Source: Patescibacteria group bacterium UBA926 (lineage in GTDB: Bacteria > Patescibacteriota > Doudnabacteria > UBA920). Taken from it: a DNA stretch of 64,000 bases. Position numbers and translations under genes: made by a program. The notes beneath the pieces were generated by a model. The model was not told where the DNA came from, ran no database searches, and worked only from the letters and a program-made list of their open reading frames with translations. Of the stretch, positions 1 to 64,000 are shown in pieces. Where the stretch lies: the NCBI GenBank assembly GCA_002293685.1, contig DBDS01000007.1, positions 40,140 to 104,139 of the forward strand, written 5' to 3'. Positions within the stretch are counted from its first letter, which is position 1, and each line of letters opens with the position of its first letter.

Positions 1-1123
1 AGCTATTGTAGAAGACCAGCTCTTTATTGAGACTGGAAGTCCTTTCCAGACAGTTGAGTTGCTTCCTGGGACTTATGAGGTTATTGTACGTGCCTACGAT
101 AACGCAGGTAACTTTACAGAAGTTTCACAGAAATTAGAAATCACTGATTCATGGTTTTGGTTTTTGAGTCAGGACGGGATTACTTTACCAAACGGCCAAT
201 TGATTAGTTGGTGGGTAATTTTCCCGCTTCTATTACTTTTATTGTTACTTCTCCTATTAATTGCTTACATTACCAGACGTTGGTATAAGCTAGCTCACGA
301 AAAAGTGGAGAACAATCATTTACCAGAAAGTTTATCTGTACAACTACAAGAGTTAGAGCAGTACCGAAATCGGTATGGTAGAATCACGGGCGTAATTTTA
401 CTGTCTTTGTTTGCCGGTTTTAATTTATTTAGCTCAACTCCATTGGCTCAAGCTCAAGATATGTCACCGCCGGTAATTACCAGTTACTCCGCAAATATTA
501 AAGATGATGAACTGTTCTATGTTTCTGGAAGAACTACCGAACCGAATGCAGAAGTAATTGTGCACTTGCAAAGCACAGTAGATGGTTCTTCGTTTGATTT
601 TAATACAATGTCTGATAAACGAGGGGACTGGACTTATCGACACGACAGTTTCTTGGCTGGCGGAAAGTATAGTATTTGGGCGCATACCAGAAGCGGTGAT
701 CTACTCAGTCCGCCGAGTCCGCAGGTGGAGATGGATGTTAAACCAATCGCACTTAACTGGGGTAATTCACGCATCACTTATCAAAGTTTATACATTGGAG
801 CTATTCTAGGGTTGCTTTTTGTGTCCGCTGCATTATTCCTTTACATAGTTATTCATACAATTCTGGTTCGTCGTCGCAGACGTCAGTTTGGTCATCAGTT
901 GAGGCAGGCCGAAGATTCAATTAAGCGAGGTTTCATTGCACTGCGTCGAGACATTGAAGCTGAGCTAATGATAATCAAGCAGGCACATCTCACCGATGAT
1001 TTAGTGGGGGAGCAAAAAGTTCGCCAACAACAGCTTGAAGAAGATTTGAAGAACATTGAAGCGCTTGTGGGTAGGGAATTATGGGAAGTTGAAAGCTTCG
1101 AAAAGCTGTCTGGAAATTCGTGA
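1..1123 (+). CDS. Hypothetical membrane protein, 5' partial: the reading frame is open from the window start. It has a poly-Leu transmembrane segment and predicted extracytoplasmic beta-rich domains.
   Basis: The ORF-track protein begins at 59, but the same frame has no stop back to nucleotide 2. A hydrophobic run (LLLLLLLLLIAYI) is followed by a basic stretch, and a second transmembrane segment lies near the C-terminus. No recognisable catalytic motif. Confidence 0.5.
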   Translation, partial: AIVEDQLFIETGSPFQTVELLPGTYEVIVRAYDNAGNFTEVSQKLEITDSWFWFLSQDGITLPNGQLISWWVIFPLLLLLLLLLLLIAYITRRWYKLAHEKVENNHLPESLSVQLQELEQYRNRYGRITGVILLSLFAGFNLFSSTPLAQAQDMSPPVITSYSANIKDDELFYVSGRTTEPNAEVIVHLQSTVDGSSFDFNTMSDKRGDWTYRHDSFLAGGKYSIWAHTRSGDLLSPPSPQVEMDVKPIALNWGNSRITYQSLYIGAILGLLFVSAALFLYIVIHTILVRRRRRQFGHQLRQAEDSIKRGFIALRRDIEAELMIIKQAHLTDDLVGEQKVRQQQLEEDLKNIEALVGRELWEVESFEKLSGNS

Positions 1124-1142
1124 TAAAATAAATTAAGCTTCT

Positions 1143-1254
1143 TTGTCATCCTAAGTCCTGAGTCAATTAAAACCTACCTTGTCATTCTGAGTCCGCCAAA
1201 GGCGGACGAAGAATCCCATGAGATCCTTCAGTCACTCCGTTCCTTCAGGATGAC
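1143..1254. repeat. Family-A palindromic repeat, composite copy (about 1.5 units).
   Basis: TTGTCATCCTAAGTCCTGAGTC, then GTCATTCTGAGTCCGCCAAAGGCGGACGAAGAATCCCATGAGATCCTTC...CCTTCAGGATGACG. Near-identical to the copy at 48072-48150. Confidence 0.7.
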
Positions 1255-1268
1255 GTAAACATAAATTT

Positions 1269-1652
1269 ATGGACACAGACTATAAAGGAATTGCCATTAT
1301 TGCCCTGATAATTGTAGCTTTATTTGGTGCGGGGTTATTCTATGTGATTTCAGAAGGTAACAACCGCAGAGTCGCTCTAGAGCTAACTAGGCAGTATTTA
1401 AACACCAATAACCCTGAAGAACAGATGGCTTTGGAAACCGAGATTCGTGAGCGAATTGAGAAACCCCCAATTGCGATGACAAGCAGAGCTAGTTTAGATT
1501 CATTTGAGGTATTAATTGCTAATGCTAGAGCTTGTGAGGATTATGCAGAAAGGGTCCAGTCTGATGGCTCTGAGGTTGATACAGATGAGGTCTGGCGCTA
1601 CTGCATGGATAATCCTGAAGTCCTCACTCTGCCAATAAATCTTATAAGGTAA
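1269..1652 (+). CDS. Small hypothetical protein with an N-terminal transmembrane helix.
   Basis: 127 aa ORF with N-terminal hydrophobic segment IAIIALIIVALFGAGLFYVI. A hairpin terminator follows. Confidence 0.4.
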   Translation: MDTDYKGIAIIALIIVALFGAGLFYVISEGNNRRVALELTRQYLNTNNPEEQMALETEIRERIEKPPIAMTSRASLDSFEVLIANARACEDYAERVQSDGSEVDTDEVWRYCMDNPEVLTLPINLIR

Positions 1653-1663
1653 ATTGAAAAAAG

Positions 1664-1706
1664 AATCCCCGGAAGCCTGAAAGGCTATCCGGGGTCTTTT
1701 TATTTT
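1664..1706. terminator. Bidirectional rho-independent terminator between the convergent 127-aa gene and valS.
   Basis: Hairpin CCCCGGAAGCCTGAAAGGCTATCCGGGG followed by TCTTTTTATTTT on the + strand. On the - strand the same hairpin is followed by TTCTTTTTT. Confidence 0.55.
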
Positions 1707-4003
1707 GGCCAGTTGGCGATAATGAGTGTTTTATCTTCCACGAGCTTACCTTCGCGTAACTTCTGCCATAGTACTTCTGTTACGAATGGCATGAACGGAT
1801 GGAGAAGTTTTAAAATGTGTAAGAGAATGTGAAGCAGTATTGCTTGAGTATTAGCTTTTTGATTTTCGTTCTGAATTTGTTCTTTTGTTGCTTCGATATA
1901 GACGTCTGCAAATTCTTTCCATACGAATTCATAAAGTGTTTGCGCCGCGTCATGAATGCGGAAAACATTCAAGCTCTTGGAAACAGATTCAATTGTTTCT
2001 GAAAGCTGGTTTAAGATGAGTTGATCGGCTTTGGTGAGCTTGTCATTCTGAGGCGAAGCCGAAGAATCTAGATCCTTCGCTACACTCAGGATGACAGCCA
2101 CTTCATCTGCAGAGATATTGGTTAGGATATATCTTGTGATATTCCAAAGCTTGTTCCCAAAGTGCTTCATACCTTTGATTTTATCCTCTGCTAAAGCGGT
2201 ATCTGTTCCAGGGGCTGTATTGAATACCAAGGCAAAACGCAATGCGTCGGTGCCGTATTTTTCAATCATGTCGAGCGGGTCGATAATATTGCCAAGGCTT
2301 TTACTCATTTTTTGGTTTTTGGAATCTCGGATTAAGCCGTGCAAATAAACATGTTCGAACGGAATTTGCCCTAAGTGATAACCGCTCATCAATACCATAC
2401 GAGCAACCCAGAAGAATAAGATATCGTATCCAGTTTCCATTACAGTTGTTGGATGGAAGGTTTTTAAATCCGGGGTTTCGTTTGGCCAACCTAAAGTAGA
2501 GAAAGTCCACAGTCCAGAAGAGAACCAAGTGTCCAAAGTGTCTTCGTCCTGAGTCCAGCCTTCGCCTTCAGGCGCTTCAATTCCTACATACATGTTACTG
2601 TCATCCTGAGCATCACTGTCATCCTGAGCGTTAGCGAAGGATCCATTATCAGATTCTTCATTCCGCTTCGCTCCACTCAGAATGACAGGGGTAGTTTTGT
2701 ACCAAACAGGAATACGATGCCCGAACCAAATCTGACGAGAAATACACCAATCGCGCAAGTTATCTATCCAGTGGAAGTAGGTTTTGTTAAAGTGATCTGG
2801 AAAAATTTTTATTTGCCCGCTTGTTACCACTTGCCGCATTAACTCTTTTAACGTGGTTTCTGTGCCTGAATCAATTCCTTCAATTTGAGACTTCTTTAAA
2901 GTAAAAGGTTTATTTACATCTAAGAACCACTGCAGTTTCGGTAATGGCTCGATAATGCCACCGCTTCTTTCGGCTGTGGCAACATTTTGTTTGACCGATT
3001 CTTCGCGCTCCAATAGATTCTCGCTTCGCAACCATTCGACAATGGCTTCACGCGCCACTGTTGTTTTTTGATCAATCACACCTTCTTGCCCAGCGGTCAT
3101 TTTTGCAAACTCGTTAATGACTTGCTTGAAAGGAAGCTTGTGTCGTTCGCCGATTTCAGCATCAACTTGGCTATGAGCTGGAGTGACGCCCAAAGCACCA
3201 GTTCCAAATTCTGGGTCAACGCTTTCTTCACCAATAATTTTGATGTGAAGTTGTTCACCTGCAAAAGTAACATCAAATTCTTGACCGATAAATTGTTTGT
3301 AGCGAGCATCTTCAGGATGAACTGCAACTGCGGTGTCACCAATTTTGGTTTCCGGGCGTGTGGTAGAAATTGAGATAGGGAAGTCGGCGCTATATTTGAA
3401 AGTATAAAGAGTCGCTTCACGCTCTTCGTGAACAATTTCGTCATCAGAGATAACAGTTTGGCCTTTCGGATCCCAGTTGATTACTTTGTGCGCACGGTAA
3501 ATTAAACCGTCGTCGTACATATTCTTAAAAGCTGTGCGAACAGCTAGACTGCGAGGTTCGTCTAAGGTGTATGCTTCGCGGCTCCAATCAACGGAAGCAC
3601 CAAGCGCTTTGATTTGACCAACGATTGTGTCGCGACTTTCTGCTGCAAATGTTTCCACGCGCTTTACGAATTCTTCACGACCTAAATCGGTTTTGCGAAC
3701 ACCTTCTTTGGTTAAGATTTTTTCTACTTTGGATTGGGTCGCGATTGCAGCGTGGTCTGTTCCTGGTAACCATAAAGTCTTGCGTCCTTGCATGCGACGG
3801 AAGCGAGTGAGTATATCTTGAATTGTCACGAACAGCGCGTGGCCAACATGAAGCGTTCCAGTCACGTTTGGGGGCGGCATGATAATAGAGAACGGTTCGC
3901 CGTCACCTAAATTATCTGGGTTAAAATACCCAGAATCTAGCCAGTTTTGGTAAATATCCGCTTCGTATTTTGAGGCTTCATAGGCCTTATCTAGTTCAAT
4001 CAT
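1700..4003 (-). CDS. valS: Valyl-tRNA synthetase (class I aminoacyl-tRNA synthetase). It carries two in-frame family-A repeat insertions.
   Basis: HIGH motif (PNVTGTLHVGHAL) and KMSKS motif are present. CP1 editing-domain region and anticodon-binding region are present. 767 aa. Inserted peptides AVILSVAKDLDSSASPQNDK and NEESDNGSFANAQDDSDAQDDS are encoded by repeat DNA. Confidence 0.93.
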   Translation of the reverse strand: MIELDKAYEASKYEADIYQNWLDSGYFNPDNLGDGEPFSIIMPPPNVTGTLHVGHALFVTIQDILTRFRRMQGRKTLWLPGTDHAAIATQSKVEKILTKEGVRKTDLGREEFVKRVETFAAESRDTIVGQIKALGASVDWSREAYTLDEPRSLAVRTAFKNMYDDGLIYRAHKVINWDPKGQTVISDDEIVHEEREATLYTFKYSADFPISISTTRPETKIGDTAVAVHPEDARYKQFIGQEFDVTFAGEQLHIKIIGEESVDPEFGTGALGVTPAHSQVDAEIGERHKLPFKQVINEFAKMTAGQEGVIDQKTTVAREAIVEWLRSENLLEREESVKQNVATAERSGGIIEPLPKLQWFLDVNKPFTLKKSQIEGIDSGTETTLKELMRQVVTSGQIKIFPDHFNKTYFHWIDNLRDWCISRQIWFGHRIPVWYKTTPVILSGAKRNEESDNGSFANAQDDSDAQDDSNMYVGIEAPEGEGWTQDEDTLDTWFSSGLWTFSTLGWPNETPDLKTFHPTTVMETGYDILFFWVARMVLMSGYHLGQIPFEHVYLHGLIRDSKNQKMSKSLGNIIDPLDMIEKYGTDALRFALVFNTAPGTDTALAEDKIKGMKHFGNKLWNITRYILTNISADEVAVILSVAKDLDSSASPQNDKLTKADQLILNQLSETIESVSKSLNVFRIHDAAQTLYEFVWKEFADVYIEATKEQIQNENQKANTQAILLHILLHILKLLHPFMPFVTEVLWQKLREGKLVEDKTLIIANWPK
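2041..2096. repeat. Family-A repeat, short copy, inserted in-frame inside valS.
   Basis: TGTCATTCTGAGGCGAAGCCGAAGAATCTAGATCCTTCGCTACACTCAGGATGACA. Translated on the minus strand it gives AVILSVAKDLDSSASPQNDK within ValRS. Confidence 0.7.
2598..2689. repeat. Family-A repeat with a duplicated left terminus, inserted in-frame inside valS.
   Basis: CTGTCATCCTGAGCATCACTGTCATCCTGAGCG...CTCAGAATGACAG. It encodes the acidic, low-complexity ValRS segment NEESDNGSFANAQDDSDAQDDSNMY. Confidence 0.7.
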
Positions 4004-4179
4004 AAATTTATAAATTAAAAAGACACCAATCCGCTTGCGCAGGGTGTCTAGAGTTTGGTAAGTTCTAACTTACCAAACGGTACCATCTAGAGCTTTCGCT
4101 TAATTTTTCCAGATTACGGTTGGGGCCGACAGGTTCTACTCGCTGGGATTATCCCGAGCTTTCTTCCTGTACCTATCCG

Positions 4180-4758
4180 CTATGGGCGGAGCACTTTGGT
4201 GACAGCCAAAGAATCGGTTTGCCTTTGTAGGTTCATTATACTGACAGCCTTTGCGTTTGTAAAGCTAGTAGATAGTTTTGAGATTAGTCCTAGCTTTTCT
4301 CCGGGAGGAATTGGAATTTCTCCGTATTTAAGTACAACTCCATAGTGCACCTCTACTGAACGCAAGAAGTTTCTCGATTGCTCAAAGAAATCTTCTGTGG
4401 TGAGTGAAGAGGTCTTTAGCATTAAGAACCTTCCATCCTGATTAGGTTCCAAATAGAGCAGACTCAAGAGACGTCTTCGTTCAAGATCGCTCAGGAGACG
4501 TTTAGTTTTTTCTGAAGTTTGATGTGGTGATTTTTCGATCAGTCTATAAAGTTCATTGAACACATCTTCAGAAAAAACCAGGCCGATTTTTCTTTGTACT
4601 TCAACTAGCTCGCGGGACATGGTTTTTGGGTTGATGTTGAAATACTGAGTATCTTCGTCTACCAGAGCTATGTAGCCGATAGAGGGTTGGGCCGAGGTGA
4701 CACACCAGCTCATCAAAAGCCAGCCTATTAAAACTACTAGTTTCATTCTTGCCTCCAT
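4180..4758 (-). CDS. Hypothetical secreted protein with an N-terminal signal peptide.
   Basis: N-terminus MKLVVLIGWLLMSWCVTSAQP is signal-peptide-like. No recognisable domain. Confidence 0.45.
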   Translation of the reverse strand: MEARMKLVVLIGWLLMSWCVTSAQPSIGYIALVDEDTQYFNINPKTMSRELVEVQRKIGLVFSEDVFNELYRLIEKSPHQTSEKTKRLLSDLERRRLLSLLYLEPNQDGRFLMLKTSSLTTEDFFEQSRNFLRSVEVHYGVVLKYGEIPIPPGEKLGLISKLSTSFTNAKAVSIMNLQRQTDSLAVTKVLRP

Positions 4759-4808
4759 TTCAATTGATGAGGCATTTTAGTATTTGAGCGAGTGGTCTGT
4801 CAAATTTA

Positions 4809-5846
4809 TTATAGGAGCTCCCAAGCTGGGTTCGCGTGAACTTGACTTGGTTTGGAAGGCTTTACTCCTGCGAGTAAGTTGAAGTAAGCGGCTAGAGCTA
4901 TCATTTGGGCATTGTCACCGCAAAGTTCGTGATTTGGAACTTTGAAGTTTAAGCCGTTTTCGGCTGAGAGTTTAGCGAGTGATTCGCGCAACGCGCGGTT
5001 GGCAGCGACACCGCCGGCAAGAGTGATTGTTTTACAGCCGTGCTTCTGTACAGCCTTGAGAGCTTTCTGTGTGATTACATCGACAACAGCATTCTCAAAA
5101 GACATAGCGATGTCGGCTTTGGTTTGTTTGGAAAGAGGTTTCTTAAGCTTATCAATGTGATATAGAACGGCGGTTTTTAATCCGGCGAATGAGAAATCAA
5201 AGTTTTTAAAATGAAGCATCGGTCTTGGGAAATTTAAATCAGTCTTTCCACTTTGAGCAAGTTTAGAAATTTCTGGACCGCCAGGATAGGGAAGATTCAA
5301 AAGTCTGGCAACTTTATCAAAAGCTTCGCCTGCCGCATCATCGACTGTGTTGCCAACAACCTTGTAGGATTTGTAATCCTTCATAAGTAAGAACATAGTG
5401 TGACCACCAGAAACGATTATTGCTAATGCAGGGAATTGGGCAGGTTTTCCGTCAGCGAAGGCTGAATAGAGATGGCCACTCATGTGGTTAGTAGGAAGGA
5501 GTGGAATGTTTGCTCCTGTAGCTATACCTTTGGCAAATTCAGTTCCTACGATTAATGAGGCAATTAATCCCGGACCGGAAGTTACGGCAACATAATCCAA
5601 TTTAGATAAAGTTAGCTTTGCATCTGCCAATGTTTTTTGCACGACAGGAGAAATCACTGCCATGTGCTCTCGAGCAGCAACCTCAGGAACAACTCCACCA
5701 GTTTTTTGGTGAATGGAGATTTGTGATTTGATAACTGACGATAAAAATTTAAAGGAGGGTTGCTTGGATTCTATAGAACCTGAAAGAATCGCGGCCGCGG
5801 TTTCGTCACAACTTGTTTCAATGGCAAGGATGGTTATTTGCTTCAT
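4809..5846 (-). CDS. tsaD: tRNA N6-adenosine threonylcarbamoyltransferase TsaD (Kae1/Gcp family).
   Basis: N-terminus ILAIETSCDETAAAIL, metal-binding His motif (HMSGHL), GGVAAN motif. 345 aa. Confidence 0.9.
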   Translation of the reverse strand: MKQITILAIETSCDETAAAILSGSIESKQPSFKFLSSVIKSQISIHQKTGGVVPEVAAREHMAVISPVVQKTLADAKLTLSKLDYVAVTSGPGLIASLIVGTEFAKGIATGANIPLLPTNHMSGHLYSAFADGKPAQFPALAIIVSGGHTMFLLMKDYKSYKVVGNTVDDAAGEAFDKVARLLNLPYPGGPEISKLAQSGKTDLNFPRPMLHFKNFDFSFAGLKTAVLYHIDKLKKPLSKQTKADIAMSFENAVVDVITQKALKAVQKHGCKTITLAGGVAANRALRESLAKLSAENGLNFKVPNHELCGDNAQMIALAAYFNLLAGVKPSKPSQVHANPAWELL

Positions 5847-6022
5847 AACTTATTTAAAAATGTCATCCCGACGACCACATGTCCTGAGTAAAGTCGAAGG
5901 ACGCGGGCCAGCCGGGATCTGTGTTGGTATTATATCGGGTTTTGAAGCAAAACAAAAACCACTTAATTTCACTATAATAGTGCCCAATGATGGGAAAATG
6001 GCTTTTGTTAGACGTATAAAAA

Positions 6023-6250
6023 TTACATTGTGGAAGCAGAGGCTGGTGCTGAATCGCTTCCTTTCATGCTGTTGATGGCAACTAGGACCGCAGATAAACC
6101 TACCAATATATAAACAATGGTAGTTAGCATTGTATCCCCAAAGATTGTTGTAACTAGATTGAAGTTAAAAGCTCCAACTAGTCCCCAGTTCAAACCGCCA
6201 ACAACCAAGAGAATCATTGCGAGGGTATTTAGCATTTTCAAATTTCTCAC
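6023..6250 (-). CDS. DUF378-family small membrane protein.
   Basis: 75 aa with two transmembrane helices. The motif GGLNWGLVGAFNFNLV is typical of DUF378. Confidence 0.5.
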   Translation of the reverse strand: MRNLKMLNTLAMILLVVGGLNWGLVGAFNFNLVTTIFGDTMLTTIVYILVGLSAVLVAINSMKGSDSAPASASTM

Positions 6251-6368
6251 CCCCTTCCCTTACGAGATGAATTCTAACTCAATTATATCATTATTTAAGT
6301 GAAATTTTTTCAAACCTGTGTATAAAAAAACCGCCTCTATTTTTTATTGAAGAGACGGTTTTTGAAAT

Positions 6369-7781
6369 TTAAGCATGTGCAGGTTCTGACTCGGCTTGCT
6401 TTTTAAGCAAGTAAGAAAGAATTGGTGGTGTAAAGAGGGTAGTTAAGATTACCATGATGATGATAATCGAAAACACTTCATCATTTACAACACCGAGAGA
6501 TTTACCGATAGTGGCAAAAATCAATCCAACTTCTCCACGAGGAACCATCCCGAACCCGACCAAGTTCTTGTTGACACTGCCAGCAGCTAATCCGGAAAGC
6601 CATTTACCGATGAATGCTACTGCAGTAATTGCTAGTCCGACAAGAAGGATTTTTGGTTCGAATAAGGTAGCTAAATCAACGTTCATACCGGTGTATACGA
6701 AGAATAGCGGAACCAAGAACAGAGCGATTGGCTCGATTAGTTCTTCAACGTGCTTGTCGGAGTGGTGGGTAACAAGCTTCATAATCTTTTCTTTTCCAGC
6801 TTCATCAACGTGTTCCAAATGTTCTTCGATATCACGCGCCACTTTTGGTCTACGGAAGTACTTAAAGTGAACAGGGTCGAGCACAAGTCCGGCCGCGAAC
6901 GCGCCTACGATTGGAGCCAAGCCAATAAATCCAGCTACGGCCGCAAAGATTAACGCGAAGCTGATGGCGAGAGTGAACTTCATTCCAACGCCTGTGTGAA
7001 CTTTGGATAAGAAACGCCCGAAGTAAGGCGCAGTAAGCTGTCCAAGAACAATCGCACCAATTAAGAACGCAAGAGCTTTAACGATAATCAATCCTACTGT
7101 GCCCACACCAACTGTTCCAAGAGTTACAAGTGCAGAAACTACAGCCAAAATGATTAAACCAATTACGTCATCAATAACAGCCGCGCCAAGAACAATTTTT
7201 GCTTCAGGCAAACTGAGCTTGCCCAAATCTTTGAACACGCGAGCGGTAATACCTACTGATGTCGCGGTTAGAGCTGCACCGAGGAATAGGTAAGTGTTGA
7301 GTTCAAGACCTGGCATTAACAAAGGTCCAACCACCCAAGTTCCAAGGACAAACGGTGCTACAACACCAATGATTGCAACCATAAACGCACGCAAACCGAC
7401 TTTCTTCATCTCAACGATATTTGATTCCAAACCAACTTGGAATAACAAAATGATCACACCAAGTTCCGCAAGGAATGGAATGAATAAATCGCTTTTGATT
7501 GGCTCGAAAAAATTCAAACCGATTAAAGCTAGGTTACCAAGAACGATACCAATCACAAGCTCACCGAGTACTGCGGATTGTCCGAAGCGTTCAATTAAAC
7601 TTGCAAGCTTGGCAGCGACTAAGATTACCGCTAACCAAAGGATGCTCATTAGGAATCCATCACCACCTGCACCACCTGCTGCATGAACAACTGGAGCAAA
7701 AGTTAGGGTGATTAAACCCATGTAGATAAAAGTCTTCGCGCGCATTCGCGCTGGCCAGAAGCGGCCGAGTAGGGATTGCAT
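6369..7781 (-). CDS. Cation:proton antiporter (CPA family Na+/H+ or K+/H+ exchanger) with a C-terminal cytoplasmic extension.
   Basis: About 11 transmembrane helices with glycine-rich segments, then a charged soluble segment (DIEEHLEHVDEAGKEK). Confidence 0.6.
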   Translation of the reverse strand: MQSLLGRFWPARMRAKTFIYMGLITLTFAPVVHAAGGAGGDGFLMSILWLAVILVAAKLASLIERFGQSAVLGELVIGIVLGNLALIGLNFFEPIKSDLFIPFLAELGVIILLFQVGLESNIVEMKKVGLRAFMVAIIGVVAPFVLGTWVVGPLLMPGLELNTYLFLGAALTATSVGITARVFKDLGKLSLPEAKIVLGAAVIDDVIGLIILAVVSALVTLGTVGVGTVGLIIVKALAFLIGAIVLGQLTAPYFGRFLSKVHTGVGMKFTLAISFALIFAAVAGFIGLAPIVGAFAAGLVLDPVHFKYFRRPKVARDIEEHLEHVDEAGKEKIMKLVTHHSDKHVEELIEPIALFLVPLFFVYTGMNVDLATLFEPKILLVGLAITAVAFIGKWLSGLAAGSVNKNLVGFGMVPRGEVGLIFATIGKSLGVVNDEVFSIIIIMVILTTLFTPPILSYLLKKQAESEPAHA

Positions 7782-7905
7782 ATCTGAAATTAATCCATTT
7801 AATTTTTTAACAACCTAATCATTATATTCCTAATTTTTAAGTTTGCCAAGACAGATAGGGTAAAAAGAAAAAGCCGTCCCGAAAATTGGGACGGCGAAAG
7901 TTTTG

Positions 7906-9225
7906 CTAGGCGTTAACCGTGCGATTGAATCGCTTGGTTATATCCATCATTTCCATGCAGACTACGATTCCAACCATGCCGATTAACAGCTGAAGTCCGA
8001 ACGGCGGTTCGAGTCCTGTGTAGCTAATCCACATCGTGGTACCAACTTGCCAGAGTAGAAGATAGGGCGCAAAAACCCACGCTTCAATTAACCAGCCTTT
8101 GAAAACTTGGGCCGATGTTACGACCTTTGCCGCAACAAGTATGACGAGGAAAGTCACAATCTGTGGACCGTTACCGAGAGGTGAGAGTCCTCCATAGACT
8201 ACCGATGGGAAAAGATTGAACCACAACTGCATAGTCATGCCGAGCTTCTCGTACACTGGATACGCGGCAGCGAATGCGGCTGCGTTGTCTGCGCCGAGTG
8301 TCATCGCAATAACCGCCCAGTAAAGTTGATCCGGGGGAATGTCTGTGTGATGAAGCCCAAGGTGCGCGAATGACACAACCGAGAAGAACGCCAGAAAAAT
8401 CACGGCTGTCTCAATGGACCAGTGAATCGTGTGATGCCGAGCTTCTTTTGAAAAGAAGAGGCTAGATATCAAAGTGATCAAGAACACTGAGCCAAGGAAG
8501 ATTGTAATTTGAAATTCTCTTAAGAAGGTTATGGCGATGCTTATGCATAGCGCCAGTACACTTCCGTAAAGAATCTTTAACCAGCTTTTAGGTCGGATGG
8601 TTTTTAGTTCAAGGTAGATGTTTCCAAATTCAGTCCCAAGCCTTTTTAGGGAGATGTAATACAACACCGCTGTGAAAGACATATAGAGCCAGAATTTTGT
8701 AAACGGAAAGAAGTAATTCAGGGTTTGTCCCATCTGACCAAACTTTACAGCAAGGTACGATTGCGGCGGGTCTGCAGCCGTCGTACCAAGAGCTAGCATG
8801 TTCATCGAGAAGATTGCGACCGTGATAAGTATCAACAGCCTACGTTCTTCATCTCGACTTTTCAAAACATGATAGATGGACAGCAAGAGCGGTACTACCG
8901 CCCAGGTTGTTCCAAAGTTTCCTGCGAGTGGGAAGACAAGAAATAAAAGCCAACCAATTTTGGTTGTCTTGGGAACTTCGATCTCGAATAAATTAAGTCC
9001 GGCAATGGCTATCGCCACCAACGGCACCATGATGAATTGCGGGTAGTCCACTAAGAAGACATGCTTCGCAACTTCACGGGTTTCATCATTGTAGATCAAA
9101 AGAAAAATAATCGTAGGGAGAGACAAAAAAAGGAAAATTATTACCTTTTTTTTGAGGTCCCCGACCTTAAGCGACGTGTAAACAATTACGACTAAAATCG
9201 CTAATGCGACAAGAAAAAAGTGCAT
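7906..9225 (-). CDS. Polytopic integral membrane protein of unknown function.
   Basis: 439 aa with at least 10 predicted transmembrane segments. No catalytic motif recognised. Confidence 0.5.
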   Translation of the reverse strand: MHFFLVALAILVVIVYTSLKVGDLKKKVIIFLFLSLPTIIFLLIYNDETREVAKHVFLVDYPQFIMVPLVAIAIAGLNLFEIEVPKTTKIGWLLFLVFPLAGNFGTTWAVVPLLLSIYHVLKSRDEERRLLILITVAIFSMNMLALGTTAADPPQSYLAVKFGQMGQTLNYFFPFTKFWLYMSFTAVLYYISLKRLGTEFGNIYLELKTIRPKSWLKILYGSVLALCISIAITFLREFQITIFLGSVFLITLISSLFFSKEARHHTIHWSIETAVIFLAFFSVVSFAHLGLHHTDIPPDQLYWAVIAMTLGADNAAAFAAAYPVYEKLGMTMQLWFNLFPSVVYGGLSPLGNGPQIVTFLVILVAAKVVTSAQVFKGWLIEAWVFAPYLLLWQVGTTMWISYTGLEPPFGLQLLIGMVGIVVCMEMMDITKRFNRTVNA

Positions 9226-9380
9226 GATCCATAGATCCTCCTAGGTTTTTTTGTTTCGGTTATTTTCACACCGACTCGATATTTTACTACTTCTGGACTG
9301 TTTTGTCGAGGGGGTGGTATTACTAAATTTCTTGGTCGCGAAGGTGAATATGTTATAATTTAGTTAAATAATAAAGAACT

Positions 9381-9575
9381 ATGTGTGCAGTTTGTGGGTT
9401 AACTAGTATTCCAGCTTGTTCAGTTAGTGGTCAATGTGGGTTGAATATTCAACAGGTTGTTGGTGTTGCGGCTATATCGGGTGGCGCGGCTTTAACTTTG
9501 CTTCGTCATTGGTTAGCGGTCCGTGTGAAATCTGCGACGACAAAAATAAGTAAACTATTTAAACATGGAAGTTAA
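9381..9575 (+). CDS. Small Cys-rich peptide (64 aa), hypothetical. See finding.
   Basis: MCAVCGLTSIPACSVSGQCG followed by a hydrophobic stretch. An extended -10 (TGTTATAAT) lies about 30 bp upstream. Confidence 0.25.
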   Translation: MCAVCGLTSIPACSVSGQCGLNIQQVVGVAAISGGAALTLLRHWLAVRVKSATTKISKLFKHGS

Positions 9576-9915
9576 AAGATACGATATTTATTTAGTGGGA
9601 TTAGTAGTCTTGCACTTTGTGGTTTTTTTCCGAATTCTTTCTATGATAACAGTCGGTAGTGCTTTGCAAATGATGAGTATTGAAAATGGATTTGGATATA
9701 TGATGATAGCCATTTTTGTAGCCATTTTTTCTTTAAGTTTTTTCAATCTATCGCACATGTTTAGGATTACAACAAAGCCGAGCGGGGAGAATAGCTCGGC
9801 AGAAGTTTCGCAGTTACACGGAACCGCTCAAAGATTTTTGATCATCCTGTTAATCTACTTATTCCTTGAATGTATTCAAGCGCTTCATTACATGGGCGAA
9901 ATAGGTTCTGTGTAA
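9565..9915 (+). CDS. Hypothetical small membrane protein.
   Basis: 116 aa with three predicted transmembrane helices. Confidence 0.35.
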   Translation: MEVKRYDIYLVGLVVLHFVVFFRILSMITVGSALQMMSIENGFGYMMIAIFVAIFSLSFFNLSHMFRITTKPSGENSSAEVSQLHGTAQRFLIILLIYLFLECIQALHYMGEIGSV

Positions 9916-10112
9916 ATACCAAAACACCGCCATGAGGCGGTGTTTTGGTATTGGTAGAGGTCGTCTGAACGGCTGGAAAACTTATTTGGCTTTAATAAGA
10001 GAGCTGTATTTATGCCTGACGCGGATGGGTCCCTTGCAGGGTTGAAAACCCAATTAATCTTAAATCGGCAGATTCATGATATAATTTTATCGTAATATTA
10101 AAATTACCAAAT

Positions 10113-10820
10113 ATGCAGAAGGTGGCTTACGGAATCCTATTCTTCATAATAGGGTTGATTGGTTCGATTATACTCTTGCTAATAGTTAGCAACAAGTTGG
10201 ATACAAATTTGGGAGATATTCCATTTTTCATACTATCCTTTGTAGGTGCAATTCTGTTCTCAATTGTTGGCATAAAAAATACAGGTTATAAAGAAAGTAT
10301 TCATGCTAACATGGCATTTACAATCTTGGGAATATTATTAGGAATAATAGTCTCCTCCTTAATTGCGAACTTAATCTATGGTTCGTTTCCAAGTGTTATT
10401 GATAAGTATCCGTATTTTTATTTTGGTTTACTATTGCTGATTTGGGTGTTAGGTGCTTTGCTTGGCCATTGGGTGGGCAATCAGTATAATGCTATAAAAT
10501 TGGAACAAGGTGTTCAAAAGCAAAGTAAATTATCTAAATTCTTTTCTTATTATGTTTTTTCAGCAAAAAGGGTTGAAGGTAACTACATAATCTACGAAGT
10601 TGATACTAAACGCTATCGTCAATTCACTATTATGCTTTTAATAGTTGGGGTGACACAATATTTTGCGGGGATTAAGTATGTTTGGTTCACTGTATTGGTT
10701 ATAATTATTGATTTAAGTATCGGAAGTGTTACAAAACTGAACGATAGCTTAAGGGCTATTTCCAGGAAGAAAATAGTCAAAGAGAATGGCATTATAGAAT
10801 ACTGGTACGAAGTCGAGTAA
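10113..10820 (+). CDS. Hypothetical membrane protein.
   Basis: 235 aa with four N-terminal transmembrane helices. Two more transmembrane helices lie in the C-terminal half. Confidence 0.45.
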   Translation: MQKVAYGILFFIIGLIGSIILLLIVSNKLDTNLGDIPFFILSFVGAILFSIVGIKNTGYKESIHANMAFTILGILLGIIVSSLIANLIYGSFPSVIDKYPYFYFGLLLLIWVLGALLGHWVGNQYNAIKLEQGVQKQSKLSKFFSYYVFSAKRVEGNYIIYEVDTKRYRQFTIMLLIVGVTQYFAGIKYVWFTVLVIIIDLSIGSVTKLNDSLRAISRKKIVKENGIIEYWYEVE

Positions 10821-10942
10821 AGTAATCAAGTCAGAAAAGTTTTCATTCTCTTTTGGTCTACTCGAAATTGCCGTTTTGGAAAACTAATCCTTGACCAATA
10901 AAACCAAACTAAAAACCCCATTCTGGGGAATGAGGTTGTTAG

Positions 10943-10961
10943 TGGTAGCGCTACGGGGAAT
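10943..10961 (-). repeat. 19 bp direct repeat of the tRNA-Glu 3' end. Candidate att site remnant and left boundary of the island.
   Basis: TGGTAGCGCTACGGGGAAT is identical to 31811-31829, the 3'-terminal 19 nt of the tRNA on the minus strand. The flanks diverge immediately afterwards. Confidence 0.55.
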
Positions 10962-11289
10962 TCCGCCTCACCGCGCTGCTGCGCGGCTCGTTGTTCGGGG
11001 TTGCGAGAAACTGCTCCCAGCAGTTTCTCGATCGCTCGGTTTCAGTTTTCTCTGCTAGATACAACTTCACCTCGCTTCAACCCGTTCGATTCCTCTATAC
11101 CAATACCATAATAAAAACCCGAAGCAAGTTCGAGTTTTTATTATGGTAGTGATACCGCGTCTAGAACTGCCCAGATGGGGGAATTACAAGGGGTTTCAAG
11201 CATTCCCAGTATGGACGCTGCGACGCATCCGAGTCTGCCGTATAAATGCTACAAATGAGACATTATAAAAGCTATATAAGACTGTCTCA

Positions 11290-13503
11290 TTATATAATTT
11301 TTAAGCATTCGAAGAATTCGACAAGTATTGCTTTGATATCACCATCTGAAGCGGTTGAAGTGTTGTCATGAAGTTCAATTTGAAGGCTATCACATAATCT
11401 AATAAATCTTGTTTTCTTCGCAGGATCCCCATCGAATACCTTTATAGAAAATGTACGAACACTTTTTCTTTGAGCCAATTCGTCTTTTATATCGAAGTAG
11501 TACTTCCTTTTAAATATATTTTCTAAAATTATACGACAGTCATCTGCATATTTTTGATCAAAGCTTTCGTTAGCTAAAATATTTTGGACACGTTTTAGTC
11601 GATCAATAATATCATCATCTGGAAAATCTTGATCAATATCACAATATTCTATTTCGCTTTGTTTTGTGCCATCCGATATTTTTGAAGAGATTTTTAAAGT
11701 CTGAGCATTAGATAGTTCGGGGAGTTTTTTAAAATCCTTATAGAATTCTTTTTCATGAGTCAGAATAATCTTTTGTTTAGGTGTGTCAGTTCCATTAGAA
11801 ACGTCTGCTATAAAATGAATGGTTTTCATTTTTCTTTCTCTGTCAAAGCTTGAAAGAGGATCATCGAAAACTACAATCTTATTTTTTAGATCTTGATCAT
11901 GGCTTAAGATGGATAAGAAGAATGCAAAGGCTAAAAGACGCTTATCGCTTTCACTGAATGTGTTATGAAAGGATGGGGAATCTTCAGTGTCACCGTCTAT
12001 TGTGATTGAATGTTCGTTGAAGAATCGAATGGCGAAGATTCTTTCTTTTTGGTTACGCAATTTCTTTAGGGGTACAAAATCGATTATTTCGAAATCTGCA
12101 CCAAGTTGGGAACAAAATGAATTAATAGTACCTTTATGTTCACTAAAGATTGTAGTTGAGTATTCTTCCAGTTCTTTTCTTTGGAGATCGCGCTTGTAAC
12201 GCAACTCATTAGCTGTTTTCTCTATTTGTGCGCTACTGTCAAAGAATTCTACCCACTCTGGTTCGAATCTCTTTTTAATATTTTCTAAATCAATCTTTTC
12301 GTCCCGAAGTTGTTTTATATCTATGGCGCCAGGCTCCGCTACACTTGCTTGCAAGTTTTTTATGTCTCCTAAAATTCTACTGAATTCGCTCTTGATGAGA
12401 ACAAAGTCAGGATTTTCTGCGCAATTCACAATCAAATTTAAGTTTTTTTGTTTAGCCTCAACTATAAGGTCGAATCTTTTTTTAGCAGAGACTATCTCTT
12501 GTTTTTGGGTTTCGGTGATATTTAAGGTGACGCCAATTTGTTTAAACTCAGTAATAGTTTTATCCAGCACACTTTCTATATCCCATCTAAGAAAGCTATT
12601 ACCCGTAGTTTCTATCTCATTTCTTAATGCTTCATATTCTTCACGAAATAGCTCCTTGTATGATTTAATTAAATCTTGTGCTTCGCTTAAAAGCGCTTGT
12701 CCACAAAAAACACAATTTGTTGCATTCTCACCCAATAGCTCAACTCCTTCTTTCAAAAATTGTTGCGAGTGGAATTTGTCTTTCCAGTGTTTTGATATAT
12801 GCTCTTCTACTGCATCTTGTTTAGCATCAAAAGTCTTATCAAAAGTAGTTTCATAAGAGATGAAGTCGGTATTAAAAACATTGTTCCTGACTAAGTTGTT
12901 AAATTGAACCTGTTCGTCGAAAAATTTGATTTTTTCGTCTAAGACTTTAATATGTTCATCAATATCAGGGTCGTTCTCAACAGCACCCAATTTCTTAAAA
13001 TCTGCTCCTGGAAAGCTTCTAGAAAATTCTGTAGTTTTAGCACTTTTCTGTGCGGTTAATTTATCAGATTCTATCTGTAGATCGTTGATCTGTTTCTGAA
13101 GCAATTTACCTCGTTCGCCAATAATAATTTCATTTAAGTTTTTTTGATGCTCAAAAGAAATCTGTTCGCCATCAAATATATTTTCAGCTATAAATTTAGT
13201 ATCAAAAATATGGATGTCTCTGTTCTGATTATTCCATTTTCCATTTTGAAAAAGATATGAGGTTTTTATTCCCCCATCTTCAAAGTCTAAAGATATTTTT
13301 TGATCATCCGTTGATCCAAAACTTCTCCTGCTGATGACTAAATTTCCGACCCCAGTCTTGAGAGAGCGGAGGATGGCAGTAAAGGTGCTTTTGCCACAAG
13401 TATTGTGAGCAAATATCAAAGTATTTATACCAAACTCCTGACCAGGCGGATGACTGTCTCTAAATTTCCCTACATTTTTTATGTTTTGAATTCTTTTAAG
13501 CAT
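11290..13503 (-). CDS. RloC-like ABC-type ATPase with a long coiled-coil insert carrying a CxxC zinc hook. Candidate anticodon-nuclease or abortive-infection defence protein.
   Basis: Walker A (NTLIFAHNTCGKSTF) near the N-terminus. A coiled-coil region of about 500 aa contains CVFCGQ, a Rad50-like hook. Walker B/D-loop (KIVVFDDPLSSFD) lies near residue 545, followed by a C-terminal domain of about 190 aa. This architecture matches the RloC/PrrC family. Confidence 0.45.
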   Translation of the reverse strand: MLKRIQNIKNVGKFRDSHPPGQEFGINTLIFAHNTCGKSTFTAILRSLKTGVGNLVISRRSFGSTDDQKISLDFEDGGIKTSYLFQNGKWNNQNRDIHIFDTKFIAENIFDGEQISFEHQKNLNEIIIGERGKLLQKQINDLQIESDKLTAQKSAKTTEFSRSFPGADFKKLGAVENDPDIDEHIKVLDEKIKFFDEQVQFNNLVRNNVFNTDFISYETTFDKTFDAKQDAVEEHISKHWKDKFHSQQFLKEGVELLGENATNCVFCGQALLSEAQDLIKSYKELFREEYEALRNEIETTGNSFLRWDIESVLDKTITEFKQIGVTLNITETQKQEIVSAKKRFDLIVEAKQKNLNLIVNCAENPDFVLIKSEFSRILGDIKNLQASVAEPGAIDIKQLRDEKIDLENIKKRFEPEWVEFFDSSAQIEKTANELRYKRDLQRKELEEYSTTIFSEHKGTINSFCSQLGADFEIIDFVPLKKLRNQKERIFAIRFFNEHSITIDGDTEDSPSFHNTFSESDKRLLAFAFFLSILSHDQDLKNKIVVFDDPLSSFDRERKMKTIHFIADVSNGTDTPKQKIILTHEKEFYKDFKKLPELSNAQTLKISSKISDGTKQSEIEYCDIDQDFPDDDIIDRLKRVQNILANESFDQKYADDCRIILENIFKRKYYFDIKDELAQRKSVRTFSIKVFDGDPAKKTRFIRLCDSLQIELHDNTSTASDGDIKAILVEFFECLKII

Positions 13504-13598
13504 TGGTCAGGGTTAAATTAAGCTTATTTTAGCACTTTTATGTACTTCTGAATAGATTACATAAGTTCAAATAATAAGGTAAAATAAAGACAATATAT

Positions 13599-14204
13599 AT
13601 GAACAAAAAAGTAAAAAAGCCAGAATTTACATATCCTTTTAACGATAAAGAGCATGAAGAATCTCTTAAGTTTTTAGATATTCGTAGAATGAATATGGTA
13701 AGTCAACGTGGTTCTAAAGTCGAACTAACGGAAACCATGTATCACAGTAGTAAATATCACAAACTTGAGCTGAAAGAAACAATTTACATAAAGAAAAGTG
13801 AAAGTAAGAATTTAGGCGAAATTTTATATCTCCGTCCCCATAATCAAGTAAAGGGTCAAAAATACTTAGTGTTTGCAGTAAATATCAAGAAGGATGGTAA
13901 AGTATATTTTGCTCGAGAAACAATTCTTGAGAAAGTGGCAGAGTTCTCTAATGACCAATGGATGATCATAAAGACGTTTTATGAATCAAAAAACGTTTCG
14001 CTAAAGGACGCACTAGAAATTATTAGCCGCCATACAGGTGGGGTATATAATACCACCGGATCGCTGAGGTCAACTATTAATAAGATCAACCGTAAAATAA
14101 AGAGTGCATTCAAGTTAACAGAAAACGATAAAATGATAAGTGGTGAACAAGGCAGTGGTTACTCTTTTAATTCACATATCCGCTTAAATGTAATTGAAGA
14201 TTAA
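13599..14204 (+). CDS. Hypothetical protein, divergently transcribed from the ATPase gene.
   Basis: 201 aa. No recognisable motif. Possible C-terminal DNA-binding region. Confidence 0.45.
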   Translation: MNKKVKKPEFTYPFNDKEHEESLKFLDIRRMNMVSQRGSKVELTETMYHSSKYHKLELKETIYIKKSESKNLGEILYLRPHNQVKGQKYLVFAVNIKKDGKVYFARETILEKVAEFSNDQWMIIKTFYESKNVSLKDALEIISRHTGGVYNTTGSLRSTINKINRKIKSAFKLTENDKMISGEQGSGYSFNSHIRLNVIED

Positions 14205-14359
14205 TACTAATTAGGTGTAGTGGATAAATCTTCTTAAAAGCCTTATTTTAAAGGCTTTTTTGTTTGTTTTAATTTTTCTGGTTGCACGTTTCAATAACGT
14301 GCTTTTTGGTTATGCTGAATTTGATAAAGCTATCTACATTATTAATTAAAATAAATTTT

Positions 14360-15637
14360 ATGAGCAAGAAAATAATTTGGCATACGGAAAAGAGAGTAGT
14401 GAAAGACCTTATTCGATACGAGAAAAACCCGCGTAAACTTTCGTCCTCACAACTTGAAGGCTTGAAACGCAGTCTTAAGAAATTTGATGTTGCAGAGTTA
14501 CCATGTATTAACACTGACGGAACATTAGTAGTAGGGAATCAGCGCGTAATGGTGCTATCGCTTCTTGGGCGGGAAAATGAAGAAATAGAAGTGAGAGTCC
14601 CAAACAGATTACTCTCGGAAGCAGAATTTAAGGACTACCTTCTTACATCGAATCGCAGTGGCGGCACGTTTGACTACGAAAAACTTGCTGCGGATTTTGA
14701 TCTAGAAGAACTATTAACAGCAGGTTTTGATTCGTTAGATTTAAGTAATATCTTTGACGATAATCTGGAAATCAACGATGACGAATTCGATGAAGTCCGT
14801 GAGCTTGAGAAAGCAAAAACTACTGATATAAAGATTGGTAACATGTTTAGGCTAGGTAGGCATTTCTTAATCTGTGGAGATGCCCTTGATCCTAATACTG
14901 TTAAAAAACTCATGGGAGATGCTCGTGCCGACCTTATCGACACAGATTTGCCATACAATATAGGACTCTCCTATGATCGTGGTGTAAGTAACCACCGAAG
15001 CTTCGGCGGTTCTACAGACGATAGTAAACCTGACGAGCAGTACAAACAGTTCGTTAAAACGATTATGCAAAATTCATTATCTGTTGCTAAGAAAGATGCG
15101 CATTGCGCATGGTGGTGCGATGAACGATATGTCTATATTTTTCAGCAAATCTATAAAGAGCTTGGTATTGATTCCAAACGGCTTCTTATCTGGGTAAAGA
15201 ATAATCAATCGGTTACTCCTAAGAACGCATTTAATAAGATTACAGAGTTTGCAGTGTATGGCACTATCGGCAAGCCTTGGCTGAATGACAAAGTAAGAAA
15301 CTTGCACGAGGTTCAAAACAAAGAAATAACTACCGGCAATCGAGTTATCGAAGACATTCTTGATCTTATAAATATCTGGTTGGTTAAAAGAATACCAGGT
15401 TCAGAGATGGATCACCCAACAGAAAAAAGTCCGACTATTCACGAAAAGATTCTGCGCCGTTGTACTCGTCCTGGAGACATTGTTTTAGATATGACTGCAG
15501 GATCTGGAAGTATACTATCGGCTTGTGAGCAATTAAAACGAACTGCTTACGTGTGCGATTATGAACCTATTTTCTGTCAGTTAATAATTAATAGATTTAA
15601 ACAAATATCAAATGAAAAAGTTATCAAGCTCAATTAA
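14360..15637 (+). CDS. ParB-like nuclease domain fused to an N6-adenine/N4-cytosine DNA methyltransferase (phage-type).
   Basis: N-terminal ParB/Srx box (EKNPRKLSSSQLEGLKRSLKKF). Methyltransferase motif IV variant DLPYN and motif I (DMTAGSGS). The first Met at 14360 is the preferred start. Confidence 0.7.
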   Translation: MSKKIIWHTEKRVVKDLIRYEKNPRKLSSSQLEGLKRSLKKFDVAELPCINTDGTLVVGNQRVMVLSLLGRENEEIEVRVPNRLLSEAEFKDYLLTSNRSGGTFDYEKLAADFDLEELLTAGFDSLDLSNIFDDNLEINDDEFDEVRELEKAKTTDIKIGNMFRLGRHFLICGDALDPNTVKKLMGDARADLIDTDLPYNIGLSYDRGVSNHRSFGGSTDDSKPDEQYKQFVKTIMQNSLSVAKKDAHCAWWCDERYVYIFQQIYKELGIDSKRLLIWVKNNQSVTPKNAFNKITEFAVYGTIGKPWLNDKVRNLHEVQNKEITTGNRVIEDILDLINIWLVKRIPGSEMDHPTEKSPTIHEKILRRCTRPGDIVLDMTAGSGSILSACEQLKRTAYVCDYEPIFCQLIINRFKQISNEKVIKLN

Positions 15638-16370
15638 ACTTGGAAACACTTTTCGCTTAGGGTCGCACTTGCTGTTTTGCGGCGATTCTCGAAATAAAGA
15701 AATGGTTGCAAAGCTTATTGGCAAATATAAAATCAAAGCAGTTATCACTGATCCTCCCTACGGTGTTGCAGTCACGGAAAGCAAGGAAAAATTCCAAGCC
15801 CTCTCTAAAAATAAACCCATTCTAAACGATCACTTGCAGAGTGATGAAGAGTACCAAGTCTTTAGCCGTGAATGGATTGAAGTTATAACCCCATACCTTG
15901 AACTTAAAAATAGCTTCTACATTTTTAACTCAGATAAAATGGTTTTTGCTTTACGCGAAGGTATGTTAAACGCAGGTATTAAACTTGCGCAGCTTCTAGT
16001 CTGGGTAAAAACCCAAGCAGTTATTGGAAGAATGGATTATGCACCTCAGCATGAATTAATTGCATATGGATGGCTTGGTGTGCATGAGTTTCTTAAATCT
16101 AAAGATAAAAGTGTACTAGTATGTCCGAAACCAAACAAAAGTAATATGCATCCTTCTACTAAACCTTTAGATTTGATCCGTAGACTTATCCTTAATAGCA
16201 CTCGCATTGGCGATATAGTCTTTGACGGCTTTCTTGGGAGTGGCACTACCTTGCTTGCCTGCGAACAGACAAAGCGAATCTGTATCGGTGTAGAAATGGA
16301 TACCGAGTATTGCCAAACTATAATAGATAGGTTTGAAAAATTAACTGGCGTAAAAGCAGAAAAGTTATGA
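15612..16370 (+). CDS. N6-adenine/N4-cytosine DNA methyltransferase, beta class.
   Basis: Motif IV DPPY (VITDPPYGVAV) precedes motif I FLGSGTT (DGFLGSGTTLLACEQ). Confidence 0.8.
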   Translation: MKKLSSSIKLGNTFRLGSHLLFCGDSRNKEMVAKLIGKYKIKAVITDPPYGVAVTESKEKFQALSKNKPILNDHLQSDEEYQVFSREWIEVITPYLELKNSFYIFNSDKMVFALREGMLNAGIKLAQLLVWVKTQAVIGRMDYAPQHELIAYGWLGVHEFLKSKDKSVLVCPKPNKSNMHPSTKPLDLIRRLILNSTRIGDIVFDGFLGSGTTLLACEQTKRICIGVEMDTEYCQTIIDRFEKLTGVKAEKL

Positions 16371-16804
16371 GTAGGAAAGACACTATTAAGCAGCGGCAGA
16401 ACAAACTCAAAGAAGCATTTCTGACTCAGCTTAAACGTTCACCGACCATTGAAACATCTTGTCAGAAAATCGGCATTGCTAGAGCCACAGTCTATCGCTG
16501 GATAACTGCCAGTGAAAAATTTGAGCGGCAAGTTGATAAGGCTCTACATGAAGGTCGAACGTTTATGTCAGACATTGCCGAAAATCAACTCTTCTCCCTT
16601 ATTAGTGATAAGAAAATTGAAGCAATTAGGCTTTTCCTTTCTACACATAATCCTCGCTATAGTAATAAGCTTGAATTATCCGGATCAGTCGCAGCTAAAG
16701 ATGAAAAGCTCACCAAAGAACAGAAGAAATTGATTCGCGCTGCTCTCAAACTTTCCTCTCTAAACAAACATGAAAACAAAAGTAGAAAAAATAAACAGCC
16801 TTGA
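16367..16804 (+). CDS. Small HTH protein, putative terminase small subunit.
   Basis: HTH (IGIARATVYRWI). 145 aa. Immediately upstream of, and overlapping, the TerL gene. Confidence 0.4.
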   Translation: MSRKDTIKQRQNKLKEAFLTQLKRSPTIETSCQKIGIARATVYRWITASEKFERQVDKALHEGRTFMSDIAENQLFSLISDKKIEAIRLFLSTHNPRYSNKLELSGSVAAKDEKLTKEQKKLIRAALKLSSLNKHENKSRKNKQP

Positions 16805-18233
16805 GTCAGTATTAGAAAAAATCTTGGTTGATAAAACTGTTCGTACTAATACTGTTACGAAAAGTCTTGAATACTTTTTCCCTATTTACTTTCATCGGTA
16901 TATGGAATACGAGACTGCGCCTTTTCATGAAGATATGTTTCGTATTCTTGAAGATGACCAGATTAAACTGGCAGTTATTGTGGCCTTTAGGGGATCAGCT
17001 AAATCAACTATCATTACTACTGCCTATGTCTTGTGGTCTATTTTAGGTGTGCAGCAACGGAAGTTCATCGTCATTTGCGGACAGACCGAGCAAAAGGCTC
17101 GCCAGTATTTGTTAAACATAAAAAATCAACTACTGCACAATGAACTACTACGAAAAGATCTTGGTCCCTTTGAAGAAGAAAAGAATAACTTAGGTAATGC
17201 AACAGCTTTAATTATCAAAAGATTGAATGTCAAAATAATGATTAGTTCGGTTGAGCAAAGCATTCGCGGAATGAGACATGATGAGCATCGCCCTGACCTT
17301 ATTATTTTAGATGACATTGAAGACATTAATTCAGTGAAGACCCGCGAAGGCAGAGATAAGGCATTTAACTGGCTCACTGGCGAAGTGATTCCTGCGGGTA
17401 GCAAACGCACTCGCATCATTGCAGTTGGTAATTTGTTGCATGAAGATTCAGTCTTAAAGAGGTTGCAGAAAAAAATTGAAGGCGGTGAAATGGAGCGAAT
17501 GCGGGGCGTGTATCGAGAATATCCTATTGTCGATGCCAAAGGAAATGCACTCTGGCCAGGAAAATATCCGACTGCTGAAGATGTAGAAATGGAGCGAGAG
17601 AAAACTATGAACGAAGTGGCATGGTATAGAGAATATATGCTGCAGATTATTACGACCGATGAACAAATAGTAATACCTGAATGGATTCACTTTTATGACA
17701 ACATGCCAGCTGATGGACTACGCAGTATTTGTATCGGTGTAGATCTTGCTGTCAGTGAAAAGAGTTCAGCTGACTGTACTGCCATAGTTGTTGGGTATGT
17801 ATTCGGTACAGGTAAAAACTTGAAGATATATATTCAAGAACACCCGTATAATAAGCGGTCGTCGTTTCCCGTTCATGCAGAATATATTAAAGGACTAGTA
17901 GCTAGAGAAAAAATGATGCATTCTCGAGTGAAGTTATATATTGAAGATGTAGGGTATCAAAAAGCTCTCATTCAATATTTTGAAAGCAAGAAATACGATG
18001 TTGAAGGCGTGCCAACCGGCAGAACAGACAAAGCAGCAAGACTTCGCCTAACTACTCCACTACTTAAAGATGCTAGAGTCTTATTCCCTGAAAAAGGTGC
18101 CGAGGAGTTAATTGATCAGCTACTAGGTTTTGGGAAAGAAAAACATGATGACCTGGCAGATGCATTTGCCATATTAGCTTTGAAGATTATTGAGAATAAT
18201 CCTATCCAATCTACAGGGATTCTTATTGGGTAA
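16770..18233 (+). CDS. Phage terminase large subunit (ATPase plus RNaseH-like nuclease).
   Basis: Walker A-like FRGSAKST. Walker B LIILDDIED. C-terminal nuclease acidic residues (DLADAF). 487 aa. Confidence 0.7.
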   Translation: MKTKVEKINSLESVLEKILVDKTVRTNTVTKSLEYFFPIYFHRYMEYETAPFHEDMFRILEDDQIKLAVIVAFRGSAKSTIITTAYVLWSILGVQQRKFIVICGQTEQKARQYLLNIKNQLLHNELLRKDLGPFEEEKNNLGNATALIIKRLNVKIMISSVEQSIRGMRHDEHRPDLIILDDIEDINSVKTREGRDKAFNWLTGEVIPAGSKRTRIIAVGNLLHEDSVLKRLQKKIEGGEMERMRGVYREYPIVDAKGNALWPGKYPTAEDVEMEREKTMNEVAWYREYMLQIITTDEQIVIPEWIHFYDNMPADGLRSICIGVDLAVSEKSSADCTAIVVGYVFGTGKNLKIYIQEHPYNKRSSFPVHAEYIKGLVAREKMMHSRVKLYIEDVGYQKALIQYFESKKYDVEGVPTGRTDKAARLRLTTPLLKDARVLFPEKGAEELIDQLLGFGKEKHDDLADAFAILALKIIENNPIQSTGILIG

Positions 18234-18555
18234 ATATTTTAAATTTTAGCTGGACTTTATAAGAGTTCAGCGGTACTGTTGTCCTTATGAATAATTAGAC
18301 ACAGAAAGGAGCTTGTAGAGAAAAACGTTGATTCTTAAGGAGAAAATCCGTATAATAATAGTAACAATTTATTAAGTAGCCTAAACCGTTTTTATTGGCG
18401 GCATGGTGAAAAGCCCCATGGAAAATACTGAACCCTGCGTTCAGCGTCCTTCCATGGGCCATATCGGGAAACTGATATGGAAGCTTCGGCTTCAGCTGGC
18501 GTGGGGCTTTGTGTTATACAAAGCGTGAAGCCAGCAGAAAGACCCATGGAAAACA

Positions 18556-19500
18556 ATGAAACAATGTCCTTATTGCGCTGAAGAGGTGCAAGAAGCAGCG
18601 ATTGTCTGCAAACACTGCAAGAGAAGTTTATCAACCGCACCTTCTCCTGTAGTAAACCCTAATGTGCAAACCACTGGTACGGATTGGCTAAATATATTTA
18701 AATGGATTGGTATTGTCATACTGATAATCATGGCAATCCCTTTGTGGTTCATAAGTATCCCCACTCTTATTGGTTGGTACTTATTCAAGAAGAAGAAAAA
18801 CAAATTCAGCAAACGCACAAATATACTTATTACCGTAGGGGCGTTTGTAATATTTATTGTATTGTTCAGTGTTAATGAACACTCTAATAAACCACCAGAA
18901 ATAACTATTATAGAGCCGCAAGAACAATCTAGCGTACAAGCTGAGTCAGTAATCGTTAAAGGTACTGTTAACCCTGTAGATAGCACAATTAGCGTTAATG
19001 GGATTATTATCCCAATGGATAATGGAAACTTTACCTATGAGCTAGCTCTGAATGACGAAAGCAATACCGTCAATTTTATAGCAGCGCGAGAAGATAAAAC
19101 TACAGAAAAAACATTTGTAGTAAACCGGGTATTTACACCTGAAGAAATAGCAGCAAGAGAAGCTAAAAAACAGGCAGAGCTTGAAGCACAGAAGAAAGCT
19201 CAGGCAGAGGCTGAGGCTAAAGCTGTTGCCGAACAAGCTGCATATGACAGAAGTAAAGCAGGTCAGCTTTGCAAGCAACATATTGATTGGACTAAAGAAG
19301 ATTGCCAAAGAGTTGCTGACCGAAAAATTTGGGTTGGCATGACGTATGACATGCTAATTGCCTCTTACGGTGGTAAGCCAAGAAGTGCTAACCCTTCAAA
19401 CTACGGAGGCAAAACTCAGTGGCAATGGTGTTTTGATACCCTGAGCCCATCATGTTTTTACGACAACAATGATGATGGCATAATTGATAGCTATAACTAA
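18556..19500 (+). CDS. Zinc-ribbon membrane protein with an extracytoplasmic Ig-like region, a coiled coil and a Cys-containing C-terminal domain.
   Basis: N-terminal CPYC...CKHC zinc ribbon, two transmembrane helices, coiled coil EAKKQAELEAQKKAQAEAEAK, four C-terminal Cys. Confidence 0.5.
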   Translation: MKQCPYCAEEVQEAAIVCKHCKRSLSTAPSPVVNPNVQTTGTDWLNIFKWIGIVILIIMAIPLWFISIPTLIGWYLFKKKKNKFSKRTNILITVGAFVIFIVLFSVNEHSNKPPEITIIEPQEQSSVQAESVIVKGTVNPVDSTISVNGIIIPMDNGNFTYELALNDESNTVNFIAAREDKTTEKTFVVNRVFTPEEIAAREAKKQAELEAQKKAQAEAEAKAVAEQAAYDRSKAGQLCKQHIDWTKEDCQRVADRKIWVGMTYDMLIASYGGKPRSANPSNYGGKTQWQWCFDTLSPSCFYDNNDDGIIDSYN

Positions 19501-19515
19501 ACATAATTTAAAGAA

Positions 19516-19797
19516 ATGGAAAATACAGAAAAGCAGTGTCCGTACTGCGCTGAAGTAATTAAAAAGGAAGCTGTCATTTGCAAACACTGCGGTCATGATT
19601 TACAGACTGGACAACCATCAGATTCGCTGAGGTTAGAAAATCGACCTGTGGTAGAAATAGTTAAACCTGCTAAAGCCGCGAGTACTATTAGTGATGGGGT
19701 AAAACTAGGTTGTGGGATGTTTATAATATTACCGATTATTATTGTAGTGATAATTATTGTGATTATAGCTATAGCCATGGCAGGAGCAGGAGCTTAA
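19516..19797 (+). CDS. Small zinc-ribbon membrane protein, paralog of the N-terminus of the preceding gene.
   Basis: CPYCAEVIKKEAVICKHCGHDL followed by one transmembrane helix rich in Ile/Val. Confidence 0.45.
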   Translation: MENTEKQCPYCAEVIKKEAVICKHCGHDLQTGQPSDSLRLENRPVVEIVKPAKAASTISDGVKLGCGMFIILPIIIVVIIIVIIAIAMAGAGA

Positions 19798-19927
19798 TTA
19801 AACCAATTATTATCATTTACAAAATTAGTATGCATAAGTTTTAGATCATTTGGGGTTATAAGTTATCTACTTTAGGTCTAGACTTACTTTAACCCATCCG
19901 GTACTGTGTCCCTGAAAGGAAAAAGTT

Positions 19928-21280
19928 ATGGAAAATGAAGCACTCAAAGAGGCTTTAGCTAGTACAATAGCCAGTAGGCAAATAGAGGCAATACCAGCGC
20001 AGCCAGTAAAGTATTGCCTCTACGCCAGAAAATCAACTGAGCAAGAAGAAAGACAAGTATTGTCCATAGACTCTCAGATTAAAGAGATGCTCGCCGCCGC
20101 AGAACGAGATAGCCTTAACATAGTAGAGATTAGAAAAGAAAGCCATTCTGCTAAAGATTCAGGCCAGCGACCTGTGTTCAATGGGTTGATAACAGACATC
20201 CGTGAAAAGAAGTTCAACGGTATTCTGACATGGGCACCAGATCGGTTAAGTAGAAACGCTGGCGATCTGGGTAGCTTAGTAGATTTAATGGATCAAAAGC
20301 TGCTGGAAGAAATTCGCACTAATGGCCAGCGGTTTAGTAATAACCCAAATGAAAAGTTCTTGCTAATGATTCTATGCAGTCAAGCTAAGCTTGAGAATGA
20401 CAATAAGAGCTTGAATGTAAAAAGGGGATTACGAGCAAAAGCTGAATTAGGATTGTGGGCAAACCCTGCACCAACTGGATATTTGCATGAAAAGCGGACT
20501 GACAGAAAAGGTTACATCATGCTTGACCCAAAGCGTGCGCCGATCATCAAGAAGATGTTTGAGAAAGTAGCTAATGAACAATATTCTGGCAGAAGATTAT
20601 ATGGTTGGTTAAAAGATGAGATCAAATTCACCACTAAGAATGATAAACCTCTTGCTTTAGGAAATATATACAGAATACTAAAAAACACCATGTACTATGG
20701 TGTTTTTGAATATCCTGTTAATAGCGGTAACTGGTACACGGGTAAACATACACCGATTATCACTCAAGATTTATATTTGAAAGTACAAGAACAGATTAAT
20801 ACTGAGGGCCACAATTATGCTATAAAAGAATTTGCTTTTACAAAGCTTATTACATGCGGGTTATGTGGATCAGGAATTACAGCCATGGAAAAATTGAAGA
20901 AATTGGTGGATGGGACGACGAGTAGATACATATATTACGGCTGTACCCGAAGCAGAGATATTAATTGCAAGGGTGGGTATTTACGAGAGGAAGAATTAAT
21001 AACACAGCTCTCGAAAATTATTGATGAAATGGATATTAATGAACTTGGGATTAAACATCAACTTGAGCAGGAGATTGTAAGGTATGACAGGTTTCAATAT
21101 GGGGTGCTTGGTAAGAAAAAAGAAGCGATGCCTAGTAAGATGGATAATGATGTAGATATTCGCACCTATGCTAAGTATATACTGAAGCAGGGGAGCATCG
21201 TCGAAAAACGAGAACTACTCGGATGTTTGAAAAGTAACGTGGTGCTAACTGATAAGCAAATTAGCTTAAAGAATGTCTAG
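19928..21280 (+). CDS. Large serine recombinase (integrase or resolvase family).
   Basis: N-terminal resolvase catalytic domain (YARKSTEQEE with the catalytic Ser, LSRN), recombinase domain, C-terminal zinc ribbon (CGLCGS...YYGCTRSRDINC) and coiled coil. Confidence 0.85.
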   Translation: MENEALKEALASTIASRQIEAIPAQPVKYCLYARKSTEQEERQVLSIDSQIKEMLAAAERDSLNIVEIRKESHSAKDSGQRPVFNGLITDIREKKFNGILTWAPDRLSRNAGDLGSLVDLMDQKLLEEIRTNGQRFSNNPNEKFLLMILCSQAKLENDNKSLNVKRGLRAKAELGLWANPAPTGYLHEKRTDRKGYIMLDPKRAPIIKKMFEKVANEQYSGRRLYGWLKDEIKFTTKNDKPLALGNIYRILKNTMYYGVFEYPVNSGNWYTGKHTPIITQDLYLKVQEQINTEGHNYAIKEFAFTKLITCGLCGSGITAMEKLKKLVDGTTSRYIYYGCTRSRDINCKGGYLREEELITQLSKIIDEMDINELGIKHQLEQEIVRYDRFQYGVLGKKKEAMPSKMDNDVDIRTYAKYILKQGSIVEKRELLGCLKSNVVLTDKQISLKNV

Positions 21281-21309
21281 TGAATATTACTAACCCTGAT
21301 TTTGGAGAA

Positions 21310-21864
21310 TTAATTTTGCTCAATTCTCCTGCGTGAGAATTTAAACATTCCGTACCAGGCCGTGGGAGCTAATAGTAATACACTCAGCATTCCAGGGAAA
21401 TAACGGTAAGATTCCGAAGTAAATAACGGAAAAACAAAATGAGCAAGCTCAGTAATTCCCATAGAAGCAAAAAATGTCCACGCTATATAATAACCAAATG
21501 CGTACCCTCGTTTAATCAGGTAAGGTGCTACGAGCCACGCAACAACTGTTAAGATCAGTAGTACGATAAGCGGTATAGAACTAACTTCAGGAACTGGCAC
21601 TCCAGTAATCTTTGAAAGTTCTTCTTGAAACTTCATAACATTTTCCTCCACTCTGTGAATGATAAAAAAGAAGAATGTTAGCCAGTACCAAAATTTAATT
21701 GATTTGAAAGATACTGTATTCGGTGTGAGTAACCATAAGATATATCCGCCTAAGAAACCAGCTAGGAAAATGAGTGCTGTGACTATACCGAAAGAGATGT
21801 ATCCAATTGCAGGAACCGCTAGTGTAAATATGAGAAATAGAATGACTTGTTTTTGTTTCTTCAT
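21310..21864 (-). CDS. HXXEE-domain membrane protein.
   Basis: Motif HRVEE inside a polytopic membrane protein of about 180 aa. Confidence 0.5.
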   Translation of the reverse strand: MKKQKQVILFLIFTLAVPAIGYISFGIVTALIFLAGFLGGYILWLLTPNTVSFKSIKFWYWLTFFFFIIHRVEENVMKFQEELSKITGVPVPEVSSIPLIVLLILTVVAWLVAPYLIKRGYAFGYYIAWTFFASMGITELAHFVFPLFTSESYRYFPGMLSVLLLAPTAWYGMFKFSRRRIEQN

Positions 21865-21966
21865 GACTTGTTTTGTTAACTTAATGATAGCAAACCATTG
21901 AATTTAGTTATAGATGATAAGTCGAAGAAGGTAGAGTTAACTTCAGAAAAATGGTAAAATGACAAT

Positions 21967-22347
21967 ATGCTATTTTTGAAGAATACATTAAGTATTAAAG
22001 GATATATTGCTGTAATTGCTGTAGCAATTTACGCATCTTTAAGTATTTTTGGTCTATATTTCAGTATGAGTAATGGAATTGATATTAATGTAAATGCTTG
22101 TTTTTCTCAAACTGATGCTGGCTGTGATACCGCTATCGATCATATTACCCATTGGCAAGGACTTTTTATCACTACTTCAAATGTGAATCAGATACTTTCC
22201 CTTGAATCCTTTATTGTGTTCGTTGTAATTCCGTTAAGTTTGATGGTTTTACTTATCACTGCACACAAGTTTTATAAAAAAGAACATCTTACCGTAGTAT
22301 CTAACTACTTTATCAGGCATTTGCCCGATCTGCAGCCCCAGCCATAA
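21967..22347 (+). CDS. Hypothetical membrane protein.
   Basis: 126 aa with two transmembrane helices. Confidence 0.35.
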   Translation: MLFLKNTLSIKGYIAVIAVAIYASLSIFGLYFSMSNGIDINVNACFSQTDAGCDTAIDHITHWQGLFITTSNVNQILSLESFIVFVVIPLSLMVLLITAHKFYKKEHLTVVSNYFIRHLPDLQPQP

Positions 22348-22420
22348 ATAATAACCAGACCGTTTAATAGCCTTTTTGCTATGAACGGTTTTTTGCGTTT
22401 ATTATTTAATGTAGAAAGGA

Positions 22421-22687
22421 ATGTTTATGAAATGCCCAAATGATAATAGCGATTTGCAGATGTCAGAGCGACAAGGAGTAGAGATCGATTATTGCCCAGA
22501 ATGCCGTGGAGTGTGGTTAGACAGAGGAGAGCTAGATAAAATCATTGAACGTTTAGAAAATGATTCCAGCTCCCAAAACAGCCCGCCTCAATTTTCACAG
22601 CAACAACCCCAGCACGATAATTATCGAAATGATTATAAGTACTCAAAAAAGAAGAAGACATCTTGGCTTGGAGAAATTTTTGACTAG
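22421..22687 (+). CDS. zf-TFIIB-like zinc-ribbon protein.
   Basis: CPNDNSDL...CPECRGVWLDRGELDKI matches the zf-TFIIB (PF13453) pattern. Confidence 0.5.
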   Translation: MFMKCPNDNSDLQMSERQGVEIDYCPECRGVWLDRGELDKIIERLENDSSSQNSPPQFSQQQPQHDNYRNDYKYSKKKKTSWLGEIFD

Positions 22688-22699
22688 CAAATAGAATCT

Positions 22700-23140
22700 A
22701 TGAAAAAAATATTCACTCTTGTCCAACAGAACATTCTGTACCTAGTCCTTATTCAAGCACTAGTGGCCATGCTCGGCAGCTTGTACTTTAGTAACGTAAT
22801 GAACTTGCCTCCCTGCGTTCTATGCTGGTATCAAAGAATTACCATGTATCCTCTTGTCGCTATATTGGCAGTCGGCATCCTGAAGCGGGACCGCAATGTC
22901 TTACTGTATAGCTTTCCGTTAAGTATCACAGGCCTACTGGTCTCTATTTATCATAACTTGTTGTATTACGGGGTGATCCCCGAGAGCATCGCTCCCTGTA
23001 TGCTTGGTATATCATGTACCACTAGGCAAATTGAGTGGCTCGGTTTTATCACGATTCCTCTAATGGCCTTAACCGCTTTCGTTATTATTAACACATTATT
23101 AATTATTTATTGGAGAACACATTATGAGCAAAGAAGCTAA
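22700..23140 (+). CDS. Disulfide bond formation protein B (BdbC/DsbB family).
   Basis: Four transmembrane helices, CxxC in the first periplasmic loop (CVLCWYQRITMYPL) and a second Cys pair (CMLGISC). Confidence 0.7.
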   Translation: MKKIFTLVQQNILYLVLIQALVAMLGSLYFSNVMNLPPCVLCWYQRITMYPLVAILAVGILKRDRNVLLYSFPLSITGLLVSIYHNLLYYGVIPESIAPCMLGISCTTRQIEWLGFITIPLMALTAFVIINTLLIIYWRTHYEQRS

Positions 23141-23789
23141 AATTTTAATCGGTATAGCTGTAGTTGTTATTGGCGTCGGCATCCTCTTGGCTATGCAGGA
23201 ACCTAAACCTGATCCAACCTTTGACAAGCCTGCAGACGCAGGTCAGCTGGTCCGTGAAGACAGTAATATCAAGGGTGGTAAAGATGCCAAGGTAACAGTG
23301 GTGGAATTCCTGGACTTTGAATGCGAAGCCTGTCGAGCTTCTTATCCTGTAGTAAAACAAGTGCTTGCTGAGTACGGTGACAAGGTCAAATTTGTTCAGC
23401 GCTATTTCCCGCTACCGAACCATAAAAATTCTCAGTCTGCCGCTTTAGCAGCAGCTGCTGCTGGGGAGCAAGGCAAGTTCTGGGAAATGCATGACAAACT
23501 CTTTGAAAACCAAAGTTTATGGACTTACGACAATGCCCAAAAAACTACTGAACTGCAAGCTAAGGAGATGTTTATTAGTTATGCCAAAGAGTTGGGCTTG
23601 AATATTGATCAATTTACACAATCTTTAGAAGAAAAAAAATATCTTAACATCATTCAACGAGACATAGCTGACGCAAACGAACTAGGGGTCAATTCTACTC
23701 CAACATTCTATATTAATGGCACAAAGCAAGCGGGTGGCTTATCGCTTGATAAGTTCAAGGAGAAGATTGATGCTGAGTTGAAAAAATAA
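23124..23789 (+). CDS. DsbA/BdbD-family thiol:disulfide oxidoreductase.
   Basis: Thioredoxin fold with active site FECEACRASYP. N-terminal transmembrane anchor. Overlaps the dsbB stop. Confidence 0.75.
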   Translation: MSKEAKILIGIAVVVIGVGILLAMQEPKPDPTFDKPADAGQLVREDSNIKGGKDAKVTVVEFLDFECEACRASYPVVKQVLAEYGDKVKFVQRYFPLPNHKNSQSAALAAAAAGEQGKFWEMHDKLFENQSLWTYDNAQKTTELQAKEMFISYAKELGLNIDQFTQSLEEKKYLNIIQRDIADANELGVNSTPTFYINGTKQAGGLSLDKFKEKIDAELKK

Positions 23790-23799
23790 AGGCAAATAT

Positions 23800-24261
23800 A
23801 TGTATAAAAAATCAATAGTCTTAGTAACAGCGTTGGTATTTGCGCTCGGTATATTCTTGTATTTTAACCTGAGGTCAGAAAATGTACCCGCACAATTATC
23901 AGACTCACATAAAAAGCCTCAGAATTCCCAATCGAATAACTCCAACTCAAATAAGGATGCAGTAGACAATGATACTGAAACAGGCGAATCACAGCCCAAG
24001 CCAGATGTATCAGAGAAGTTTACTTTAAGCGCTGGCAATATTGGTTCGAAAGATGTAAACGTCAAAGTCGGTCAGCGAGTTGAATTAATATTTGACGCTA
24101 ATTTTGAAGATGAAGTTCGACTTGATGAATATGAGGTGAAAGGAATTTATCTTTTACCATTAAGTGAACATTCGACACAGGTTGTTGCAGATAAGCCAGG
24201 GGAGTTCAGAATATATTTAGTAAAGAGGGATAAGACTATTGGCACGTTAATTGTTAAATAG
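23800..24261 (+). CDS. Hypothetical membrane-anchored beta-sandwich protein.
   Basis: N-terminal transmembrane helix, low-complexity linker (NSQSNNSNSN), C-terminal beta-rich domain. Confidence 0.4.
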   Translation: MYKKSIVLVTALVFALGIFLYFNLRSENVPAQLSDSHKKPQNSQSNNSNSNKDAVDNDTETGESQPKPDVSEKFTLSAGNIGSKDVNVKVGQRVELIFDANFEDEVRLDEYEVKGIYLLPLSEHSTQVVADKPGEFRIYLVKRDKTIGTLIVK

Positions 24262-24270
24262 AAATTATCT

Positions 24271-24552
24271 ATGAAAAAACTTGAATTAATCGAACATCTC
24301 GCAGCCAGGCTTAGCATTACAAATTCTGAATCAGAAAGATTCGTAAATACCTTTATAAACATGATTTATGAAACTTTGCGTGGTGGTGATACGGTAAATA
24401 TTTCTGGCTTTGGACAGTTTAGTGTTTCGCATCGTGATTCGCGAATGGGTGTTCATCCACGTAACCCATCTCAAAAAATTACTATCCCAGAGCTTAATAC
24501 GCCGAAGTTTAAAGCTGGCGAAGCTTTCAAATCCGCTGTTAAGCTGAGGTAA
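24271..24552 (+). CDS. hup: DNA-binding protein HU.
   Basis: MKKLELIEHLA..GFGQFSV..R..RNP.. arm motif. 93 aa. Confidence 0.85.
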   Translation: MKKLELIEHLAARLSITNSESERFVNTFINMIYETLRGGDTVNISGFGQFSVSHRDSRMGVHPRNPSQKITIPELNTPKFKAGEAFKSAVKLR

Positions 24553-24587
24553 GACCCTAACAATTAACTAGAATAAATTAAAAATAT

Positions 24588-25253
24588 ATGGACGATATCA
24601 ATATTCCTGGAAATGAACCTGCTTCTGATGAAACTAAGGAAAGTGCAACAAAGTTTAAATTCAAAAAACCAAGACCGTTGGTAATTGCTATTATAATTGC
24701 AGTGGTTGTCGTTGGATTGGCTTTGTACTTTGCTAAGGGTCTGTTTGTGGCTGCAGTCGTTAATGGCATGCCAATCAGTCGTTGGTCTGTAATTAAAGTA
24801 TTAGAACAACAAGGTGGCAAACAAGCTCTGCAAGGTATTATTGATGAAAAGGTTATTGAAGCCGAACTCGACAAGCAAAAGGTTTCAGTAACTCCTAAAG
24901 AGATTGATGAACAGATAAAGAAAATTGAGGAGCAAGTAACTAGTCAGGGCGGAACATTAGCAGAAGCACTGGCTCAGCAAGGTATGACAGCAGAGAAGTT
25001 GCGAGAACAAATTACTGTTCAAGAAAAGCTTAAAAAATTATTGGCAGATAAAATTGCAGTTTCTGAGACAGATGTAGATGCGTACGTTTCAGAGAGCAAG
25101 ACACCTGTTCCAGAGGGAGTCAGCCCGGAAGACTTTAGAAAACAAATCAGCGAACAATTAAAGCAGCAGAAGTTCCAGAAGGAAGCTCAAGCCTGGATTG
25201 CTGATCTGACAGGGAATGCCAAAATTAAATACTTCGTGAACTACGGAGAATAA
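24588..25253 (+). CDS. Membrane-anchored SurA-N-terminal-like chaperone domain protein.
   Basis: Transmembrane helix followed by a charged helical domain resembling the SurA_N / PpiC-associated chaperone region. Confidence 0.4.
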   Translation: MDDINIPGNEPASDETKESATKFKFKKPRPLVIAIIIAVVVVGLALYFAKGLFVAAVVNGMPISRWSVIKVLEQQGGKQALQGIIDEKVIEAELDKQKVSVTPKEIDEQIKKIEEQVTSQGGTLAEALAQQGMTAEKLREQITVQEKLKKLLADKIAVSETDVDAYVSESKTPVPEGVSPEDFRKQISEQLKQQKFQKEAQAWIADLTGNAKIKYFVNYGE

Positions 25254-25385
25254 ATATGGGCAAAACAATTAACATCCTAATTGTTCTTAGTCTTCTAGCT
25301 TTAGCTCTTTTAGGTTATGCTCTTTTGAGGAACGATAGTAGTACTATCAACACCACTATTAACAAACCGATTAATAATTAATCAT

Positions 25386-27251
25386 ATGAACAAAAATAAT
25401 ACAAAGTTAGCGGTTACTATAGTCTCTGGGGTGTGTATTGCGCTAGCTTTCTTATTAGAAAAATTAGGCATCTCAGAGTTGGTTGTTAATAGTTTAAATT
25501 ACCTAGCTATCGTATCAGGTGGTTACTTCGTGGCTATTGATGCTTTTCGTGGTTTGTACAAACAGCGGTTTCTAAATATTAACTTTTTAGTTACTGTTGC
25601 TGCTTTGGGCGCTATGTATATTAACCAACTTGGTGAAGCCGCATCTGTCGTATTTTTCTTTTCTCTTGCAGAAGCTTTTGAAAGATACGGAGTTGAGAGA
25701 TCAAGGAAAGCGTTAGAAACGCTAATCAAAAAGTCTCCGCAGATAGCTGTAATGCTAGACGGCTCTAAAGTTAGCGTCGATGCAGTAAAGATCAAAGATG
25801 TTATTACAGTTCGCCCTGGAGATATTATTCCTCTTGATGGTATTGTCCTTAAAGGCACTTCATCAGTTGATGAAGCAACGATTACCGGAGAGCCAATACC
25901 GAAAGATAAACGAGAAGGAGACACAGTATTCGCCAGTACTTTGAATCGTAATGGCTATTTAGAAATAGAAGTAACGAAAGAAAGCAAAGACTCCACTTTC
26001 TCTAAAATAGTTAAGCTGGTCGCACAGGCACAAAGCTCCCGTGCCCCTGCTCAAGACTTCGTAGATAAGTTTGCTAAATACTATACCCCTTCTATTGTAG
26101 TAGCAGCATTGCTGATTGTAGCCGTTCCTACTTTGTTCTTTGGAGGTGTTTTTACAGAATGGCTGTATAGAGCTTTAGTTTTACTCGTGATAGCTTGTCC
26201 GTGCTCCTTAGTTATCTCAACCCCAGTATCAATCGCTTCCGCAATAGGTGGAGCTTCTCGTAAGGGGATCCTGATTAAGGGAGGTAAATTCTTAGAAGCA
26301 TTGAGTAAGGTTAAGGCAGTGGCGTTTGATAAAACTAGAACCCTGACAATGGGAGAACCCTACATTTCCGATGTCGTTACTTTTAGCGGGTTTACCGAAG
26401 AACAAGTATTGTCTGATGCCGCTGGAGTTGAAAAATTTTCATCTCATCCACTCTCTAAAAGCATAGTGGATTTTGCTTTAGCTAAGGGCATTGATCCGCA
26501 TACTATGAGCGAGTATGAAAATATCGCAGGTAAAGGTGGTATGGCTTCCTGTTTAGTTTGTAATGATAAAGCCCACTGTGTTGGTAATCTAAAACTAATC
26601 GGTGCTAACAGCGAAACCACTAAAGAAGTTTTGGCAAAAACTGAAGAGCTGGAGCAACAAGGTAAAACAGTTGTACTGGTTAGTGAAGGTAAAAAGGTTA
26701 TGGGGCTATTGGCTATTTCAGATAAGCTTCGTCCAGAATCAAAATCAGCAATCAACGCCTTAACGGCACAAAAAGTTATTCCAGCAATGCTTACGGGAGA
26801 CAATGAACACAGTGCCGCTTTTGTAGGCAGAGAGTTGGGCATTACTAAGATCTACGCTTCACTGCTTCCTAATGACAAAGTAACAAAGATTGAACTGCTT
26901 AAAAAAGAAATGGGATCAGTGGCAATGGTTGGTGACGGAGTTAATGATGCTCCTTCTCTTGCTACGGCAAATGTTGGCATAGCTATGGGTTCTGGAGGTA
27001 GTGACGTTGCTATTGAAACAGCGGACATTGCTTTGATGAATAGTGATCTACGAAATATTCCAATAGCGATACGACTTGGTAAACGAACCGTAAGAACAAT
27101 AAGACAGAATATAACTGCTTCATTATTAGTGAAAGCTGTGTTCCTTACTGCTGCTCTATTTGGGATTACGGATTTGGAGTATGCCATCGGTGCAGATTCA
27201 ATTTTGGCAATATTAGTAATTGTTAATGGTCTACGACTGTTTTCAGTGTAG
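25386..27251 (+). CDS. Heavy-metal translocating P1B-type ATPase without an N-terminal metal-binding domain.
   Basis: CPC motif (IACPCSL), DKTRT phosphorylation site, SSHPL, TGDN, GDGVNDAP. Confidence 0.85.
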   Translation: MNKNNTKLAVTIVSGVCIALAFLLEKLGISELVVNSLNYLAIVSGGYFVAIDAFRGLYKQRFLNINFLVTVAALGAMYINQLGEAASVVFFFSLAEAFERYGVERSRKALETLIKKSPQIAVMLDGSKVSVDAVKIKDVITVRPGDIIPLDGIVLKGTSSVDEATITGEPIPKDKREGDTVFASTLNRNGYLEIEVTKESKDSTFSKIVKLVAQAQSSRAPAQDFVDKFAKYYTPSIVVAALLIVAVPTLFFGGVFTEWLYRALVLLVIACPCSLVISTPVSIASAIGGASRKGILIKGGKFLEALSKVKAVAFDKTRTLTMGEPYISDVVTFSGFTEEQVLSDAAGVEKFSSHPLSKSIVDFALAKGIDPHTMSEYENIAGKGGMASCLVCNDKAHCVGNLKLIGANSETTKEVLAKTEELEQQGKTVVLVSEGKKVMGLLAISDKLRPESKSAINALTAQKVIPAMLTGDNEHSAAFVGRELGITKIYASLLPNDKVTKIELLKKEMGSVAMVGDGVNDAPSLATANVGIAMGSGGSDVAIETADIALMNSDLRNIPIAIRLGKRTVRTIRQNITASLLVKAVFLTAALFGITDLEYAIGADSILAILVIVNGLRLFSV

Positions 27252-27273
27252 AAATTTATTAAAGTAGATCATC

Positions 27274-28044
27274 ATGCTGAATCTTTTATATGCAGGGTTG
27301 TTAGGAATAGTTGAAGGCATTACGGAATTTTTACCAATTTCTTCCACAGCTCACTTAATTCTTACAGCTAAACTTTTAAATTTACCTCAGACTGAATATC
27401 TCAAAAGCTTTGAAATTATTATTCAGCTTGGAGCAATTTCTTCAGTGGTGGTGCTGTACTGGAAACAGCTATGGCAATGGGAAGTAATAAAGAGGTTAAT
27501 TGTCGCTTTTATTCCAACAGGAATCATTGGGCTGATTGCATATAAATTTGCTAAGCAGTACCTACTAGGAAATACTTCAGTAGTTTTGTGGACGCTATTA
27601 ATTGGCGGTATTCTTATAATTATCTTTGAGTACCTGTATAAAGAAGGAGAGAGCGGATCCCAGGAAATGGCTACTATTTCGTATAAACAATGTTTAGCGA
27701 TTGGATTATTCCAGTCAGTAGCTATTGTCCCAGGGGTATCTAGATCAGCTGCCACAGTAATTGGCGGACTACTGCTTGGGTTAAATCGCAAGACAATTGT
27801 GGAGTTTTCTTTTTTGCTTGCTGTGCCAACGATGCTCGCCGCGAGCGGCCTTGATTTAATAAAGTCTGCTGATCAATTCTCAAAGGATCAGGTTGGTTTT
27901 TTAGCTGTAGGATTTGTAGTGTCATTTGTCGTTGCATTGCTAAGCATAAAGTTTTTACTTCGATATATTAAGAACCACGATTTTAAAGCTTTTGGAATTT
28001 ACCGCATTGCTATAGCAATTCTACTATGGCTTGGGATGAAATGA
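27274..28044 (+). CDS. uppP: Undecaprenyl-diphosphatase.
   Basis: GIVEGITEFLPISSTAHL signature. Eight transmembrane helices. 256 aa. Confidence 0.85.
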   Translation: MLNLLYAGLLGIVEGITEFLPISSTAHLILTAKLLNLPQTEYLKSFEIIIQLGAISSVVVLYWKQLWQWEVIKRLIVAFIPTGIIGLIAYKFAKQYLLGNTSVVLWTLLIGGILIIIFEYLYKEGESGSQEMATISYKQCLAIGLFQSVAIVPGVSRSAATVIGGLLLGLNRKTIVEFSFLLAVPTMLAASGLDLIKSADQFSKDQVGFLAVGFVVSFVVALLSIKFLLRYIKNHDFKAFGIYRIAIAILLWLGMK

Positions 28045-28142
28045 CATCAATTTTTAGTAAATCATCAAATTTCATATCTGTATAGTAATATTATTATTCG
28101 CGTGAAGAGCGAAACCAACATTAACACAATTAATAAAACCTC

Positions 28143-29657
28143 ATGAAACAAAAACTATTAATATATTTTAGTGCCACATTGTTAATATTTACAATGACTG
28201 TGTCATTTATTCCAAATGCTAGTGCGCAATTATCCGTTGTTCGCAATATCACTTTTCCAGTTATTGGAGGTGGTTCATATGCAAATGATTTTGGTGCACC
28301 TCGAAGTGGAGGGCGGTCTCATGAAGGTAATGATATAATGGGAAATAAAATGCAGAAGATGGTGTCTGCTGTTGATGGTGTGATAAGTGATATTACCACT
28401 TCGGAAGCCTCGTGGGGTTTCGCCATTTCCGTTACAGACAATGACGGGTATGAATATAACTATTTGCATGTGAACAATGATACTCCAGGCACTGATGACG
28501 GTAATGGTGGATTTAAAAATGCATTCCCGTCTGGGATGAAAAAAGGATTGCGTGTTAAAGCTGGACAACACATTGCTTATATGGGAGACAGCGGTAATGC
28601 CGAGGAAGTAGGTGCACAGTTACACTTTGAGATTCGTAAAGCACCTAACAATGATCCTATTAATCCGTATGAAAGTTTAAAGCAAGCGAAAGCAATATCG
28701 CAACCACTGGATGATGATAATTCTGATTCCGATTCTGACGATGAATCTTCTTCAAAGGTAACGGAATTTTTCCCATATGATATTTTTGAAGGTGGTGCAA
28801 ATATAGCCAGCGGGAATTTAGATGGAGACTCTGCTGTCGAAATAGTAACAGGCACAGCCTTTGGGGGTGGGGGTCGTACTATTATTAATATCCATGATAC
28901 CAATGGCGACTTGAAACATAAGTTTTTCGCCTATGGCGAAGTATTCCGAGGTGGCGTTGATGTCGCAGTAGCGGATGTAGATGGTGATGGTAAGCAGGAT
29001 ATTATTACTGCAGCCGGACCAGGTGGAGGGCCACATATTAAAGTGTTCAAACCCGATGGCACGTTAATTACTGAATTCTTTGCATACGGTACGAACTTCC
29101 GAGGTGGAGTGTATGTTTCTGCCGCAGATATGGATGGCGACGGCAAAGCCGAGATTGTAACTGGCCCTGGAGCAGGAGGTGGTCCCCATGTGCGTATGTT
29201 TAATGGTAACGGTGTTGTTCAAAAAGAACTGTTCGCATACGATGCTGGGTTTACAGGCGGTGTTGATGTCGCTGCATTTGGTGTAACTAATAAACAGCCA
29301 GGTGGTTTTGCTACTGCTCCAGGTTCAAGTGGCGGTCCTCATATTAAGGTCTTTGATGCATCAGCAAAACTGACCAACGAATTTATGACTTATGAAGGAA
29401 GTTTTACAAATGGCGTGCGCATTTCAGCCGGAAATTTATTACGCACAAATGGGGCAGAGATAGTTACGATTCCCGCTAACAACAGTAATCCCACGTTAAA
29501 AGTATTTAGAACCAATGGCACTTTAGAAGAAACAGAAATTGGTGGTTTTGAAAGTAATGCTGTTGGTGGTTACGATGCAGCAATAGTAGGATCAGATGTT
29601 TATACTGCTTCTCAATCTGGTCGCAAAACTTCTGTACGAAAAGTCTTAGGGTTGTAA
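28143..29657 (+). CDS. Secreted M23-family peptidase fused to FG-GAP/VCBS-like beta-propeller repeats.
   Basis: Signal peptide. M23 motifs (HEGNDI ... YLHVNN ... HFEIR). Repeated GDLDGDSA / DVDGDGK and GPGGGPHIKVF units. Confidence 0.7.
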   Translation: MKQKLLIYFSATLLIFTMTVSFIPNASAQLSVVRNITFPVIGGGSYANDFGAPRSGGRSHEGNDIMGNKMQKMVSAVDGVISDITTSEASWGFAISVTDNDGYEYNYLHVNNDTPGTDDGNGGFKNAFPSGMKKGLRVKAGQHIAYMGDSGNAEEVGAQLHFEIRKAPNNDPINPYESLKQAKAISQPLDDDNSDSDSDDESSSKVTEFFPYDIFEGGANIASGNLDGDSAVEIVTGTAFGGGGRTIINIHDTNGDLKHKFFAYGEVFRGGVDVAVADVDGDGKQDIITAAGPGGGPHIKVFKPDGTLITEFFAYGTNFRGGVYVSAADMDGDGKAEIVTGPGAGGGPHVRMFNGNGVVQKELFAYDAGFTGGVDVAAFGVTNKQPGGFATAPGSSGGPHIKVFDASAKLTNEFMTYEGSFTNGVRISAGNLLRTNGAEIVTIPANNSNPTLKVFRTNGTLEETEIGGFESNAVGGYDAAIVGSDVYTASQSGRKTSVRKVLGL

Positions 29658-29663
29658 TTTGGT

Positions 29664-30365
29664 ATGAAAAAATTATTCTTGACTTTTATATTTATCGGGG
29701 TAGGGATTTACTTTGTTTATCCTAAAATAGATAGAGCCGAACAATCAAATGTTGAAAAGGTATCTGTAAATAATTTACCTAAAACAGTTGCTATAGATGT
29801 TCCTTTCACTTCTCAAGCACCTCTAGATGGACAGTGGGAAGATGACCGTTATCAAAACGCTTGTGAGGAAGCATCTATCCTTATGGCGATGGCTTGGGTT
29901 AATTCATTTACTTTGACGCCAGAAGAGGCAAGCGAGGAAATCGCCAAGCTAACACAATATCAACAAGACCGTTATGGTGAACATCGTGACCGTTCAGCTA
30001 AAGATACTGCTCAGCTCATTCAGGATTATTTTCAGTATGACAATGTAGAATATAAGACTAATATCGACACTGAAGATATTATCGCAGAACTGAATAAAGG
30101 CAATATCGTAGTTGCACCATTCAATGGTCAGAAATTGAATAACCCTTATTATATCCCACCTGGGCCAATTGAGCATATGGCTGTAATTGTAGGTTATGCC
30201 GAGTCAACTGATGAATTTATAGTAAATGACCCAGGTACAAAAAGAGGTAAAGATTTTCGTTATTCTGCAAGTGTAGTCCAAAATGCTTTGCAGGATTATC
30301 CTACTGGCTATCACTTGCCTATAACACAAGTGGATAAGAACATGATAATTATTCGACCAAAGTAA
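29664..30365 (+). CDS. Secreted C39-like (papain-fold) peptidase domain protein.
   Basis: Signal or transmembrane anchor. Candidate catalytic Cys (QNACEEAS) and His (HMAVIVGY). Confidence 0.4.
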   Translation: MKKLFLTFIFIGVGIYFVYPKIDRAEQSNVEKVSVNNLPKTVAIDVPFTSQAPLDGQWEDDRYQNACEEASILMAMAWVNSFTLTPEEASEEIAKLTQYQQDRYGEHRDRSAKDTAQLIQDYFQYDNVEYKTNIDTEDIIAELNKGNIVVAPFNGQKLNNPYYIPPGPIEHMAVIVGYAESTDEFIVNDPGTKRGKDFRYSASVVQNALQDYPTGYHLPITQVDKNMIIIRPK

Positions 30366-30736
30366 TAATCAAACACTGAAGGATAAAAATAGATAACCAC
30401 CATACAGAATTCTTACAGGAAATTATCTTGGTTAAATTCCAAATTAAAGAGGGCTTAATCTGGCTAAAGTTATGGTTTTTCCACAAAAAATAGTTGATGG
30501 TAAAATTTGCTTTTGGTAACCTTAAAAAGCATCATAAACAGTTTTAAAAAATAATCTGAATTATTGACCTTGCGCAGATTGCAAGTAAAGGAAACAACAT
30601 TATAGATATTTATAATTCCAAGCACAGGCAGAGTAAAATAGTATTTTTTAGACCTCTGAAATTTCATACCATAATTCCTAAGCAGAAACCAAGTTTATGG
30701 CAATATGCATCAAAATTTTCCAGTAAAATTTTCATT

Positions 30737-31672
30737 ATGCTTATTGTTGTTGGGATTGCTGGCTTTAGTTTTATATTTTTAGGTAAACCACAAAATAACC
30801 AACCAGAAGGGCAAGTGCTGGGAGCAACTTCTTCTGCTAATCAGGAAGAGAGTAAACCTAGTGAAGATAATCTTCTAATAAAAACAGCCCAAGCTGCTAG
30901 TCTTGAAGATCAAGAGCAAGGCGAGCATAAGCCATTCGAATATGAAGTGGAAGGCGGAGACACATTGTTGGGCATTGCTCAGAAATACAACCTTAAGCTG
31001 GAAACAATCCTTTGGGCTAACAACCTAACTGAAAAGAGCGTAATTAAACCCGGTCAAATATTGACTTTGATTCCAGTAGATGGGGTTCTGCATACAGTTC
31101 AAAAAGGAAATACTATTAGTGAGATCGCCAGCGTCTACAAAGCGGACACTCAAAAAATCATTGATTACAATGGATTATCAGATGTTACGAATATACATGC
31201 TGGAGATGTAGTCATTGTTCCAGACGGTAAGCCTTTACCAACCTCTCCAGCTCCAAAAGGCAACGGTAAGATTGCGAAAGGTACTCCATGGATGCAAGTT
31301 GCAGCAGGTAGCCTTCTGTGGCCTACAACCCATCGTAATGTCAGTCAGGGGTACTCTGCTGCACATCGCGGCTTGGACATCGCTAATGGCGGTAAACCAA
31401 TAATTATTGCTGCTCAAAGTGGCAAAGTGGAATTCGCAGGATCAGATGGCCCATGGGGGAATACAATCGTTATCCGTGGTAATGATGGTCTTGTAACTCG
31501 CTACTCTCATAACTCTGAAAATTATGTTAAAACTGGAGATGATGTAACAGCTGGAGAAACTATTGGTAAAGTTGGCAATACCGGTAATGTTAGAGGTAAG
31601 ACTGGTTTGCATGTTGACTTCAGGGTATATAAGAATGGGGTGGCAATCAATCCAAAATCCGTAACAAAATAA
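30737..31672 (+). CDS. LysM-domain (x2) M23 peptidoglycan endopeptidase.
   Basis: Two LysM motifs (GDTLLGIAQKY.., GNTISEIASVY..) and M23 motifs (HRGLDIA, HVDFRV). Confidence 0.8.
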   Translation: MLIVVGIAGFSFIFLGKPQNNQPEGQVLGATSSANQEESKPSEDNLLIKTAQAASLEDQEQGEHKPFEYEVEGGDTLLGIAQKYNLKLETILWANNLTEKSVIKPGQILTLIPVDGVLHTVQKGNTISEIASVYKADTQKIIDYNGLSDVTNIHAGDVVIVPDGKPLPTSPAPKGNGKIAKGTPWMQVAAGSLLWPTTHRNVSQGYSAAHRGLDIANGGKPIIIAAQSGKVEFAGSDGPWGNTIVIRGNDGLVTRYSHNSENYVKTGDDVTAGETIGKVGNTGNVRGKTGLHVDFRVYKNGVAINPKSVTK

Positions 31673-31724
31673 GGCTCTTAATTTTTAGTTATCATTCTTC
31701 ATATCACGTGAGCTTGAATTAAGA

Positions 31725-31757
31725 AAACACCACCCAATTGGGTGGTGTTTTCTTTGG
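31725..31757 (+). terminator. Rho-independent terminator after the LysM-M23 gene.
   Basis: AAAACACCACCCAATTGGGTGGTGTTTTCTTT. Confidence 0.6.
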
Positions 31758-31810
31758 AACAGCTCGCAGCATATAGCGACCCTTCCGAGTCACTCGATAC
31801 TGCGAGCTGT

Positions 31811-31885
31811 TGGTAGCGCTACGGGGAATCGAACCCCGATTACCAGGATGAAAACCTGGCGTCCTAACCATTAGACGATAGCGCC
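31811..31885 (-). tRNA. tRNA-Glu (anticodon UUC), CCA encoded.
   Basis: Minus-strand cloverleaf: acceptor GGCGCTA / TAGCGCT, D-loop AATGGTTA, anticodon stem CCAGG/CCTGG with loop TTTTCAT, T-arm CGGGG-TTCGATT-CCCCG, ACCA 3' end. Confidence 0.8.
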
Positions 31886-32187
31886 GCGTCCAAGTTTGGC
31901 TCCCGCCTTCGCATACAAGCTGACGCTTGTCTGCTCCGGCTATCACCAATCTTCTCCTTTCAAACTTTCGCTTAACCTTACTCCCTCGCACTGAACCTCC
32001 TCGTGCAACTAGCGTCGGTTCGGCTCGGTCGTGGCCCAAGTAAAAGTTTGCTTTGGAATTTATAGATAACTATCGCATTTTAACAGAAATTAGCAGTTTT
32101 GACAAGTCCAAGACTTCATAAGGTACAGTGTGTAATGCAAATATAAATATATGGAATAATCAGAATATCTTTGATAAAGTAATACTA

Positions 32188-32913
32188 ATGGCAAAAATAA
32201 AGCATGGCTTGGCAGGACGTCCTGAGATTAAAGTTCATTACATCCGTCCTTGGCAGCAAAAACCAAAATCAATTTTTAAACCAAATGCATTGCAATATGT
32301 TATGCTTGGTGTTTTTGGTTTCGGTGTTTTGCTTGGCGGTGGGGTGGTGGCAAACGATAAAATTTCACAAGCAGATCAACTTAGTCGTTCTCAAGGTCAA
32401 GTTGCTAGTGCGACAACTACGGAGCAATGGAGTAAGCCTTTAGATTTTTCGATGGAAGATCTTAATGTTGTTACCGATTTTCTTCCAGCTTTAATCGAAG
32501 AATCAAGACATGAGCCAACACCGGAGGAACTGGCTAACCAAAAGCGTCGCGACCAATTACGTGAATATTTTGTAAACCGGAAAAGTCCGTTCGCCAAAGA
32601 CGATTCAACTCTCGATGCATTCTTAAATTCCAACAACATGAAATTAATGATTGCGATTTCATTTGTTGAGAGTACTATGGGGAAGCGTTGTTACTATAAT
32701 AACTGTAGTGGTATTGGTGGCTACCCTCCAAATTTACGGAAGTACGATTCTTACGCAGACTGGGTGAGGGATTTTGACTCTCTTTTGGAGCGTCGATATA
32801 AAGGTATGAAGCCTGAGCAAATGATGGGAGTGTATGTACAACCTGGAAGTCCGAATTGGATTAACGGAGTTCGTCAGATTTTAGCAGAACTAGAAAAACA
32901 TGGGATTGAATAG
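32188..32913 (+). CDS. Membrane-anchored protein with a C-terminal glucosaminidase-like (GH73-like) domain; putative peptidoglycan hydrolase.
   Basis: Transmembrane helix. C-terminal SFVESTMGKR...YDSYADWVRDFDSLL resembles the GH73 glucosaminidase motif. Confidence 0.4.
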   Translation: MAKIKHGLAGRPEIKVHYIRPWQQKPKSIFKPNALQYVMLGVFGFGVLLGGGVVANDKISQADQLSRSQGQVASATTTEQWSKPLDFSMEDLNVVTDFLPALIEESRHEPTPEELANQKRRDQLREYFVNRKSPFAKDDSTLDAFLNSNNMKLMIAISFVESTMGKRCYYNNCSGIGGYPPNLRKYDSYADWVRDFDSLLERRYKGMKPEQMMGVYVQPGSPNWINGVRQILAELEKHGIE

Positions 32914-33041
32914 ATGAGGGATCCCGGGTCTTCGCCCGGGATTACTAGAACTACCTCCATCTTGATTAATCCAGTAGTAACCCCGGCCTTGAGCCGGGGC
33001 CTTTATTTGACACACGTCAAGAAAAGGATGTAATATATAAG

Positions 33042-33059
33042 TACCCCCCCTAGGGGGGT
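33042..33059. promoter_or_regulatory. Candidate CsoR-type operator: G/C-tract palindrome overlapping a -10 box, upstream of csoR.
   Basis: TACCCCCCCTAGGGGGGT lies 14 bp upstream of the csoR ATG and is preceded by TAATAT. Confidence 0.45.
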
Positions 33060-33072
33060 CAGCAAGATTAAG

Positions 33073-33339
33073 ATGACAAAAGAACAACAAAATTTAGTAA
33101 AGCGAATTAAGACAGCACAAGGTCATCTTGGTGCGGTTGCTAATATGGTTGAAAAAGATGTGTATTGTATGGACATTTTAAATCAAAATCATGCAGTCAT
33201 AGAAGCTTTGCGTAAAATTAACGAACTCATTCTTGAGGGTTATTTAGGTGAGTGCGCTCTAGATGCAGTAAACCACAAGAATCCTGCTAAGCGCAAAGCC
33301 GCAGTAGCAGAATTAGTAAAGATTTATAGTAAGAAATGA
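33073..33339 (+). CDS. csoR: CsoR/RcnR/FrmR-family metal-sensing transcriptional repressor.
   Basis: 88 aa. LVKRIKTAQGHLGAVANMVE..YCMDIL..H, conserved C-H-C ligands. Confidence 0.8.
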   Translation: MTKEQQNLVKRIKTAQGHLGAVANMVEKDVYCMDILNQNHAVIEALRKINELILEGYLGECALDAVNHKNPAKRKAAVAELVKIYSKK

Positions 33340-33361
33340 CCCGATATTTTCCGGGGAAAAT

Positions 33362-33437
33362 GTCGGGTCATCCCGGACTTGATCCGGGATCTCGAGATTA
33401 TTTAGAAGATCCTGACCTTCGTCAGGATGACTTAATT
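33362..33437. repeat. Family-A-related palindromic repeats (variant termini GTCATCCCGGA / GTCAGGATGAC).
   Basis: GGTCATCCCGGACTTGATCCGGGATCTCGAG ... GATCCTGACCTTCGTCAGGATGAC. Confidence 0.5.
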
Positions 33438-33453
33438 ACAGAAAGCAAATAAG

Positions 33454-34386
33454 ATGGAAAAGATATACAACACAATTATAATTGGAAGTGGCCCAGCAGG
33501 CCTAACAGCGGCTTTATACGCAGGCAGAGCAGAGATAGAACCATTAGTAATCGCAGGGCTTCAACCAGGCGGACAGTTAACAATCACAACCGATGTAGAA
33601 AATTTTCCAGGTTTTCCCGAAGGGATTCAAGGTCCCGAATTAGTTGCTAATATGACTAAACAAGCTGAGCGCTTTGGGGCAAAGATTGCATACGAAAATG
33701 TTGCAGGTGTAGATTTTTCACAGAAGCCCTTCAAAGTTAAAACTGATGGCAATGAGTATCAAGCAAAGAGCGTAATCATTGCAACTGGTGCGGAAGTTAA
33801 ATGGCTTGGCTTGGAAAATGAAACTCGGCTTCGTGGTAAAGGTGTAACAGCTTGCGCAACTTGCGATGGATTCTTCTTTAAAGATTTAGACATTGTTGTG
33901 ATTGGCGGCGGAGACAGCGCGATGGAAGAAGCTTTGTTCCTTACAAAATTTGGAAAGTCGGTAACTATTGTTCATCGTCGTGATGAATTTAAAGCTTCAA
34001 AGATAATGCTTAAACGTGCACAAGATCATCCAAAGATTTCATTTATCACAGACGTAACCGTTGTAGATATTTTAGGAGAAGATTCTTTTTCTGGTATTCG
34101 TATCAAGGATAATAAAACTGGTGAAGAACGCGATGTTGCTGCTAAAGGATACTTTGTTGCAATCGGTCACACACCAGCATCGAAAGTATTCCAAGAAGCA
34201 GGAATTGAAGTTGATGCTAAGGGTTATGTGATTCCAAAAGAATTTACACAAACAAATATCGAAGGAGTATTTGTAGCGGGAGATGTTCATGATCATCGAT
34301 ATCGTCAGGCCATCACAGCGGCAGGGGAAGGTTGTAAGGCGGCGTTAGATGTAGAGAAATATCTTACTGAGAAAGCACAGGAATAA
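33454..34386 (+). CDS. trxB: Thioredoxin-disulfide reductase.
   Basis: FAD site GSGPAGLTAALYAGRA, redox CATCDG, NADPH site GGGDSAMEEA. Confidence 0.9.
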   Translation: MEKIYNTIIIGSGPAGLTAALYAGRAEIEPLVIAGLQPGGQLTITTDVENFPGFPEGIQGPELVANMTKQAERFGAKIAYENVAGVDFSQKPFKVKTDGNEYQAKSVIIATGAEVKWLGLENETRLRGKGVTACATCDGFFFKDLDIVVIGGGDSAMEEALFLTKFGKSVTIVHRRDEFKASKIMLKRAQDHPKISFITDVTVVDILGEDSFSGIRIKDNKTGEERDVAAKGYFVAIGHTPASKVFQEAGIEVDAKGYVIPKEFTQTNIEGVFVAGDVHDHRYRQAITAAGEGCKAALDVEKYLTEKAQE

Positions 34387-34390
34387 TTTA

Positions 34391-34492
34391 CTGTCATTCT
34401 GAGCGAAGTCCGCCTAAATCTCGCAGAGATTTTGTGCGGACGAAGCAAAGAATCCCATAAGATCCTTCGTCGCTTCGCTCCTCAGGATGACG
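34391..34492. repeat. Family-A palindromic repeat, intergenic.
   Basis: CTGTCATTCTGAGCGAAGTCCGCCTAAATCTC...GACGAAGCAAAGAATCCCATAAGATCCTTCGTCGCTTCGCTCCTCAGGATGACG. Confidence 0.7.
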
Positions 34493-34683
34493 TCTCTATG
34501 TCATTACCGGGCCCACCGCAGGTGGGAACCGGGAATCCACTAGTATAGACAACATAATTTAATAGATCCCCGGTTCTCCTCGCTCACCGTACCTGTAGTA
34601 CGGTTCGCTCAGTGCTCGCCAGCTTCGAGCTCTTGGCCAAACTAGACAGCTTTCTGGAAATTCTAAAATAATTTATTAGTACT

Positions 34684-35934
34684 ATGAACAATCCATTTGA
34701 ATCTGCGAAAAAACAATTGCAAATAGCAGCCGATACCGCGCAGCTAAATCTAAATCAGGTTGAAAGATTGATGCATCCAGATAGATACATCGAGGTTTCT
34801 ATCCCGGTAGAAATGGATGACGGTTCGCAAAGAATCTTTGAAGGCTTTAGAAGCCAACACAACAATACCATGGGGCCATACAAAGGTGGTATTCGTTATC
34901 ACCAAGACGTTAATCTTGATGAAGTAAGGGCTTTAAGCTTTTGGATGTCTTTTAAAAATGCCGTTATTAATGTTCCTTTTGGTGGTGGTAAAGGTGGAAT
35001 TATTGTAAACCCAAAAGAGTTATCCGAAACCGAATTAGAAAAACTTTCTCGTGGTTACATGCGTCAAATGTGGCGAAATTTCGGTCCGGAAATTGATGTT
35101 CCTGCACCGGATGTAAATACCAACGGTACAATTATGGGCTGGATGCGCGATGAGTTTGAAAAGCTTAGCGGTACAATCGCGCCGGGAGTAATCACAGGTA
35201 AAGCAATTGAAGATGGTGGTAGTGAAGGTCGAACAGAAGCAACTGGTTTTGGCGGCGGTTATATACTTAGAGAAGCCTTGGAAGCAGGTTTGATTTCCCC
35301 TCCTTCTCAAGGAGGGGTGGCCGAAGGCCGGGGTGGTCTAACCATTGCAATCCAAGGGTTTGGTAACGTAGCTACTTATTTGTCTGAATATGTTGCCCAG
35401 CATGGTTTCAAAATAGTTGCGTTGTCTGATAGCAAAGGTGGTGTTTATAGTTCAGATGGTATAGATGTCAGTTTGGCAGAACAGCATAAGAAAATTTCAG
35501 GCTCACTCAAGGATTTAGAAGGAACTTCAGAAATTACTAACGAGCAATTATTAGAACTTGATGTTGATGTATTAGTTCCAGCCGCTTTGGAAAATGTATT
35601 TACAGCAGAAAACGCTGAAAAGATTAAAGCGAAATTTATTCTGGAAATGGCGAACGGTCCAACTACTCCAGAAGCCGACGAAATTTTTGCTAAGAATGGC
35701 GTTACTGTTGTGCCTGATATTTTAGCTAACAGTGGAGGGGTATGTGTTAGTTATTTTGAGTGGTATCAAAATATGCACAATGAGAAGTGGTCAAAAGAAG
35801 ATGCTCTAAAGAAATTAGATGAACACATGGTTGCTGCTTTCAAAGAAGTACGCGATGCTCAAGTAAAATATAATTGTACTCTGCGAACCGCAGCCTATAT
35901 CGTGGCAGCAAACCGAATTCTTTCAAAAATGTAA
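34684..35934 (+). CDS. gdhA: Glutamate dehydrogenase (Glu/Leu/Phe/Val dehydrogenase family). It carries an in-frame family-B repeat insertion.
   Basis: Catalytic Lys box GPYKGGIRYH. NAD(P) site GFGNVA. The inserted peptide ISPPSQGGVAEGRGGL is encoded by repeat B. Confidence 0.85.
   Translation: MNNPFESAKKQLQIAADTAQLNLNQVERLMHPDRYIEVSIPVEMDDGSQRIFEGFRSQHNNTMGPYKGGIRYHQDVNLDEVRALSFWMSFKNAVINVPFGGGKGGIIVNPKELSETELEKLSRGYMRQMWRNFGPEIDVPAPDVNTNGTIMGWMRDEFEKLSGTIAPGVITGKAIEDGGSEGRTEATGFGGGYILREALEAGLISPPSQGGVAEGRGGLTIAIQGFGNVATYLSEYVAQHGFKIVALSDSKGGVYSSDGIDVSLAEQHKKISGSLKDLEGTSEITNEQLLELDVDVLVPAALENVFTAENAEKIKAKFILEMANGPTTPEADEIFAKNGVTVVPDILANSGGVCVSYFEWYQNMHNEKWSKEDALKKLDEHMVAAFKEVRDAQVKYNCTLRTAAYIVAANRILSKM
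35297..35338. repeat. Family-B GC-rich double-hairpin repeat, inserted in-frame in gdhA.
   Basis: CCCCTCCTTCTCAAGGAGGGGTGGCCGAAGGCCGGGGTGGTC. Confidence 0.7.
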
Positions 35935-36336
35935 ATCTAAACGCAAGTCACACGACTTGCGTTTTATTTCAAATAAAAGAGCGCCAGCAGGTGCCAGCGC
36001 TAGGGAATTGATAATTGCTTCTCGGATAAATGAGATAGCTATGGTATGGCGTTCAATTTCCTTGGGTAACAAGTAATCTATTATCCCATGGAATTCTTTT
36101 GCGTAGGGGATGCAATCATCCAGTTTGAAGATTGTGGAAATACCCATTTGTTGTAAACGAATTGTTGATCGTTTGTCGTAGTGGTATTCCCATTCAAAAT
36201 AGTAACCCTTGCCTCGGAAGTGAAGGTTAGTAGGGATTCCATACTGATTCCGACCAATTGTTAATCTTTCTGGATTAAGTTCAATATCGCCGGAGATAGT
36301 GCAAAGAGTCGCAAACTTTTGACAATTCTTAAGCAT
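35923..36336 (-). CDS. Hypothetical protein.
   Basis: 137 aa ORF between gdhA and the protease gene. No motif recognised. Confidence 0.3.
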   Translation of the reverse strand: MLKNCQKFATLCTISGDIELNPERLTIGRNQYGIPTNLHFRGKGYYFEWEYHYDKRSTIRLQQMGISTIFKLDDCIPYAKEFHGIIDYLLPKEIERHTIAISFIREAIINSLALAPAGALLFEIKRKSCDLRLDLHF

Positions 36337-36359
36337 ATCAGACCTCCTTTTGACTAAAT

Positions 36360-37934
36360 TTATGCAGGGATCGCTGGTGTTGGATTAGAATCTTGCGGAA
36401 CAGCCGAGTGCTTACTTGATCTCCATAGTAGGAAACCTGATGCGGTACTAATCAGTATCAAACCGATTAATCCACCCCAAGCATAAAGAGGGGCGTTTTC
36501 AATTTTTTCTCTGGCTTGGTATAGAAAACCATCTTTCGAAGTTCCGGCAGCTATAGAGTCGTTACAGGTGTCGATGTATTTCTGTAAATTTGGATTGTTG
36601 AAAGTTTGGTTGAGACTTTGGGATAAAGAGAATTGTTCATTAGCTTTACGGCAGAGGCTTTGAGCTGCGAAGCTCACACCTTCAGTGAAGCTTGTCATAT
36701 ATGGATTTGCGCTTGGCTTAACATTGTTAGCATTCATCATTGTAATAGCGTGCTCAATAGGTATAGCGAAGCCAAAACTATCACCAACATCTCCATTAGT
36801 GAGGAAAGAGATGACTCCAATCACTTCACCGTTGGTGTTAATCATTGGGCTACCGCTTGAGCCTGGAGAAATCTTTGCATCTGTTTGGTAGACATCGATT
36901 CCTTTGATGCTTCGAACTGAACTGATTGTACCCTGAGTCACACTTTTGCTAAATAAATCATTTGAGCTAAGTTCAGCGCTTGATGGATAGCCGATTAAAT
37001 AAATTTGCTGACCAGCCGAGCCTTTATTATTTCCATTCAAAGTTAGGAAAGGAGTAGCAGTGTGTTCGATGCGGATGAGCGCAACATCTTTGTGGGTTTC
37101 TCGATAGTCATTGTTTATCGCAATCAAAGTCGCTGGAATACTCTCATTTGCTAATTTGATTAATTCTGCTTCATTATCAATCGATACCCCCGATTTACCT
37201 GGATCCAAAACAGTTATAGTTTGCTTTGCGTCGATAGTTGATTTTTCAGATATATATCTTTCGACTTCCATTAAAATATCTAGAGCAAATGCAAACGCCG
37301 CTGATTCTACATCAGGTCCGTATTCTTGTAGAATGGCTTGTTTTAGTGCATTCGCTTCTTGCTCAGAAAGAGTTTCGAGCTGCTCGAATATAGTATTACT
37401 GTAATAATCTAAAGCCCCTAAAATGAATGAATCTAAAATAATATCCTTACTAACAACATGCGCGTTTGTTAAAATATTTCCGCCACTGTCTACAAAAAAA
37501 CCAGTACCTGTGGCACTTGCTTTCGATCGGCCTGTATAATTGGTGCCAGTTGGTACGAATCTAAAGTTGTTAAAATCTATGGTGAATTCAGGGAATGTAA
37601 TGGAACCATCTACTTGATTGAAAATTCTAACAACGGTTGGTGTAGAGATGTCCGCAATCTCTTCTTGTTTTAAAACAACAGGTGATGTTTCACCAAGGAC
37701 ATAACCGTTTTCAAATTGCTTGTAATCAAAAACTTGAGCGATAACCTTTCTACTTATATCTAAAGCCTTCGCTTCATTCGGTGTGTTTACCAACGATTTC
37801 TTTGTTGCATAGTTCTCTATGTCGGCTTTGGCTTGCTTGTCTAAATCTGAGTGGTAATAAAAAGACGCGCCCATAGTAATGAGAATCGCGACCAGACTCG
37901 CCCCCCAAAGCTTTAAAATATAGTGTTTGTTCAT
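36360..37934 (-). CDS. Secreted trypsin-like (S1) serine protease with a C-terminal membrane anchor.
   Basis: Signal peptide. His box TNAHVV. Ser box GSSGSPMIN. C-terminal transmembrane helix plus Pro-rich tail. Confidence 0.6.
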   Translation of the reverse strand: MNKHYILKLWGASLVAILITMGASFYYHSDLDKQAKADIENYATKKSLVNTPNEAKALDISRKVIAQVFDYKQFENGYVLGETSPVVLKQEEIADISTPTVVRIFNQVDGSITFPEFTIDFNNFRFVPTGTNYTGRSKASATGTGFFVDSGGNILTNAHVVSKDIILDSFILGALDYYSNTIFEQLETLSEQEANALKQAILQEYGPDVESAAFAFALDILMEVERYISEKSTIDAKQTITVLDPGKSGVSIDNEAELIKLANESIPATLIAINNDYRETHKDVALIRIEHTATPFLTLNGNNKGSAGQQIYLIGYPSSAELSSNDLFSKSVTQGTISSVRSIKGIDVYQTDAKISPGSSGSPMINTNGEVIGVISFLTNGDVGDSFGFAIPIEHAITMMNANNVKPSANPYMTSFTEGVSFAAQSLCRKANEQFSLSQSLNQTFNNPNLQKYIDTCNDSIAAGTSKDGFLYQAREKIENAPLYAWGGLIGLILISTASGFLLWRSSKHSAVPQDSNPTPAIPA

Positions 37935-38000
37935 ATTTTTTTCTTGCTTTAATTATACCATTTTAGAAAAATAACGCCCAATTCGTGATAAAATGTATGT

Positions 38001-38915
38001 ATGTATGACGTGATTATAATTGGTGCCGGTCCAGCTGGGATGACCGCTGCGATTTACACAGCCCGAAAGAGATTGAACACTTTAGTGCTGGGGAAAGAAG
38101 CCGGCGGGCAGATGGTGTGGAGCAGTGATGTTGAAAACTATACCGGTTTTTCGGTGATTACTGGAGCGGAATTAACTTTGAAGTTTCAAGAACACTTAGC
38201 GACTTTAAAAGATAGTCTCGAAGTAAAAATTGGCAGTGAAGTAGTAAGTCTGGAAAAAAATATCACCAGTTTTGTTGTTGAAGATACAGCAGGAAACCAA
38301 TATTTTTCTAAAGCTGTGATCATTGCTTCGGGGCGTTCACCAAAACACTTAGGAATTCCAGGCGAAAGTGAATTTTTTGGCCACGGTGTCGCAACTTGTG
38401 CAACTTGCGACGCGCCATTGTATAAAAAGAAGACCGTTGCAGTTGTTGGCGGAGGAAACTCAGCGTTAGATGCAGCTTTAGCGTTATCAAAAGTAGCGAC
38501 CCTGGTTTATATCATCGACATTAATCAGTCTTTGGTTGGTGATGTTGTCTTAAAACAGAAGATTGAAAATTCACCAAATGTTAAAATTTTGAACAATACT
38601 AAATCGACAGCTATTCTGGGCGACAAGGTTGTAACTGGTTTGGAAATTGAACCTTTCGGGAAACCTCGCGAGGTTTTAAAAGTAGATGGTGTTTTTATAG
38701 AAATCGGCTACGAACCAAATCATAAGTTTGATGAACTTACAGAAAAAAATGCCAAAGGTGAAATAAAAGTTGACGCAGATTTGATGACCAACGTCCCAGG
38801 ATTATTTGCGGCAGGGGATATCAATGACGCCTGGGGCGAGCAAATTATTATCGCCGCCGGCGAAGGCGCCAAGGCCGCCATGGCTGTAAGTGATTATTTG
38901 AATAAGTTAAAATAG
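38001..38915 (+). CDS. Thioredoxin reductase-like flavoprotein (second trxB paralog).
   Basis: GAGPAGMTAAIY, CATCDA, GGGNSALDAA. Confidence 0.75.
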   Translation: MYDVIIIGAGPAGMTAAIYTARKRLNTLVLGKEAGGQMVWSSDVENYTGFSVITGAELTLKFQEHLATLKDSLEVKIGSEVVSLEKNITSFVVEDTAGNQYFSKAVIIASGRSPKHLGIPGESEFFGHGVATCATCDAPLYKKKTVAVVGGGNSALDAALALSKVATLVYIIDINQSLVGDVVLKQKIENSPNVKILNNTKSTAILGDKVVTGLEIEPFGKPREVLKVDGVFIEIGYEPNHKFDELTEKNAKGEIKVDADLMTNVPGLFAAGDINDAWGEQIIIAAGEGAKAAMAVSDYLNKLK

Positions 38916-38948
38916 ATTGATATAGTACCCACAAAGGAGGACTGAATT

Positions 38949-39353
38949 ATGATATGGAGAGAATATGTACTCGAGAATTTGTACGAGTACTTTATCATTT
39001 GGATTTTATTGGTTGCGGCTCAGTTTTTTGCACTGTTAACGATGACTGTTGCATCTTCGTACTGGTTAAGCATTATTCTATCCCTGTTCTTGCTTGCTGT
39101 TTCGGCTGAGAAGTTACTCGCGTTGTTGCCTAAAGCAAGCAAAAGACGGTGGATTTTCTATTTTTCTTTCCTGGGTTGGGGCATGATATATTGTTGGTCA
39201 ACTGCTTCGTTGACTGCTCGGAATTCAAGCCTGTTTGGATGGTCAATTTTTTTTCAACTCCTTGGCTTATTCCTTGCTGCATCGATGATATATTTTCTCA
39301 CGGGCTTCATTTTTGATGAAGTTAAAAAACAACCAGCAAAAAAGACTCCTTAG
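38949..39353 (+). CDS. Hypothetical membrane protein.
   Basis: 134 aa with four transmembrane helices. Confidence 0.4.
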   Translation: MIWREYVLENLYEYFIIWILLVAAQFFALLTMTVASSYWLSIILSLFLLAVSAEKLLALLPKASKRRWIFYFSFLGWGMIYCWSTASLTARNSSLFGWSIFFQLLGLFLAASMIYFLTGFIFDEVKKQPAKKTP

Positions 39354-39366
39354 GGAGTCCTTTTAT

Positions 39367-39921
39367 TTATACACGTTCTACGTAGGTGCCTTCTCGAGTA
39401 TCTACTCTGATGATGTCACCTTCTTTGATGAACATCGGCGCTTGAACACTGAGTCCAGTTTCTAGTTTAACAGGTTTGGTGACGTTACCACCGCTGTTGC
39501 CGGTAACTCCTGGAGGTGCTTCCACTACTTTGAGATCTACTTTTATTGGTAGGTCTACACCGACTGGCTTTCCATTGAACCGCAAAATGATTACTTTAAG
39601 CCCTTCGGTAAGGAATGGTTCTTGCTCAGCTGTAATCTCTTTATCGAAATCGATAGTCTCGAAAGTTTCATTATTCATGAAGTGAGTGCCTTCATCATCA
39701 GCGTAGAGGAAGTTGGCGTTTTCTCTAGTTACGTCAGCGCTTTCAACTTTTTCACCGAACTTGAAGCTGTACTCCAAAACTTTTCCAGTAATTACATTGC
39801 GAAGCTTCGCTTGCATTACCGGTTTGCGTTGGGCAGTGCGCATGCGGTTTGACCAGATTACCTGAAAAGGTTCACCGTTCATTAGCACAACAGCACCTAA
39901 TTTTACGTCGTTGAGGTCCAT
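39367..39921 (-). CDS. efp: Elongation factor P.
   Basis: N-terminus KLGAVVLMNGEPFQV. 184 aa with three OB-like domains. Confidence 0.9.
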   Translation of the reverse strand: MDLNDVKLGAVVLMNGEPFQVIWSNRMRTAQRKPVMQAKLRNVITGKVLEYSFKFGEKVESADVTRENANFLYADDEGTHFMNNETFETIDFDKEITAEQEPFLTEGLKVIILRFNGKPVGVDLPIKVDLKVVEAPPGVTGNSGGNVTKPVKLETGLSVQAPMFIKEGDIIRVDTREGTYVERV

Positions 39922-40139
39922 ATTTTATTACTATATCTATTCTCAAACATCTATGTTATTCCGTGAATGCGGAACTTCATTCTTTGATTTTATGATTTAG
40001 AATTTTTAATTGCAAATTAGCCGTCCACTTTTTCGGGGGCGCTCTCGCGGCTTATCCAGTCAAATCCGCATAGATTTGACTGGGCCGCTGGCGCTAGCTT
40101 ACCCCCTCTTAAGTGGACAGCGGGAAGTAGTAAATGCTG

Positions 40140-40391
40140 TTAAGCTGCGACGAATGGCAACAGAGCCATATGGCGAGCGCGCTTCAATGAGGTTGTAATC
40201 ATGCGTTGGTGCTTTGGGCAAGAACCAGTACGGTTACGAGAAAGAATCTTCGCATGAGGTGACATAAAGCGACGCAGTGTTTGCGTATCTTTATAGTCTA
40301 AGGTTGTGATTTTGTTCGCGCACAAGTAGCAAACCTTTTTTACAGGTGCTTGGTCGCGATCACGAGAATTGTTTTTGTTATTGTAGGGCAT
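40140..40391 (-). CDS. rpsR: 30S ribosomal protein S18. The core is called from the internal Met; the ORF is open upstream to 40538.
   Basis: [18 protein letters not shown]...[39 protein letters not shown]. Confidence 0.75.
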
Positions 40392-40645
40392 AATATTTAT
40401 CGGCTTTCTCGCTTGTTCGCCCGCAGTCTGAAGTAAATTCAGACTTTTGGGCGAACTTCGCCCTGCGGGTTTGACCAATTTCTTTGTCGAAATACTTACG
40501 TTGCTGCTCGCCGTAGCCTTCACTACGGCTCGCACCATCCGCGTATTTCTTCGCGAACTTGGTCAAACGAGAAACCCTTAAGGATAATTAGTTATTGATT
40601 AAATAATTGAGAGTTTAGCCTCCCTCCGGGGAGGAGATTCTAGGT

Positions 40646-41134
40646 TTAAAACGGAATATCGTCTACGTTAATATCTTCACCTTGTTGAATAGTAGGTAGT
40701 TCTTCTGCTGGGCTAGGTTGAGCCATCCCGCTCGCACCCATTCCTGCAGCAGCTCCACCAGCAGCTGCGCCGTAGTTTCCACCTGAAGCAGGGGAGTCAC
40801 CACGACCACCGTCCAACATAATCATGTTATCGGCGACGATTTCTGTTTTATAGTTCTTTTTACCATCGGTTCCATCCCATGAACGGGTTTGGAGACGACC
40901 TTCGATATACACGCGCTGTCCCTTTTTAAGATATTGAGCCGCGATTTCACCAAGCTTGCGCCAAAGGATAACGTTATGATACTCAACGTTTTCAACTTTT
41001 TGGCCAGATTGCTGGTTAGTATAGACGAAGTTGGTGGCTATTCCAAGTTGGCAAACGCTTGCGCCGCTTGGTATAGTCTTGAGTTCTGGATCACGGGTTA
41101 GGCGACCGATGATCATTACTTTGTTTAGATCCAT
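40646..41134 (-). CDS. ssb: Single-stranded DNA-binding protein.
   Basis: OB-fold N-terminus (MDLNKVMIIGRLTRDPEL). Gly-rich linker. Acidic tail ending DDIPF. Confidence 0.9.
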   Translation of the reverse strand: MDLNKVMIIGRLTRDPELKTIPSGASVCQLGIATNFVYTNQQSGQKVENVEYHNVILWRKLGEIAAQYLKKGQRVYIEGRLQTRSWDGTDGKKNYKTEIVADNMIMLDGGRGDSPASGGNYGAAAGGAAAGMGASGMAQPSPAEELPTIQQGEDINVDDIPF

Positions 41135-41398
41135 AGTTTTAGTTTCGGTCTCTTGGTCGTCTGCTATCGGTTCGGGAAACCCGAACCTTCAGCAGACTCT
41201 TGGTCGATAACTTTGTCATTTCACTGCGTTGCTCACTTTGCGTACGTTTCAGTACGCGTCGTTCGCTACTCGTGAAATTCCTCGTTCTCGACCAATCCAA
41301 GAAACCTCTATTAATGGTTTTGAGTTTGTCGTCCCGAACTTGCATTGTCCGCCATAGCTTTAGCGGAGGTGGAATTCGGGATCTCGTGAATATTCTCT

Positions 41399-41460
41399 AG
41401 ATCCTGACTTTCGCCCGCCCGCATGCTTCGCAAAGCGAAGCGGGTAGGGTCAGGATGACA
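41399..41460. repeat. Family-A-related palindromic repeat (variant), intergenic between rpsF and ssb.
   Basis: GATCCTGACTTTCGCCCGCCCGCATGCTTCGCAAAGCGAAGCGGGTAGGGTCAGGATGACA. Confidence 0.55.
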
Positions 41461-41464
41461 GAAA

Positions 41465-41941
41465 TTAAGCCACTTCTTCGTTAAGAGCTTTTTCGATTTC
41501 TTCTTCCAACTTTTCGTTAGTCACTGGAGCAGCCGCTTTCTTAACTGGCTTTGGTTTTGCAGGAGTGCTAGTTCCTTCTTCAGTTTCTTCTGTTGGAATG
41601 CGACGCTTCATTTGAGATTGCACGACGCGATCTTTTTCTAAGCGTTCAAGATGCTCATCGATGTTCACGATTAAGTGACGGATGATTGTTGTCTTTTGGG
41701 TGCGGATCTTCGCATCTAAAGCAGCCATTTTTTTGCCGTCCATGTCAAAATTGACGACACCGTAATGACCATTACGAGTTTTGCCGATTTGGTAAGCAAG
41801 TTTTTTCTTGCCTAACATTTCGTGCACTATGTTTGTACCACCGAAGTCAGCAACAGTTTGCTCGACGCCAGCAGAAGTGGCTGGTACCTGATCATCAGAT
41901 ACGCCTGAGGCGAGAATGTACATAAGTTCATATCTCGGCAT
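41465..41941 (-). CDS. rpsF: 30S ribosomal protein S6 with a C-terminal charged extension.
   Basis: MPRYELMYIL...HYGVVNF signature. Classic gene order rpsF-ssb-rpsR. Confidence 0.85.
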   Translation of the reverse strand: MPRYELMYILASGVSDDQVPATSAGVEQTVADFGGTNIVHEMLGKKKLAYQIGKTRNGHYGVVNFDMDGKKMAALDAKIRTQKTTIIRHLIVNIDEHLERLEKDRVVQSQMKRRIPTEETEEGTSTPAKPKPVKKAAAPVTNEKLEEEIEKALNEEVA

Positions 41942-42242
41942 AAGGAGGGTCTCCTTATTCCTACACCCCAATCGGTATAGGAAACATTAATTATTGTACA
42001 TTTTGACTTGCCCTTCGAAGCTTTCTTGTCAACCGAAGCTTTAGCGTAGGTTGGAGCGTAGAAGGGACCTTCAGAATGGGATTGTTCTCTCAGGTCCTTT
42101 TCAGCATAACATATGCCTACTCAAGATTTCTTTAAGAAAAACCTAAATTTGAGCCAAAATATGCTTAATTGTATCTAAAATCTGCACTTTTGGCAAGAGT
42201 GTAGAGATAATAAAAACGGTGCCTAATTTGGCACCGTTTTTA

Positions 42243-43346
42243 TTATTTTGAGAACAGAAAATGCACCACATCGCCGTCTTGGACGACGTATTCTTTACCC
42301 TCTGTGCGGAGCCATCCTTTGGCGCGGGCGTTGGCGTAAGAGCCTGCTTCGAGAAGTTTGTCCCATTGAATCGTCTCTGCGCGAATAAAACCATGTTCAA
42401 AGTCGGTGTGAATAACGCCAGCGGCTTGAGGAGCTTTGGTACCGGCAGGGCAAGTCCAAGCTTTGCTTTCCTTTGGTCCGGCTGTGATGAAAGTAATCAA
42501 TCCCAAAGTTTTGTAGGCAGCTGTAATGATTCTATCTAACCCGCTTTCGGTTAACCCCAAGTCGGTTAGATATTCATCGTGTTCCGCGTCGTCCAATTGG
42601 GCAAGCTCAGTTTCTAATTTGGCATCAACCAAAATGACATCGCCGAAACCTTCGCCGAGCAGGGAGGCGTTGATTTCGTTACCGTCTTCGGACTCATATT
42701 TTTTAGTTGAAATATTGTAAGTCGCATTAGCCGCCAACAGGAAAGGCTTAGTGGTTAACAACTGAACATCCTTGCTAGCCGATTTTTCTTCTTCGTTCAA
42801 CACAACAGTATTGGCCATTTTGCCAGCTTCCAAGGCAACTTTATACTTTTCCAAAACAGATTGGCGAATCTTTGCGTCACGGTCACCAGCTTTAACTTGT
42901 TTAGCGTTAGATTCCAAACGCTTTTCGACGTTAGCTAAATCGGCCAACTGTAGTTCGATACCGATAGTTTCGATGTCGCGCTTAGCGTCGACGTTGCCAT
43001 TGACGTGAATAATATCGTCATCGGTGAACAGGCGAGCGACTTCTAAAATCGCATCAACTTCACGAATGTGAGATAAAAATTGATTACCCAAGCCTTCTCC
43101 TTTGTGTGCCCCTGATACTAATCCTGCGATATCTACAAATTCAATAGTAGTAGGAACTATTTTTTCAGACTTTTCTTGTGCTGCTAATTTAGCAAGGCGT
43201 TCATCGGGTACGGCAACTACCCCAACGTTTGGATCGATGGTGGCAAAGGGATAGTTGGCCGCTTCAACTTGCGACTTAGTGATGGCGTTAAATAAAGTGG
43301 ACTTACCAACGTTTGGCAGACCTACGATTCCGATTTGAAATGACAT
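42243..43346 (-). CDS. ychF: Ribosome-binding ATPase YchF (Obg-like GTPase family).
   Basis: IGIVGLPNVGKSTLFNA. TGS-like C-terminal domain. 367 aa. Confidence 0.9.
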   Translation of the reverse strand: MSFQIGIVGLPNVGKSTLFNAITKSQVEAANYPFATIDPNVGVVAVPDERLAKLAAQEKSEKIVPTTIEFVDIAGLVSGAHKGEGLGNQFLSHIREVDAILEVARLFTDDDIIHVNGNVDAKRDIETIGIELQLADLANVEKRLESNAKQVKAGDRDAKIRQSVLEKYKVALEAGKMANTVVLNEEEKSASKDVQLLTTKPFLLAANATYNISTKKYESEDGNEINASLLGEGFGDVILVDAKLETELAQLDDAEHDEYLTDLGLTESGLDRIITAAYKTLGLITFITAGPKESKAWTCPAGTKAPQAAGVIHTDFEHGFIRAETIQWDKLLEAGSYANARAKGWLRTEGKEYVVQDGDVVHFLFSK

Positions 43347-43562
43347 AATTATAGGGCTTTCATTTTCGGACAGTTTACTTATGAACTTGCCTCAAAAATG
43401 AAAGCCCTCAACGTTTAATTGCTTAGTTAGTTTGCCTGATTTGCTGAGTTTTGTCTATGGTTATTAAAATTCATAGCCATTCATTCTAGACAATATGCTT
43501 AGAATTAGGTATAGTGTAAGTCTGCTTAGTTCAGAAAAAAATCAAAGGAGAAAATACAATCT

Positions 43563-43748
43563 ATGCCGAAAGAGTCTACCGATTCTACTGTTACTCGTTT
43601 TGTCCAGCGCTATAACAATTTTTCTCGCACACCGAACAAAGTTCCGGTTGATCAAATCGAGAACCGCTTTGTGGTCAAGCGACGTGAATTCATGATGCGG
43701 AGAAAGGACGCCTCGATACACAGTACGAGTCCACCTCGACTCAAATAG
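43563..43748 (+). CDS. Small hypothetical protein (61 aa).
   Basis: SD AAAGGAG upstream. A strong hairpin terminator (GCCGCCCAGAGTACCGGGCGGCTTTTCTT) is immediately downstream. Confidence 0.35.
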   Translation: MPKESTDSTVTRFVQRYNNFSRTPNKVPVDQIENRFVVKRREFMMRRKDASIHSTSPPRLK

Positions 43749-43890
43749 ATTTATTCGAAGCCGCCCAGAGTACCGGGCGGCTTTTCTTATACACAGCTTA
43801 GGTTGACCAAACTTCAAAAATACATTATAGTACCAATTACAGTCTGTGAGTTATTTGGGCTGACTACAACCTACAGGAGATCAAGATAAG

Positions 43891-44202
43891 ATGAGTGAAA
43901 GCGATATAACTGTTCCTTATTTCAAAGTTCGGACGGAAACACAGAAAAAGGCAATCAGTAACATGATTACCATTACAGATGGTGATCTTGAAAAACTCGA
44001 TTCTGAAATAGCCAAAACAGCATTCAAGTCACTGATTGGCGACGGGACATCAGGGATTTCATCTGTGCCCCGTGTGGTTCCTGGTCCATATGGTCCAACG
44101 CTTCGAATCCCTATCAAGGATTCACCATTTCCGGCTTTCACCTCACTCGAGTATCTGAAGATTCAATTCAAAGAAGCTTTAGGTCAAGCTTCGGCTGCAT
44201 AA
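43891..44202 (+). CDS. Hypothetical protein (103 aa).
   Basis: SD AGGAG 8 nt upstream of the ATG. A terminator hairpin (GCGGTTC...GAACCGCTTTTTC) follows. Confidence 0.45.
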   Translation: MSESDITVPYFKVRTETQKKAISNMITITDGDLEKLDSEIAKTAFKSLIGDGTSGISSVPRVVPGPYGPTLRIPIKDSPFPAFTSLEYLKIQFKEALGQASAA

Positions 44203-44276
44203 TCTCAACGACGCGGTTCTACTATTCCCAAATGGAACCGCTTTTTCTTATCTTAAATTATTGCTAAAATTCACTT

Positions 44277-45071
44277 ATGAAAATCACAAACCCTTCAAAA
44301 ATGAAGAATAAGAAGCTATTTGTTTTCGACCTCGATGATACTTTAGCCGAATCAAAAATTCCTATGGACCAGGAGATGGCCAGCTTAGTCTTAGAACTAA
44401 TCACGAAAAAAAAGATGGCTGTTATTGGAGGAGGGAAATACGAACTATTTAAGTGGCAGTTTTTGGCATCGCTAAAAACCAAAAGCAAGATCCTTGAAAA
44501 TTTGTTTTTGTTTCCAACTTCTGGAAGCGCCTTTTATCGTTATAAGTCTGGCTGGAAAAAAGTGTATGGATATAACTTAAGTGCTGCCGAAAAGAAACAG
44601 ATTCGTCAGGCTTTTGACCAAGTGTTTAAAGATATAAATTATAAGCACCCTAAAAAAGTTTACGGTGATATTTTAGAAGACCGGATTACACAGATAAGTT
44701 TTTCTCCATTAGGTCAGGACATCGCTATGGTCTTAGGCCGCAAGGGCGTACAAAAGAAAAAAGAGTGGAGAGATAAATACGACCATATTCGACTAGATAT
44801 TGCTAAGCGACTAGCTAAATATTTACCAAACTTAGAAGTCCGCGTTGGTGGAATTACAACCATAGATGTAACCATGAAGGGAATCGATAAAGCTTACGGC
44901 GTGCGTCAGATGGAAAAACATCTCAAGATAAAAATCAAGGACATGTTTTTCGTTGGTGATGCGATTTTTCCAGGGGGTAACGATTACGCTGTATTAAAGA
45001 CAAAGATTGACTATATGCAAGTGGAAGGCTCCGAAGAAACTAAAGAAATTATTCGAAAGATTTTAGAATAG
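44277..45071 (+). CDS. HAD-superfamily hydrolase.
   Basis: Motif I FVFDLDDTL. C-terminal GDA..D motif (FVGDAIFPGGND). Confidence 0.6.
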   Translation: MKITNPSKMKNKKLFVFDLDDTLAESKIPMDQEMASLVLELITKKKMAVIGGGKYELFKWQFLASLKTKSKILENLFLFPTSGSAFYRYKSGWKKVYGYNLSAAEKKQIRQAFDQVFKDINYKHPKKVYGDILEDRITQISFSPLGQDIAMVLGRKGVQKKKEWRDKYDHIRLDIAKRLAKYLPNLEVRVGGITTIDVTMKGIDKAYGVRQMEKHLKIKIKDMFFVGDAIFPGGNDYAVLKTKIDYMQVEGSEETKEIIRKILE

Positions 45072-45091
45072 CAACTTAGAGGAGGGAAAAA

Positions 45092-45553
45092 ATGAATAGT
45101 ATTGACAGTATTTTGAATATGATTCGGACTGAAGCGGGGGAAAGAACTGCAAGTGCACGCACTGATCGATTGAGCGTTTCTGAGCTCGAACTGTATCAGC
45201 AGGTACAGTCAGAAGATGTGAACGAAGTTAGGATTTCAATTACGAATGAGCAGATCGAAGAAATCATGCATGCGGGTGCGTCTAACCCGAGCTATCATTC
45301 AAGCATCGATTGGGTTATAGAAACAACTCCTGAGTATGCTTTTATCGACAGTTTGGGTGTAACGGCATTGCCTGTACTTCGAAAGCTTTTGGCTGAAGAC
45401 TTCCATGATCAGTTAGTAGTAATTCACTTGCTGGGGAAACATGAACCTTTCTGTCCTGAAATTCCAGAGGAGGCACTAAGCCGTGTTCAGGAACTTAGGC
45501 GGATCTGGTTGGAATTTATTGAGTCCCACTCGCTTCTGACGGAAGATGGTTAA
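45092..45553 (+). CDS. Hypothetical protein.
   Basis: 153 aa. SD GGAGGG. Followed by the first copy of the duplicated terminator. Confidence 0.45.
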   Translation: MNSIDSILNMIRTEAGERTASARTDRLSVSELELYQQVQSEDVNEVRISITNEQIEEIMHAGASNPSYHSSIDWVIETTPEYAFIDSLGVTALPVLRKLLAEDFHDQLVVIHLLGKHEPFCPEIPEEALSRVQELRRIWLEFIESHSLLTEDG

Positions 45554-45590
45554 AACAAAATCGGCCTTGCTTACAGCAGGCTGATTTTTA
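45552..45590. repeat. Direct repeat, copy 1: a terminator-like hairpin nearly identical to the trpS terminator at 46184-46222.
   Basis: AAAACAAAATCGGCCTTGCTTACAGCAGGCTGATTTTT versus AAAACAAAACCGGCTTGCTTACAGCAGGCCGATTTTTT. Confidence 0.7.
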
Positions 45591-45644
45591 TTTTGAGAAT
45601 ATATTGAATAGGACTTTAGAGGTGGTGTGTTATCATCATTACTT

Positions 45645-45690
45645 CCCCTCCTTATTTATGAGGAGGGGTGCCCGTAGGGCGGGGTGGTGG
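45645..45690. repeat. Family-B double-hairpin repeat, forward orientation, at the 5' edge of the DUF559 gene.
   Basis: TCCCCTCCTTATTTATGAGGAGGGGTGCCCGTAGGGCGGGGTGGTGG. Confidence 0.7.
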
Positions 45691-46108
45691 TATGAGATTA
45701 CATAATATTAAAAAATTATATAAACATCGAAAAAAATTACGAAACCAATCAACCTTAGCAGAAATAAGATTGTGGTATTATCTGAAAAAATCAAAATTGG
45801 GCGTAAAGTTTAGAAGGCAGCACAGTGTCGGACCATATATTTTGGATTTTTACTGTAGTAAGTATAAATTAGCAGTTGAGTTGGATGGTTCATCTCATGA
45901 TTTTGAACAAGCTTATTCACGAGATACTGCTCGCACAAAATATCTTGAAGACCAAGGGCTAATTGTTTTGAGATTTGAGAATAGGTTGGTCTTTGAAAAT
46001 ATTCAAGGGGTGGTTGATATGATTAGTTTACATTGTAACCACCCCGGCCTTTCAGGCCACCCCTCCTATCCGCCTTTGGCGGCAGGAGGGGAGGGAAAAC
46101 TTCAGTAA
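45668..46108 (+). CDS. DUF559 / Vsr-like (restriction-endonuclease-fold) endonuclease domain protein. Both ends of the ORF extend into family-B repeats.
   Basis: LAEIRLWYYLKK...FRRQHSVGPYILDFYC...AVELDGSSHD...LIVLRFEN matches DUF559. The likely true start is the internal Met (MRLHNIKK). Confidence 0.65.
   Translation: MPVGRGGGMRLHNIKKLYKHRKKLRNQSTLAEIRLWYYLKKSKLGVKFRRQHSVGPYILDFYCSKYKLAVELDGSSHDFEQAYSRDTARTKYLEDQGLIVLRFENRLVFENIQGVVDMISLHCNHPGLSGHPSYPPLAAGGEGKLQ
46039..46095. repeat. Family-B double-hairpin repeat, inverted orientation, at the 3' edge of the DUF559 gene.
   Basis: CCACCCCGGCCTTTCAGGCCACCCCTCCTATCCGCCTTTGGCGGCAGGAGGGGAGGG. Its reverse complement matches family-B architecture. 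Confidence 0.7.
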
Positions 46109-46183
46109 ACCTCAGGATGCACCACATACCGGAACAGACGGGGTAGTGAAGTCTTTAAGTTCATCATTAAATCAAGTTAACTT

Positions 46184-46222
46184 AAAACAAAACCGGCTTG
46201 CTTACAGCAGGCCGATTTTTTG
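46184..46222. repeat. Direct repeat, copy 2: the trpS terminator hairpin, overlapping the trpS stop codon.
   Basis: See copy 1. About 36 of 38 nt identical. Confidence 0.7.
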
Positions 46223-47161
46223 TTTGACTTCAGTTATAGTTGGAACGGCGATTTCTCTTGCTCGGGCAGCTCCATCATTGAGAATTTTGGAAAGCTCAGA
46301 TTTATCGTTGAGTAATTCCTTTTTACGCTTTCGGAAATCTGCAAAATGATCGCTGATTGTTGTAGCTAGTACAGACTTCAATTCACTGTATCGAATTTCA
46401 CCCGATTTCTGTTCAGCAGTAAATTTATCGACGACGCTTTTATCAGCAAAATAGCTTAGAGTTTCGATTAAGTTTTTAGCGCCTGTTTCAGTCGTGACCG
46501 CCTTTTTTAACTTTGCTTCGATAATTTCTGGAGTGTCGTCCAGATAGAGAGGGTCATCGCCAGTTTTGCTCATCTTCTTGTCCGGATTTTTTAAACTCAT
46601 TATTCGAAGAGGCTTGCGTTCGTACGGTTTTGGCTCTGGAAAAGTTTCGCCAAATTGTCTGTTGAATTTTCGTGCAATTATTCGAGCGAGTTCTAAGTGC
46701 TGAACCTGATCTTCACCAACAGGAACAAAATTTGGTTTGTATAATAGAATGTCTGCGGCCATTAAGGTAGGGTAGGTAAGCAGACCAGCGTTTACGGAAT
46801 CTTTCTGGGATCGCCCCTTATCTTTATATTGAGTCATTTTCTCGAGTTCGCCAACTGGAGTTATACAATTAAATATCCAAGCCAGCTCGGCATGTTCTAA
46901 AACATGGTTTTGGATAAAGATAACCGATTTCTTTGGGTCGAGTCCGGCAGCAATGTATTCAGCCACAACTTCCAGAGTATCTTGGCGTAATTTTTCTGGA
47001 TCACGAGGAACTGTTAAAGCATGTAAATCCGCCACAAAGAAATAGCACTCAAGTTTCCCTTCATTTTGAATATCTACGAATTGCTTCAAGGCCCCGAGAT
47101 AATTGCCGATGTGCATTCGGCCAGTTGCCTGAACTCCTGATAAAATAGTCTCTTTTTTCAT
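46202..47161 (-). CDS. trpS: Tryptophanyl-tRNA synthetase.
   Basis: HIGH motif (TGRMHIGNYLG). KMSKS (KKMSKT). 319 aa. Confidence 0.9.
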   Translation of the reverse strand: MKKETILSGVQATGRMHIGNYLGALKQFVDIQNEGKLECYFFVADLHALTVPRDPEKLRQDTLEVVAEYIAAGLDPKKSVIFIQNHVLEHAELAWIFNCITPVGELEKMTQYKDKGRSQKDSVNAGLLTYPTLMAADILLYKPNFVPVGEDQVQHLELARIIARKFNRQFGETFPEPKPYERKPLRIMSLKNPDKKMSKTGDDPLYLDDTPEIIEAKLKKAVTTETGAKNLIETLSYFADKSVVDKFTAEQKSGEIRYSELKSVLATTISDHFADFRKRKKELLNDKSELSKILNDGAARAREIAVPTITEVKQKIGLL

Positions 47162-47285
47162 AAAGTCATTATACTAGAAAATATTAACATTTCCTAAGAC
47201 TTAGTTATGGCTAAATTAGCCAAGCATTGATTTTTTAGTCTATAATTGGTATAGTTGGAAATAAATTTAGAGGAGGGGAGAATAT

Positions 47286-47660
47286 ATGTCACAGGTTGTC
47301 GTGGAAGACATTATCAAAGGTAGTCTTGAGGATTTGGCGGTTATAATGGCAGTGTATGGAATCAATGCCGCATCGGATGGCCAGGATTCAGTAAACAATA
47401 GGCGAGGTAGAATCTTACGAAAGAAGGTTGAGTTTGCTAAAGCTAAGCTTGAGGATGACCGGGATTCCCATATTCGATATCAAAGAAGTTTGGGCGCGAA
47501 CCGAATACACTCTGCTGAGGAAGAGGTTTCAGAAAATGAAGCCTATGCCATGGCTCGAACTGAACTTGATTTAGAGATAGAAAGGGTTCGCAAGTGGCGA
47601 AAAGAAGGACTCGACTACGCACAGTGCGTGGCCGAGATGCACAAATTTTTAGAGAAATAG
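47286..47660 (+). CDS. Hypothetical protein.
   Basis: 124 aa. SD GGAGGGG. Charged and helical. Confidence 0.45.
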   Translation: MSQVVVEDIIKGSLEDLAVIMAVYGINAASDGQDSVNNRRGRILRKKVEFAKAKLEDDRDSHIRYQRSLGANRIHSAEEEVSENEAYAMARTELDLEIERVRKWRKEGLDYAQCVAEMHKFLEK

Positions 47661-47668
47661 GAGGACAT

Positions 47669-48019
47669 ATGTTGGTAGGTTGTCCAAATTTTGTAGAGTG
47701 TTCCAGGTTTGTTTCCCTGAGTCAAGATGGAGTGATTGAAGAACATGGTCATCTGTTCAGGCAAGGGCCAAATCGGCTCCCATGGTTTTTTACTAGCAAG
47801 AGATGTAAATTTTCCAATATGGTATACCCAGATTTGAGCAAGATTCAAAAGGCTTGCGACATTTGTGGTAGGCTACTCATCCCTTGCGATGATCAATCTT
47901 TACCTCCACACTATCCTGACCCAACGAAAACTTTTTCTCCGGATGGTTATTGTGGTTCGGGTGCGGGGTCTGGTCGTGGTAAAGTCAAGCAACGAACCAA
48001 TACCAGGTACTACCCGTGA
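47669..48019 (+). CDS. Hypothetical Cys-rich protein (9 Cys).
   Basis: SD AGGAGG upstream of the ATG at 47669. CPNFVEC ... CDICGRLLIPC ... GYCGSG. Confidence 0.4.
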   Translation: MLVGCPNFVECSRFVSLSQDGVIEEHGHLFRQGPNRLPWFFTSKRCKFSNMVYPDLSKIQKACDICGRLLIPCDDQSLPPHYPDPTKTFSPDGYCGSGAGSGRGKVKQRTNTRYYP

Positions 48020-48071
48020 TAAAAAAAGCGGCGAACGAATAATATCGTTCGACCGCTTCTTTTTTATGCGT

Positions 48072-48150
48072 GTGTCATTCTGAATCCGCCAAAGGCGGAC
48101 GAAGAATATCATGGAGATCCTTCGGTCGCTTTGCTCCCTCAGGATGACAT
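48072..48150. repeat. Family-A palindromic repeat, intergenic.
   Basis: GTGTCATTCTGAATCCGCCAAAGGCGGACGAAGAATATCATGGAGATCCTTCGGTCGCTTTGCTCCCTCAGGATGACAT. Confidence 0.7.
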
Positions 48151-48156
48151 TCAATT

Positions 48157-50079
48157 TTAAACTTCGATAACTACCGGAAGAATCATAGGGCGGCGCTGGG
48201 TTTTTTGAAATAAATATTCTCCAATATCATCGCGAACTTTTTGACGTAAGTCTGCCCAGTTTGGTTCACCGGTTTTATTACCATTACCTTCCACGATTTT
48301 ACGAATCTCGTGTTTCACTTCGCGAATCAATTCGTCGTTGTTTTTCATGTAGACGAAACCGCGGGAAAGAATTTCTGGGGGATTGATGAGCTTGCCAGTA
48401 TGACGATCAACAGTAGTGATGATTACGAACATACCGTCTTGAGCCATTGCTTGTCGGTCGCGAATTACAACTTCACCAACGTCACCGATACCCAATCCGT
48501 CTACGAATACGTAACCGGAAGGAACTTTTTCGTTGAGCTGTTTAGCTTCACCGCGTTGGTTAATCTCCAAGATTGAACCGTTTTCCAAAAGGAAACAATT
48601 TTCTTCAGGAAGACCAATGCTTTGCGCTAATTTTGCGTGAGCGGCAAGCATGTGCAATTCACCGTGAATCGGTACGAAGAACTTTGGTTTAACTAATTGA
48701 ATCATTAGTTTAAGTTCTTCTTGTTGACCGTGTCCACCGGTGTGAATGTCGAGCACTTTGTTGTAAATTACGTTCGCACCTAAACGAGTTAGGTTGTCGA
48801 TAACAGTAACGATGGAACGTTCGTTTCCAGGAATGCTGGAAGCTGAAATAACAACTGTGTCATCTTTTTTAATTTTTACAAAGCGATGTTCACCGCGCGA
48901 CATACGGGCGAGCTGTGAGCTTTCTTCACCTTGACCACCTGTTGAAAGAATCAAAATTTGGTTGTCAGGGTACTTACTAGCTTGCTCCGATTTAATAATA
49001 ATTTTCGGTTGGATTTTAATGTAACCCATCGAAATCGCTGTTTCTAGAGTGTTAACAATACTGCGTCCAGTAACAATAACTTTACGGTTGTACTTTGCAG
49101 AAAGGTCGAACACTTGTTGAATACGCGCAATCAAAGATGAGAAACTTGTGAATACAATACGACCCTTTGCATCTTGGAAGATACGGTCCATAGTACGTCC
49201 AATTTCCTTTTCCGATTGAGAGTAACCAGGCTTAATCGCGTTGGTTGAGTCGCTCATCAAAGCAAGTACGCCTTCGCCACCGAAGCTGGCAATTTTATGG
49301 AATTCGGTTTGTACTTCGTTCACTGGAGTGTGGTCAAATTTCCAGTCACCAGTATGAATAACTTGGCCGATTGGGGTTTTGATAGATAGTCCTACAGAAT
49401 CAGGGATGTTGTGGTTTACCGCAAAGAAGCGAATTTGAAAGTTACCGAGAGGAACCATGTCGTCACGCTGGACAACATTAATTTTTGCCCGTTCCGCTAA
49501 GTTAAATTCTTCGAGACGCTTTTTAATCATTCCCGCTGATAGTTGCAAAGTGTAAATTGGTGGATCACCAAGTTTTGCTAGTAAGTAGGGGATAGCACCG
49601 ATATGGTCCATGTGACCATGAGTCACAAAGAGACCGCGAATATTATCTTTTTTATCTTCCAGATATTTTGTTTCTGGAATGATGTAGTCGATTCCAGGAG
49701 TGGTTTCGTCCGGAAACGCAAAACCAGCATCAACAATAATGATGTCATTACCAAATTCGTAAGCCATCATGTTTGCTCCGACTTCTTCAAGACCACCCAA
49801 TGGGATGATGCGAAGTGTGTCGCGAGAAACTGTATAAACACTGTTAGAGCCAGAGGCTATTCTTTCCAGTGGTGTGATTTTACTTTCGGTCGGCATAATA
49901 GGAAATTTGCGACCATTGGAGCGAGACTTGGAACCATTACCAGAATGTGTTCGGCCTGCAGAGATTGCTGGTTTGTTATTTGAAGCATTTGGCCGGGAAG
50001 GCCGTGCGGTCGGTCTTGCCGGACCGCGAGAGTGTGATGTTCTTCGGGAATCTCCGTCAGAACTTGTTTTTTTTACCAT
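48157..50079 (-). CDS. rnj: Ribonuclease J (metallo-beta-lactamase / beta-CASP) with a basic N-terminal extension of about 100 aa.
   Basis: HGHMDHIGAIPYL motif. beta-CASP region. N-terminus rich in R/S/T/P. Confidence 0.9.
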   Translation of the reverse strand: MVKKTSSDGDSRRTSHSRGPARPTARPSRPNASNNKPAISAGRTHSGNGSKSRSNGRKFPIMPTESKITPLERIASGSNSVYTVSRDTLRIIPLGGLEEVGANMMAYEFGNDIIIVDAGFAFPDETTPGIDYIIPETKYLEDKKDNIRGLFVTHGHMDHIGAIPYLLAKLGDPPIYTLQLSAGMIKKRLEEFNLAERAKINVVQRDDMVPLGNFQIRFFAVNHNIPDSVGLSIKTPIGQVIHTGDWKFDHTPVNEVQTEFHKIASFGGEGVLALMSDSTNAIKPGYSQSEKEIGRTMDRIFQDAKGRIVFTSFSSLIARIQQVFDLSAKYNRKVIVTGRSIVNTLETAISMGYIKIQPKIIIKSEQASKYPDNQILILSTGGQGEESSQLARMSRGEHRFVKIKKDDTVVISASSIPGNERSIVTVIDNLTRLGANVIYNKVLDIHTGGHGQQEELKLMIQLVKPKFFVPIHGELHMLAAHAKLAQSIGLPEENCFLLENGSILEINQRGEAKQLNEKVPSGYVFVDGLGIGDVGEVVIRDRQAMAQDGMFVIITTVDRHTGKLINPPEILSRGFVYMKNNDELIREVKHEIRKIVEGNGNKTGEPNWADLRQKVRDDIGEYLFQKTQRRPMILPVVIEV

Positions 50080-50587
50080 AGTTTATAAATGTACGTTTTC
50101 CGTACTTTGATTATAGAAAAAGTTTTTGCATTTCTGTGAGAACTTTCAATTTCTGTGCACGGAACGCCTAAAAAATTGTTCGCGTCGTGCGGGTGAACTT
50201 GTTGAAAATTCTGTAACATCCGGAATTGCATCGAAAAACTTAGATGCTAATAGCAAAAACTTTTTCATTAATAATTTTTGTGTTGATAGAATTCGAGAAA
50301 TTTTGGTCTGTATAATTTTGTCTCCAAAATAAATCTAAGATTCTAGGAATCAGGGAAGTGGCTTCCGGGGCCGCCTTCGCATGACTTTTACAAACATCTT
50401 GTTTGCAATTAACACATGAATGCTTACTTGATCTGTCATCCCAAGTCCGCTAAAGACGGATTAAGGATCTCAAATAAAAACTCATCTATTAATTGAGTAA
50501 GTTTAGTATACCAGTCATTGGCTTTTTTGTCAACCAACTTTTACCAGAAAACCCTTAAATAAAGGGTATTTTGACCAGTGTTGTATT

Positions 50588-52342
50588 TTAATTTTTTTGC
50601 AAAACCCGTTTAGTTTCTAAATACCAATCGCGAAGATTGAAGAAGCGCACGGTTTCATCGGGCATTTTAGAAACAGAGAAGCCCTTGATATTGTCGTTGA
50701 TTGCGTAAGTGTAAACAGATTGAACCAAAAAGATGGCTGGTAAATCTTGCTTCATAATATTATGAAGTTGAATGTACTTCTCATCTCGAATAGTTCTATC
50801 TGTGGTTGCTCGCGCTTCACTAATTAAAGCATCAACAGCATTGTTGGCGTAGCTGGATAAGTTAAGTCCTGGCGCTTTGGTCTGACTGGAATGCCAGAAT
50901 ACAAATGGGTCAGGATCGGCGCCAAGCTTGTGTGCAAACAAAAGCATGTCGTACGCGCGTGGTTGAATAACTTGTTCGTTTAATTCACGAGTTGGCATTG
51001 AAATCAACTCAACTTCAACCCCAAGCTCACGCCATTGCTCGATGATCATTTCTGCTGCGCGTAAATTTATCCAATTTTCGTTGGTTGCTAAACGGTACTT
51101 AAGTTGCTGGGTTCCTTTTTGACGTACGTTCCCGCCTTCAGGATAAAACCACCCTGCTTGTTCAAGTAAAAGCTTCGCTTCATCTAGATTAGTATTTGAA
51201 GTTGGTTCGGGTAAATTGGAAACTTGCTGAGCTAGAATTGGACTTTCGATTAGTAAACCTTGGTTGTCAAAAACTTCACTTAGAATTGCGGACTTATCGG
51301 TTGCTGTGTTTAAAGCTTGGCGAACACGAACTTCACCTAAACTTCTTACAGTTGTATTGAAGAATAAGGCTTGATATTGAGGTAAAGGAATTTGATGAAT
51401 AGTTAAACCTTTGGCGGACTGTCTAACTTGAACTCGGTTTTCAAACTGATTAAAACCAAAACCAGAAATTAGGTTGCCGTGTAATGCTTTTAATAAACTC
51501 TCAGCGTCATCAAAGAATTTAATTTCGACACTTTTAATGTAGCTTGGGCGGGTGTGGAAATTATTGAAAGCTTTTAAGGAGATACTCTGAACAGAGCCAT
51601 CAGTTAATTGACTAACTTCATTAACTTGATATGGTCCATTCCCAATCGGTTGAATATTGCCTTGTGATTGAATGAATTCTTCAGGTGATAATTTACTCCA
51701 AATCGTTTCACTGATTATCGGCAGTGTGAGATTGTTTAAAAATGGTCCAGAAGGTGCGCTGAGCGTAAACTGCACCGTCCTTTCATCAATAGCAGTGACA
51801 GTTGTAGAAAGCCAATCTATACGTTTCGGACTATTGTATTCTGGGTTTTGAAGTGTGCGAATAGTGTAAACTACATCCGAGCTAGTTACGGTTAAGCCGT
51901 TGTGCCATTGAGCATCACGAAGTTTGATAGTGTAGACTTTGCGGTCATCCGAAATTTCTGGAAAGTTTTCTGCTAAATCTGGTTCAACCTTCCCTTCAGC
52001 ATCATATTTATAAAGCCCCGCATAGATTAAGTTTACTAACGCTCTATCGGTACTAGAGGTTGCGTAGAGGGGATTGATAAATCTTGGTTGGCCAATAATT
52101 CCTTCAATGTAATTTCCTCCTGAATTAGGAACAACAGCAGTGTATGCTCCAAGGAAATTTCTGGAAGAGAAGCCGAAACTGACTAGGGCAACTAAGACTA
52201 AAGCAATCCAGATTCGCTTTTCGAATTTACCCATTAATGAAAAAACTCTCCTGAAGCCGGAAAGTCGGGTTTGAGGTAATACGCGCAATCCTTCGAGGAT
52301 GCGTTTACTTTGCACTGATAAATTGTTACTAAAACTATTCAC
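50588..52342 (-). CDS. ABC transporter substrate-binding protein, family 5 (peptide/nickel type), membrane-anchored.
   Basis: N-terminal transmembrane helix. Length and composition typical of OppA/DppA-like substrate-binding proteins. Confidence 0.65.
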   Translation of the reverse strand: MNSFSNNLSVQSKRILEGLRVLPQTRLSGFRRVFSLMGKFEKRIWIALVLVALVSFGFSSRNFLGAYTAVVPNSGGNYIEGIIGQPRFINPLYATSSTDRALVNLIYAGLYKYDAEGKVEPDLAENFPEISDDRKVYTIKLRDAQWHNGLTVTSSDVVYTIRTLQNPEYNSPKRIDWLSTTVTAIDERTVQFTLSAPSGPFLNNLTLPIISETIWSKLSPEEFIQSQGNIQPIGNGPYQVNEVSQLTDGSVQSISLKAFNNFHTRPSYIKSVEIKFFDDAESLLKALHGNLISGFGFNQFENRVQVRQSAKGLTIHQIPLPQYQALFFNTTVRSLGEVRVRQALNTATDKSAILSEVFDNQGLLIESPILAQQVSNLPEPTSNTNLDEAKLLLEQAGWFYPEGGNVRQKGTQQLKYRLATNENWINLRAAEMIIEQWRELGVEVELISMPTRELNEQVIQPRAYDMLLFAHKLGADPDPFVFWHSSQTKAPGLNLSSYANNAVDALISEARATTDRTIRDEKYIQLHNIMKQDLPAIFLVQSVYTYAINDNIKGFSVSKMPDETVRFFNLRDWYLETKRVLQKN

Positions 52343-52360
52343 AATAAGGCTTGTGCCAGA

Positions 52361-52588
52361 TTAGCGATTGAGGAGGACAATTGTTAAGCTAATGCCAGCG
52401 AATAAAACCCCGAGTACAATTGTCGCATAGAATAACCATTTATCTGAACCACGGCGAGTAGTAACAACACCACCACCACCAAAAACGTTGGATAAACCAG
52501 CAGATTTATTTTGAAGGGTGACAGTAATGATCAATAAAACCATAACTACCATGTCGATAATTGTTAGAATATACGCTAGATTTCTCAT
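52361..52588 (-). CDS. secG: Preprotein translocase subunit SecG.
   Basis: 75 aa. Two transmembrane helices. LQNKSAGLSNVFGGGG...RRG motif. Confidence 0.7.
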   Translation of the reverse strand: MRNLAYILTIIDMVVMVLLIITVTLQNKSAGLSNVFGGGGVVTTRRGSDKWLFYATIVLGVLFAGISLTIVLLNR

Positions 52589-52703
52589 AGATTTTGTGTC
52601 GGGAAGTTAAAAATTAAGCTTAGTCATTATAGTAATTTGAGGCAGTTGTGTCAATTAAACCTGGAAGGTATAATTGAAAGCGAAAACTAAGGAGGGAAAA
52701 TTG

Positions 52704-53024
52704 ATGGCATGGGGAGATAATAGTAAATTTTCGGAAGACGAACCATTGTGGTCGTTGGTTAAAGAAAGCTCAGGCAGTACTACAATTACACTAATGGCAG
52801 AGACCAGGACTGCTCGCGATGAACGACATAGCGGTAAAGAGCCCAGTGACCGCAAAGAGACAGTGGTTGATTTGGACGAAGATCTCAATCGCTTCATTAA
52901 CAAAAACCGTCGCGATTGTAGACATGAGGAGTTGCTTGCTTTAATTCAAGTGGTATCGGTAGAATCCGTCGCGCTTGAAGCGAGGAAGATTCGAGCACAA
53001 AAGACTACTTCAAGTATTTTATGA
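52704..53024 (+). CDS. Hypothetical protein.
   Basis: SD AGGAGGG 7 nt upstream of the ATG at 52704. Charged, about 106 aa. Confidence 0.35.
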   Translation: MAWGDNSKFSEDEPLWSLVKESSGSTTITLMAETRTARDERHSGKEPSDRKETVVDLDEDLNRFINKNRRDCRHEELLALIQVVSVESVALEARKIRAQKTTSSIL

Positions 53025-54891
53025 TGGCCTCAGCTTTTGCTTCACCAACGAGCTTGGTGAGTTCTTCTATCGGTGCGTGTTTGATTTGATCAACCGTACC
53101 GATTTTTTGTTTCAGTAATTTTTTAGTTTTTGGTCCGATTCCTGGAATCGAGTCGAGTGCAGATTTTGTAGCCTGTTTGCTTCGCAAAGATTTATGGAAT
53201 GTGATGCCAAATCTATGGGCTTCGTCGCGAAGTCTTTGTAATAGTTGAAGAACTGGATTGTCGTGGGACAATACTATCGGATCTTTTTGGTTGGGTAAAA
53301 AGATTTCTTCGATTCGCTTGGCAAGTCCAATCACAGGGATTTTGAGTTTAGCTTCTTTTAATGCTTCTACAGCCATTTTGAGCTGACCTTTACCACCGTC
53401 TATAACTAGCAAGTCTGGAATAGGCCACGCGTCTTTGGGGTCGGTAGGATTTACGCGAGTAAGTCGTCGCCCCAGCATCTGTTTCATCATGGCGAAATCG
53501 TCTGGAGTTTGTTTACCTGTGATTTTAAATTTGCGATACTCAGATTTTGCAGCAACACCATCTTTGGCGACGACCATACTTCCAACCGGATTGGTTCCTT
53601 GCGTGTTGCTTATGTCGTAGCCTTCAATCCGTCTTGGGGTAGTTGGCAATTTGAGTAATTTTTTTAACTCAGCCAAAGTTTCTTGAATCAAATCTGAATT
53701 ACTAGCTTGACTGCGTTGCCATTTCATCAGATGTTCCTTTGCATTTGTTTCACCCATGGCAATGAGTTTTAGTTTTTGACCACGAGTAGGGGAGCTAATC
53801 GCGATTTTAGTTTTGGTACGTGTTGCTAGAAGTGTAGTGAGTAATGGTTTGTTTGGTAGTTCGATTTGGGTGAAAATTTCCTTTGGTAAATCGGTCGCTT
53901 CGGCGTAATACATCTCTGAAAAAGCTTGAAGCACAGTTGCTCCGCGTTCTTCTTCTGGAATCGCCAACAAATTTTGATACAAGAAATTCTCTTTGTCCAT
54001 TAATTTGCCTTCGCGGACCTTGAAAAGGTTTACTCCAGCTGTGAGGCTGTCGCAGTAAATTGAAATAAAGTCCCATGACACTTTTTTGGTTAGAACCGTG
54101 AGTTGCTTTTCTTGCAGAACGGCAATGGCTTTGAATTCATCTCTAAGACGCGCCGCTTTCTCGAACTGTTTTCGTCTCGCCGCGACTTTCATCTCGGCTT
54201 GAATTTGTTTAACTATTGGTGCGGTTTGGCCAGAAAGGAACAAAGAAATTTTTTGAATGTGCAAATCATATTCTTCAGGAGACATTAAGCCGATGCAAAC
54301 TCCTGGACAACGATGGAGGAAATAATAGAAGCACGGGCGCTTGCCGACTTCTTTGTTGGCGCAAAAATGAAAGACGCGCCTAACTAAGTCTAAAGTTTGC
54401 CCAATTTTTTTGGTTGATGAGTACGGTCCGAAGAATTTATCCCGGGTTTTTTCCTCCCTTCGGGATGAAGTCAAGGAATCTAAGTTTTCCCCTCCTCGCT
54501 TGCGAGGAGGGGTGGCCCGTAGGGCCGGGGTGGTGTCTTCAACTTTACGAACATAAGTAATTTGCGGAATCTCAGTAGAATAATCGATTTTAATAAACGC
54601 GTAATTTTTATCATCACGCAACATGATGTTGTACGGAGGGAGATGCTCTTTAATCAGAGTATTTTCTAAGAATAAACTTTCGAGTTCGGAGTTCACTACT
54701 ATATAATCGAAATCGGTTGCTTCAGCCATAAGGAAGGGGAGTTGAGCACGGGTGTCTGTGCCAGAAAAATATTGTGCCAATCGACTACGCAAAACTTTTG
54801 CTTTTCCCACATACAAAACAGTTCCAGTTTTATCTAGGAACTTGTAAACGCCCGGCTTGCGGGGAACGTCCTTGACTTTGTTTTTCAGCAT
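53005..54891 (-). CDS. uvrC: Excinuclease ABC subunit C. It carries an in-frame family-B repeat insertion.
   Basis: GIY-YIG (GVYKFLDKTGTVLYVGKAKVLRSRL). UvrBC domain. RNaseH-like and HhH C-terminus. The inserted peptide TTPALRATPPRKRGGENL is encoded by repeat B. Confidence 0.9.
   Translation of the reverse strand: MLKNKVKDVPRKPGVYKFLDKTGTVLYVGKAKVLRSRLAQYFSGTDTRAQLPFLMAEATDFDYIVVNSELESLFLENTLIKEHLPPYNIMLRDDKNYAFIKIDYSTEIPQITYVRKVEDTTPALRATPPRKRGGENLDSLTSSRREEKTRDKFFGPYSSTKKIGQTLDLVRRVFHFCANKEVGKRPCFYYFLHRCPGVCIGLMSPEEYDLHIQKISLFLSGQTAPIVKQIQAEMKVAARRKQFEKAARLRDEFKAIAVLQEKQLTVLTKKVSWDFISIYCDSLTAGVNLFKVREGKLMDKENFLYQNLLAIPEEERGATVLQAFSEMYYAEATDLPKEIFTQIELPNKPLLTTLLATRTKTKIAISSPTRGQKLKLIAMGETNAKEHLMKWQRSQASNSDLIQETLAELKKLLKLPTTPRRIEGYDISNTQGTNPVGSMVVAKDGVAAKSEYRKFKITGKQTPDDFAMMKQMLGRRLTRVNPTDPKDAWPIPDLLVIDGGKGQLKMAVEALKEAKLKIPVIGLAKRIEEIFLPNQKDPIVLSHDNPVLQLLQRLRDEAHRFGITFHKSLRSKQATKSALDSIPGIGPKTKKLLKQKIGTVDQIKHAPIEELTKLVGEAKAEAIIKYLK
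54490..54536. repeat. Family-B double-hairpin repeat, inserted in-frame in uvrC.
   Basis: CCCCTCCTCGCTTGCGAGGAGGGGTGGCCCGTAGGGCCGGGGTGGTG. Confidence 0.7.
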
Positions 54892-54935
54892 ACCTATATT
54901 ATATACACTTTAAACTTGATTACGAAGGGGGGATT

Positions 54936-55319
54936 ATGAAGGTCTTTGCAGGGATAGTATGTTTTTGTTTAGGTTTGTTGTTTATCGCTTTGCTGGCGTA
55001 TATATTGCACATCTCATCAGATTATAGAGGTCTGTGGCTCGCTCTAAAAATATTTTATGGTGGAGCGGTAGCAATGATGGCGTATTGCATGTTTAAATTT
55101 TCTCTCAGATTCTTTAAGGATTGGCAATTCGATAGAGAGTTAGATATCCTCGCTAAGAATTACCAAGAATCCGAACCGGGGCAATTGGAGTTAGATTGTT
55201 CTTCTCAACGTTTAGCGAACGAGTTTTGGCGATTATATAAAGACACTCAGAATGGTCGAATGTATGATCGGCAAAAATATGATTCTGAAAATAAAAAGCT
55301 ACGTTTCAAAAAGCGGTAA
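54936..55319 (+). CDS. Hypothetical membrane protein.
   Basis: 127 aa. Two transmembrane helices and a charged C-terminus. Confidence 0.4.
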   Translation: MKVFAGIVCFCLGLLFIALLAYILHISSDYRGLWLALKIFYGGAVAMMAYCMFKFSLRFFKDWQFDRELDILAKNYQESEPGQLELDCSSQRLANEFWRLYKDTQNGRMYDRQKYDSENKKLRFKKR

Positions 55320-55443
55320 CAGCTTTTAACCCTACACTTCATTTTGAGGTGTAGGGTTCTTGTTTTTTTGTGAAATTTCTGCTAGCGTTATTAAAGTTTC
55401 AAGAAAAACTCAAGAAACCAAATTAGAGAAACATAATAACCTT

Positions 55444-58329
55444 ATGCCCAAGAAAACCCCTTTAAAAGCTTCTAAAACTACTGTTAAAAGCAATGAACAC
55501 AAGATTGTGGTTCGTGGTGCGCGCGTGCACAATTTAAAAAATGTTGATATAGATTTGCCACGTCACAAACTGATTGTGATGACCGGATTGTCTGGTAGCG
55601 GTAAATCGTCTTTAGCTTTCGACACTATTTATGCCGAAGGTCAGCGTCGTTACGTTGAGTCTTTGTCGGCTTATGCGCGCCAATTCATCGGCTTAATGGA
55701 TAAGCCAGATGTCGATAAAATTGAAGGATTGTCTCCAGCGATTTCCATCGATCAAAAATCTGCATCACACAATCCAAGATCTACTGTCGGTACTGTTACC
55801 GAAATTTATGACTACATGAGATTGCTTTACGCACGTATCGGAATTCCTCATTGTCCGGTTTGCGGTAAGCGCGTTGAAGGTCAGACTCTTCAAGCCATGG
55901 TAGAAAATATTTTGGCGATGCCCGAGGGAAGTCGAATCATGTTGTTAGCTCCTTTAATCCGCGATCAAAAAGGTGAACACAAGCTCGTGTTCGAGCAACT
56001 TAAAAAATCTGGATTTTCCAGAGTTCGTGTTGATGGTTCAATCATGGATTTAACAGAAGCTGCCCAATTAAATTTAGATAAACAAAAGAAACATTCCATC
56101 GAAGTAATTGTCGACCGCATTGCAGTTAATAAAGAAGACCGTGCAAGACTCTCCGAAAGCTTAGAAAAGACTTTAGATTATGGAGACCAATCTGCTTTAG
56201 TCTTGGTGATGAAAAATGATTCTGTGGAAAAAGAAATTCCGTTATCTCAAAAATTTGCTTGTCCAAGCGGACATGCTATCGCCCTAACCGAACTTGATCC
56301 TCGTGAATTTTCCTTCAACAGTCCTCACGGTGCTTGTCCTGAATGTAAAGGTTTGGGAACAAAACTTACTGTTGAACCAGACCTAGTAATCGCTAACCCA
56401 AAATTGACTTTAGCCGAGGGCGCAATCAGACCATGGAGTAAAACAACTTCACGGGTGTCCTGGTATTCTAGGGTGCTTGAATCAGTTGCAAAAGAATATG
56501 GTTTTTCGGTTAGTGTTCCTGTAAAAGATTTGCCAAAAAAAGCAATCGACATAATTATGAACGGTACCGGCGGTAAAAAAATTATGATGCCAACCGAAGG
56601 CGGACGCTACTATCAAGCCAATTTTGAAGGCGTAATTGCTCAGCTGGAACGACGTTGGCGCGAAACCGAATCCGATTACATGCGCAATGAAATTGAAAAC
56701 TACATGCGGATTCGCAAGTGTGGAACTTGTGGCGGAAAACGGCTTAAGCCAGAAGTTCTTTCGGTCACAGTTGGAGGTGAGGGTATTGTCGAAGTTTCTC
56801 AAAAGTCCATAGAAGACGCTGCGGTGTTTTTTGAAGGGCTTCCAAAACTACTTAATGCCAAAGAAATGGCTATTGCCAATCTAATCTTAAAAGAAATTAC
56901 AGCCCGACTTAAATTCTTGTTGGACGTCGGCTTGTCGTACTTATCTCTGGATAGAGGCGCAGATACTCTTAGCGGTGGAGAAGCACAACGTATTCGTTTG
57001 GCAACCCAGATTGGTTCAGGCTTAACTGGTGTCCTCTATATATTGGATGAACCTTCGATTGGTTTGCATCAACGCGACAACACTCGCTTGCTCACTACTT
57101 TAAAAAATTTGCGTGATCTTGGTAATACCGTGATTGTGGTTGAACATGATGAAGAAACAATCCGTGAAGCGGATTACGTTGTCGACATTGGACCAGGAGC
57201 AGGAAAACATGGTGGTGAAATCGTCGCCGAAGGACTTCCCGCCGACATCGAAAAGAATAAAGTTTCAATTACCGGACAGTACTTAAGCGGTAAAGAAGAA
57301 ATTTCAATTCCAAAACGCCGCCGTCCAGGTAATGGTAAGAAATTACAAATCATTGGTGCGACCGAGAATAATTTAAAAGATGTAAGTGTCGATATCCCGC
57401 TAGGAAAATTTGTCTGCATCACTGGTGTTTCTGGAAGCGGAAAATCAACTTTATTGAATGACATTTTGGCGAAAGCTTTATCTAAGTATTTTTGGAATAG
57501 CAAAGACGAACCAGGTGAGCACAAGAAATTATTAGGAATTGATCATATCGACAAAGTAATCAACATTGACCAATCACCAATCGGTCGAACACCGCGCTCG
57601 AATCCTGCAACATACACAGGTATTTTCACTTACATCCGTGATTTATTCGCCGAAACTCGCGAAGCAAAAATGAAAGGCTATAAAGCCGGTCGTTTCAGCT
57701 TCAATGTTAAGGGCGGTCGTTGTGAAAAGTGTCAGGGTGACGGTGTGATAAAGGTAGAAATGAATTTCTTGCCTGATGTATATATCACTTGCGAAGAATG
57801 TAATGGCAAGCGCTACAACCGCGAAGCTTTGGAAATTCACTACAATGGAAAAACTATTTCTGATGTTTTGCAAATGACAGTGGATGAAGCAAAGCAATTT
57901 TACGCAAACGTTCCTCCAGTTAAGCGCAAACTGGATACTCTATCCGAAGTTGGACTAGGTTACATGCACCTTGGACAGAACGCAACCACATTGAGCGGTG
58001 GGGAAGCGCAGCGTATTAAACTTGCGACAGAGCTTTCTCGTGCGCAAACTGGCCGCACACTATATATCTTAGACGAACCAACCACAGGTCTTCACTTTGC
58101 AGACGTGAAGCGCCTAATTTATGTTCTCAATCAATTGGTTGAAAAAGGCAATACTGTAATCGTGATTGAACACAACTTAGATATGATTAAGACCGCCGAT
58201 TGGATAGTTGATCTTGGCCCGGAAGGTGGGGACAAAGGTGGAATTATAGTAGCAGCAGGAACGCCCGAAGATGTAGCTAAGGTGAAGAAAAGTTATACTG
58301 GTCAGTATTTGAAGAAAATGTTGAAATAG
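55444..58329 (+). CDS. uvrA: Excinuclease ABC subunit A.
   Basis: Two ABC ATPase modules ([18 protein letters not shown]). Zinc fingers (CPVCGKR, C..C..C). LSGGEAQR signatures. Confidence 0.92.
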
Positions 58330-58550
58330 AATTATAAGCCCTCGCTTCGCGAGGGCTTTGTGTAAGCTAATCCTTACGGGTTTGTATGTTCGGTCTCTTG
58401 AGCTACGCCCGCCTAAATCTCCAATGAGATTTAGGCGGGCTGGGCTGCAAAGGCCCTCACTTAACAAACCCGTAAGGAGATCAAGAGAGAGTGTATAGTT
58501 GTGGTCGCAGCAAGCGCTCCACCTGTCAAAAAGGATAGGGTGGTAATAAA

Positions 58551-58588
58551 AAAATCCCACCTCGCTAGATGCGAAGTGGGTGTTTTGT
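58551..58588 (-). terminator. Rho-independent terminator for the minus-strand gene at 58657-58839.
   Basis: Minus-strand hairpin CCCACTTCGCATCTAGCGAGGTGGG followed by ATTTTTTT. Confidence 0.55.
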
Positions 58589-58656
58589 TAAATGTCATCA
58601 AGGACATGCGGGTCTAATAGGAGACCAAGGGCGAGAGCAATGGGAACTCCGCAAGC

Positions 58657-58839
58657 TCAGTCGTTTTGAATTTCTTTTTCCTTTTGTTGAGCAGCTGTGA
58701 GGTGCTCGTCGGGAATCGTTTGTGCGATTTCCGTAACAATCTCATTTGTTACACTCTGACTCAGTTTTTGGTCCGGAGTCACTTTCAAAATTTCCTTAAC
58801 AGCTTCTTGTTTTAAAAGAGCTGTTTTTTGATTTGACAT
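58657..58839 (-). CDS. Small hypothetical protein (60 aa).
   Basis: Charged helical peptide. Terminator downstream. Confidence 0.4.
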   Translation of the reverse strand: MSNQKTALLKQEAVKEILKVTPDQKLSQSVTNEIVTEIAQTIPDEHLTAAQQKEKEIQND

Positions 58840-58861
58840 GATGTTTCCTCCTGAGTGAAAT

Positions 58862-59230
58862 CTATTTTCGGTAGTTCAAGTATATCAAAGAAACTATTTT
58901 TGACAAGTTGATTCCCATTAGTGCCACAAGTAGCCAGTAGTCTAGTTGGTGAGAAATAAATACTTGGTAAAGAACTCCAAGCGATAAGATAACAGAACCG
59001 GCAATCATGGCGGCGCGGTTTGCAATCATTCGGTGATGAGCTTCGCGTTCATCTTCTTTAGGACCTTCACCAACTAACGACATCGCCACGACATAAATAG
59101 CTAAAGCAACACCTATGCTTACCATAGCAGGCATCTTCATAGCTTCAGTCGATTGTGTTTGAGAAATAAGGTAGCCTGTTACAATCGCAAGGAATAGTAA
59201 AAGGGATAGGTAATATAAAATTAGCTTCAT
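58862..59230 (-). CDS. Hypothetical membrane protein (four transmembrane helices).
   Basis: 122 aa. Lies immediately downstream of the XRE regulator gene. Confidence 0.45.
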   Translation of the reverse strand: MKLILYYLSLLLFLAIVTGYLISQTQSTEAMKMPAMVSIGVALAIYVVAMSLVGEGPKEDEREAHHRMIANRAAMIAGSVILSLGVLYQVFISHQLDYWLLVALMGINLSKIVSLIYLNYRK

Positions 59231-59247
59231 AAATTTAGTTTAGCAGA

Positions 59248-59457
59248 TTACTGACGTTTAAAAATATGCTCAATCGGTTTTCCAAAATGTTCCGCAATTT
59301 GCATTGCTAATAGAAGTGAAGGGGCATAGTTGCCTTTTTCAATTGCAATTACTGTTTGTCTGGATACGCCTAACTCAGACGCCAAGTCTTCCTGAGTTTG
59401 ATTACGTTCCTGTCTTAATTTTTTTATGTTGTTTTGTAGCATAAATTTCATTGTCAT
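59248..59457 (-). CDS. XRE-family helix-turn-helix transcriptional regulator.
   Basis: LRQERNQTQEDLASELGVSRQTVIAIEKG HTH_3 signature. 69 aa. Confidence 0.8.
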   Translation of the reverse strand: MTMKFMLQNNIKKLRQERNQTQEDLASELGVSRQTVIAIEKGNYAPSLLLAMQIAEHFGKPIEHIFKRQ

Positions 59458-59534
59458 CCTGAATCATTTTTGTCATCCTGAGCGAAGCGAAGGATCTCAT
59501 AAGGATTCTTCGTCCCGCCGTGGGCGGAACTCAG
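59452..59534. repeat. Family-A palindromic repeat with a duplicated left terminus.
   Basis: TTGTCATCCTGAATCATTTTTGTCATCCTGAGCGAAGCGAAGGATCTCATAAGGATTCTTCGTCCCGCC...CTCAGAATGACACC. Confidence 0.7.
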
Positions 59535-59554
59535 AATGACACCAGTTTGATAAA

Positions 59555-60607
59555 TTAACCGAAAGTAAATGTGAATACTTGGACTCCGCTGTCTGGGAAT
59601 TCAATTTCCATAGTTCGGTTTTGACCAGTGCTAGATTCGAACAGGGGATATAAATCGGAGTTGGTAATTGTCACGCCTTTTTGCAATTGACCATCAACGT
59701 AAATCTTTAAAGTCACCGGCTTTTCACTTTGAGCCACCATGAAAACCTTTGCTGCGTTAAAGTTAAGCCTAATTCTTCCAAAACCAGAGGTGTGGACTGC
59801 AGCTTCTGGTTCAATTTTCCAGCGGCCTTCAAGTGCGAAACGGTTGCGTTGCAAAGTACGAGGGAAAGCGTAAATCTGTTCTTCGCTAGATGGCTTTTCT
59901 AAACCACCAAAGTTTTTTAATCGAGCCAAGCCCAGATAAATTTCTGGAGTCTGAGACTGATTTTCTTCAGGCATCGGAGGCATTTGAAATTCACCTTCGA
60001 GTCCAAGTAAAGTTCTAATCGCTAATTCGGTTTTTTCGTATTCTCCCTCACCAAAGTGTGTATAAACAATTTCTCCGTTTTTATCGATTAAGTAGTGAGC
60101 AGGCCAAAACTGATTTTCAAAAGCTTGCCACGTGCGGTACTGATTGTCTTGAGCAACAGGGTAGGTAATATTATATCTTTTGATGGCAGTTTCTACATTA
60201 TTAGCAACACGTTCGAAAGCAAACTCTGGTGTGTGAATTCCTATAATCACAAACCCTTGGTCTTTATAAGTTTCATACCACTTTGTCACGTAAGGGAGAG
60301 TCCGAATACAGTTGATACATGAGTAGGTCCAGAAATCTACTAAGACAACTCGACCCTGGAGCTCGGCTAAAGTTAGAGGGTCACTGTTGAACCACTTGTT
60401 AAGTCCAACTAACTCTGGAGCTGGTCCGTAGTTTGAAAAATTTGGTTTAACTGGCTCGTCAGGGTTATCGGTTTGAGTTTGAGTTTCCTGAGTTCCAAAA
60501 GTGAGATTCAAAAATCCACCCTCTGGATTTTGAGATTGTAAAAATAATCCTGCTCCGGTGAGCATGGCAATTAAAATCAAAATGTAAGGAAGGATTTTTT
60601 TGAACAT
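59555..60607 (-). CDS. Secreted thioredoxin-like protein (DipZ C-terminal-type) with an extra C-terminal domain.
   Basis: Signal or transmembrane anchor. CxxC in VLVDFWTYSCINCIRTLP. C-terminal domain of about 150 aa. Confidence 0.65.
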   Translation of the reverse strand: MFKKILPYILILIAMLTGAGLFLQSQNPEGGFLNLTFGTQETQTQTDNPDEPVKPNFSNYGPAPELVGLNKWFNSDPLTLAELQGRVVLVDFWTYSCINCIRTLPYVTKWYETYKDQGFVIIGIHTPEFAFERVANNVETAIKRYNITYPVAQDNQYRTWQAFENQFWPAHYLIDKNGEIVYTHFGEGEYEKTELAIRTLLGLEGEFQMPPMPEENQSQTPEIYLGLARLKNFGGLEKPSSEEQIYAFPRTLQRNRFALEGRWKIEPEAAVHTSGFGRIRLNFNAAKVFMVAQSEKPVTLKIYVDGQLQKGVTITNSDLYPLFESSTGQNRTMEIEFPDSGVQVFTFTFG

Positions 60608-60608
60608 A

Positions 60609-61328
60609 TTAGCGATTTGGGTGTAACAGCTTATTTTCTAAAGAACTGTAATCATAAACGTCTAGAATTTTATTTTGTAGTACCAGGTCATAGCCAAAAA
60701 ATATTGCCATCGCCATCAGTATAATTAGCACTCCAAAGACTTGTTGAATACGGGTTGTGTAAGGGGCAATAGCACGAACTTTTTGAGCAGCAAGCTGTCC
60801 GCCGTAAGCGATTACTAACATTGGGATTCCAGCACCGATCGCGTAGGCGACTAATAGCACCGTAGAGGCTGCTAAATCGGACTGTGTCGCGATTAATGTT
60901 AAGATAGACCCTAATACTGGTCCTGCGCAAGGGGTCCAAATAATGCCGAGCGTAATACCTAAAACGAAACCACCGAAGTTTCCATTTCCAGCCGCTCTGC
61001 TCCAGCCTGTCGCTTTAGTAGAGAAACCACTTAAGTAAGTAGTTAATTTTTCGAATGGAGTCGGCCAAATCATTAACAGACCAAATATGCCAAGTGCCAC
61101 AACCGCCACATGTCTTAAAATATTCGGATCAAGATTGAGCGCTGTTGTAATGTAAGAGAGTGTTAGCCCTAGAATGGCAAATGTGAGTGCGAAGCCACCA
61201 GCGATAAATAGAGGACGAGTTTTTGGTCCACCGATTGAGCTGCCTAATAAAATAGGTAACAGCGGAAGAATGCACGGCGCCCCGACTGTGAGAATCCCTG
61301 CCAGAACGGCAAATAATATTTCTAACAT
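60609..61328 (-). CDS. ccdA: Cytochrome c-type biogenesis / thiol-disulfide electron transporter, CcdA (DsbD family).
   Basis: Six transmembrane helices with conserved Cys in TM1 (GAPCILP) and TM4 (TPCAGPVLGSIL). Confidence 0.8.
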   Translation of the reverse strand: MLEILFAVLAGILTVGAPCILPLLPILLGSSIGGPKTRPLFIAGGFALTFAILGLTLSYITTALNLDPNILRHVAVVALGIFGLLMIWPTPFEKLTTYLSGFSTKATGWSRAAGNGNFGGFVLGITLGIIWTPCAGPVLGSILTLIATQSDLAASTVLLVAYAIGAGIPMLVIAYGGQLAAQKVRAIAPYTTRIQQVFGVLIILMAMAIFFGYDLVLQNKILDVYDYSSLENKLLHPNR

Positions 61329-61329
61329 T

Positions 61330-61878
61330 TTATTTTACAAATTTAATCAAATTATCAATGTCGCCACCAGTCCATTTTGTAATCTGATTTCCTTCAGAAT
61401 CAATTTGTACGAAAGTGTGCTGGTAGGTGACTCCGTATTTTGTGCGGAGTTCAGTGTTCGAATCGTAATCGGTCTTTAACACGGTAACACCGCGTGGAAT
61501 TTGATCTAGGTTTGTTTTAAAAGCCGTGTCGGCAGTGCGACAGAATGGACACCAGGGAGCATGAAAGAACAGCACAACTTTATTTCCTTGCTTTTGTTCA
61601 CTGGAAACTCGGCTGACTGAGTAGTCTTGGTAGCTACCGGACTTTTGCATTGCTTCAGGTTGGCTTTGGTCTCCCTGCATCATGGAGTTGTCGACAGGCT
61701 CCATCATTGCATCGCCACGCATCTCGTTACTTTGATCATTTTCTAATTCCATCATACTTTCGGAATTGTTTTGATCCGACTCAACATCAGATTGTGGGCG
61801 ATTGCTGTACATTAAGTAACCGCCGATAAGGATAACGGCGACTGCTACAGCAATCCAAATAGAATTTGTTTTATTCAT
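61330..61878 (-). CDS. Secreted thioredoxin-like protein.
   Basis: N-terminal transmembrane anchor, acidic linker, WCPFC active site. Confidence 0.65.
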   Translation of the reverse strand: MNKTNSIWIAVAVAVILIGGYLMYSNRPQSDVESDQNNSESMMELENDQSNEMRGDAMMEPVDNSMMQGDQSQPEAMQKSGSYQDYSVSRVSSEQKQGNKVVLFFHAPWCPFCRTADTAFKTNLDQIPRGVTVLKTDYDSNTELRTKYGVTYQHTFVQIDSEGNQITKWTGGDIDNLIKFVK

Positions 61879-61995
61879 AAGGCTTTCGATTAATTAAATT
61901 AAGTATAACTCCTCAGAATATAATGTCAAGTCAACTTTACATTGAATAGCTTCAAGACTTTATGATATTGTAGAGCATAGTAAAGGAGGACACCA

Positions 61996-62589
61996 ATGAT
62001 GCGAAGTGAATATGGAAAGTGGTTTTACGTAATATTATGTGGTGCAAAGCTAGTTAAAGCCAAAGGTACGAAAGGTTTGCACTCAACTCAACAACTGATA
62101 ATCAAGAAGTGGCGTTATCCCTCCTTTTCGGAGGCCTGGGAATCAGCCGAAAGGACTAAGAAGCTAGAACTTACTTCTGGAGACAGTTGGCAGACTGACA
62201 TTCGGATAGAAATTCTACCTGGTGTCCCGGAAACCAACGGTCTTTATGATAAAATCTCGGGTAGGTTCAAGAAAATGTTGATTCCGCATTTTGACAAATA
62301 TTTCACACTTTTCACCCAAAGTGAGGCTTGGGTCTATAGACATGGTGGTTCCGATGCAGATGTGATGATGCGAACAGCTAATTTTTTCCTCAGCTTCACA
62401 GGAGAATCAAATGATCTTTGTGATCTGGATAAATTCCGAATCAGTTGCCCTGAGTGTGAGTACTGGGTGAATGATGAGGATTTACTTTCTATGATGAGGT
62501 ATTCAGTCATCGATTTCTTTATAGAAAAGCTTGGTGAGGAGAAGATTTTGGTCGAAACTTTTCAGGTAGGGGAAGGCGCAGGGTTTTGA
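61996..62589 (+). CDS. Hypothetical protein.
   Basis: 197 aa. SD AAAGGAGG. No motif recognised. Confidence 0.45.
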   Translation: MMRSEYGKWFYVILCGAKLVKAKGTKGLHSTQQLIIKKWRYPSFSEAWESAERTKKLELTSGDSWQTDIRIEILPGVPETNGLYDKISGRFKKMLIPHFDKYFTLFTQSEAWVYRHGGSDADVMMRTANFFLSFTGESNDLCDLDKFRISCPECEYWVNDEDLLSMMRYSVIDFFIEKLGEEKILVETFQVGEGAGF

Positions 62590-62613
62590 GGAAAGCCATG
62601 ATCAGAAATTTTA

Positions 62614-62640
62614 TTAGCACTCGACTTGACAGAGTGCTAA
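62614..62640. promoter_or_regulatory. CIRCE operator (HrcA binding site).
   Basis: TTAGCACTC-GACTTGACA-GAGTGCTAA, a perfect 9-N9-9 inverted repeat, 44 bp upstream of hrcA. Confidence 0.85.
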
Positions 62641-62683
62641 TTTTTTTATACATTAAAAATATATCGTATTAAAGCATTAAACC

Positions 62684-63442
62684 ATGTCTAAAAACGGTGA
62701 AATTACTCCGAGGCAAGCGAAGGTTTTAGCCTGTATTGTAAAACTACATTCCGAAACAGGTAAGCCAATTGCTTCCAAAGAGCTTATAGATAGGGGTTAC
62801 TTTGATGTCAGTGGAGCAACGTTACGTAATGAAATGCAAGCTCTCGAAGAAGCAGGGCTCATTACTCACCCGCACACATCGAGTGGGCGAGTCCCAACCG
62901 ACGAGGGATTTCGATATTTTGTAAATCAGTTAATGGGACACGTAGAACTTTCTTTAAAAGAGCGACAAGCTCTCAAAAAAGAAATCATCAAGCTTCAAGC
63001 GGTAAACGCAGAAATTGGTCGCAGGTTAGCAAAAATGCTGTCCTCACATTCTGCTCAAGCCTCGTTCACTATTTTACCGGAAGAAGTTTCTTCCACAGGA
63101 ATCTCTCACATATTAGAGAACGATCAGTTGCCAGCCGAAGACGCTAAAGAAATCGCCCGCTTCTTTGATAACTTAGATGAATACGCGGACCAGATTATGG
63201 CCGATTACTCGGACAAAGAACCACAAACTTTCATCGGTAAAGAATTAACTTTATCAAAAGGAAGTGACTACTCGATGATTGTCTCCGGTGTGAAATTACC
63301 ATCAGGTAAAAAAGGTGTTATTGGTTTGGTTGGTCCCAAGAGCATGAAGTATCCCAAAAACATTTCGCTGATGGAATATATTTCTAAGTTTCTCGGTAAG
63401 GGAGGCGGAGCCGCAGTACTATTAATTACAATTGTAAGCTGA
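62684..63442 (+). CDS. hrcA: Heat-inducible transcription repressor HrcA (short form).
   Basis: N-terminal wHTH. LRNEMQALEEAGLITHPHTSSGRVPTDEGFRYFV matches the HrcA signature. Confidence 0.75.
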   Translation: MSKNGEITPRQAKVLACIVKLHSETGKPIASKELIDRGYFDVSGATLRNEMQALEEAGLITHPHTSSGRVPTDEGFRYFVNQLMGHVELSLKERQALKKEIIKLQAVNAEIGRRLAKMLSSHSAQASFTILPEEVSSTGISHILENDQLPAEDAKEIARFFDNLDEYADQIMADYSDKEPQTFIGKELTLSKGSDYSMIVSGVKLPSGKKGVIGLVGPKSMKYPKNISLMEYISKFLGKGGGAAVLLITIVS

Positions 63443-63454
63443 CATGCCTAGCAT

Positions 63455-63522
63455 GTCATCCTGAAGGAGCGAAGTGACTGAAGGATCTCAACGAAAGATT
63501 CTTCGCTACGCTCAGAATGACA
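63455..63522. repeat. Family-A palindromic repeat between hrcA and grpE.
   Basis: ATGTCATCCTGAAGGAGCGAAGTGACTGAAGGATCTCAACGAAAGATTCTTCGCTACGCTCAGAATGACAAAG. Confidence 0.7.
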
Positions 63523-63529
63523 AAGTATT

Positions 63530-64000
63530 ATGAATCAAGAAAATAACGAACAAGAAAAAATAGAATTTGAAGATGCCGACATGCAGAGACAGGTCGCCGA
63601 AGCTCAAGAAGAAGCCAAGATGAATTTAGCTGGATGGCAACGAGCTCAAGCAGATTTTGAAAACTACAAGAAGCGAGAGGAAGGCAAGCAAGCCGAACTT
63701 CTGGAATTCGCCAAAGAGGTAACAATTGTAAAATTGTTGCCAACTCTAGATGCTCTTGCGCAAGGCCTAGCCCATGCTCCAGATGGAGTAGATGAAAAAT
63801 GGCTCGTGGGAATCAAGGGCACCCTGGCAAATTTAGATAAAGTTTTGCAAGAAATGGGCGTCAAGAAAATTGAAGCTGTTGGTAAACCGTTCGATCCACA
63901 TTTTCACGAAGCTGTTCGTGAAGTGGAAGGTGAACAAGACGGCTTAATTGTAGAGGAGCTTCAGGTAGGATACGAAATCAATGGTAAGGTGATACGACCA
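63530..64000 (+). CDS. grpE: Nucleotide exchange factor GrpE, 3' partial (it runs off the window end).
   Basis: My own translation from the ATG at 63530 gives MNQENNEQEKIEFEDADMQRQVAEAQEEAKMNLAGWQRAQADFENYKKRE. It is not in the ORF track because there is no stop codon before the window end. Confidence 0.8.
   Translation, partial: MNQENNEQEKIEFEDADMQRQVAEAQEEAKMNLAGWQRAQADFENYKKREEGKQAELLEFAKEVTIVKLLPTLDALAQGLAHAPDGVDEKWLVGIKGTLANLDKVLQEMGVKKIEAVGKPFDPHFHEAVREVEGEQDGLIVEELQVGYEINGKVIRP

What the first reader, a model, noticed from the sequence alone, without database searches (positions are those of the whole stretch)
11290..13503. RloC-like ATPase with a Rad50-type CxxC zinc hook: candidate anticodon-nuclease or abortive-infection defence gene at the island edge
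The protein has 737 aa. It has an N-terminal Walker A (AHNTCGKST) and Walker B/D-loop (VVFDDPLSSFD) about 500 residues later. Between them is a predicted coiled coil whose centre carries CVFCGQ. That is the architecture of RloC (the PrrC-related wobble-nucleotide-excising tRNase), a DNA-damage or phage-sensing suicidal defence protein. The C-terminal domain of about 190 aa after Walker B is uncharacterised and could be the nuclease. The gene lies directly beside the att-like remnant and is divergently transcribed from a 201-aa unknown gene that may be a partner.
Basis: inference. Interest (0 to 1): 0.7.

Follow-up and report, generated by a model that had tools for sequence, protein, structure and literature searches.

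The report
RloC-family anticodon-nuclease defence gene
This gene is an ordinary member of the known RloC family, suicidal anti-phage enzymes that sense DNA trouble and cut tRNA; here it sits in a Patescibacteria (ultra-small bacterium) genome as swappable defence cargo at the edge of a small mobile element.

Summary
The RloC reading also holds.

- **Profiles:** Pfam places it in AAA_13. PADLOC gives a full-length PDC-S06 hit (2.9e-60), and a published table shows PADLOC's PDC-S06 and DefenseFinder's RloC label the same proteins. IMG names two relatives 'wobble nucleotide-excising tRNase'.
- **C-terminal domain:** It carries RloC's defining R-X3-E-X36-52-H triad (R657, E661, H712). Modelled alone, it folds as a HEPN RNase domain.
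- **Conservation:** Of 163 relatives, 162 keep the CxxC hook and 161 the triad.
- **Partner gene:** The 201-aa neighbour is not a partner. No relative of it occurs in 80 RloC-like loci, and it travels with the methylase-terminase module.
- **Context:** The 'att-like remnant' is a conserved ~190-nt border element. A sister strain carries a Dsr1-like defence gene in the same slot, and related elements carry type I R-M, GmrSD or DISARM-like genes.

Verdict: a new member of a known kind, of modest interest. tRNA cleavage, zinc binding and phage protection are inferred, not shown. The mobile element is the more novel side lead.

The parts
11290..13503 (-). RloC-family gene, 737 aa: ABC-ATPase head, coiled-coil/zinc-hook insert, C-terminal HEPN anticodon-nuclease-type domain
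   Evidence: ORF. Pfam AAA_13 1e-21. PADLOC PDC-S06 2.9e-60 over the full length. PDC-S06 and RloC label the same proteins. AF2 model pLDDT 85.
13384..13410 (-). Walker A / P-loop AHNTCGKST (residues 32-40)
   Evidence: G37, K38 and T40 are invariant in A1.
12106..13155 (-). Helical (coiled-coil-type) insert, residues 117-466, splitting the ABC head
   Evidence: AF2 secondary structure. Foldseek top hits are SMC/Rad50/cohesin heads with coiled coils.
12703..12714 (-). CxxC zinc-hook motif CVFC (C264, C267), preceded by FLKEG
   Evidence: Invariant in A1. Present in 162 of 163 relatives. Hook fragments of published RloC orthologues align here. Weak profile match to the Rad50 hook structure 1l8d.
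11941..11958 (-). ABC signature-like motif FSESDK (516-521)
   Evidence: S517 and D520 are invariant. It aligns to the signature region of RecF/Rad50.
11842..11877 (-). Walker B / D-loop IVVFDDPLSSFD (543-554)
   Evidence: D547, D548, P549, S552 and D554 are invariant. Verified.
11749..11766 (-). Switch (linchpin) histidine region ILTHEK; H583 invariant
11293..11640 (-). C-terminal HEPN-fold domain (residues 622-737) with triad R657-x3-E661-x50-H712 (RIILENIFK ... ELHDN)
11085..11270 (.). Conserved ~190-nt non-coding border element just downstream of the gene. It contains a tRNA T-loop-like GTTCGATTCC and a ~20-bp hairpin (11098-11154). This is the 'att-like remnant'.
   Evidence: It is the only DNA shared with sister strain L159 beyond the point where the backbones diverge. 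The hairpin folds in both strains despite sequence changes, z = -6 to -9. No Rfam match.
13599..14204 (+). 201-aa ORF, first gene of the methylase-terminase module; not an RloC partner
   Evidence: No homologue in 80 RloC-like loci. A 54% homologue sits upstream of the methylase in L141. No family hits.
14282..21280 (+). Core of the mobile element: two N6_N4 DNA methylases, terS-like HTH, terL, LOOT RNA (18378-18493), a Zn-ribbon/Ig-like protein, and a large serine recombinase (19928-21280)
   Evidence: Pfam. Rfam LOOT, 70 bits. The same module recurs in L141-L146 and L012.

Best explanation
The gene encodes a member of the RloC family, a single-protein abortive-infection defence enzyme.

Shown here: the protein has a Rad50/SMC-like ABC-ATPase head. 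The head is split by a helical insert of about 350 residues whose centre carries an invariant CxFC hook motif. A C-terminal HEPN-fold domain follows, carrying the R-x3-E...H triad that is catalytic in G. kaustophilus RloC and E. coli PrrC.

Inferred by homology with characterised RloC: the protein dimerises through its heads, and its hooks coordinate zinc and keep the nuclease silent. Binding of DNA ends (from phage replication, or from damaged or restricted DNA) together with ATP hydrolysis releases that inhibition. The HEPN domain then cuts tRNA anticodon loops on both sides of the wobble nucleotide, which stops translation and aborts the infection.

Shown by context: the gene is cargo in a variable defence slot at the edge of a small integrative element (two methylases, terS, terL, LOOT RNA, large serine recombinase) in a Patescibacteria genome. 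It acts alone; the neighbouring 201-aa gene is not its partner.
For: Family assignment:
- Pfam AAA_13, 1e-21.
- PADLOC PDC-S06, 2.9e-60, covering residues 1-676.
- PMC11811056 supplementary file 6 lists the same B. cereus proteins as 'RloC' (DefenseFinder) and 'PDC-S06' (PADLOC).
- IMG names P0017 (a full-length relative, profile E = 2.5e-224) and P0166 (a member of the P0022 cluster) 'wobble nucleotide-excising tRNase'.

Defining features from Davidov & Kaufmann 2008 are all present: ABC motifs, a CC/zinc-hook insert with CxxC, an R-X3-E-X36-52-H triad, and a size within 683-895 aa.

Key residues are collinear with those mutated in GkaRloC (K44, C291, D572, R692, E696, H737). Here they are K38, C264/C267, D547/D548, R657, E661 and H712.

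Conservation and structure:
- The hook is present in 162 and the triad in 161 of 163 relatives.
- Hook fragments of 12 of 13 published RloC orthologues align to the hook position of this subfamily's profile at 4.6-14.7 bits. Two joined fragments reach 17-18 bits, and the best of 200 shuffles reaches 4.4.
- AF2 model, pLDDT 85; the head and coiled coil match SMC/Rad50 structures.
- The C-terminal domain modelled alone (pLDDT 83.6) hits HEPN toxins, the AbiA HEPN domain, Csm6/Csx1, sacsin and RnlA.

Defence context:
- The sister strain has a Dsr1-like gene in the same slot.
- Relatives sit next to GmrSD/HNH plus an EcoRI-type methylase, CBASS, and recombinases.
- Related elements carry type I R-M, or DISARM-like plus type IIG R-M genes.
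Against: - No biochemical or genetic test was possible. tRNA cleavage, wobble excision, zinc binding, activation by DNA ends and phage protection are all inferred.
- I could not retrieve a full-length sequence of an experimentally characterised RloC. The direct comparison rests on OCR'd hook fragments, motif positions and third-party labels.
- The closest relatives are only 48% identical or less, and the 25-26%-identical members of A1 (P0012-P0014) differ considerably in the HEPN domain.
- The HEPN domain lacks a canonical Rx4-6H; the spacing here is R702-x9-H712.
- Even for authentic RloC, protection against phage in a natural host is poorly documented in the papers I read.
- No restriction endonuclease is present in the window to act as an upstream trigger.
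Confidence: 0.8

Rival explanations
1. It is an ABC-ATPase-HEPN defence RNase of the wider PrrC/RloC/APECO1_4465 group, but with a different target or cleavage mode from RloC. It might make a single anticodon-loop nick, or cut mRNA or rRNA. In that case 'wobble-nucleotide excision' would not apply.
For: The HEPN paper describes several separate ABC-HEPN families, one of them (APECO1_4465) typical of prophages. HEPN RNases differ widely in target. This protein's E-to-H spacing (X50) is near the upper end of the RloC range, and its HEPN region diverges among relatives. Substrate-recognition residues are known only for PrrC.
Against: The architecture, the hook and the triad match RloC specifically. 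PrrC has no coiled coil. All profile and label evidence says RloC. I had no APECO1_4465 sequence to compare against.
Confidence: 0.13
2. It is a Rad50/SbcC/RecN-type DNA-repair or chromosome-maintenance ATPase that works with a separate nuclease and is not an RNase.
For: The whole-chain fold search returns only SMC, Rad50, cohesin and condensin heads. The profile-versus-PDB search hits RecF and Rad50 ABC motifs.
Against: It has a C-terminal HEPN domain with an invariant R/E/H triad, which Rad50 and SbcC lack. No Mre11/SbcD-type gene is adjacent. It lies on a mobile element in a slot that holds Dsr1 in a sister strain. Its patchy distribution across phyla is typical of defence genes. The window already contains UvrA and UvrC as genuine repair genes.
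Confidence: 0.02
3. The gene mainly serves the mobile element rather than the host. It might act as an addiction or stabilisation toxin, or as a weapon against competing phages or the helper phage. In that case the element's own methylases or DNA packaging would control its activation.
For: It is the first gene inside the element's conserved border. It is transcribed divergently from the methylase-terminase module. Some relatives form operons with DNA methylases or restriction genes.
Against: Methylase linkage is not general: only 4 of 80 loci have a similar methylase nearby. The slot carries unrelated defence systems in other elements, which argues for generic defence cargo rather than a dedicated element function. 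This rival concerns the beneficiary, not the mechanism, so it overlaps the best explanation.
Confidence: 0.05

Closest known systems
RloC (Geobacillus kaustophilus GkaRloC; COG4694; DefenseFinder 'RloC', which labels the same proteins as PADLOC 'PDC-S06')
   Same: Same domain order and size class. ABC head motifs are shared, including a DD-type Walker B. A long helical insert carries a central C-x-F-C hook preceded by a [WF]-[VL]-x-x-G motif. The C-terminal domain has an R-X3-E-X36-52-H triad. It is a single-gene system on mobile DNA with no obligatory R-M linkage.
   Different: It is shorter than GkaRloC (737 versus 804 aa) and has a shorter insert. The E-to-H spacing is 50 residues here versus 40 in GkaRloC. 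The host is a Patescibacteria bacterium. Its closest relatives are only 48% identical or less. No activity data exist.
PrrC (E. coli anticodon nuclease of the prr/EcoprrI locus)
   Same: An ABC-ATPase N-domain plus a HEPN-type ACNase C-domain with an Arg-Glu-His triad, acting as an abortive-infection tRNase.
   Different: PrrC is about 400 aa, has no coiled-coil/zinc-hook insert, and is always embedded in a type I R-M locus that silences it. This protein has the insert, has no hsd genes nearby, and gave no hit to PADLOC's PrrC model.
Rad50 / SbcC / SMC-family ATPases (including the defence relatives LmuB of Lamassu and JetC of Wadjet)
   Same: A split ABC head, an antiparallel coiled coil and an apical CxxC hook. 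These are the best structural matches to the N-terminal 620 residues.
   Different: Those proteins have no fused RNase domain and work with separate nuclease or kleisin partners. Here the effector is a fused HEPN domain.
APECO1_4465-type ABC-ATPase-HEPN proteins of prophages (Anantharaman et al. 2013)
   Same: An ABC-ATPase fused to a C-terminal HEPN domain, located on integrated mobile elements.
   Different: I had no sequence of that family, so I could not compare them. The profile labels obtained here point to RloC.

Membership tests
RloC | PrrC-like ABC-ATPase motifs: Walker A, signature, Walker B/D-loop, switch His | tested here: met
   AHNTCGKST 32-40, FSESDK 516-521, IVVFDDPLSSFD 543-554 and H583 are all invariant or nearly so in A1. 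They align to RecF/Rad50 ABC motifs.
RloC | Coiled-coil insert with a central CxxC zinc hook inside the ATPase domain | tested here: met
   The helical insert spans 117-466, with C264-x-x-C267 in a loop between helices. The cysteines are invariant and present in 162 of 163 relatives. Published RloC hook fragments align to this position.
RloC | C-terminal ACNase triad Arg-X3-Glu-X36-52-His | tested here: met
   R657-x3-E661-x50-H712. Conserved in A1 and in 161 of 163 relatives. The definition comes from PMC2610378.
RloC | C-terminal domain has the HEPN RNase fold (Anantharaman et al. 2013) | tested here: met
RloC | Recognised by family profiles or labels used for RloC | tested here: met
   PADLOC PDC-S06, 2.9e-60. 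The same proteins carry the DefenseFinder RloC and PADLOC PDC-S06 labels. Pfam AAA_13. IMG labels relatives 'wobble nucleotide-excising tRNase'.
RloC | Demonstrable full-length homology to an experimentally characterised RloC (GkaRloC) | tested here: inconclusive
   The full sequence was not obtainable, and the OCR fragment search failed. Only hook-region fragments and collinear mutated-residue positions could be compared.
RloC | Excises the tRNA wobble nucleotide; ACNase switched on by a DNA-dependent ATPase and modulated by zinc | not testable with these tools
   This needs expression, tRNA analysis and in-vitro assays.
PrrC | About 400 aa, with an ABC domain that has no coiled-coil/hook insert | tested here: not met
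   737 aa with a 350-residue insert.
PrrC | Embedded in a type I R-M (hsd) locus | tested here: not met
   No hsd or any other restriction endonuclease gene is in the window.
PrrC | Matches the PrrC profile | tested here: not met
   No PADLOC PrrC hit at E <= 0.1. A relative, L012, gives only a weak local hit at 1.1e-5.
Rad50/SbcC/RecN repair ATPases | ABC head, coiled coil and hook, working with a separate adjacent nuclease and having no fused RNase domain | tested here: not met
   A fused HEPN domain is present, and no Mre11/SbcD-like neighbour exists.
HEPN superfamily (canonical) | Rx4-6H active-site motif | tested here: inconclusive
   H712 lies between the last two helices, where HEPN catalytic histidines lie. 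The nearest upstream conserved Arg is R702 (Rx9H). An E661-x3-K665 motif fits the Ex3[KR] motif. The HEPN paper itself calls PrrC/RloC domains atypical.

The most novel reading that the evidence does not exclude
The RloC gene may be one interchangeable cargo of a previously undescribed family of small integrative elements in Patescibacteria/CPR bacteria. The core of the family is two N6/N4 DNA methylases, terS, terL, the LOOT RNA and a large serine recombinase. No virion genes were seen in the element copies I examined. Next to a conserved hairpin-bearing border, the elements carry a defence-gene slot: RloC here, Dsr1 in a sister strain, and type I R-M, GmrSD or DISARM-like/type IIG genes in relatives. 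If the elements are packaged by a helper phage through their own terminase, they would be phage-satellite-like carriers of immunity in ultra-small symbiotic bacteria. That would also give the orphan LOOT RNA a biological context.
Probability: 0.35. Interest if true: 0.55.

Novelty: new member of a known kind. Interest (0 to 1): 0.3.

Why it matters
For the gene itself the value is confirmatory. It is a clean, intact RloC-family member in which every defining sequence feature can be pointed to. Together with relatives in Paceibacterota, Saccharibacteria, Parcubacteria and Peribacteria assemblies, it shows the family reaches into Patescibacteria, whose anti-phage repertoire is poorly charted. 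A full-text search found no paper discussing RloC in Patescibacteria. RloC's natural trigger and its anti-phage role remain thinly documented, so well-defined natural contexts are useful. Here the gene is allelic with Dsr1 in a sister strain, which is strong guilt-by-association evidence for a defence role. The more interesting lead is the carrier element and its LOOT RNA.

Tried and rejected
1. I tried to retrieve full-length G. kaustophilus RloC by searching with residues 121-540 OCR'd from the 2008 supplement. Nothing scored because the OCR was too garbled. I fell back on scoring the hook-region rows against the subfamily profile.
2. A second word-indexed homology search with alignment A1 added only two distant proteins. 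The exhaustive representative search was what revealed the family's true size.
3. PDB by sequence gave no hit for the single protein. The profile gave only generic ABC, RecF and Rad50 hits. I found no solved RloC or PrrC.
5. The HEPN paper's held supplement contains no alignments.
6. A tblastn search against 50,697 sequenced phage genomes found no match.
7. A literature search for PF13166 gave nothing linking it to RloC. A LOOT + terminase search found no papers.
8. Partner hypothesis for the 201-aa ORF: rejected.
9. A search for an 'empty site' through exact look-ups of flanking host proteins found only contigs with the island or contig breaks. A sister strain instead showed a different occupant.
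10. An Rfam search of the downstream intergenic region found nothing even at E <= 1. ARAGORN found no tRNA there.
11. RNAalifold on the two border hairpins failed because MAFFT mis-registered them. Separate folds were used instead.
12. Direct-repeat att sites flanking the island: only short chance-level repeats were found. I believe serine recombinases do not generate long flanking repeats, so this is not surprising.
Full report
**Observation.** An intact ORF runs from 13503 to 11290 on the minus strand, starts with ATG and encodes 737 aa. Walker A is AHNTCGKST at residues 32-40. The hook CVFCGQ is at 264-269. Walker B/D-loop is IVVFDDPLSSFD at 543-554. I also found an ABC signature-like FSESDK (516-521), a switch histidine in ILTHEK (H583), and an R657-x3-E661-x50-H712 pattern in the C-terminal tail (RIILENIFK ... 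ELHDN). The ORF is not a chance reading frame. Its closest relatives score E = 1e-201. An exhaustive profile search found 10,240 cluster representatives at E <= 1e-3 and 1,950 at E <= 1e-30; nearly all of the 150 best listed are full-length proteins of about 750-770 aa. The gene is 100% identical in six contigs assembled from the same organism in other samples, with a single mismatch in a seventh.

**Profile evidence.**
- Pfam assigns AAA_13 (PF13166) at 1e-21.
- PADLOC gives a full-length hit to candidate system PDC-S06 (PDLC04895, 2.9e-60, residues 1-676), plus five weaker PDC-S06 models and nothing else.
- PDC-S06 is listed as an unpublished, untested candidate system.
- The supplementary table of a Bacillus cereus defence survey (PMC11811056, file 6) lists the same proteins (EJR26746.1, EJR26942.1) as 'RloC' under DefenseFinder and 'PDC-S06' under PADLOC. 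The PADLOC hit therefore amounts to an RloC call.
- IMG names two full-length relatives 'wobble nucleotide-excising tRNase', the COG4694/RloC label. These are P0017 (profile E = 2.5e-224) and P0166 (a member of the P0022 cluster).
- NCBIfam has no matching model.
- PHROGs gives only an unknown-function family, phrog_2801.

**Test against the published definition of RloC.** Davidov & Kaufmann (PMC2610378) define RloC by four features:
- PrrC-like ABC-ATPase motifs.
- A coiled-coil insert with a central CX2C zinc hook.
- A C-proximal Arg-X3-Glu-X36-52-His motif that matches PrrC's catalytic R320/E324/H356.
- A size of 683-895 aa.

All four are met. The residues mutated in GkaRloC are K44, C291, D572, R692, E696 and H737. 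They are collinear with K38, C264/C267, D547/D548, R657, E661 and H712 here. In the 14-sequence alignment A1, C264, C267, R657 and E661 are invariant, and H712 is missing only from one truncated sequence. Across 163 relatives, 162 have a hook (119 CPFC, 25 CVFC) and 161 have the triad.

I could not obtain a full-length authentic RloC sequence, because a search with the OCR'd supplement text failed. The supplement does list the hook regions of 13 orthologues, all of C-x-F-C type with an upstream W-V-x-x-G motif. Twelve of these fragments align to the hook position of this subfamily's profile at 4.6-14.7 bits. Two joined fragments reach 17-18 bits, and the best of 200 shuffled controls reaches 4.4. 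The signal is modest but consistent in position.

**Structure.** AlphaFold2 with A1 gave a confident model (mean pLDDT 85.1). It shows a beta-rich ABC head formed by residues 1-116 and about 470-620, and a helical insert spanning 117-466. The CxxC lies in a loop between helices 243-257 and 273-285. A helical C-terminal domain follows.
- Foldseek against PDB returns only SMC, cohesin, condensin and Rad50 heads with coiled coils, plus the defence proteins LmuB and JetC.
- The sequence profile weakly matches the Rad50 zinc-hook crystal fragment 1l8d at the right position (E = 0.058).

This agrees with the published assignment of PrrC and RloC nuclease domains to the HEPN superfamily (PMC3710099). 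H712 lies in the loop before the last helix, where HEPN catalytic histidines lie. E661-x3-K665 fits the Ex3[KR] motif. A canonical Rx4-6H is not present.

**Context.** The host is a Patescibacteria (CPR) bacterium. The window's exact serine recombinase sequence is NCBI HAG27466.1, 'Patescibacteria group bacterium'. The rest of the window is housekeeping: ValRS, TsaD, DsbA/B, UvrA, UvrC, RNase J and similar genes. The gene lies in a low-GC island of about 9.3-21.3 kb. Divergent from it runs a module containing:
- a 201-aa ORF;
- two N6_N4 methylases;
- a terS-like HTH protein and terL;
- a LOOT RNA (RF03000, 70 bits);
- a Zn-ribbon/Ig-like protein;
- a large serine recombinase.

This module recurs at 45-84% protein identity in six IMG/VR contigs and in a Parcubacteria MAG. 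LOOT RNA is present in four of these.

The 201-aa ORF has no homologue in any of 80 RloC-like loci from named genomes. Its one homologue found elsewhere sits upstream of the methylase in L141, a contig where no RloC-like gene was detected. It therefore belongs to the module and is not an RloC partner.

**The slot.** A sister strain (GCA_022842405.1) is 97.4% identical to window 1-7783 and then diverges. The only further shared DNA is a ~190-nt non-coding element (window 11085-11270, 72% identity), immediately downstream of the RloC gene. It contains a tRNA T-loop-like GTTCGATTCC and a ~20-bp hairpin that folds in both strains despite many sequence differences (z = -6 to -9).

Just inside it, the window has RloC. 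The sister strain has a 1,132-aa Dsr1-like protein (PADLOC 2.1e-45) plus two small ORFs, followed in both strains by a divergent methylase and terS. Related elements carry other defence cargo:
- type I R-M (L141, L144);
- a DISARM-like SNF2/PLD helicase plus a type IIG R-M enzyme (L145);
- an EcoRI-type methylase, GmrSD/HNH and an RloC-like gene (L012).

Other close relatives lie beside CBASS and methylase fragments, or between integrase and recombinase genes. About a dozen IMG/VR contigs carry full-length relatives. The family is scattered over many bacterial phyla and some archaea. All of this fits a horizontally mobile, single-gene defence system.

**Mechanism.** The architecture, motif conservation, folds and defence-slot context are shown here. 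The following steps are inferred from GkaRloC (PMC2610378, PMC3458546):
1. Head dimers with zinc-linked hooks keep the HEPN nuclease silent.
2. DNA ends plus ATP hydrolysis release it.
3. It cuts on both sides of the tRNA wobble nucleotide.
4. Translation stops and the infection aborts.

I put about 0.9 on family membership and 0.8 on the overall explanation.

**Verdict.** The finding is correct and well read, but it is a new member of a known family and not a new kind of system. Interest is modest (0.3). The carrier element, with its LOOT RNA and interchangeable defence slot, is the more novel lead. I followed it up only partly.

Noticed in passing
window 13599-21280; also L141-L146, L012, L159: A compact conserved module (201-aa ORF, two N6_N4 methylases, terS, terL, LOOT RNA, large serine recombinase) recurs in six IMG/VR contigs and two Patescibacteria genomes at 45-84% identity. 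No capsid, portal or tail genes were seen. It carries variable defence cargo: type I R-M, DISARM-like/type IIG, GmrSD, RloC or Dsr1. It looks like a satellite-like, terminase-bearing integrative element family.
   Followed up: partly
window 18378-18493 (+); L012 13371-13492, L142 6985-7099, L144 8787-8899, L145 1287-1423: A LOOT RNA (Rfam RF03000, 62-84 bits) lies next to the terminase-recombinase genes in the window and in four related elements. This orphan RNA motif appears to be a standing component of the element family.
   Followed up: partly
window 11085-11270 (hairpin 11098-11154); L159 7144-7326: A conserved ~190-nt non-coding border element contains a tRNA T-loop-like GTTCGATTCC and a ~20-bp hairpin kept by compensatory changes between strains. 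It has no Rfam match. It could be an att site, a terminator for the cargo genes, or a small RNA.
   Followed up: partly
L159 2754-6152 (sister strain GCA_022842405.1): A 1,132-aa Dsr1-like protein (PADLOC 2.1e-45) plus 197-aa and 120-aa ORFs occupy the slot that holds RloC in the window. This is allelic exchange of defence systems between near-identical backbones.
   Followed up: partly
window 7784-10820: A block of unannotated, mostly membrane-protein ORFs (439, 64, 116 and 235 aa) is absent from the sister strain, which has only a 72-aa ORF there. Two same-species contigs (L151, L152) break about 260 bp past the 439-aa gene. This is a second variable segment between the backbone and the border element.
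   Followed up: no
window 10921-11020: A short GC-rich patch (54-68% GC) sits inside an AT-rich non-coding gap and contains two terminator-like hairpins (10914-10937 on the minus strand, 10971-10986 on the plus strand). It was found only in this organism's contigs, and its function is unknown.
   Followed up: no
L141 1-750 (-), L144 3049-3906 (-): In two related elements, an HNH_5 endonuclease gene lies divergent from the methylase-terminase module, in the position RloC occupies in the window. I recall that HNH proteins often assist terminases in cos cleavage.
   Followed up: no
L083 4370-6180 and 8637-12265: A 43%-identical relative (P0004) overlaps the end of a split N6_N4 methylase gene and lies about 4 kb from a CBASS pair (SMODS + S_4TM). 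This is a typical defence island.
   Followed up: no

Follow-up and report, generated by a model that had tools for sequence, protein, structure and literature searches.

The DNA analysed here, a stretch of 64 kb that we call the window, contains a mobile island of 20.9 kb (positions 10943–31829) that sits in the 3′ end of a tRNA-Glu gene of a Patescibacteria (CPR) bacterium. The original prediction was confined to 14360–18233. This segment is the core, but the whole element comprises 10943–31829 and includes a LOOT RNA. The features are listed below in positional order.

10943–10961, no strand: attL core, the displaced tRNA-Glu 3′ end, TGGTAGCGCTACGGGGAAT (exact 19-nt repeat)
11290–13503, minus: left-arm cargo, AAA_13 ATPase, a candidate anti-phage gene (Pfam AAA_13 1e-21; PADLOC PDC-S06 8.2e-59)
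13599–14204, plus: 201-aa protein (family f29) directly 5′ of the ParB-methyltransferase gene; equal position in loci L010, L012, L054 and L100
14360–15637, plus: ParB-like domain fused to an N6/N4 DNA methyltransferase (motifs DLPY ... AGSGS)
15612–16370, plus: second, stand-alone beta-class methyltransferase (DPPY, then FLGSGTT)
16367–16804, plus: TerS-like small HTH protein, 145 aa, phBC6A51 / HTH_Tnp_1_2 family (weak but consistent TerS matches)
16770–18233, plus: terminase large subunit, TerL (phrog_38 8e-81; Pfam Terminase_6C only 4.7e-3)
18250–18276, plus: conserved motif CTRGACTT-N11-12-GCGGTAC, copy 1
18378–18493, plus: LOOT RNA, Rfam RF03000 (70.2 bits against a gathering score of 46.4)
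18556–19500, plus: LOOT-led variable cargo gene, 314 aa, N-terminal Zn ribbon and Ig-like (Glucodextran_B-like) domain
19516–19797, plus: 93-aa Zn-ribbon protein, cargo (Zn_ribbon_3 1e-8)
19878–19904, plus: conserved motif, copy 2, directly 5′ of the recombinase gene, with a AGTTATCTAC box before it
19928–21280, plus: large serine recombinase (LSR) with Resolvase, Recombinase and Zn_ribbon_recom domains (catalytic Ser in YARKST)
21310–31672, no strand: right-arm cargo, inside the direct repeats and inside a low-GC stretch
31811–31885, minus: tRNA-Glu(UUC) (ARAGORN, Rfam tRNA, repeat)

The island lies between two direct copies, each of 19 nt, of the tRNA-Glu 3′ end, and 10943–10961 matches 31811–31829 exactly (E=3e-5). 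The attR core is the 3′-terminal 19 nt of the tRNA (31811–31829), and the repeat sets in with the first base of that gene. The tRNA terminator hairpin has stayed behind just left of the attL core, at about 10915–10942, and a terminator hairpin also occupies the matching position in unrelated contigs that share this tRNA 3′ half. The excised circle (attP) and the empty site (attB) were looked for, and neither was found. The left arm (10962–14322) varies between strains and may be an accretion, in which case the element that actually moves could be smaller than 20.9 kb. Its AAA_13 protein, a PADLOC candidate system (PDC-S06), is the sole match of the island to the defence library. The 201-aa protein has no match in Pfam, PHROG or PADLOC and is possibly a regulator; its gene is followed by two terminator-like hairpins (14236–14259 and 14284–14302). 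The right arm encodes an HXXEE protein, DsbB, DsbA, HU, a SurA_N-like protein, a P-type ATPase (whose family occurs near the conserved cassette in 14 loci), UppP/BacA, an M23/FG-GAP peptidase, a C39-like peptidase and a LysM-M23 peptidase.

All four genes predicted for 14360–18233, encoding the ParB-methyltransferase, the methyltransferase, the TerS-like protein and TerL, are present, overlapping and on the plus strand. The fusion protein matches Pfam N6_N4_Mtase (3.6e-24), phrog_498 (1.8e-74) and the ParB-like phrog_620 (3.4e-18). Its reading frame is open already from TTG 14282, and ATG 14360 is favoured as the start because of the hairpins at 14236–14302 and the length of 424–450 aa in the family. 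The second methyltransferase is optional, being missing from many loci, whereas genes of the methyltransferase family as such occur at 74 of 80 genome loci, and at 128 of 158 when all loci are counted. The original prediction saw no restriction endonuclease, and none was detected in the island here either. The methyltransferases may plausibly be orphans directed against restriction, but it is equally possible that they regulate pac cleavage, as methylation does in phage P1.

Assignment of the 145-aa HTH protein as a TerS is weak, with low-scoring profile matches (phrog_24579 3e-9; Sf6_terminase 0.0058) and an AF2 model of pLDDT 73 for which the best Foldseek matches are Sf6 TerS gp1 (prob 0.97, E 0.13) and 2AO9. 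A member of the same family precedes TerL and portal in a real phage (L151). The 487-aa protein that follows is a terminase as predicted, with its phrog_38 match and intact ATPase and nuclease motifs. Walker A (AFRGSAKS), Walker B (DLIILDD) and the acidic residues D325, E392 and D460/D461 are unvarying across 26 homologues, and the TerL profile matches the ATPase domains of T7 gp19 and HK97 TerL.

Downstream of TerL, the Zn-ribbon genes and serine integrase noted earlier prove to be two Zn-ribbon genes followed by the LSR. The LOOT RNA that precedes them has a sigma-70-like promoter on its 5′ side (TTGATT-17-TATAAT, 18328–18356) and is separated by 63 nt from the next ORF. The Rfam model scores above the gathering score in 9 of 9 tested loci (70–94 bits for these and the window), and a purpose-built covariance model identified 47 places in cassette loci and 0 in true-phage loci. 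Family-wide, LOOT lies about 50–98 nt 5′ of a variable ORF on the same strand, an arrangement more in keeping with a leader that acts in cis than with a free sRNA. The genes behind it are highly variable and encode surface proteins (Ltp-type lipoprotein, DUF4352 and similar) or nucleases; the sequence family of the 314-aa protein is also found 3′ of LOOT in L051 and L086. The LOOT motif reportedly belongs to the set of Weinberg et al. 2017, and its name presumably refers to the terminase genes nearby. In Rfam, LOOT is an sRNA for which metagenomes are the only listed source (PMC7779021), whereas it can here be placed in Patescibacteria islands.

The CTRGACTT-N11-12-GCGGTAC motif has 66 matches in 123 cassette loci compared with 1 in shuffles, and 46 of the 66 lie within 150 nt 5′ of a recombinase gene; it may represent a promoter/operator-like element or a recombinase site. 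In 99 of 113 occurrences the recombinase gene itself lies 3′ of TerL and in the same orientation, and in 47 it adjoins TerL. In five loci the distance from the LSR to the tRNA 3′ end is 95–218 nt, and the right ends of islands share a motif. We presume that the LSR is the integrase/excisase of the island, and infer by association that it acts at tRNA sites.

The module was predicted to be capsid-less, and profile and six-frame HMM searches bear this out, with no portal or major capsid homologue among the window ORFs. Pfam and PHROGs gave no portal, capsid or tail match among the island ORFs and the unannotated window ORFs, and HMMs built from portal, protease and capsid proteins of the most closely related real phages had no match in a six-frame translation of the whole window. 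No holin was detected anywhere in the window. Portal, capsid and protease genes are likewise absent from about 130 cassette loci with 10-kb flanks, and no replication module (primase, helicase, Rep) is conserved in the family.

This family is apparently undescribed so far. TerL homologues at 45–84% identity occur in at least 309 species-level genomes, and by record title the 80 fetched loci are almost all from Patescibacteria. Among 158 loci, the conserved neighbours of TerL are the methyltransferase (128), the serine recombinase (106) and TerS (92), with every other family at 15 or fewer; the gene order of the cassette is fixed, while flanks and genomic contexts differ from genome to genome. 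The 134 capsid-less TerLs form one exclusive clade, sister to phages with a TerS-TerL-portal-protease-capsid order. Values of dN/dS are 0.01–0.15 for the methyltransferase, TerS, TerL and recombinase, and pairwise TerL distances are correlated with the corresponding distances for TerS (r=0.68), the recombinase (0.52) and the methyltransferase (0.49), with p=0.001 in each case; this could in part reflect vertical descent. Loci L046 and L047 share 9,680 bp at 100% identity between flanks of about 77% identity, and the cassette has thus been transferred horizontally between species recently; L047 also has a repeat analogous to the tRNA repeat of the window. Of 53 tRNA genes located 3′ of TerL, 48 are on the minus strand with the 3′ end towards the island. 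Two divergent cassette copies can occur within one genome or contig, and there are TerL-less relatives with ParB-methyltransferase, TerS, LOOT and LSR. Several loci have LexA/CI-like repressors divergent from the operon, and cargo elsewhere includes Type I and III restriction-modification, DISARM-like genes and reverse transcriptases. Such repressors, LOOT-led surface proteins and restriction-modification/DISARM-like cargo are, in our assessment, typical of temperate phages and satellites.

The core list for SaPI/PICI satellites comprises an integrase, regulators, a packaging-redirecting TerS and accessory or defence cargo, without capsid, tail or lysis genes (PMC10085698). As for SaPI/PICI, the present islands are small (about 7–21 kb) and site-specifically integrated, and the TerL-less relatives, which parallel TerS-only satellites such as SaPIs, are the most similar members. 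Unlike SaPI/PICI, they use a large serine rather than a tyrosine recombinase, are without a primase-replicase module, include the LOOT RNA, and in most members combine TerL with one or two methyltransferases. More than 99.9% of known PICIs are in Proteobacteria and Firmicutes (PMC10085698), whereas the host phylum here is Patescibacteria. The cfPICIs encode TerS and TerL plus capsid, portal, protease, head-tail adaptor and connector, and HNH (PMC10085698); the island shares with them its own TerS and TerL, but has none of the other components. Outside the family, the nearest TerLs, at 35–41% identity, are those of IMG/VR uncultured tailed phages with a phrog_38-type TerL (L143–L145, L148, L151, L154–L158). 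Their local order of ParB, methyltransferase, TerS and TerL is the same, but ParB and methyltransferase are separate genes, TerL is succeeded by genes for portal (phrog_2662/12), protease and major capsid protein (phrog_10), and a LOOT RNA was not detected. These phages are candidate ancestors or helpers. The skin element of Bacillus subtilis, a defective prophage that interrupts a sporulation gene and is excised by an LSR, also combines the recombinase with leftover phage genes, including terminase. Skin-type elements are, however, lineage-specific with many structural genes, whereas the island has a conserved, selected and transferable set at tRNA genes.

We give about even chances that these islands are a new family of phage-satellite-like elements that redirect helper-phage packaging with their own terminase. 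The satellite reading, already raised in the original prediction, is favoured by a conserved, selected, horizontally moving and capsid-less unit in hundreds of CPR genomes. Because packaging enzyme and integrase are kept but a capsid never is, the most likely mode of spread is theft of capsids from helper phages. Several points count against this. For a serine integrase, an att core with 19 identical nt is long, the TerS scores are weak, neither attP nor attB was found, no helper phage was identified for this genome, and all established PICI-type satellites that we know of have the replication module that is absent here; headful or cos packaging normally needs concatemers. Furthermore, Peregrinibacteria/Peribacteria loci contain tandem pairs of intact TerL paralogues, which the satellite model does not predict.

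A rather unlikely alternative is that the terminase genes are kept mainly because they disrupt packaging when phages infect the cell, either through competition for procapsids or through cleavage of phage DNA or concatemers, so that the host population is protected and transfer is a by-product or takes other routes. Cassettes do occur among defence genes (PDC-S06 here; restriction-modification, DISARM-like genes and reverse transcriptases elsewhere), the LOOT-led genes resemble superinfection-exclusion proteins, and known satellites interfere with their helpers. TerS, TerL and the recombinase, however, have no PADLOC match, and integrase linkage, tRNA att sites and recent inter-species transfer show selection at the level of the mobile element; interference and piracy are also compatible with each other. 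Somewhat less probable again is a capsid-independent role of TerS/TerL, either in site-specific DNA processing or translocation for excision, replication or export of the island, with DNA perhaps handed on to the competence or type IV secretion apparatus, or as a nuclease gated by methylation, for which the methyltransferases mark self DNA. The long evolutionary span without capsid genes, the methyltransferase linkage, the lack of a replication module and the tandem TerL paralogues would agree with such a role, but we know of no precedent for it, the sister clade consists of ordinary phages, and the retention of TerS in TerL-less variants fits borrowing of a helper's TerL better.

It is improbable that the island forms one piece of a system able to make particles by itself, such as a dispersed gene-transfer agent or scattered prophage with capsid, tail and lysis genes elsewhere in the genome. 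Inspection spans the 64-kb window and, at the other loci, flanks of 10 kb, and LysM/M23 peptidoglycan hydrolases are encoded at the right end of the island, but none of the about 130 loci has structural genes, and in CPR genomes, which are about 1 Mb, a conserved capsid locus would probably not have escaped notice. Several divergent cassettes per genome and movement between species also fit a selfish element rather than a domesticated single-copy system. Finally, a decaying prophage remnant, with structural genes deleted and the remainder eroding, was the other original suggestion, and despite phage-derived genes adjoining an integrase and a short duplicated fragment like the Zn-ribbon gene start (18410–18432), it is very improbable, being contradicted by intact TerL catalytic motifs, the single TerL clade, low dN/dS, a gene set recurring across contexts and the 9.68-kb identical stretch.

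According to the satellite model, the family would be old and of single origin, derived from a temperate tailed phage. From this ancestor it would have kept the LSR, for integration and excision at tRNA genes, and a packaging front end composed of ParB-methyltransferase, an optional second methyltransferase, TerS and usually TerL, together with a LOOT-led slot for a variable surface-protein or nuclease gene and cargo hotspots, often with defence systems. The island would rest in the integrated state until the cell supports growth of a related helper phage, or a repressor is lifted, whereupon the methyltransferase-TerS-TerL-recombinase genes would be expressed. TerS would then recognise a pac site on the island, and the island TerL, or that of the helper in TerL-less relatives, would dock on helper procapsids and package island DNA, which the methyltransferases may modify for protection or to gate pac cleavage. 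In the next cell, the recombinase would insert the island into a tRNA gene.

The ParB-methyltransferase, TerS-like, TerL and serine recombinase genes of the island belong to a conserved, selected, single-origin and capsid-less gene set, carried on tRNA-integrated islands that move between species of Patescibacteria (CPR). Four core open reading frames (ORFs) run head-to-tail and overlapping on the plus strand, and the features referred to below are:

11290-13503, minus strand: AAA_13 ATPase (737 aa) of the left arm, PADLOC candidate defence family PDC-S06 (8e-59)
14360-15637, plus strand: ParB-like N-terminal domain fused to an N6/N4 methyltransferase (Pfam N6_N4_Mtase, 3.6e-24)
15612-16370, plus strand: second methyltransferase, with DPPY followed by FLGSGTT
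16367-16804, plus strand: TerS-like HTH protein of 145 aa (phrog_24579, 3e-9)
16770-18233, plus strand: terminase large subunit, TerL (phrog_38, 8e-81, residues 29-479)
18378-18493: LOOT RNA (Rfam RF03000; 70.2 bits against a gathering threshold of 46.4), in the 322-nt gap after TerL
19928-21280: large serine recombinase, 3' of TerL and preceded by two Zn-ribbon proteins

The ORF analysis and the Pfam and PHROGs searches bear out the original prediction of four co-oriented, overlapping genes with Zn-ribbon genes and a serine recombinase downstream, and the terminase identity assigned to the 16770-18233 protein is upheld by its phrog_38 match and by invariant ATPase and nuclease residues. Walker A (AFRGSAKS) and Walker B (DLIILDD) are unchanged in 26 homologues, the acidic nuclease residues D325, E392 and D460/D461 are likewise invariant among homologues, and the TerL profile aligns with the Walker A and B regions of the T7 gp19 and HK97 TerL ATPases. 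The Pfam Terminase_6C match over residues 322-466 (4.7e-3) scores 17.4 against a cut-off of 22.6 bits. Also as predicted, the methyltransferases are unaccompanied by a restriction endonuclease in the conserved core, as judged from Pfam, neighbour-family clustering and a defence-library search; restriction-modification systems are found as variable cargo of other loci only. The ParB-methyltransferase matches phrog_498 (1.8e-74) across residues 34-448 and the ParB-like phrog_620 (3.4e-18). Its reading frame is already open at TTG 14282, and the start at 14360 is favoured because of two terminator-like hairpins at 14236-14302 and the length of the family members. The recombinase contains Resolvase catalytic (PF00239, 1.7e-19), Recombinase (PF07508, 2.2e-12) and Zn-ribbon (PF13408, 1.7e-6) domains and a YARKST motif, with R34, S36 and the Cys residues invariant in 27 homologues. 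The protein is identical to HAG27466.1 (Patescibacteria group bacterium), and the exact TerL sequence is also present in GCA_002343885.1.

The TerS-like gene overlaps the TerL gene by 35 nt, and its product gives a below-cut-off match to Pfam Sf6_terminase (0.0058) and a score of 27.8 against 27.9 bits for HTH_Tnp_1_2. An AlphaFold model based on a 30-sequence alignment (pLDDT 73) has an N-terminal HTH followed by long helices, and the top Foldseek matches in the PDB are the Sf6 gp1 small terminase (prob 0.97, E=0.13) and the phBC6A51 protein 2AO9, with TM values of 0.40-0.44. The model and these matches support a TerS identity, short of proof. A stronger argument that the protein is probably TerS comes from the position of the gene, and from a member of the same sequence family that precedes TerL and portal in the phage locus L151.

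TerL has over 100 cluster representatives that share 67-84% identity with it; those with a taxon name belong to Patescibacteria, Nomurabacteria or Parcubacteria. When one genome per species was scanned, at least 309 genomes contained a relative. The best 80 of these 309 are nearly all CPR metagenome-assembled genomes; other taxa appear in a few record titles among the 80, and may be binning or labelling errors. When all ORFs of the 80 loci were clustered, the families travelling with TerL were the methyltransferase (74/80), the serine recombinase (67/80) and the TerS-like protein (57/80), and no further family accompanied TerL in more than 15 loci. With 79 IMG/VR loci added, the counts are 128, 106 and 92 of 158, respectively. 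The cassette genes keep one order: ParB-methyltransferase, a methyltransferase that is optional, TerS, TerL, variable genes (none to several) and the recombinase, the latter on the same strand and 3' of TerL in 99 of its 113 occurrences and abutting TerL in 47. Genes flanking the cassette vary between loci. Among the complete CPR genomes with the island are OZ246402.1 and BOLA01000001.1. Between pairs of loci, the TerL distance is correlated with the distance of the recombinase (r=0.52), of the methyltransferase (0.49) and of TerS (0.68; p=0.001 each), and there is also mosaicism, as between loci L020 and L023, with 100% identical recombinases and 87% identical TerLs. Tandem TerL paralogues, ~52% identical to each other, are present in Peregrinibacteria/Peribacteria-type loci (L066, L068, L070, L074, L081, L083, L107, L109, L112, L113 and L119), and the Walker A/B, C-motif and nuclease residues of both copies are intact. 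Using LOOT and the recombinase as search anchors uncovered TerL-less relatives (L243, L250, L254, L304, L308, L315, L322, L324, L328 and L347), about 10 of 67 recombinase-anchored loci, that keep the ParB-methyltransferase, TerS, the LOOT-led gene and the recombinase in a TerS-only layout similar to that of SaPIs.

The only tRNA in the window, tRNA-Glu (31811-31885, minus strand), has its 3'-terminal 19 nt repeated exactly at 10943-10961, and a minus-strand terminator hairpin is located to the left of this copy, in the same place as in unrelated contigs with the same tRNA. The island is therefore inserted in the tRNA 3' end and spans 10943-31829, which coincides with a low-GC stretch. The predicted circle junction attP is ...CTGCGAGCTGT-TGGTAGCGCTACGGGGAAT-TCCGCCTCACC..., and the predicted empty-site junction attB is ...GAGGTTGTTAG-TGGTAGCGCTACGGGGAAT-CGAACCCCGAT.... 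Ends at ~14.3 and ~21.3 kb were also considered and dropped, the real boundaries being at the tRNA; inverted or direct repeats between those positions do not exceed chance. The same arrangement is found at tRNA-Gln in locus L047, and of the 53 tRNAs located 3' of TerL across the family, 48 occupy the minus strand and turn their 3' end toward the island; six tRNAs are upstream. Between the recombinase stop codon and the tRNA there are 1,785 nt at the median, and 95-218 nt with no intervening gene in five loci. Islands at Gln, Ser, Glu, Met and Tyr targets have in common, within their last ~30 nt, a GGTC(N)C-like box that lies ~20 nt away from the tRNA end. No second recombinase was detected by Pfam or PHROGs among the island ORFs, and the serine recombinase may be the enzyme that acts at the tRNA sites; at 19 nt, the att core is longer than usual for such an integrase. 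An exact repeat of the tRNA 3' end 5' of the cassette is convincing in L047 alone among the other loci (14-16 nt), those of L070 and L082 being 10-11 nt and possibly due to chance, and in the remaining loci the left end may be beyond the 10-kb flank. In blastn comparisons of the non-coding ends, similarity (~68%) is confined to coding regions.

Positions 6560-16240 of locus L046 match L047 over 9,680 bp with zero mismatches, in metagenome-assembled genomes of different studies, and the flanks are ~77% identical, which therefore points to recent transfer between species. The left breakpoint of the identity is within the first ParB-methyltransferase codons, and the right one at tRNA-Gln. As for an empty site, every contig with the exact neighbouring HXXEE protein also has the recombinase, the attB-specific 33-mer has no match in the metagenome collection, and a tRNA 3'-half pattern scanned against metagenomes retrieved only unrelated organisms. 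Circular or terminally redundant contigs are absent among all fetched loci.

Several further observations relate to the left arm and the island ends. Contigs of the same population (L002, L007, L008, L091 and L094) end at window position ~14322, ~38 nt 5' of the ParB-methyltransferase ATG and in the same breakpoint region as in L046/L047, which suggests that the left arm (AAA_13 and a 201-aa gene) differs among co-existing strains. At the left end, 73 nt within 11083-11170 resemble the terminator region 3' of tRNA-Glu in the unrelated contig L179 (77%), and the adjoining TGGTAGTGATACCGCG resembles another degraded tRNA 3' end; this segment may be what an earlier insertion left behind (tandem accretion). 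Pyrimidine-rich non-coding stretches without an Rfam match occur next to the tRNA (31886-32040, overlapped by a spurious-looking ORF at 31719-32039) and next to attL (10962-11080). Just outside attL, at 9300-10940, there is a low-GC segment (0.36-0.39) that contains a membrane protein and small ORFs lacking annotation; it may be what is left of a different inserted element.

The LOOT RNA, which has been described from metagenomes only (PMC7779021), is preceded in the window by a promoter-like TTGATT-17-TATAAT and is present in 9 of 9 tested loci (75-94 bits). A covariance model from these loci detected 47 copies in cassette loci (L010-L142) and none in true-phage loci. A loose sequence pattern gave mostly chance matches in IMG/VR, with 5 of the 80 fetched loci clearly containing LOOT (74-111 bits); a sixth, at 26 bits (E=2.7e-4), was left uncounted. 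LOOT is mostly positioned 50-98 nt 5' of a same-strand ORF from a highly variable set: Ltp-type lipoprotein, DUF4352, tRNA_anti-like OB, bacterial PH-domain, SNase, NucS-like and Zn-ribbon membrane proteins, and in the window a 314-aa Zn-ribbon/Ig-like protein. These genes are similar to temperate-phage genes of the superinfection-exclusion or 'moron' kind, and by its placement LOOT looks like a cis-acting leader of the variable gene slot rather than a free sRNA. The 15-nt ATGGAAAAYAMWGAA occurs three times, in a LOOT stem (18418-18432), shortly before the first Zn-ribbon ORF begins (18546-18560) and at the start of the second (19516-19530); chance, duplication of a gene start, or pairing with the LOOT stem may account for it.

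A two-box motif, CTRGACTT-N11-12-GCG(T/G)(C/T)A(T/C), occurs 66 times in 123 loci as opposed to once in shuffled sequences, with fixed spacing and with 46 of the occurrences at most 150 nt 5' of the recombinase gene; GTTACCAAC boxes often precede the motif. In the window, direct copies at 18250-18276 and 19878-19904 bracket LOOT and the two Zn-ribbon genes. Plus-strand cargo is located between two motif copies, whereas minus-strand cargo abuts the TerL stop without the first copy, and a promoter or operator is for this reason favoured over a cargo-insertion site. The motif could act as a recombination site, or as a promoter/operator that an alternative sigma factor or a helper activator perhaps uses. 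In locus L080, an 84-nt direct repeat (11453-11536 and 15004-15087; 81% identity overall and 100% over a 40-nt core) contains the motif plus the first recombinase codons and flanks 3.5 kb of cargo with a P-type ATPase; it may be a footprint of cargo insertion or of recombination between two islands.

Searches of the island ORFs and of unannotated window ORFs with Pfam and PHROGs detected no portal, capsid, tail or holin, in line with the original statement that structural and lysis genes do not follow the terminase. HMMs of the portal, protease and capsid proteins encoded by the nearest real phages, a check for hidden portal or capsid genes, gave no match in the six-frame translation of the window or in ~130 related loci. 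The sole endolysin-like signals in the island are domain-level and derive from LysM/M23 peptidases. Three genes of peptidoglycan-hydrolase type (M23/FG-GAP, C39-like and LysM-LysM-M23; 28143-31672) are found at the right end by the tRNA, the place of a prophage lysis module. IMG/VR contains real phages with a TerL of 35-41% identity; in these, portal (phrog_2662/12), protease and major capsid protein (phrog_10) come after TerS-TerL, and ParB and methyltransferase are separate genes. Among GenBank phages the best TerL match, to Mu-like phages, is 27% identical, and the family accordingly has no cultured relative. In a neighbour-joining tree of 163 TerLs, the 134 capsid-less ones form one exclusive clade, with the 24 portal-linked ones outside it.

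Based on these properties, we infer that the family islands are phage satellites. The island TerS and TerL, or TerS alone in some lineages, would load island DNA into procapsids of helper phages, which would be relatives of the sister clade of real phages, and the serine recombinase would integrate the island at tRNA genes. Cleavage of the P1 pac site is gated by adenine methylation, and the methyltransferases may protect island DNA or gate pac cleavage. PICIs and SaPIs consist of an integrase, a regulator, a primase-replicase and terS, and are without tail, holin, portal and connector, the replication module being a defining component of PICIs (PMC10085698). The island shares with them TerS, an integrase and the lack of structural genes, but it differs in its serine integrase, in the presence of TerL and in having no primase-replicase; a replication module was found neither in the window island (Pfam/PHROGs) nor among the conserved families. 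cfPICIs have terS and terL together with their own capsid, portal, head-tail adaptor and connector, whereas capsid, portal and connectors are absent from the island.

Alternatively to the satellite reading, the cassette may have defence as its first role, a reading that we consider unlikely; the left-arm AAA_13 ATPase is a candidate defence protein, and cargo in other loci includes Type I restriction-modification, a Type III-like system, DISARM-like genes, reverse transcriptases, and XRE and LexA/CI-like regulators. Weak points of the satellite reading are the missing replication module, the long att core and the tandem intact TerL paralogues, the first and last of which hint at TerS and TerL acting independently of any capsid; we regard this as quite improbable. 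A split system, with the structural genes elsewhere in the same genome, is very unlikely; TerL normally lies beside a portal/head module, and there is none beside it in the window or in ~130 family loci. A decaying prophage, the other half of the original satellite-or-degraded-prophage proposal, is effectively excluded by the monophyly of the TerL clade, purifying selection on methyltransferase, TerS, TerL and recombinase (dN/dS 0.01-0.15, taken only where synonymous sites were unsaturated), invariant catalytic residues and the absent structural genes. The satellite half is supported, the family being conserved, mobile, capsid-less, tRNA-integrated and transferred.

Patescibacteria account for a large share of bacterial diversity, and to our knowledge their mobile elements are almost wholly uncharted. 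No description of satellites or terminase islands in Patescibacteria was found in the literature searched, subscription journals being outside its coverage, and a 2025 preprint calls the existence of satellites for viruses of CPR or DPANN hosts open (10.1101/2025.02.15.638363). The full claim, that Patescibacteria carry an ancient, single-origin, capsid-less terminase and integrase lineage that represents the first phage-satellite family of the phylum and the first type of satellite with a hijacking module of TerS, TerL and methyltransferase alone, is put forward tentatively and with a low expectation that it holds. It would amount to a fourth design of capsid piracy, with its own terminase, no capsid and no replicon. 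In the most radical form, which the data hint at, TerS and TerL would be a capsid-free, methylation-gated machine for DNA processing or transfer, and LOOT would then be a new cis-regulatory RNA controlling a hypervariable slot for surface and defence genes.

The orphan LOOT RNA can now be assigned to a host phylum and a genetic context, with a role as leader of variable genes that can be tested, and the family is a source of compact, tRNA-gene-targeting serine integrases. Family islands are already being classed as viruses by viral-detection pipelines, as their presence in IMG/VR demonstrates, and catalogues of CPR 'viruses' are thereby inflated. Present in hundreds of species, and carrying along defence systems, envelope proteins and ion pumps, the family would constitute a major path for genes to pass between the reduced genomes of CPR bacteria.

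Follow-up and report, generated by a model that had tools for sequence, protein, structure and literature searches.

We wanted to establish what kind of element a GC-rich double hairpin lying in frame within a bacterial glutamate dehydrogenase (GDH) gene is, where it came from and how the protein tolerates it. The window, by which we mean the whole 64,000-nucleotide (64-kb) stretch of DNA analysed, contains the following features around the hairpin.

An in-frame insertion in gdh

34684 to 35934, plus strand: intact glutamate dehydrogenase ORF of 416 aa with the Pfam domains ELFV_dehydrog_N and ELFV_dehydrog
35295 to 35338, plus strand: solo double-hairpin element within gdh, in the sense orientation to the gene
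35297 to 35317: hairpin 1 of the gdh copy, CCCCTCCTT/AAGGAGGGG
35319 to 35329: hairpin 2 of the gdh copy, GGCC-GAA-GGCC
35330 to 35336: second G-block of the gdh copy, GGGGTGG

The Pfam domains were found on a protein (P0001) identical to the window GDH, which also matches GDH entries in the PDB (E value of 1e-124) and retains the invariant columns of the enzyme, i.e. the catalytic lysine (K103) and the GFGNV motif (G225-V229). A string search detected CCCCTCCTTCTCAAGGAGGGGTGGCCGAAGGCCGGGGTGGTC as an exact 42-mer at 35297-35338 on the plus strand, with no second exact occurrence, and both hairpins fold, which confirms the GC-rich double hairpin that the initial annotation had placed within gdh. 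Its further claims that the frame is kept and that the element lies just before the GFGNVA motif are also borne out, as the 416-aa ORF is intact and the element ends 12 nt (4 codons, encoding LTIA) before the codons for IQGFGNVA. Hairpin 1 folds with 9 bp, five of the six reading frames through the copy are open and, as RNA, the element forms a strong hairpin (-21.8 kcal/mol). Judged from the other copies of the repeat described below, which begin with (T)TCCCCTCC, the true start of the gdh element probably lies 2-3 T earlier, at 35294/35295.

Alignment of GDH orthologs revealed that 117 of 120 lack the insert, including the closest one (91.7% identity, conserved synteny), in which the alignment and the empty-site DNA give GLVS-GDRK-TIAIQ. 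In the window GDH, PPSQGGVAEGRGGL stands where the orthologs have GDRK, and the Ser is native. The empty site of the ortholog implies that 12 nt were exchanged for 42 nt, which lengthened the gene by 30 nt and the protein by 10 aa net; the earlier claim of an insertion relative to GDH orthologs thus stands, but its size of 15 aa does not. In a neighbour-joining tree, the window GDH clusters with two empty-site orthologs, and neither the 21 kb of syntenic DNA nor the uvrC of the nearest relative contains an element. The element entered the gdh coding sequence after the split from the nearest sequenced relative. The four strain variants that make up the 90% cluster, represented by 14 contigs from independent assemblies, do not differ in the insertion. 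Further, the same GDH loop shows natural length variation and has independently acquired GC-rich inserts in two other GDHs, P0016 and P0056, the three inserts being unlike in length and sequence. Common descent of the window and P0016/L003 gdh inserts, which have the same flanks, was considered and rejected because P0016 falls outside the clade joining the window GDH to the two empty-site orthologs and because its element is of a short subtype without hairpin 2.

We mapped the insertion site onto the protein structure, a check that had been proposed for this locus. The insert corresponds to residues about 205-218 in a coil (residues 201-219) between a helix (183-200) and a strand (220-224). 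The AlphaFold2 model of the window GDH has a mean pLDDT of 90.7, with values below 50 at residues 208-216, and the insert is predicted to occupy a disordered loop ahead of the first Rossmann strand and the GFGNVA dinucleotide-binding motif. The solved GDH structures 1bvu and 1gtm show an alignment gap exactly at the insert. The peptide spanning the insert has the inferred translation (L)ISPPSQGGVAEGR and, to go by the conservation of the frame in the absence of peptide data, would be made as a Gly/Pro-rich loop without a function of its own. We infer that the gdh allele may have survived because the conserved blocks of the repeat are free of stop codons in every frame and because the surface loop at this site, which leads from the substrate domain to the first strand of the NAD(P) fold, is short, variable and disordered. 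By the same inference, the in-frame copies would be the remainder left by purifying selection.

A double-hairpin repeat found across phyla

45643 to 45689, plus strand: 5' element copy of the DUF559 gene, its inner GGGGTGG ending 4 nt before the ATG at 45692
45692 to 46108, plus strand: DUF559 (PF04480) gene for a Vsr-like PD-(D/E)XK nuclease (Pfam E value of 2e-31)
46038 to 46098, minus strand: 3' element copy of the DUF559 gene, inverted, with a nested mini-hairpin CCGCCTTTGGCGG (46070-46082) in loop 1
53005 to 54891, minus strand: uvrC ORF of 628 aa, 21 aa longer at the linker than its closest ortholog
54487 to 54535, plus strand: solo uvrC copy, antisense to the gene, reading TTPALRATPPRKRGGE in the linker after the GIY-YIG domain

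The repeat family was defined by the pattern CCCCTCC-N(4-30)-GGAGGGGTG-N(8-16)-GGGGTGG, in which blocks 1 and 2 form hairpin 1 and which the gdh copy matches exactly at 35297-35336. Elements measure 42-50 bp. In each, a loop separates a C-rich arm (CCCCTCCT) from a G-rich arm (AGGAGGGGTG); a small second hairpin, whose sequence is free, comes next, and the G-arm then recurs (GGGGTGGT). The pattern occurs four times in the window, at 35297, 45645, 46039 (minus strand) and 54489, compared with 0.00 occurrences expected from dinucleotide shuffles. Both hairpins fold in the window copies (DNA z-scores of -3.0 to -4.4), which differ in their loops and hairpin-2 stems. The proposal that the same element occurs in uvrC and around the DUF559 gene is thereby upheld, the copies being homologous. 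It would have failed had their similarity been mere low-complexity GC content; instead, three blocks recur exactly from copy to copy, and hairpin 2 co-varies. The latter was tested by a direct count of stem complementarity: a perfect stem of at least 4 bp is present in 79% of 146 distinct copies compared with 10% of shuffles, and pairing is kept across 56 different stem arms.

A genome scan with the exact pattern matched at least 120 stretches from more than 10 phyla, including Acidobacteriota, Bacteroidota, Proteobacteria, Chlamydiota, Cyanobacteria and Planctomycetes; among the matches listed, there are often several copies per genome, and about 25 of 120 loci are inverted doublets 13-180 nt apart. 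The initial annotation had treated these sequences as a local type ("family B"). The homology among the copies holds, but the family is a cross-phylum repeat physically tied to DUF559. Copies in frame also occur in TopA, TGT, PurL, UvrA, a P-type ATPase, MacB and an RlmI-like methyltransferase, and further copies in YchF; at least eight were verified within coding sequences in other phyla, and two of the four window copies are intragenic. Other Doudnabacteria have repeated inserts in the UvrC linker, and their UvrC proteins span 590-761 aa. Neither a target-site duplication nor a common target motif was detected at the gdh and uvrC sites. Neither the window at the gathering threshold nor 14 element-bearing loci nor, with a relaxed E value, positions 45550-46250 gave an Rfam match at the elements.

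Coupling of the repeat to DUF559

The DUF559 gene, 10 kb downstream of gdh, is the only one in the window. Its domain ends near 46036, and the 3' element supplies the codons for the tail NHPGLSGHPSYPPLAAGGEGKLQ. The protein retains the residues of the nuclease motif and has a fold relative in PDB 3HRL. PADLOC returned no meaningful defence-system match for the protein, and in PHROGs it weakly matches phage homing-endonuclease families. Two other Doudnabacteria have the cassette in this PMM-TrpRS spacer as well, one of them in inverted orientation. We also note that the gdh, uvrC and DUF559 alleles of the window recur on a near-complete contig of 851,616 nt.

We examined 73 distinct metagenomic DUF559 genes alongside control windows (n = 93). 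A forward element was present within 160 nt upstream of DUF559 at 43 of 66 loci (65%), an inverted element downstream at 41 of 70 (59%) and elements on both flanks at 36 of 63, whereas the arrangement was absent from the control windows (0/93). In a variant-agnostic test, terminal inverted repeats were detected at 45 of 60 DUF559 loci compared with 13 of 60 in the direct-orientation control. Further, the repeat variant tracks the DUF559 lineage, in many phyla the DUF559 frame runs on into the 3' element, which encodes protein tails such as NHPGAARHPS and TTPALRATPPR, and tandem arrays of copies accumulate beside some DUF559 genes. We conclude that, at most DUF559 loci in unrelated bacteria, the nuclease gene and the repeat family are physically coupled. 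Seen from the repeat, a DUF559 gene lies within 300 nt of 3 of the 120 genomic element loci among the matches listed. Such rarity is expected for a single-copy gene acting in trans, yet it is no proof.

Known repeat systems and the origin of the copies

The element resembles several known systems in part. RPE are short palindromic repeats of about 100-150 bp that lie in frame in housekeeping genes of Rickettsia and relatives (Ogata et al. 2000); they are mentioned in the reviews PMC1779305 and PMC10969869. Like RPE, the element is a palindromic repeat in frame in housekeeping genes (here, gdh and uvrC) of a reduced AT-rich genome, at surface-exposed or variable positions and, by inference, translated as a tolerated extra peptide. 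In contrast to RPE, which lack both the GC-rich double-hairpin form and a nuclease gene associated with them, it measures 42-50 bp, occurs in more than 10 phyla and is linked to DUF559, and the host of the window belongs to Candidatus Doudnabacteria (Patescibacteria). Judged without a comparison with the RPE consensus sequence, in-frame insertion fits RPE, and length and a rickettsial host do not. REP/REPIN elements and their RAYT (TnpA-REP) are treated in PMC3116915, PMC3479197, PMC8266576 and PMC3733652. Here the likeness lies in short GC-rich multicopy hairpin repeats that often form inverted doublets, in one gene per genome at a fixed locus bracketed by inverted copies (the window has a single DUF559 gene so flanked) and in a repeat sequence that co-varies with the protein lineage. 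The differences are that the partner is a Vsr-like PD-(D/E)XK protein rather than a Y1 HUH transposase (for RAYT, only the bracketed gene was judged), that the element has two hairpins with a repeated G-arm, that it is frequently intragenic rather than extragenic and that its sequence is common across phyla, whereas REPs are species-specific. The GTAG or CGTC head of REPs is absent in 151 element copies. MITE features are not met either: the ends (CCCCTCC/GGGGTGG) are complementary at only 5 of 7 positions, and gdh and uvrC show no target-site duplication.

Yeast mitochondrial GC clusters and fungal mitochondrial double-hairpin elements are likewise GC-rich hairpin modules in an AT-rich genome, occasionally in frame, and the term "double-hairpin" fits both them and the repeat; they are, however, organellar, unrelated in sequence and without a linked nuclease of the DUF559 type. 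The homing endonuclease of the I-Bth0305I type with a Vsr fold (PDB 3r3p) is grouped with DUF559 in PMC3424549. Such enzymes share with DUF559 a small Vsr-like PD-(D/E)XK domain serving a selfish element but are found within introns or inteins and depend on double-strand-break repair to propagate their own gene; DUF559 is free-standing between inverted repeats, and it is mostly the repeat that is dispersed, not the gene. Where they mention DUF559 or YcjD, PMC3424549, PMC12907096 and PMC1189080 report only a Vsr-like fold or a repair role, and no published description of the element was found in the literature on DUF559/PF04480/YcjD/COG2852, REPIN-RAYT or CPR palindromic insertions.

In our reading, gdh has received a solo copy, 42-44 bp long, of a short repeat that is non-autonomous and of the REP/REPIN or RPE kind, tolerated by the protein and coupled not to a RAYT but to a Vsr-like nuclease, DUF559, which would act on the copies in trans. 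We give this reading as a whole a probability of about 0.6; mobilisation by DUF559 is inferred. DUF559 would recognise the hairpin and the repeated G-block and nick there, and repair or replication might then install or maintain copies in trans, so that the pair would be analogous to RAYT and REP/REPIN but with a PD-(D/E)XK nuclease. Mobilisation has no biochemical support in the form of DUF559 binding or cutting the element, and we know of no strand-transfer activity for a 115-aa PD-(D/E)XK nuclease. The loss of 12 nt at gdh is untypical of classical transposition. The divergence of the window copies, together with the identity of the gdh insert in the four strain variants, gives no sign of recent activity. 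The idea that the C-arm, by alternative pairing around a T:G mismatch to the second G-block, provides a Vsr-type substrate did not hold generally across variants and remains speculation.

The main competing explanation, which we regard as rather unlikely without being able to dismiss it, accepts the dispersed repeat but not DUF559 as its mobiliser. DUF559 genes might be preferred landing sites, or the hairpins might serve them as terminators or as signals for expression or stability, with the spread due to an unidentified transposase, to replication template switching at hairpins or to recombination after horizontal transfer. This would suit the distance of most copies (among the matches listed) from any DUF559 gene, the missing target-site duplication with the 12-nt deletion at gdh and the tandem arrays beside some DUF559 genes; further, the stem of hairpin 1 contains an SD-like AGGAGG opposite CCTCCT, which makes a regulatory use upstream of DUF559 conceivable. 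It does not readily explain why the layout is orientation-specific (forward upstream, inverted downstream) and absent from all 93 controls, why repeat variants and DUF559 lineages co-vary or why DUF559 and the 3' element form one reading frame in many phyla, and no other candidate enzyme lies beside the copies examined.

The remaining explanations concern the gdh segment itself. That it was selected as a useful GDH loop (e.g. for regulation or interaction), beyond mere tolerance, could account for its fixation in identical form in all strain variants and for the independent insertions of other lineages at the same loop; we hold this to be improbable, given that the same DNA yields unrelated peptides in other genes, where frames and orientations differ, that the loop is predicted to be disordered and that the three GDH inserts are unlike each other. 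Even less credible is a mature GDH without the segment, removed as a mini-intron or intervening sequence or skipped by ribosomal bypass: the hairpin of -21.8 kcal/mol within the mRNA would permit it, but the gdh and other in-gene copies are in frame and stop-free, which excision would render needless, no Rfam family matches and features of introns or inteins are absent. Chance low complexity or an assembly artefact, with nothing but G/C richness to recommend it, is already refuted by the four copies against 0.00 expected, by the exact blocks and co-varying stem common to the copies and by the same allele on 14 contigs from independent assemblies.

Extending the preferred reading of a DUF559-coupled repeat, we propose, tentatively and at slightly less than even odds, that DUF559 is the partner enzyme of a cross-phylum double-hairpin repeat whose elements persist in essential genes; the two would form a second system of the REPIN/RAYT type, based on a PD-(D/E)XK nuclease. 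If so, elements would routinely persist in frame in GDH, UvrC, UvrA, TopA, TGT and PurL because they are free of stop codons, and would contribute to the evolution of protein loops across phyla. In-frame insertions of palindromic elements are textbook knowledge only for Rickettsia; the same phenomenon is now seen in a bacterium of the Candidate Phyla Radiation (CPR), with an element sequence shared across phyla. In practical terms, the elements create odd Gly/Pro-rich tails and loops in predicted proteins (e.g. NHPxxxxHPS and TPPxxxGGE) and inflate apparent variation in protein length, as in UvrC of Doudnabacteria, which can mislead annotation and alignment. Overall, the tight and orientation-specific bracketing of DUF559 offers a concrete, testable function for a large domain of unknown function and suggests that repeat-enzyme partnerships of the REPIN/RAYT type arose more than once, with different nuclease folds.

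Insertion of a structured repeat in the glutamate dehydrogenase gene

The 42-base GC-rich double-hairpin element that the initial annotation placed at 35297-35338 is on the plus strand and occurs exactly only once in the window, where it stands out because the window has only about 41% G+C. As had been claimed, it lies inside the glutamate dehydrogenase (GDH) gene with the frame kept, within an uninterrupted 416-aa ORF (34684..35934) that has both ELFV dehydrogenase Pfam domains and whose product is identical to a protein recorded publicly as glutamate dehydrogenase from Patescibacteria/Candidatus Doudnabacteria bacterium. A family pattern derived from the three conserved blocks of the element, CCCCTCC-N(4-30)-GGAGGGGTG-N(8-16)-GGGGTGG, gave four matches in the window compared with 0.00 in 100 dinucleotide shuffles; these include the copies previously described in uvrC and flanking a gene for a DUF559 protein (a Vsr-like PD-(D/E)XK nuclease).

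Element copies matching the family pattern in the window
35297, plus strand: in gdh
45645, plus strand: directly 5' of the DUF559 ORF
46039-46091, minus strand: 3' end of the DUF559 ORF
54489, plus strand: within uvrC (gene on the minus strand)

Two adjacent hairpins are present in every window copy (DNA folds of -12.6 to -20.8 kcal/mol, z -3.0 to -4.4), with compensatory changes among copies in the second stem (GGCC/GGCC, GCCC/GGGC, and GGCCC/GGGCC) and, likewise, covariation in the inner part of stem 1.

When 120 GDH orthologs were aligned, the element proved to be a true insertion: the modal sequence reads ...GLVS-GDRK-TIAIQGFGNVA in proteins of 406-408 aa, and the window GDH reads GLIS-PPSQGGVAEGRGGL-TIAIQGFGNVA at the same place. 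The nearest ortholog, P0002, has an empty site, is 91.7% identical to the window GDH outside the loop, and is encoded on a contig with the gene order of the window (TrxR-GDH-hypothetical-protease-...-PMM-TrpRS). A neighbour-joining tree places the window GDH together with P0002 and P0004, whose sites are both empty, and we regard the empty site as ancestral because it is the family consensus. At the DNA level, 12 nt (GGAGATCGAAAG) were replaced by 42 nt, which adds 30 nt (10 aa) overall, and comparison with the empty site revealed no target duplication. The closest relative has no element copy across 21 kb of syntenic DNA; it lacks the uvrC insert (VESNPSSPTGKNRYFGPY against VEDTTPALRATPPRKRGGENLDSLTSSRREEKTRDKFFGPY) and also the cassette formed by the DUF559 gene and its inverted flanking copies, its PMM-TrpRS gap being only 32 nt. 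The gdh insertion is recent. The 90% protein cluster of the window GDH comprises four members, each 416 aa long, and these occur on 14 contigs in assemblies from NCBI, JGI, ENA, and Logan, which rules out an assembly artefact; the insert peptide is identical in the three members whose insert region was displayed, two of which differ at 7-8 other residues. Taken together, these data show that the repeat copy in gdh, a member of a structured family that crosses phyla, is a derived and fixed in-frame insertion; the initial observation is real and its interpretation is supported.

The spacer between TrxR and gdh (34387-34683) measures 298 nt and is dense with GC-rich hairpin repeats; it is 3 nt long at the closest relative's locus, L001.

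Insertion sites in GDH, UvrC, and other proteins

In an AlphaFold2 model of the window GDH (54 homologs; mean pLDDT 90.7, pTM 0.90), residues 201-219 form a coil leading from helix 183-200 to strand 220-224, the first β strand of the dinucleotide-binding fold, which runs into GFGNVA. Only segment 208-216 has a pLDDT below 50. The hexameric GDH structures 1bvu, 1gtm, and 1euz (E about 1e-124) match both flanks with a gap exactly at the insert. This loop shows natural variation in length (GATEDSGRK, EITAEGADAVGTGRK, and others) and carries two more GC-rich inserts in other lineages: a short-type element in P0016 (locus L003), at the same nucleotide position as the window insert, and a compound insert of ~40 aa, including CCCCCTCCTCGTGAGGAGGGGGTAGGGGGAGG, in P0056 (L004). 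Because P0016 lies outside the window's clade in the tree and has a different element subtype, these represent independent hits on a permissive loop. The model, together with these inserts, shows the insertion site to be a disordered permissive loop as far as a predicted structure can do so. In UvrC, the linker that joins the GIY-YIG domain to YFGPY behaves likewise: at least seven other Doudnabacteria UvrCs have element-like peptides there (including P0276, P0294, P0304, P0340, P0348, and P0354). Doudnabacteria UvrC lengths range from 590 to 761 aa (homologs P0241-P0360), and large inserts must therefore lie in several regions besides this linker.

In-frame copies are general and not confined to gdh. 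We searched the 151 copies among the matches listed for open frames of at least 70 codons on both sides and checked ten candidates with Pfam.

Pfam-checked genes with in-frame copies
L008 (Nomurabacteria): topoisomerase I
L030: RlmI-like methyltransferase
L076: CotH protein
L081: P-type ATPase, just after DKTGTLT
L095: PurL
L099: UvrA, several copies
L104: tRNA-guanine transglycosylase
L116: MacB

It is not the peptide that is conserved, because one and the same DNA gives different readings in four or more combinations of frame and orientation (SPPxxGGVxxxRGG, PLLxxEGxxxxGVV, TTPxxxATPPxxGGE, and NHPxxxxHPSxxxEG). No frame of the conserved blocks contains a stop codon, and in the gdh copy five of the six frames are open. 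We attribute in-frame survival to the absence of stops from the element, to the permissiveness of the loops, and to purifying selection. In a related Doudnabacteria genome, the gene called as YchF GTPase (371 aa) contains a further copy (L250 6871-6910).

Another repeat family, designated A (TGTCATYCTGAG...CTCAGRATGACA), is also found in frame, in a 767-aa class-I aminoacyl-tRNA synthetase ORF (1700-4003, minus strand), where copies around 2070-2096 and 2648-2698 encode VILSGAKRNEES... and VAVILSVAKDLDSSASPQNDK. Other family A copies lie at 1134-1254, 34383-34500, 48073-48150, 50434-50474, 59442-59515, and 63453-63531. The window also contains a LOOT RNA (Rfam RF03000) at 18378-18493 (+), scoring 70.2 bits against a gathering score of 46.4.

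Coupling of the repeat family to DUF559 genes

The element family is not local to the window. Scanning one genome per GTDB species with the exact pattern returned at least 151 copies in at least 120 stretches. Hosts among the matches listed, in which one genome is often represented by several contigs, include Chlamydiota, Beta- and Gammaproteobacteria, Cyanobacteria, Nomurabacteria, Acidobacteriota, Planctomycetes, Verrucomicrobiota, Turneriella, Ignavibacteria, Actinobacteria, and, in Bacteroidota, Pontibacter, Hymenobacter, Pedobacter, Bacteroides, and Prevotella. Besides the three blocks, these listed copies have in common a lead-in that is T-rich or (A)CT and a final T, and the interval between blocks 2 and 3 is free in sequence and self-complementary. 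Among the 146 distinct copies listed, 79% have a perfect hairpin-2 stem of at least 4 bp (10% of shuffles), with 56 different stem arms; stem 1 extends into the loop by a mean of 1.7 bp in the listed matches (0.4 in shuffles). This pattern is covariation for structure and not for sequence. Inverted doublets 13-180 nt apart occur at about 25 or more loci among the matches listed. No Rfam family matches the element. The exact pattern was also found in 44 viral or proviral IMG/VR stretches (L206-L249), which might carry the element from one phylum to another or might be host DNA at the edges of prophages.

The ORF between the inverted window copies encodes a PF04480 protein (E 2e-31) whose relatives include the PDB entry 3HRL, an "endonuclease-like protein" (E 4e-16), and the NCBIfam model PRK09767, for which the only description given is "DUF559 domain-containing protein". 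E. coli YcjD belongs to this family. The window protein retains the conserved D...ExD..H residues, and no other gene of this kind is present in the window. PHROGs gave weak matches to C-terminal domains of phage HNH and homing endonuclease families, and PADLOC no meaningful match. DUF559 homologs from many phyla have element-encoded C-terminal tails (NHPGAARHPS, NHPSLTKEGS, HHPGAPRHPSSMRRG, and TTPALRATPPR, the last being the same peptide as the uvrC insert), and others have element-encoded leaders (RRGGPEGRGGG and VVEGWREAPGW). We surveyed 80 metagenomic loci (73 distinct genes) for the canonical element with up to one mismatch per block. It was found forward within 160 nt upstream of DUF559 at 43/66 loci, inverted within 160 nt downstream at 41/70, and at both ends at 36/63, compared with 0/93 control windows 640-800 nt away. 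When upstream flanks were aligned, irrespective of variant, to the reverse complement of downstream flanks (positive at a score of at least 20), 45/60 loci were positive compared with 13/60 in the direct-orientation control. The same alignments reveal versions of this architecture that are specific to particular lineages, among them CTCCTCC..GGAGGAG-TA-CCCGNAGGG-GGAGGTGGT in gut Bacteroidales, CCCTCTCCCC.. forms, and short forms that lack hairpin 2. The repeat family is thus physically and directionally coupled to DUF559, and repeat variants track protein lineage.

Two further Doudnabacteria lineages (66% and 74% protein identity; L250 3785-4401 and L251 129-697) also have the cassette in the PMM-TrpRS spacer, and three others lack it. 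In L250 its orientation relative to the neighbouring genes is reversed, the outcome expected if the inverted copies that flank it recombined, and additional element copies adjoin it. Direct repeats of 44 nt (45553-45596 and 46184-46227; 82% identical, with a terminator-like hairpin) bracket the window cassette, and L251 has similar terminator-like sequence on both sides; the 44-nt repeats could represent either a target duplication of unusual length or two copies of a bidirectional terminator. Loop 1 of the 3' window copy contains a nested mini-hairpin, CCGCC-TTT-GGCGG (46070-46082), which is the family A core hairpin found also at 1193-1207 and 48085-48099; the L250 and L251 copies have a similar CCGCC..GGCGG hairpin with a different loop, suggesting that elements insert into each other. 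Soil DUF559 loci carry tandem arrays, with up to four upstream copies at a period of about 53 nt and more downstream (L136 1230-1433; also L128, L130, L132, and L137). At L085 (5164-6507, minus strand), one 448-aa open frame joins a DUF559 ORF, across its 3' element, to a gene for a SpoU methylase; elements can fuse neighbouring ORFs in predictions.

Spread of the element and comparison with known repeats

We infer that DUF559 may recognise and nick the hairpin and G-block architecture and that element copies would be installed or maintained in trans via repair or replication, the gdh insert being translated and presumably neutral. The main rival explanation is that DUF559 genes merely attract or exploit hairpins and that another process spreads the elements. 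Elements far outnumber the gene, as only 3/120 element loci among the matches listed have a DUF559 gene within 300 nt. Three points speak against a classical transposition step: the absence of a target duplication, the loss of target bases at gdh, and the very small size of the nuclease. The element does not meet the MITE criteria of terminal inverted repeats and target-site duplication. REP/REPIN-RAYT systems show the same pattern of one flanked gene at a stable locus together with numerous solo and doublet repeats elsewhere, but the enzyme here is a Vsr-like PD-(D/E)XK nuclease, and the element also fails the REP-RAYT criteria of a GTAG/CGTC head and extragenic location. Like Rickettsia RPEs, it forms in-frame palindromic inserts, but it differs from them in length, sequence, and host; it belongs to neither group. 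We found no description of the element or of repeat-flanked DUF559 genes in the literature, of which few subscription-journal texts were covered, so a prior description is not excluded. On its own, the in-frame gdh copy is a modest curiosity; its interest lies in its membership in a DUF559-coupled family that extends across phyla.
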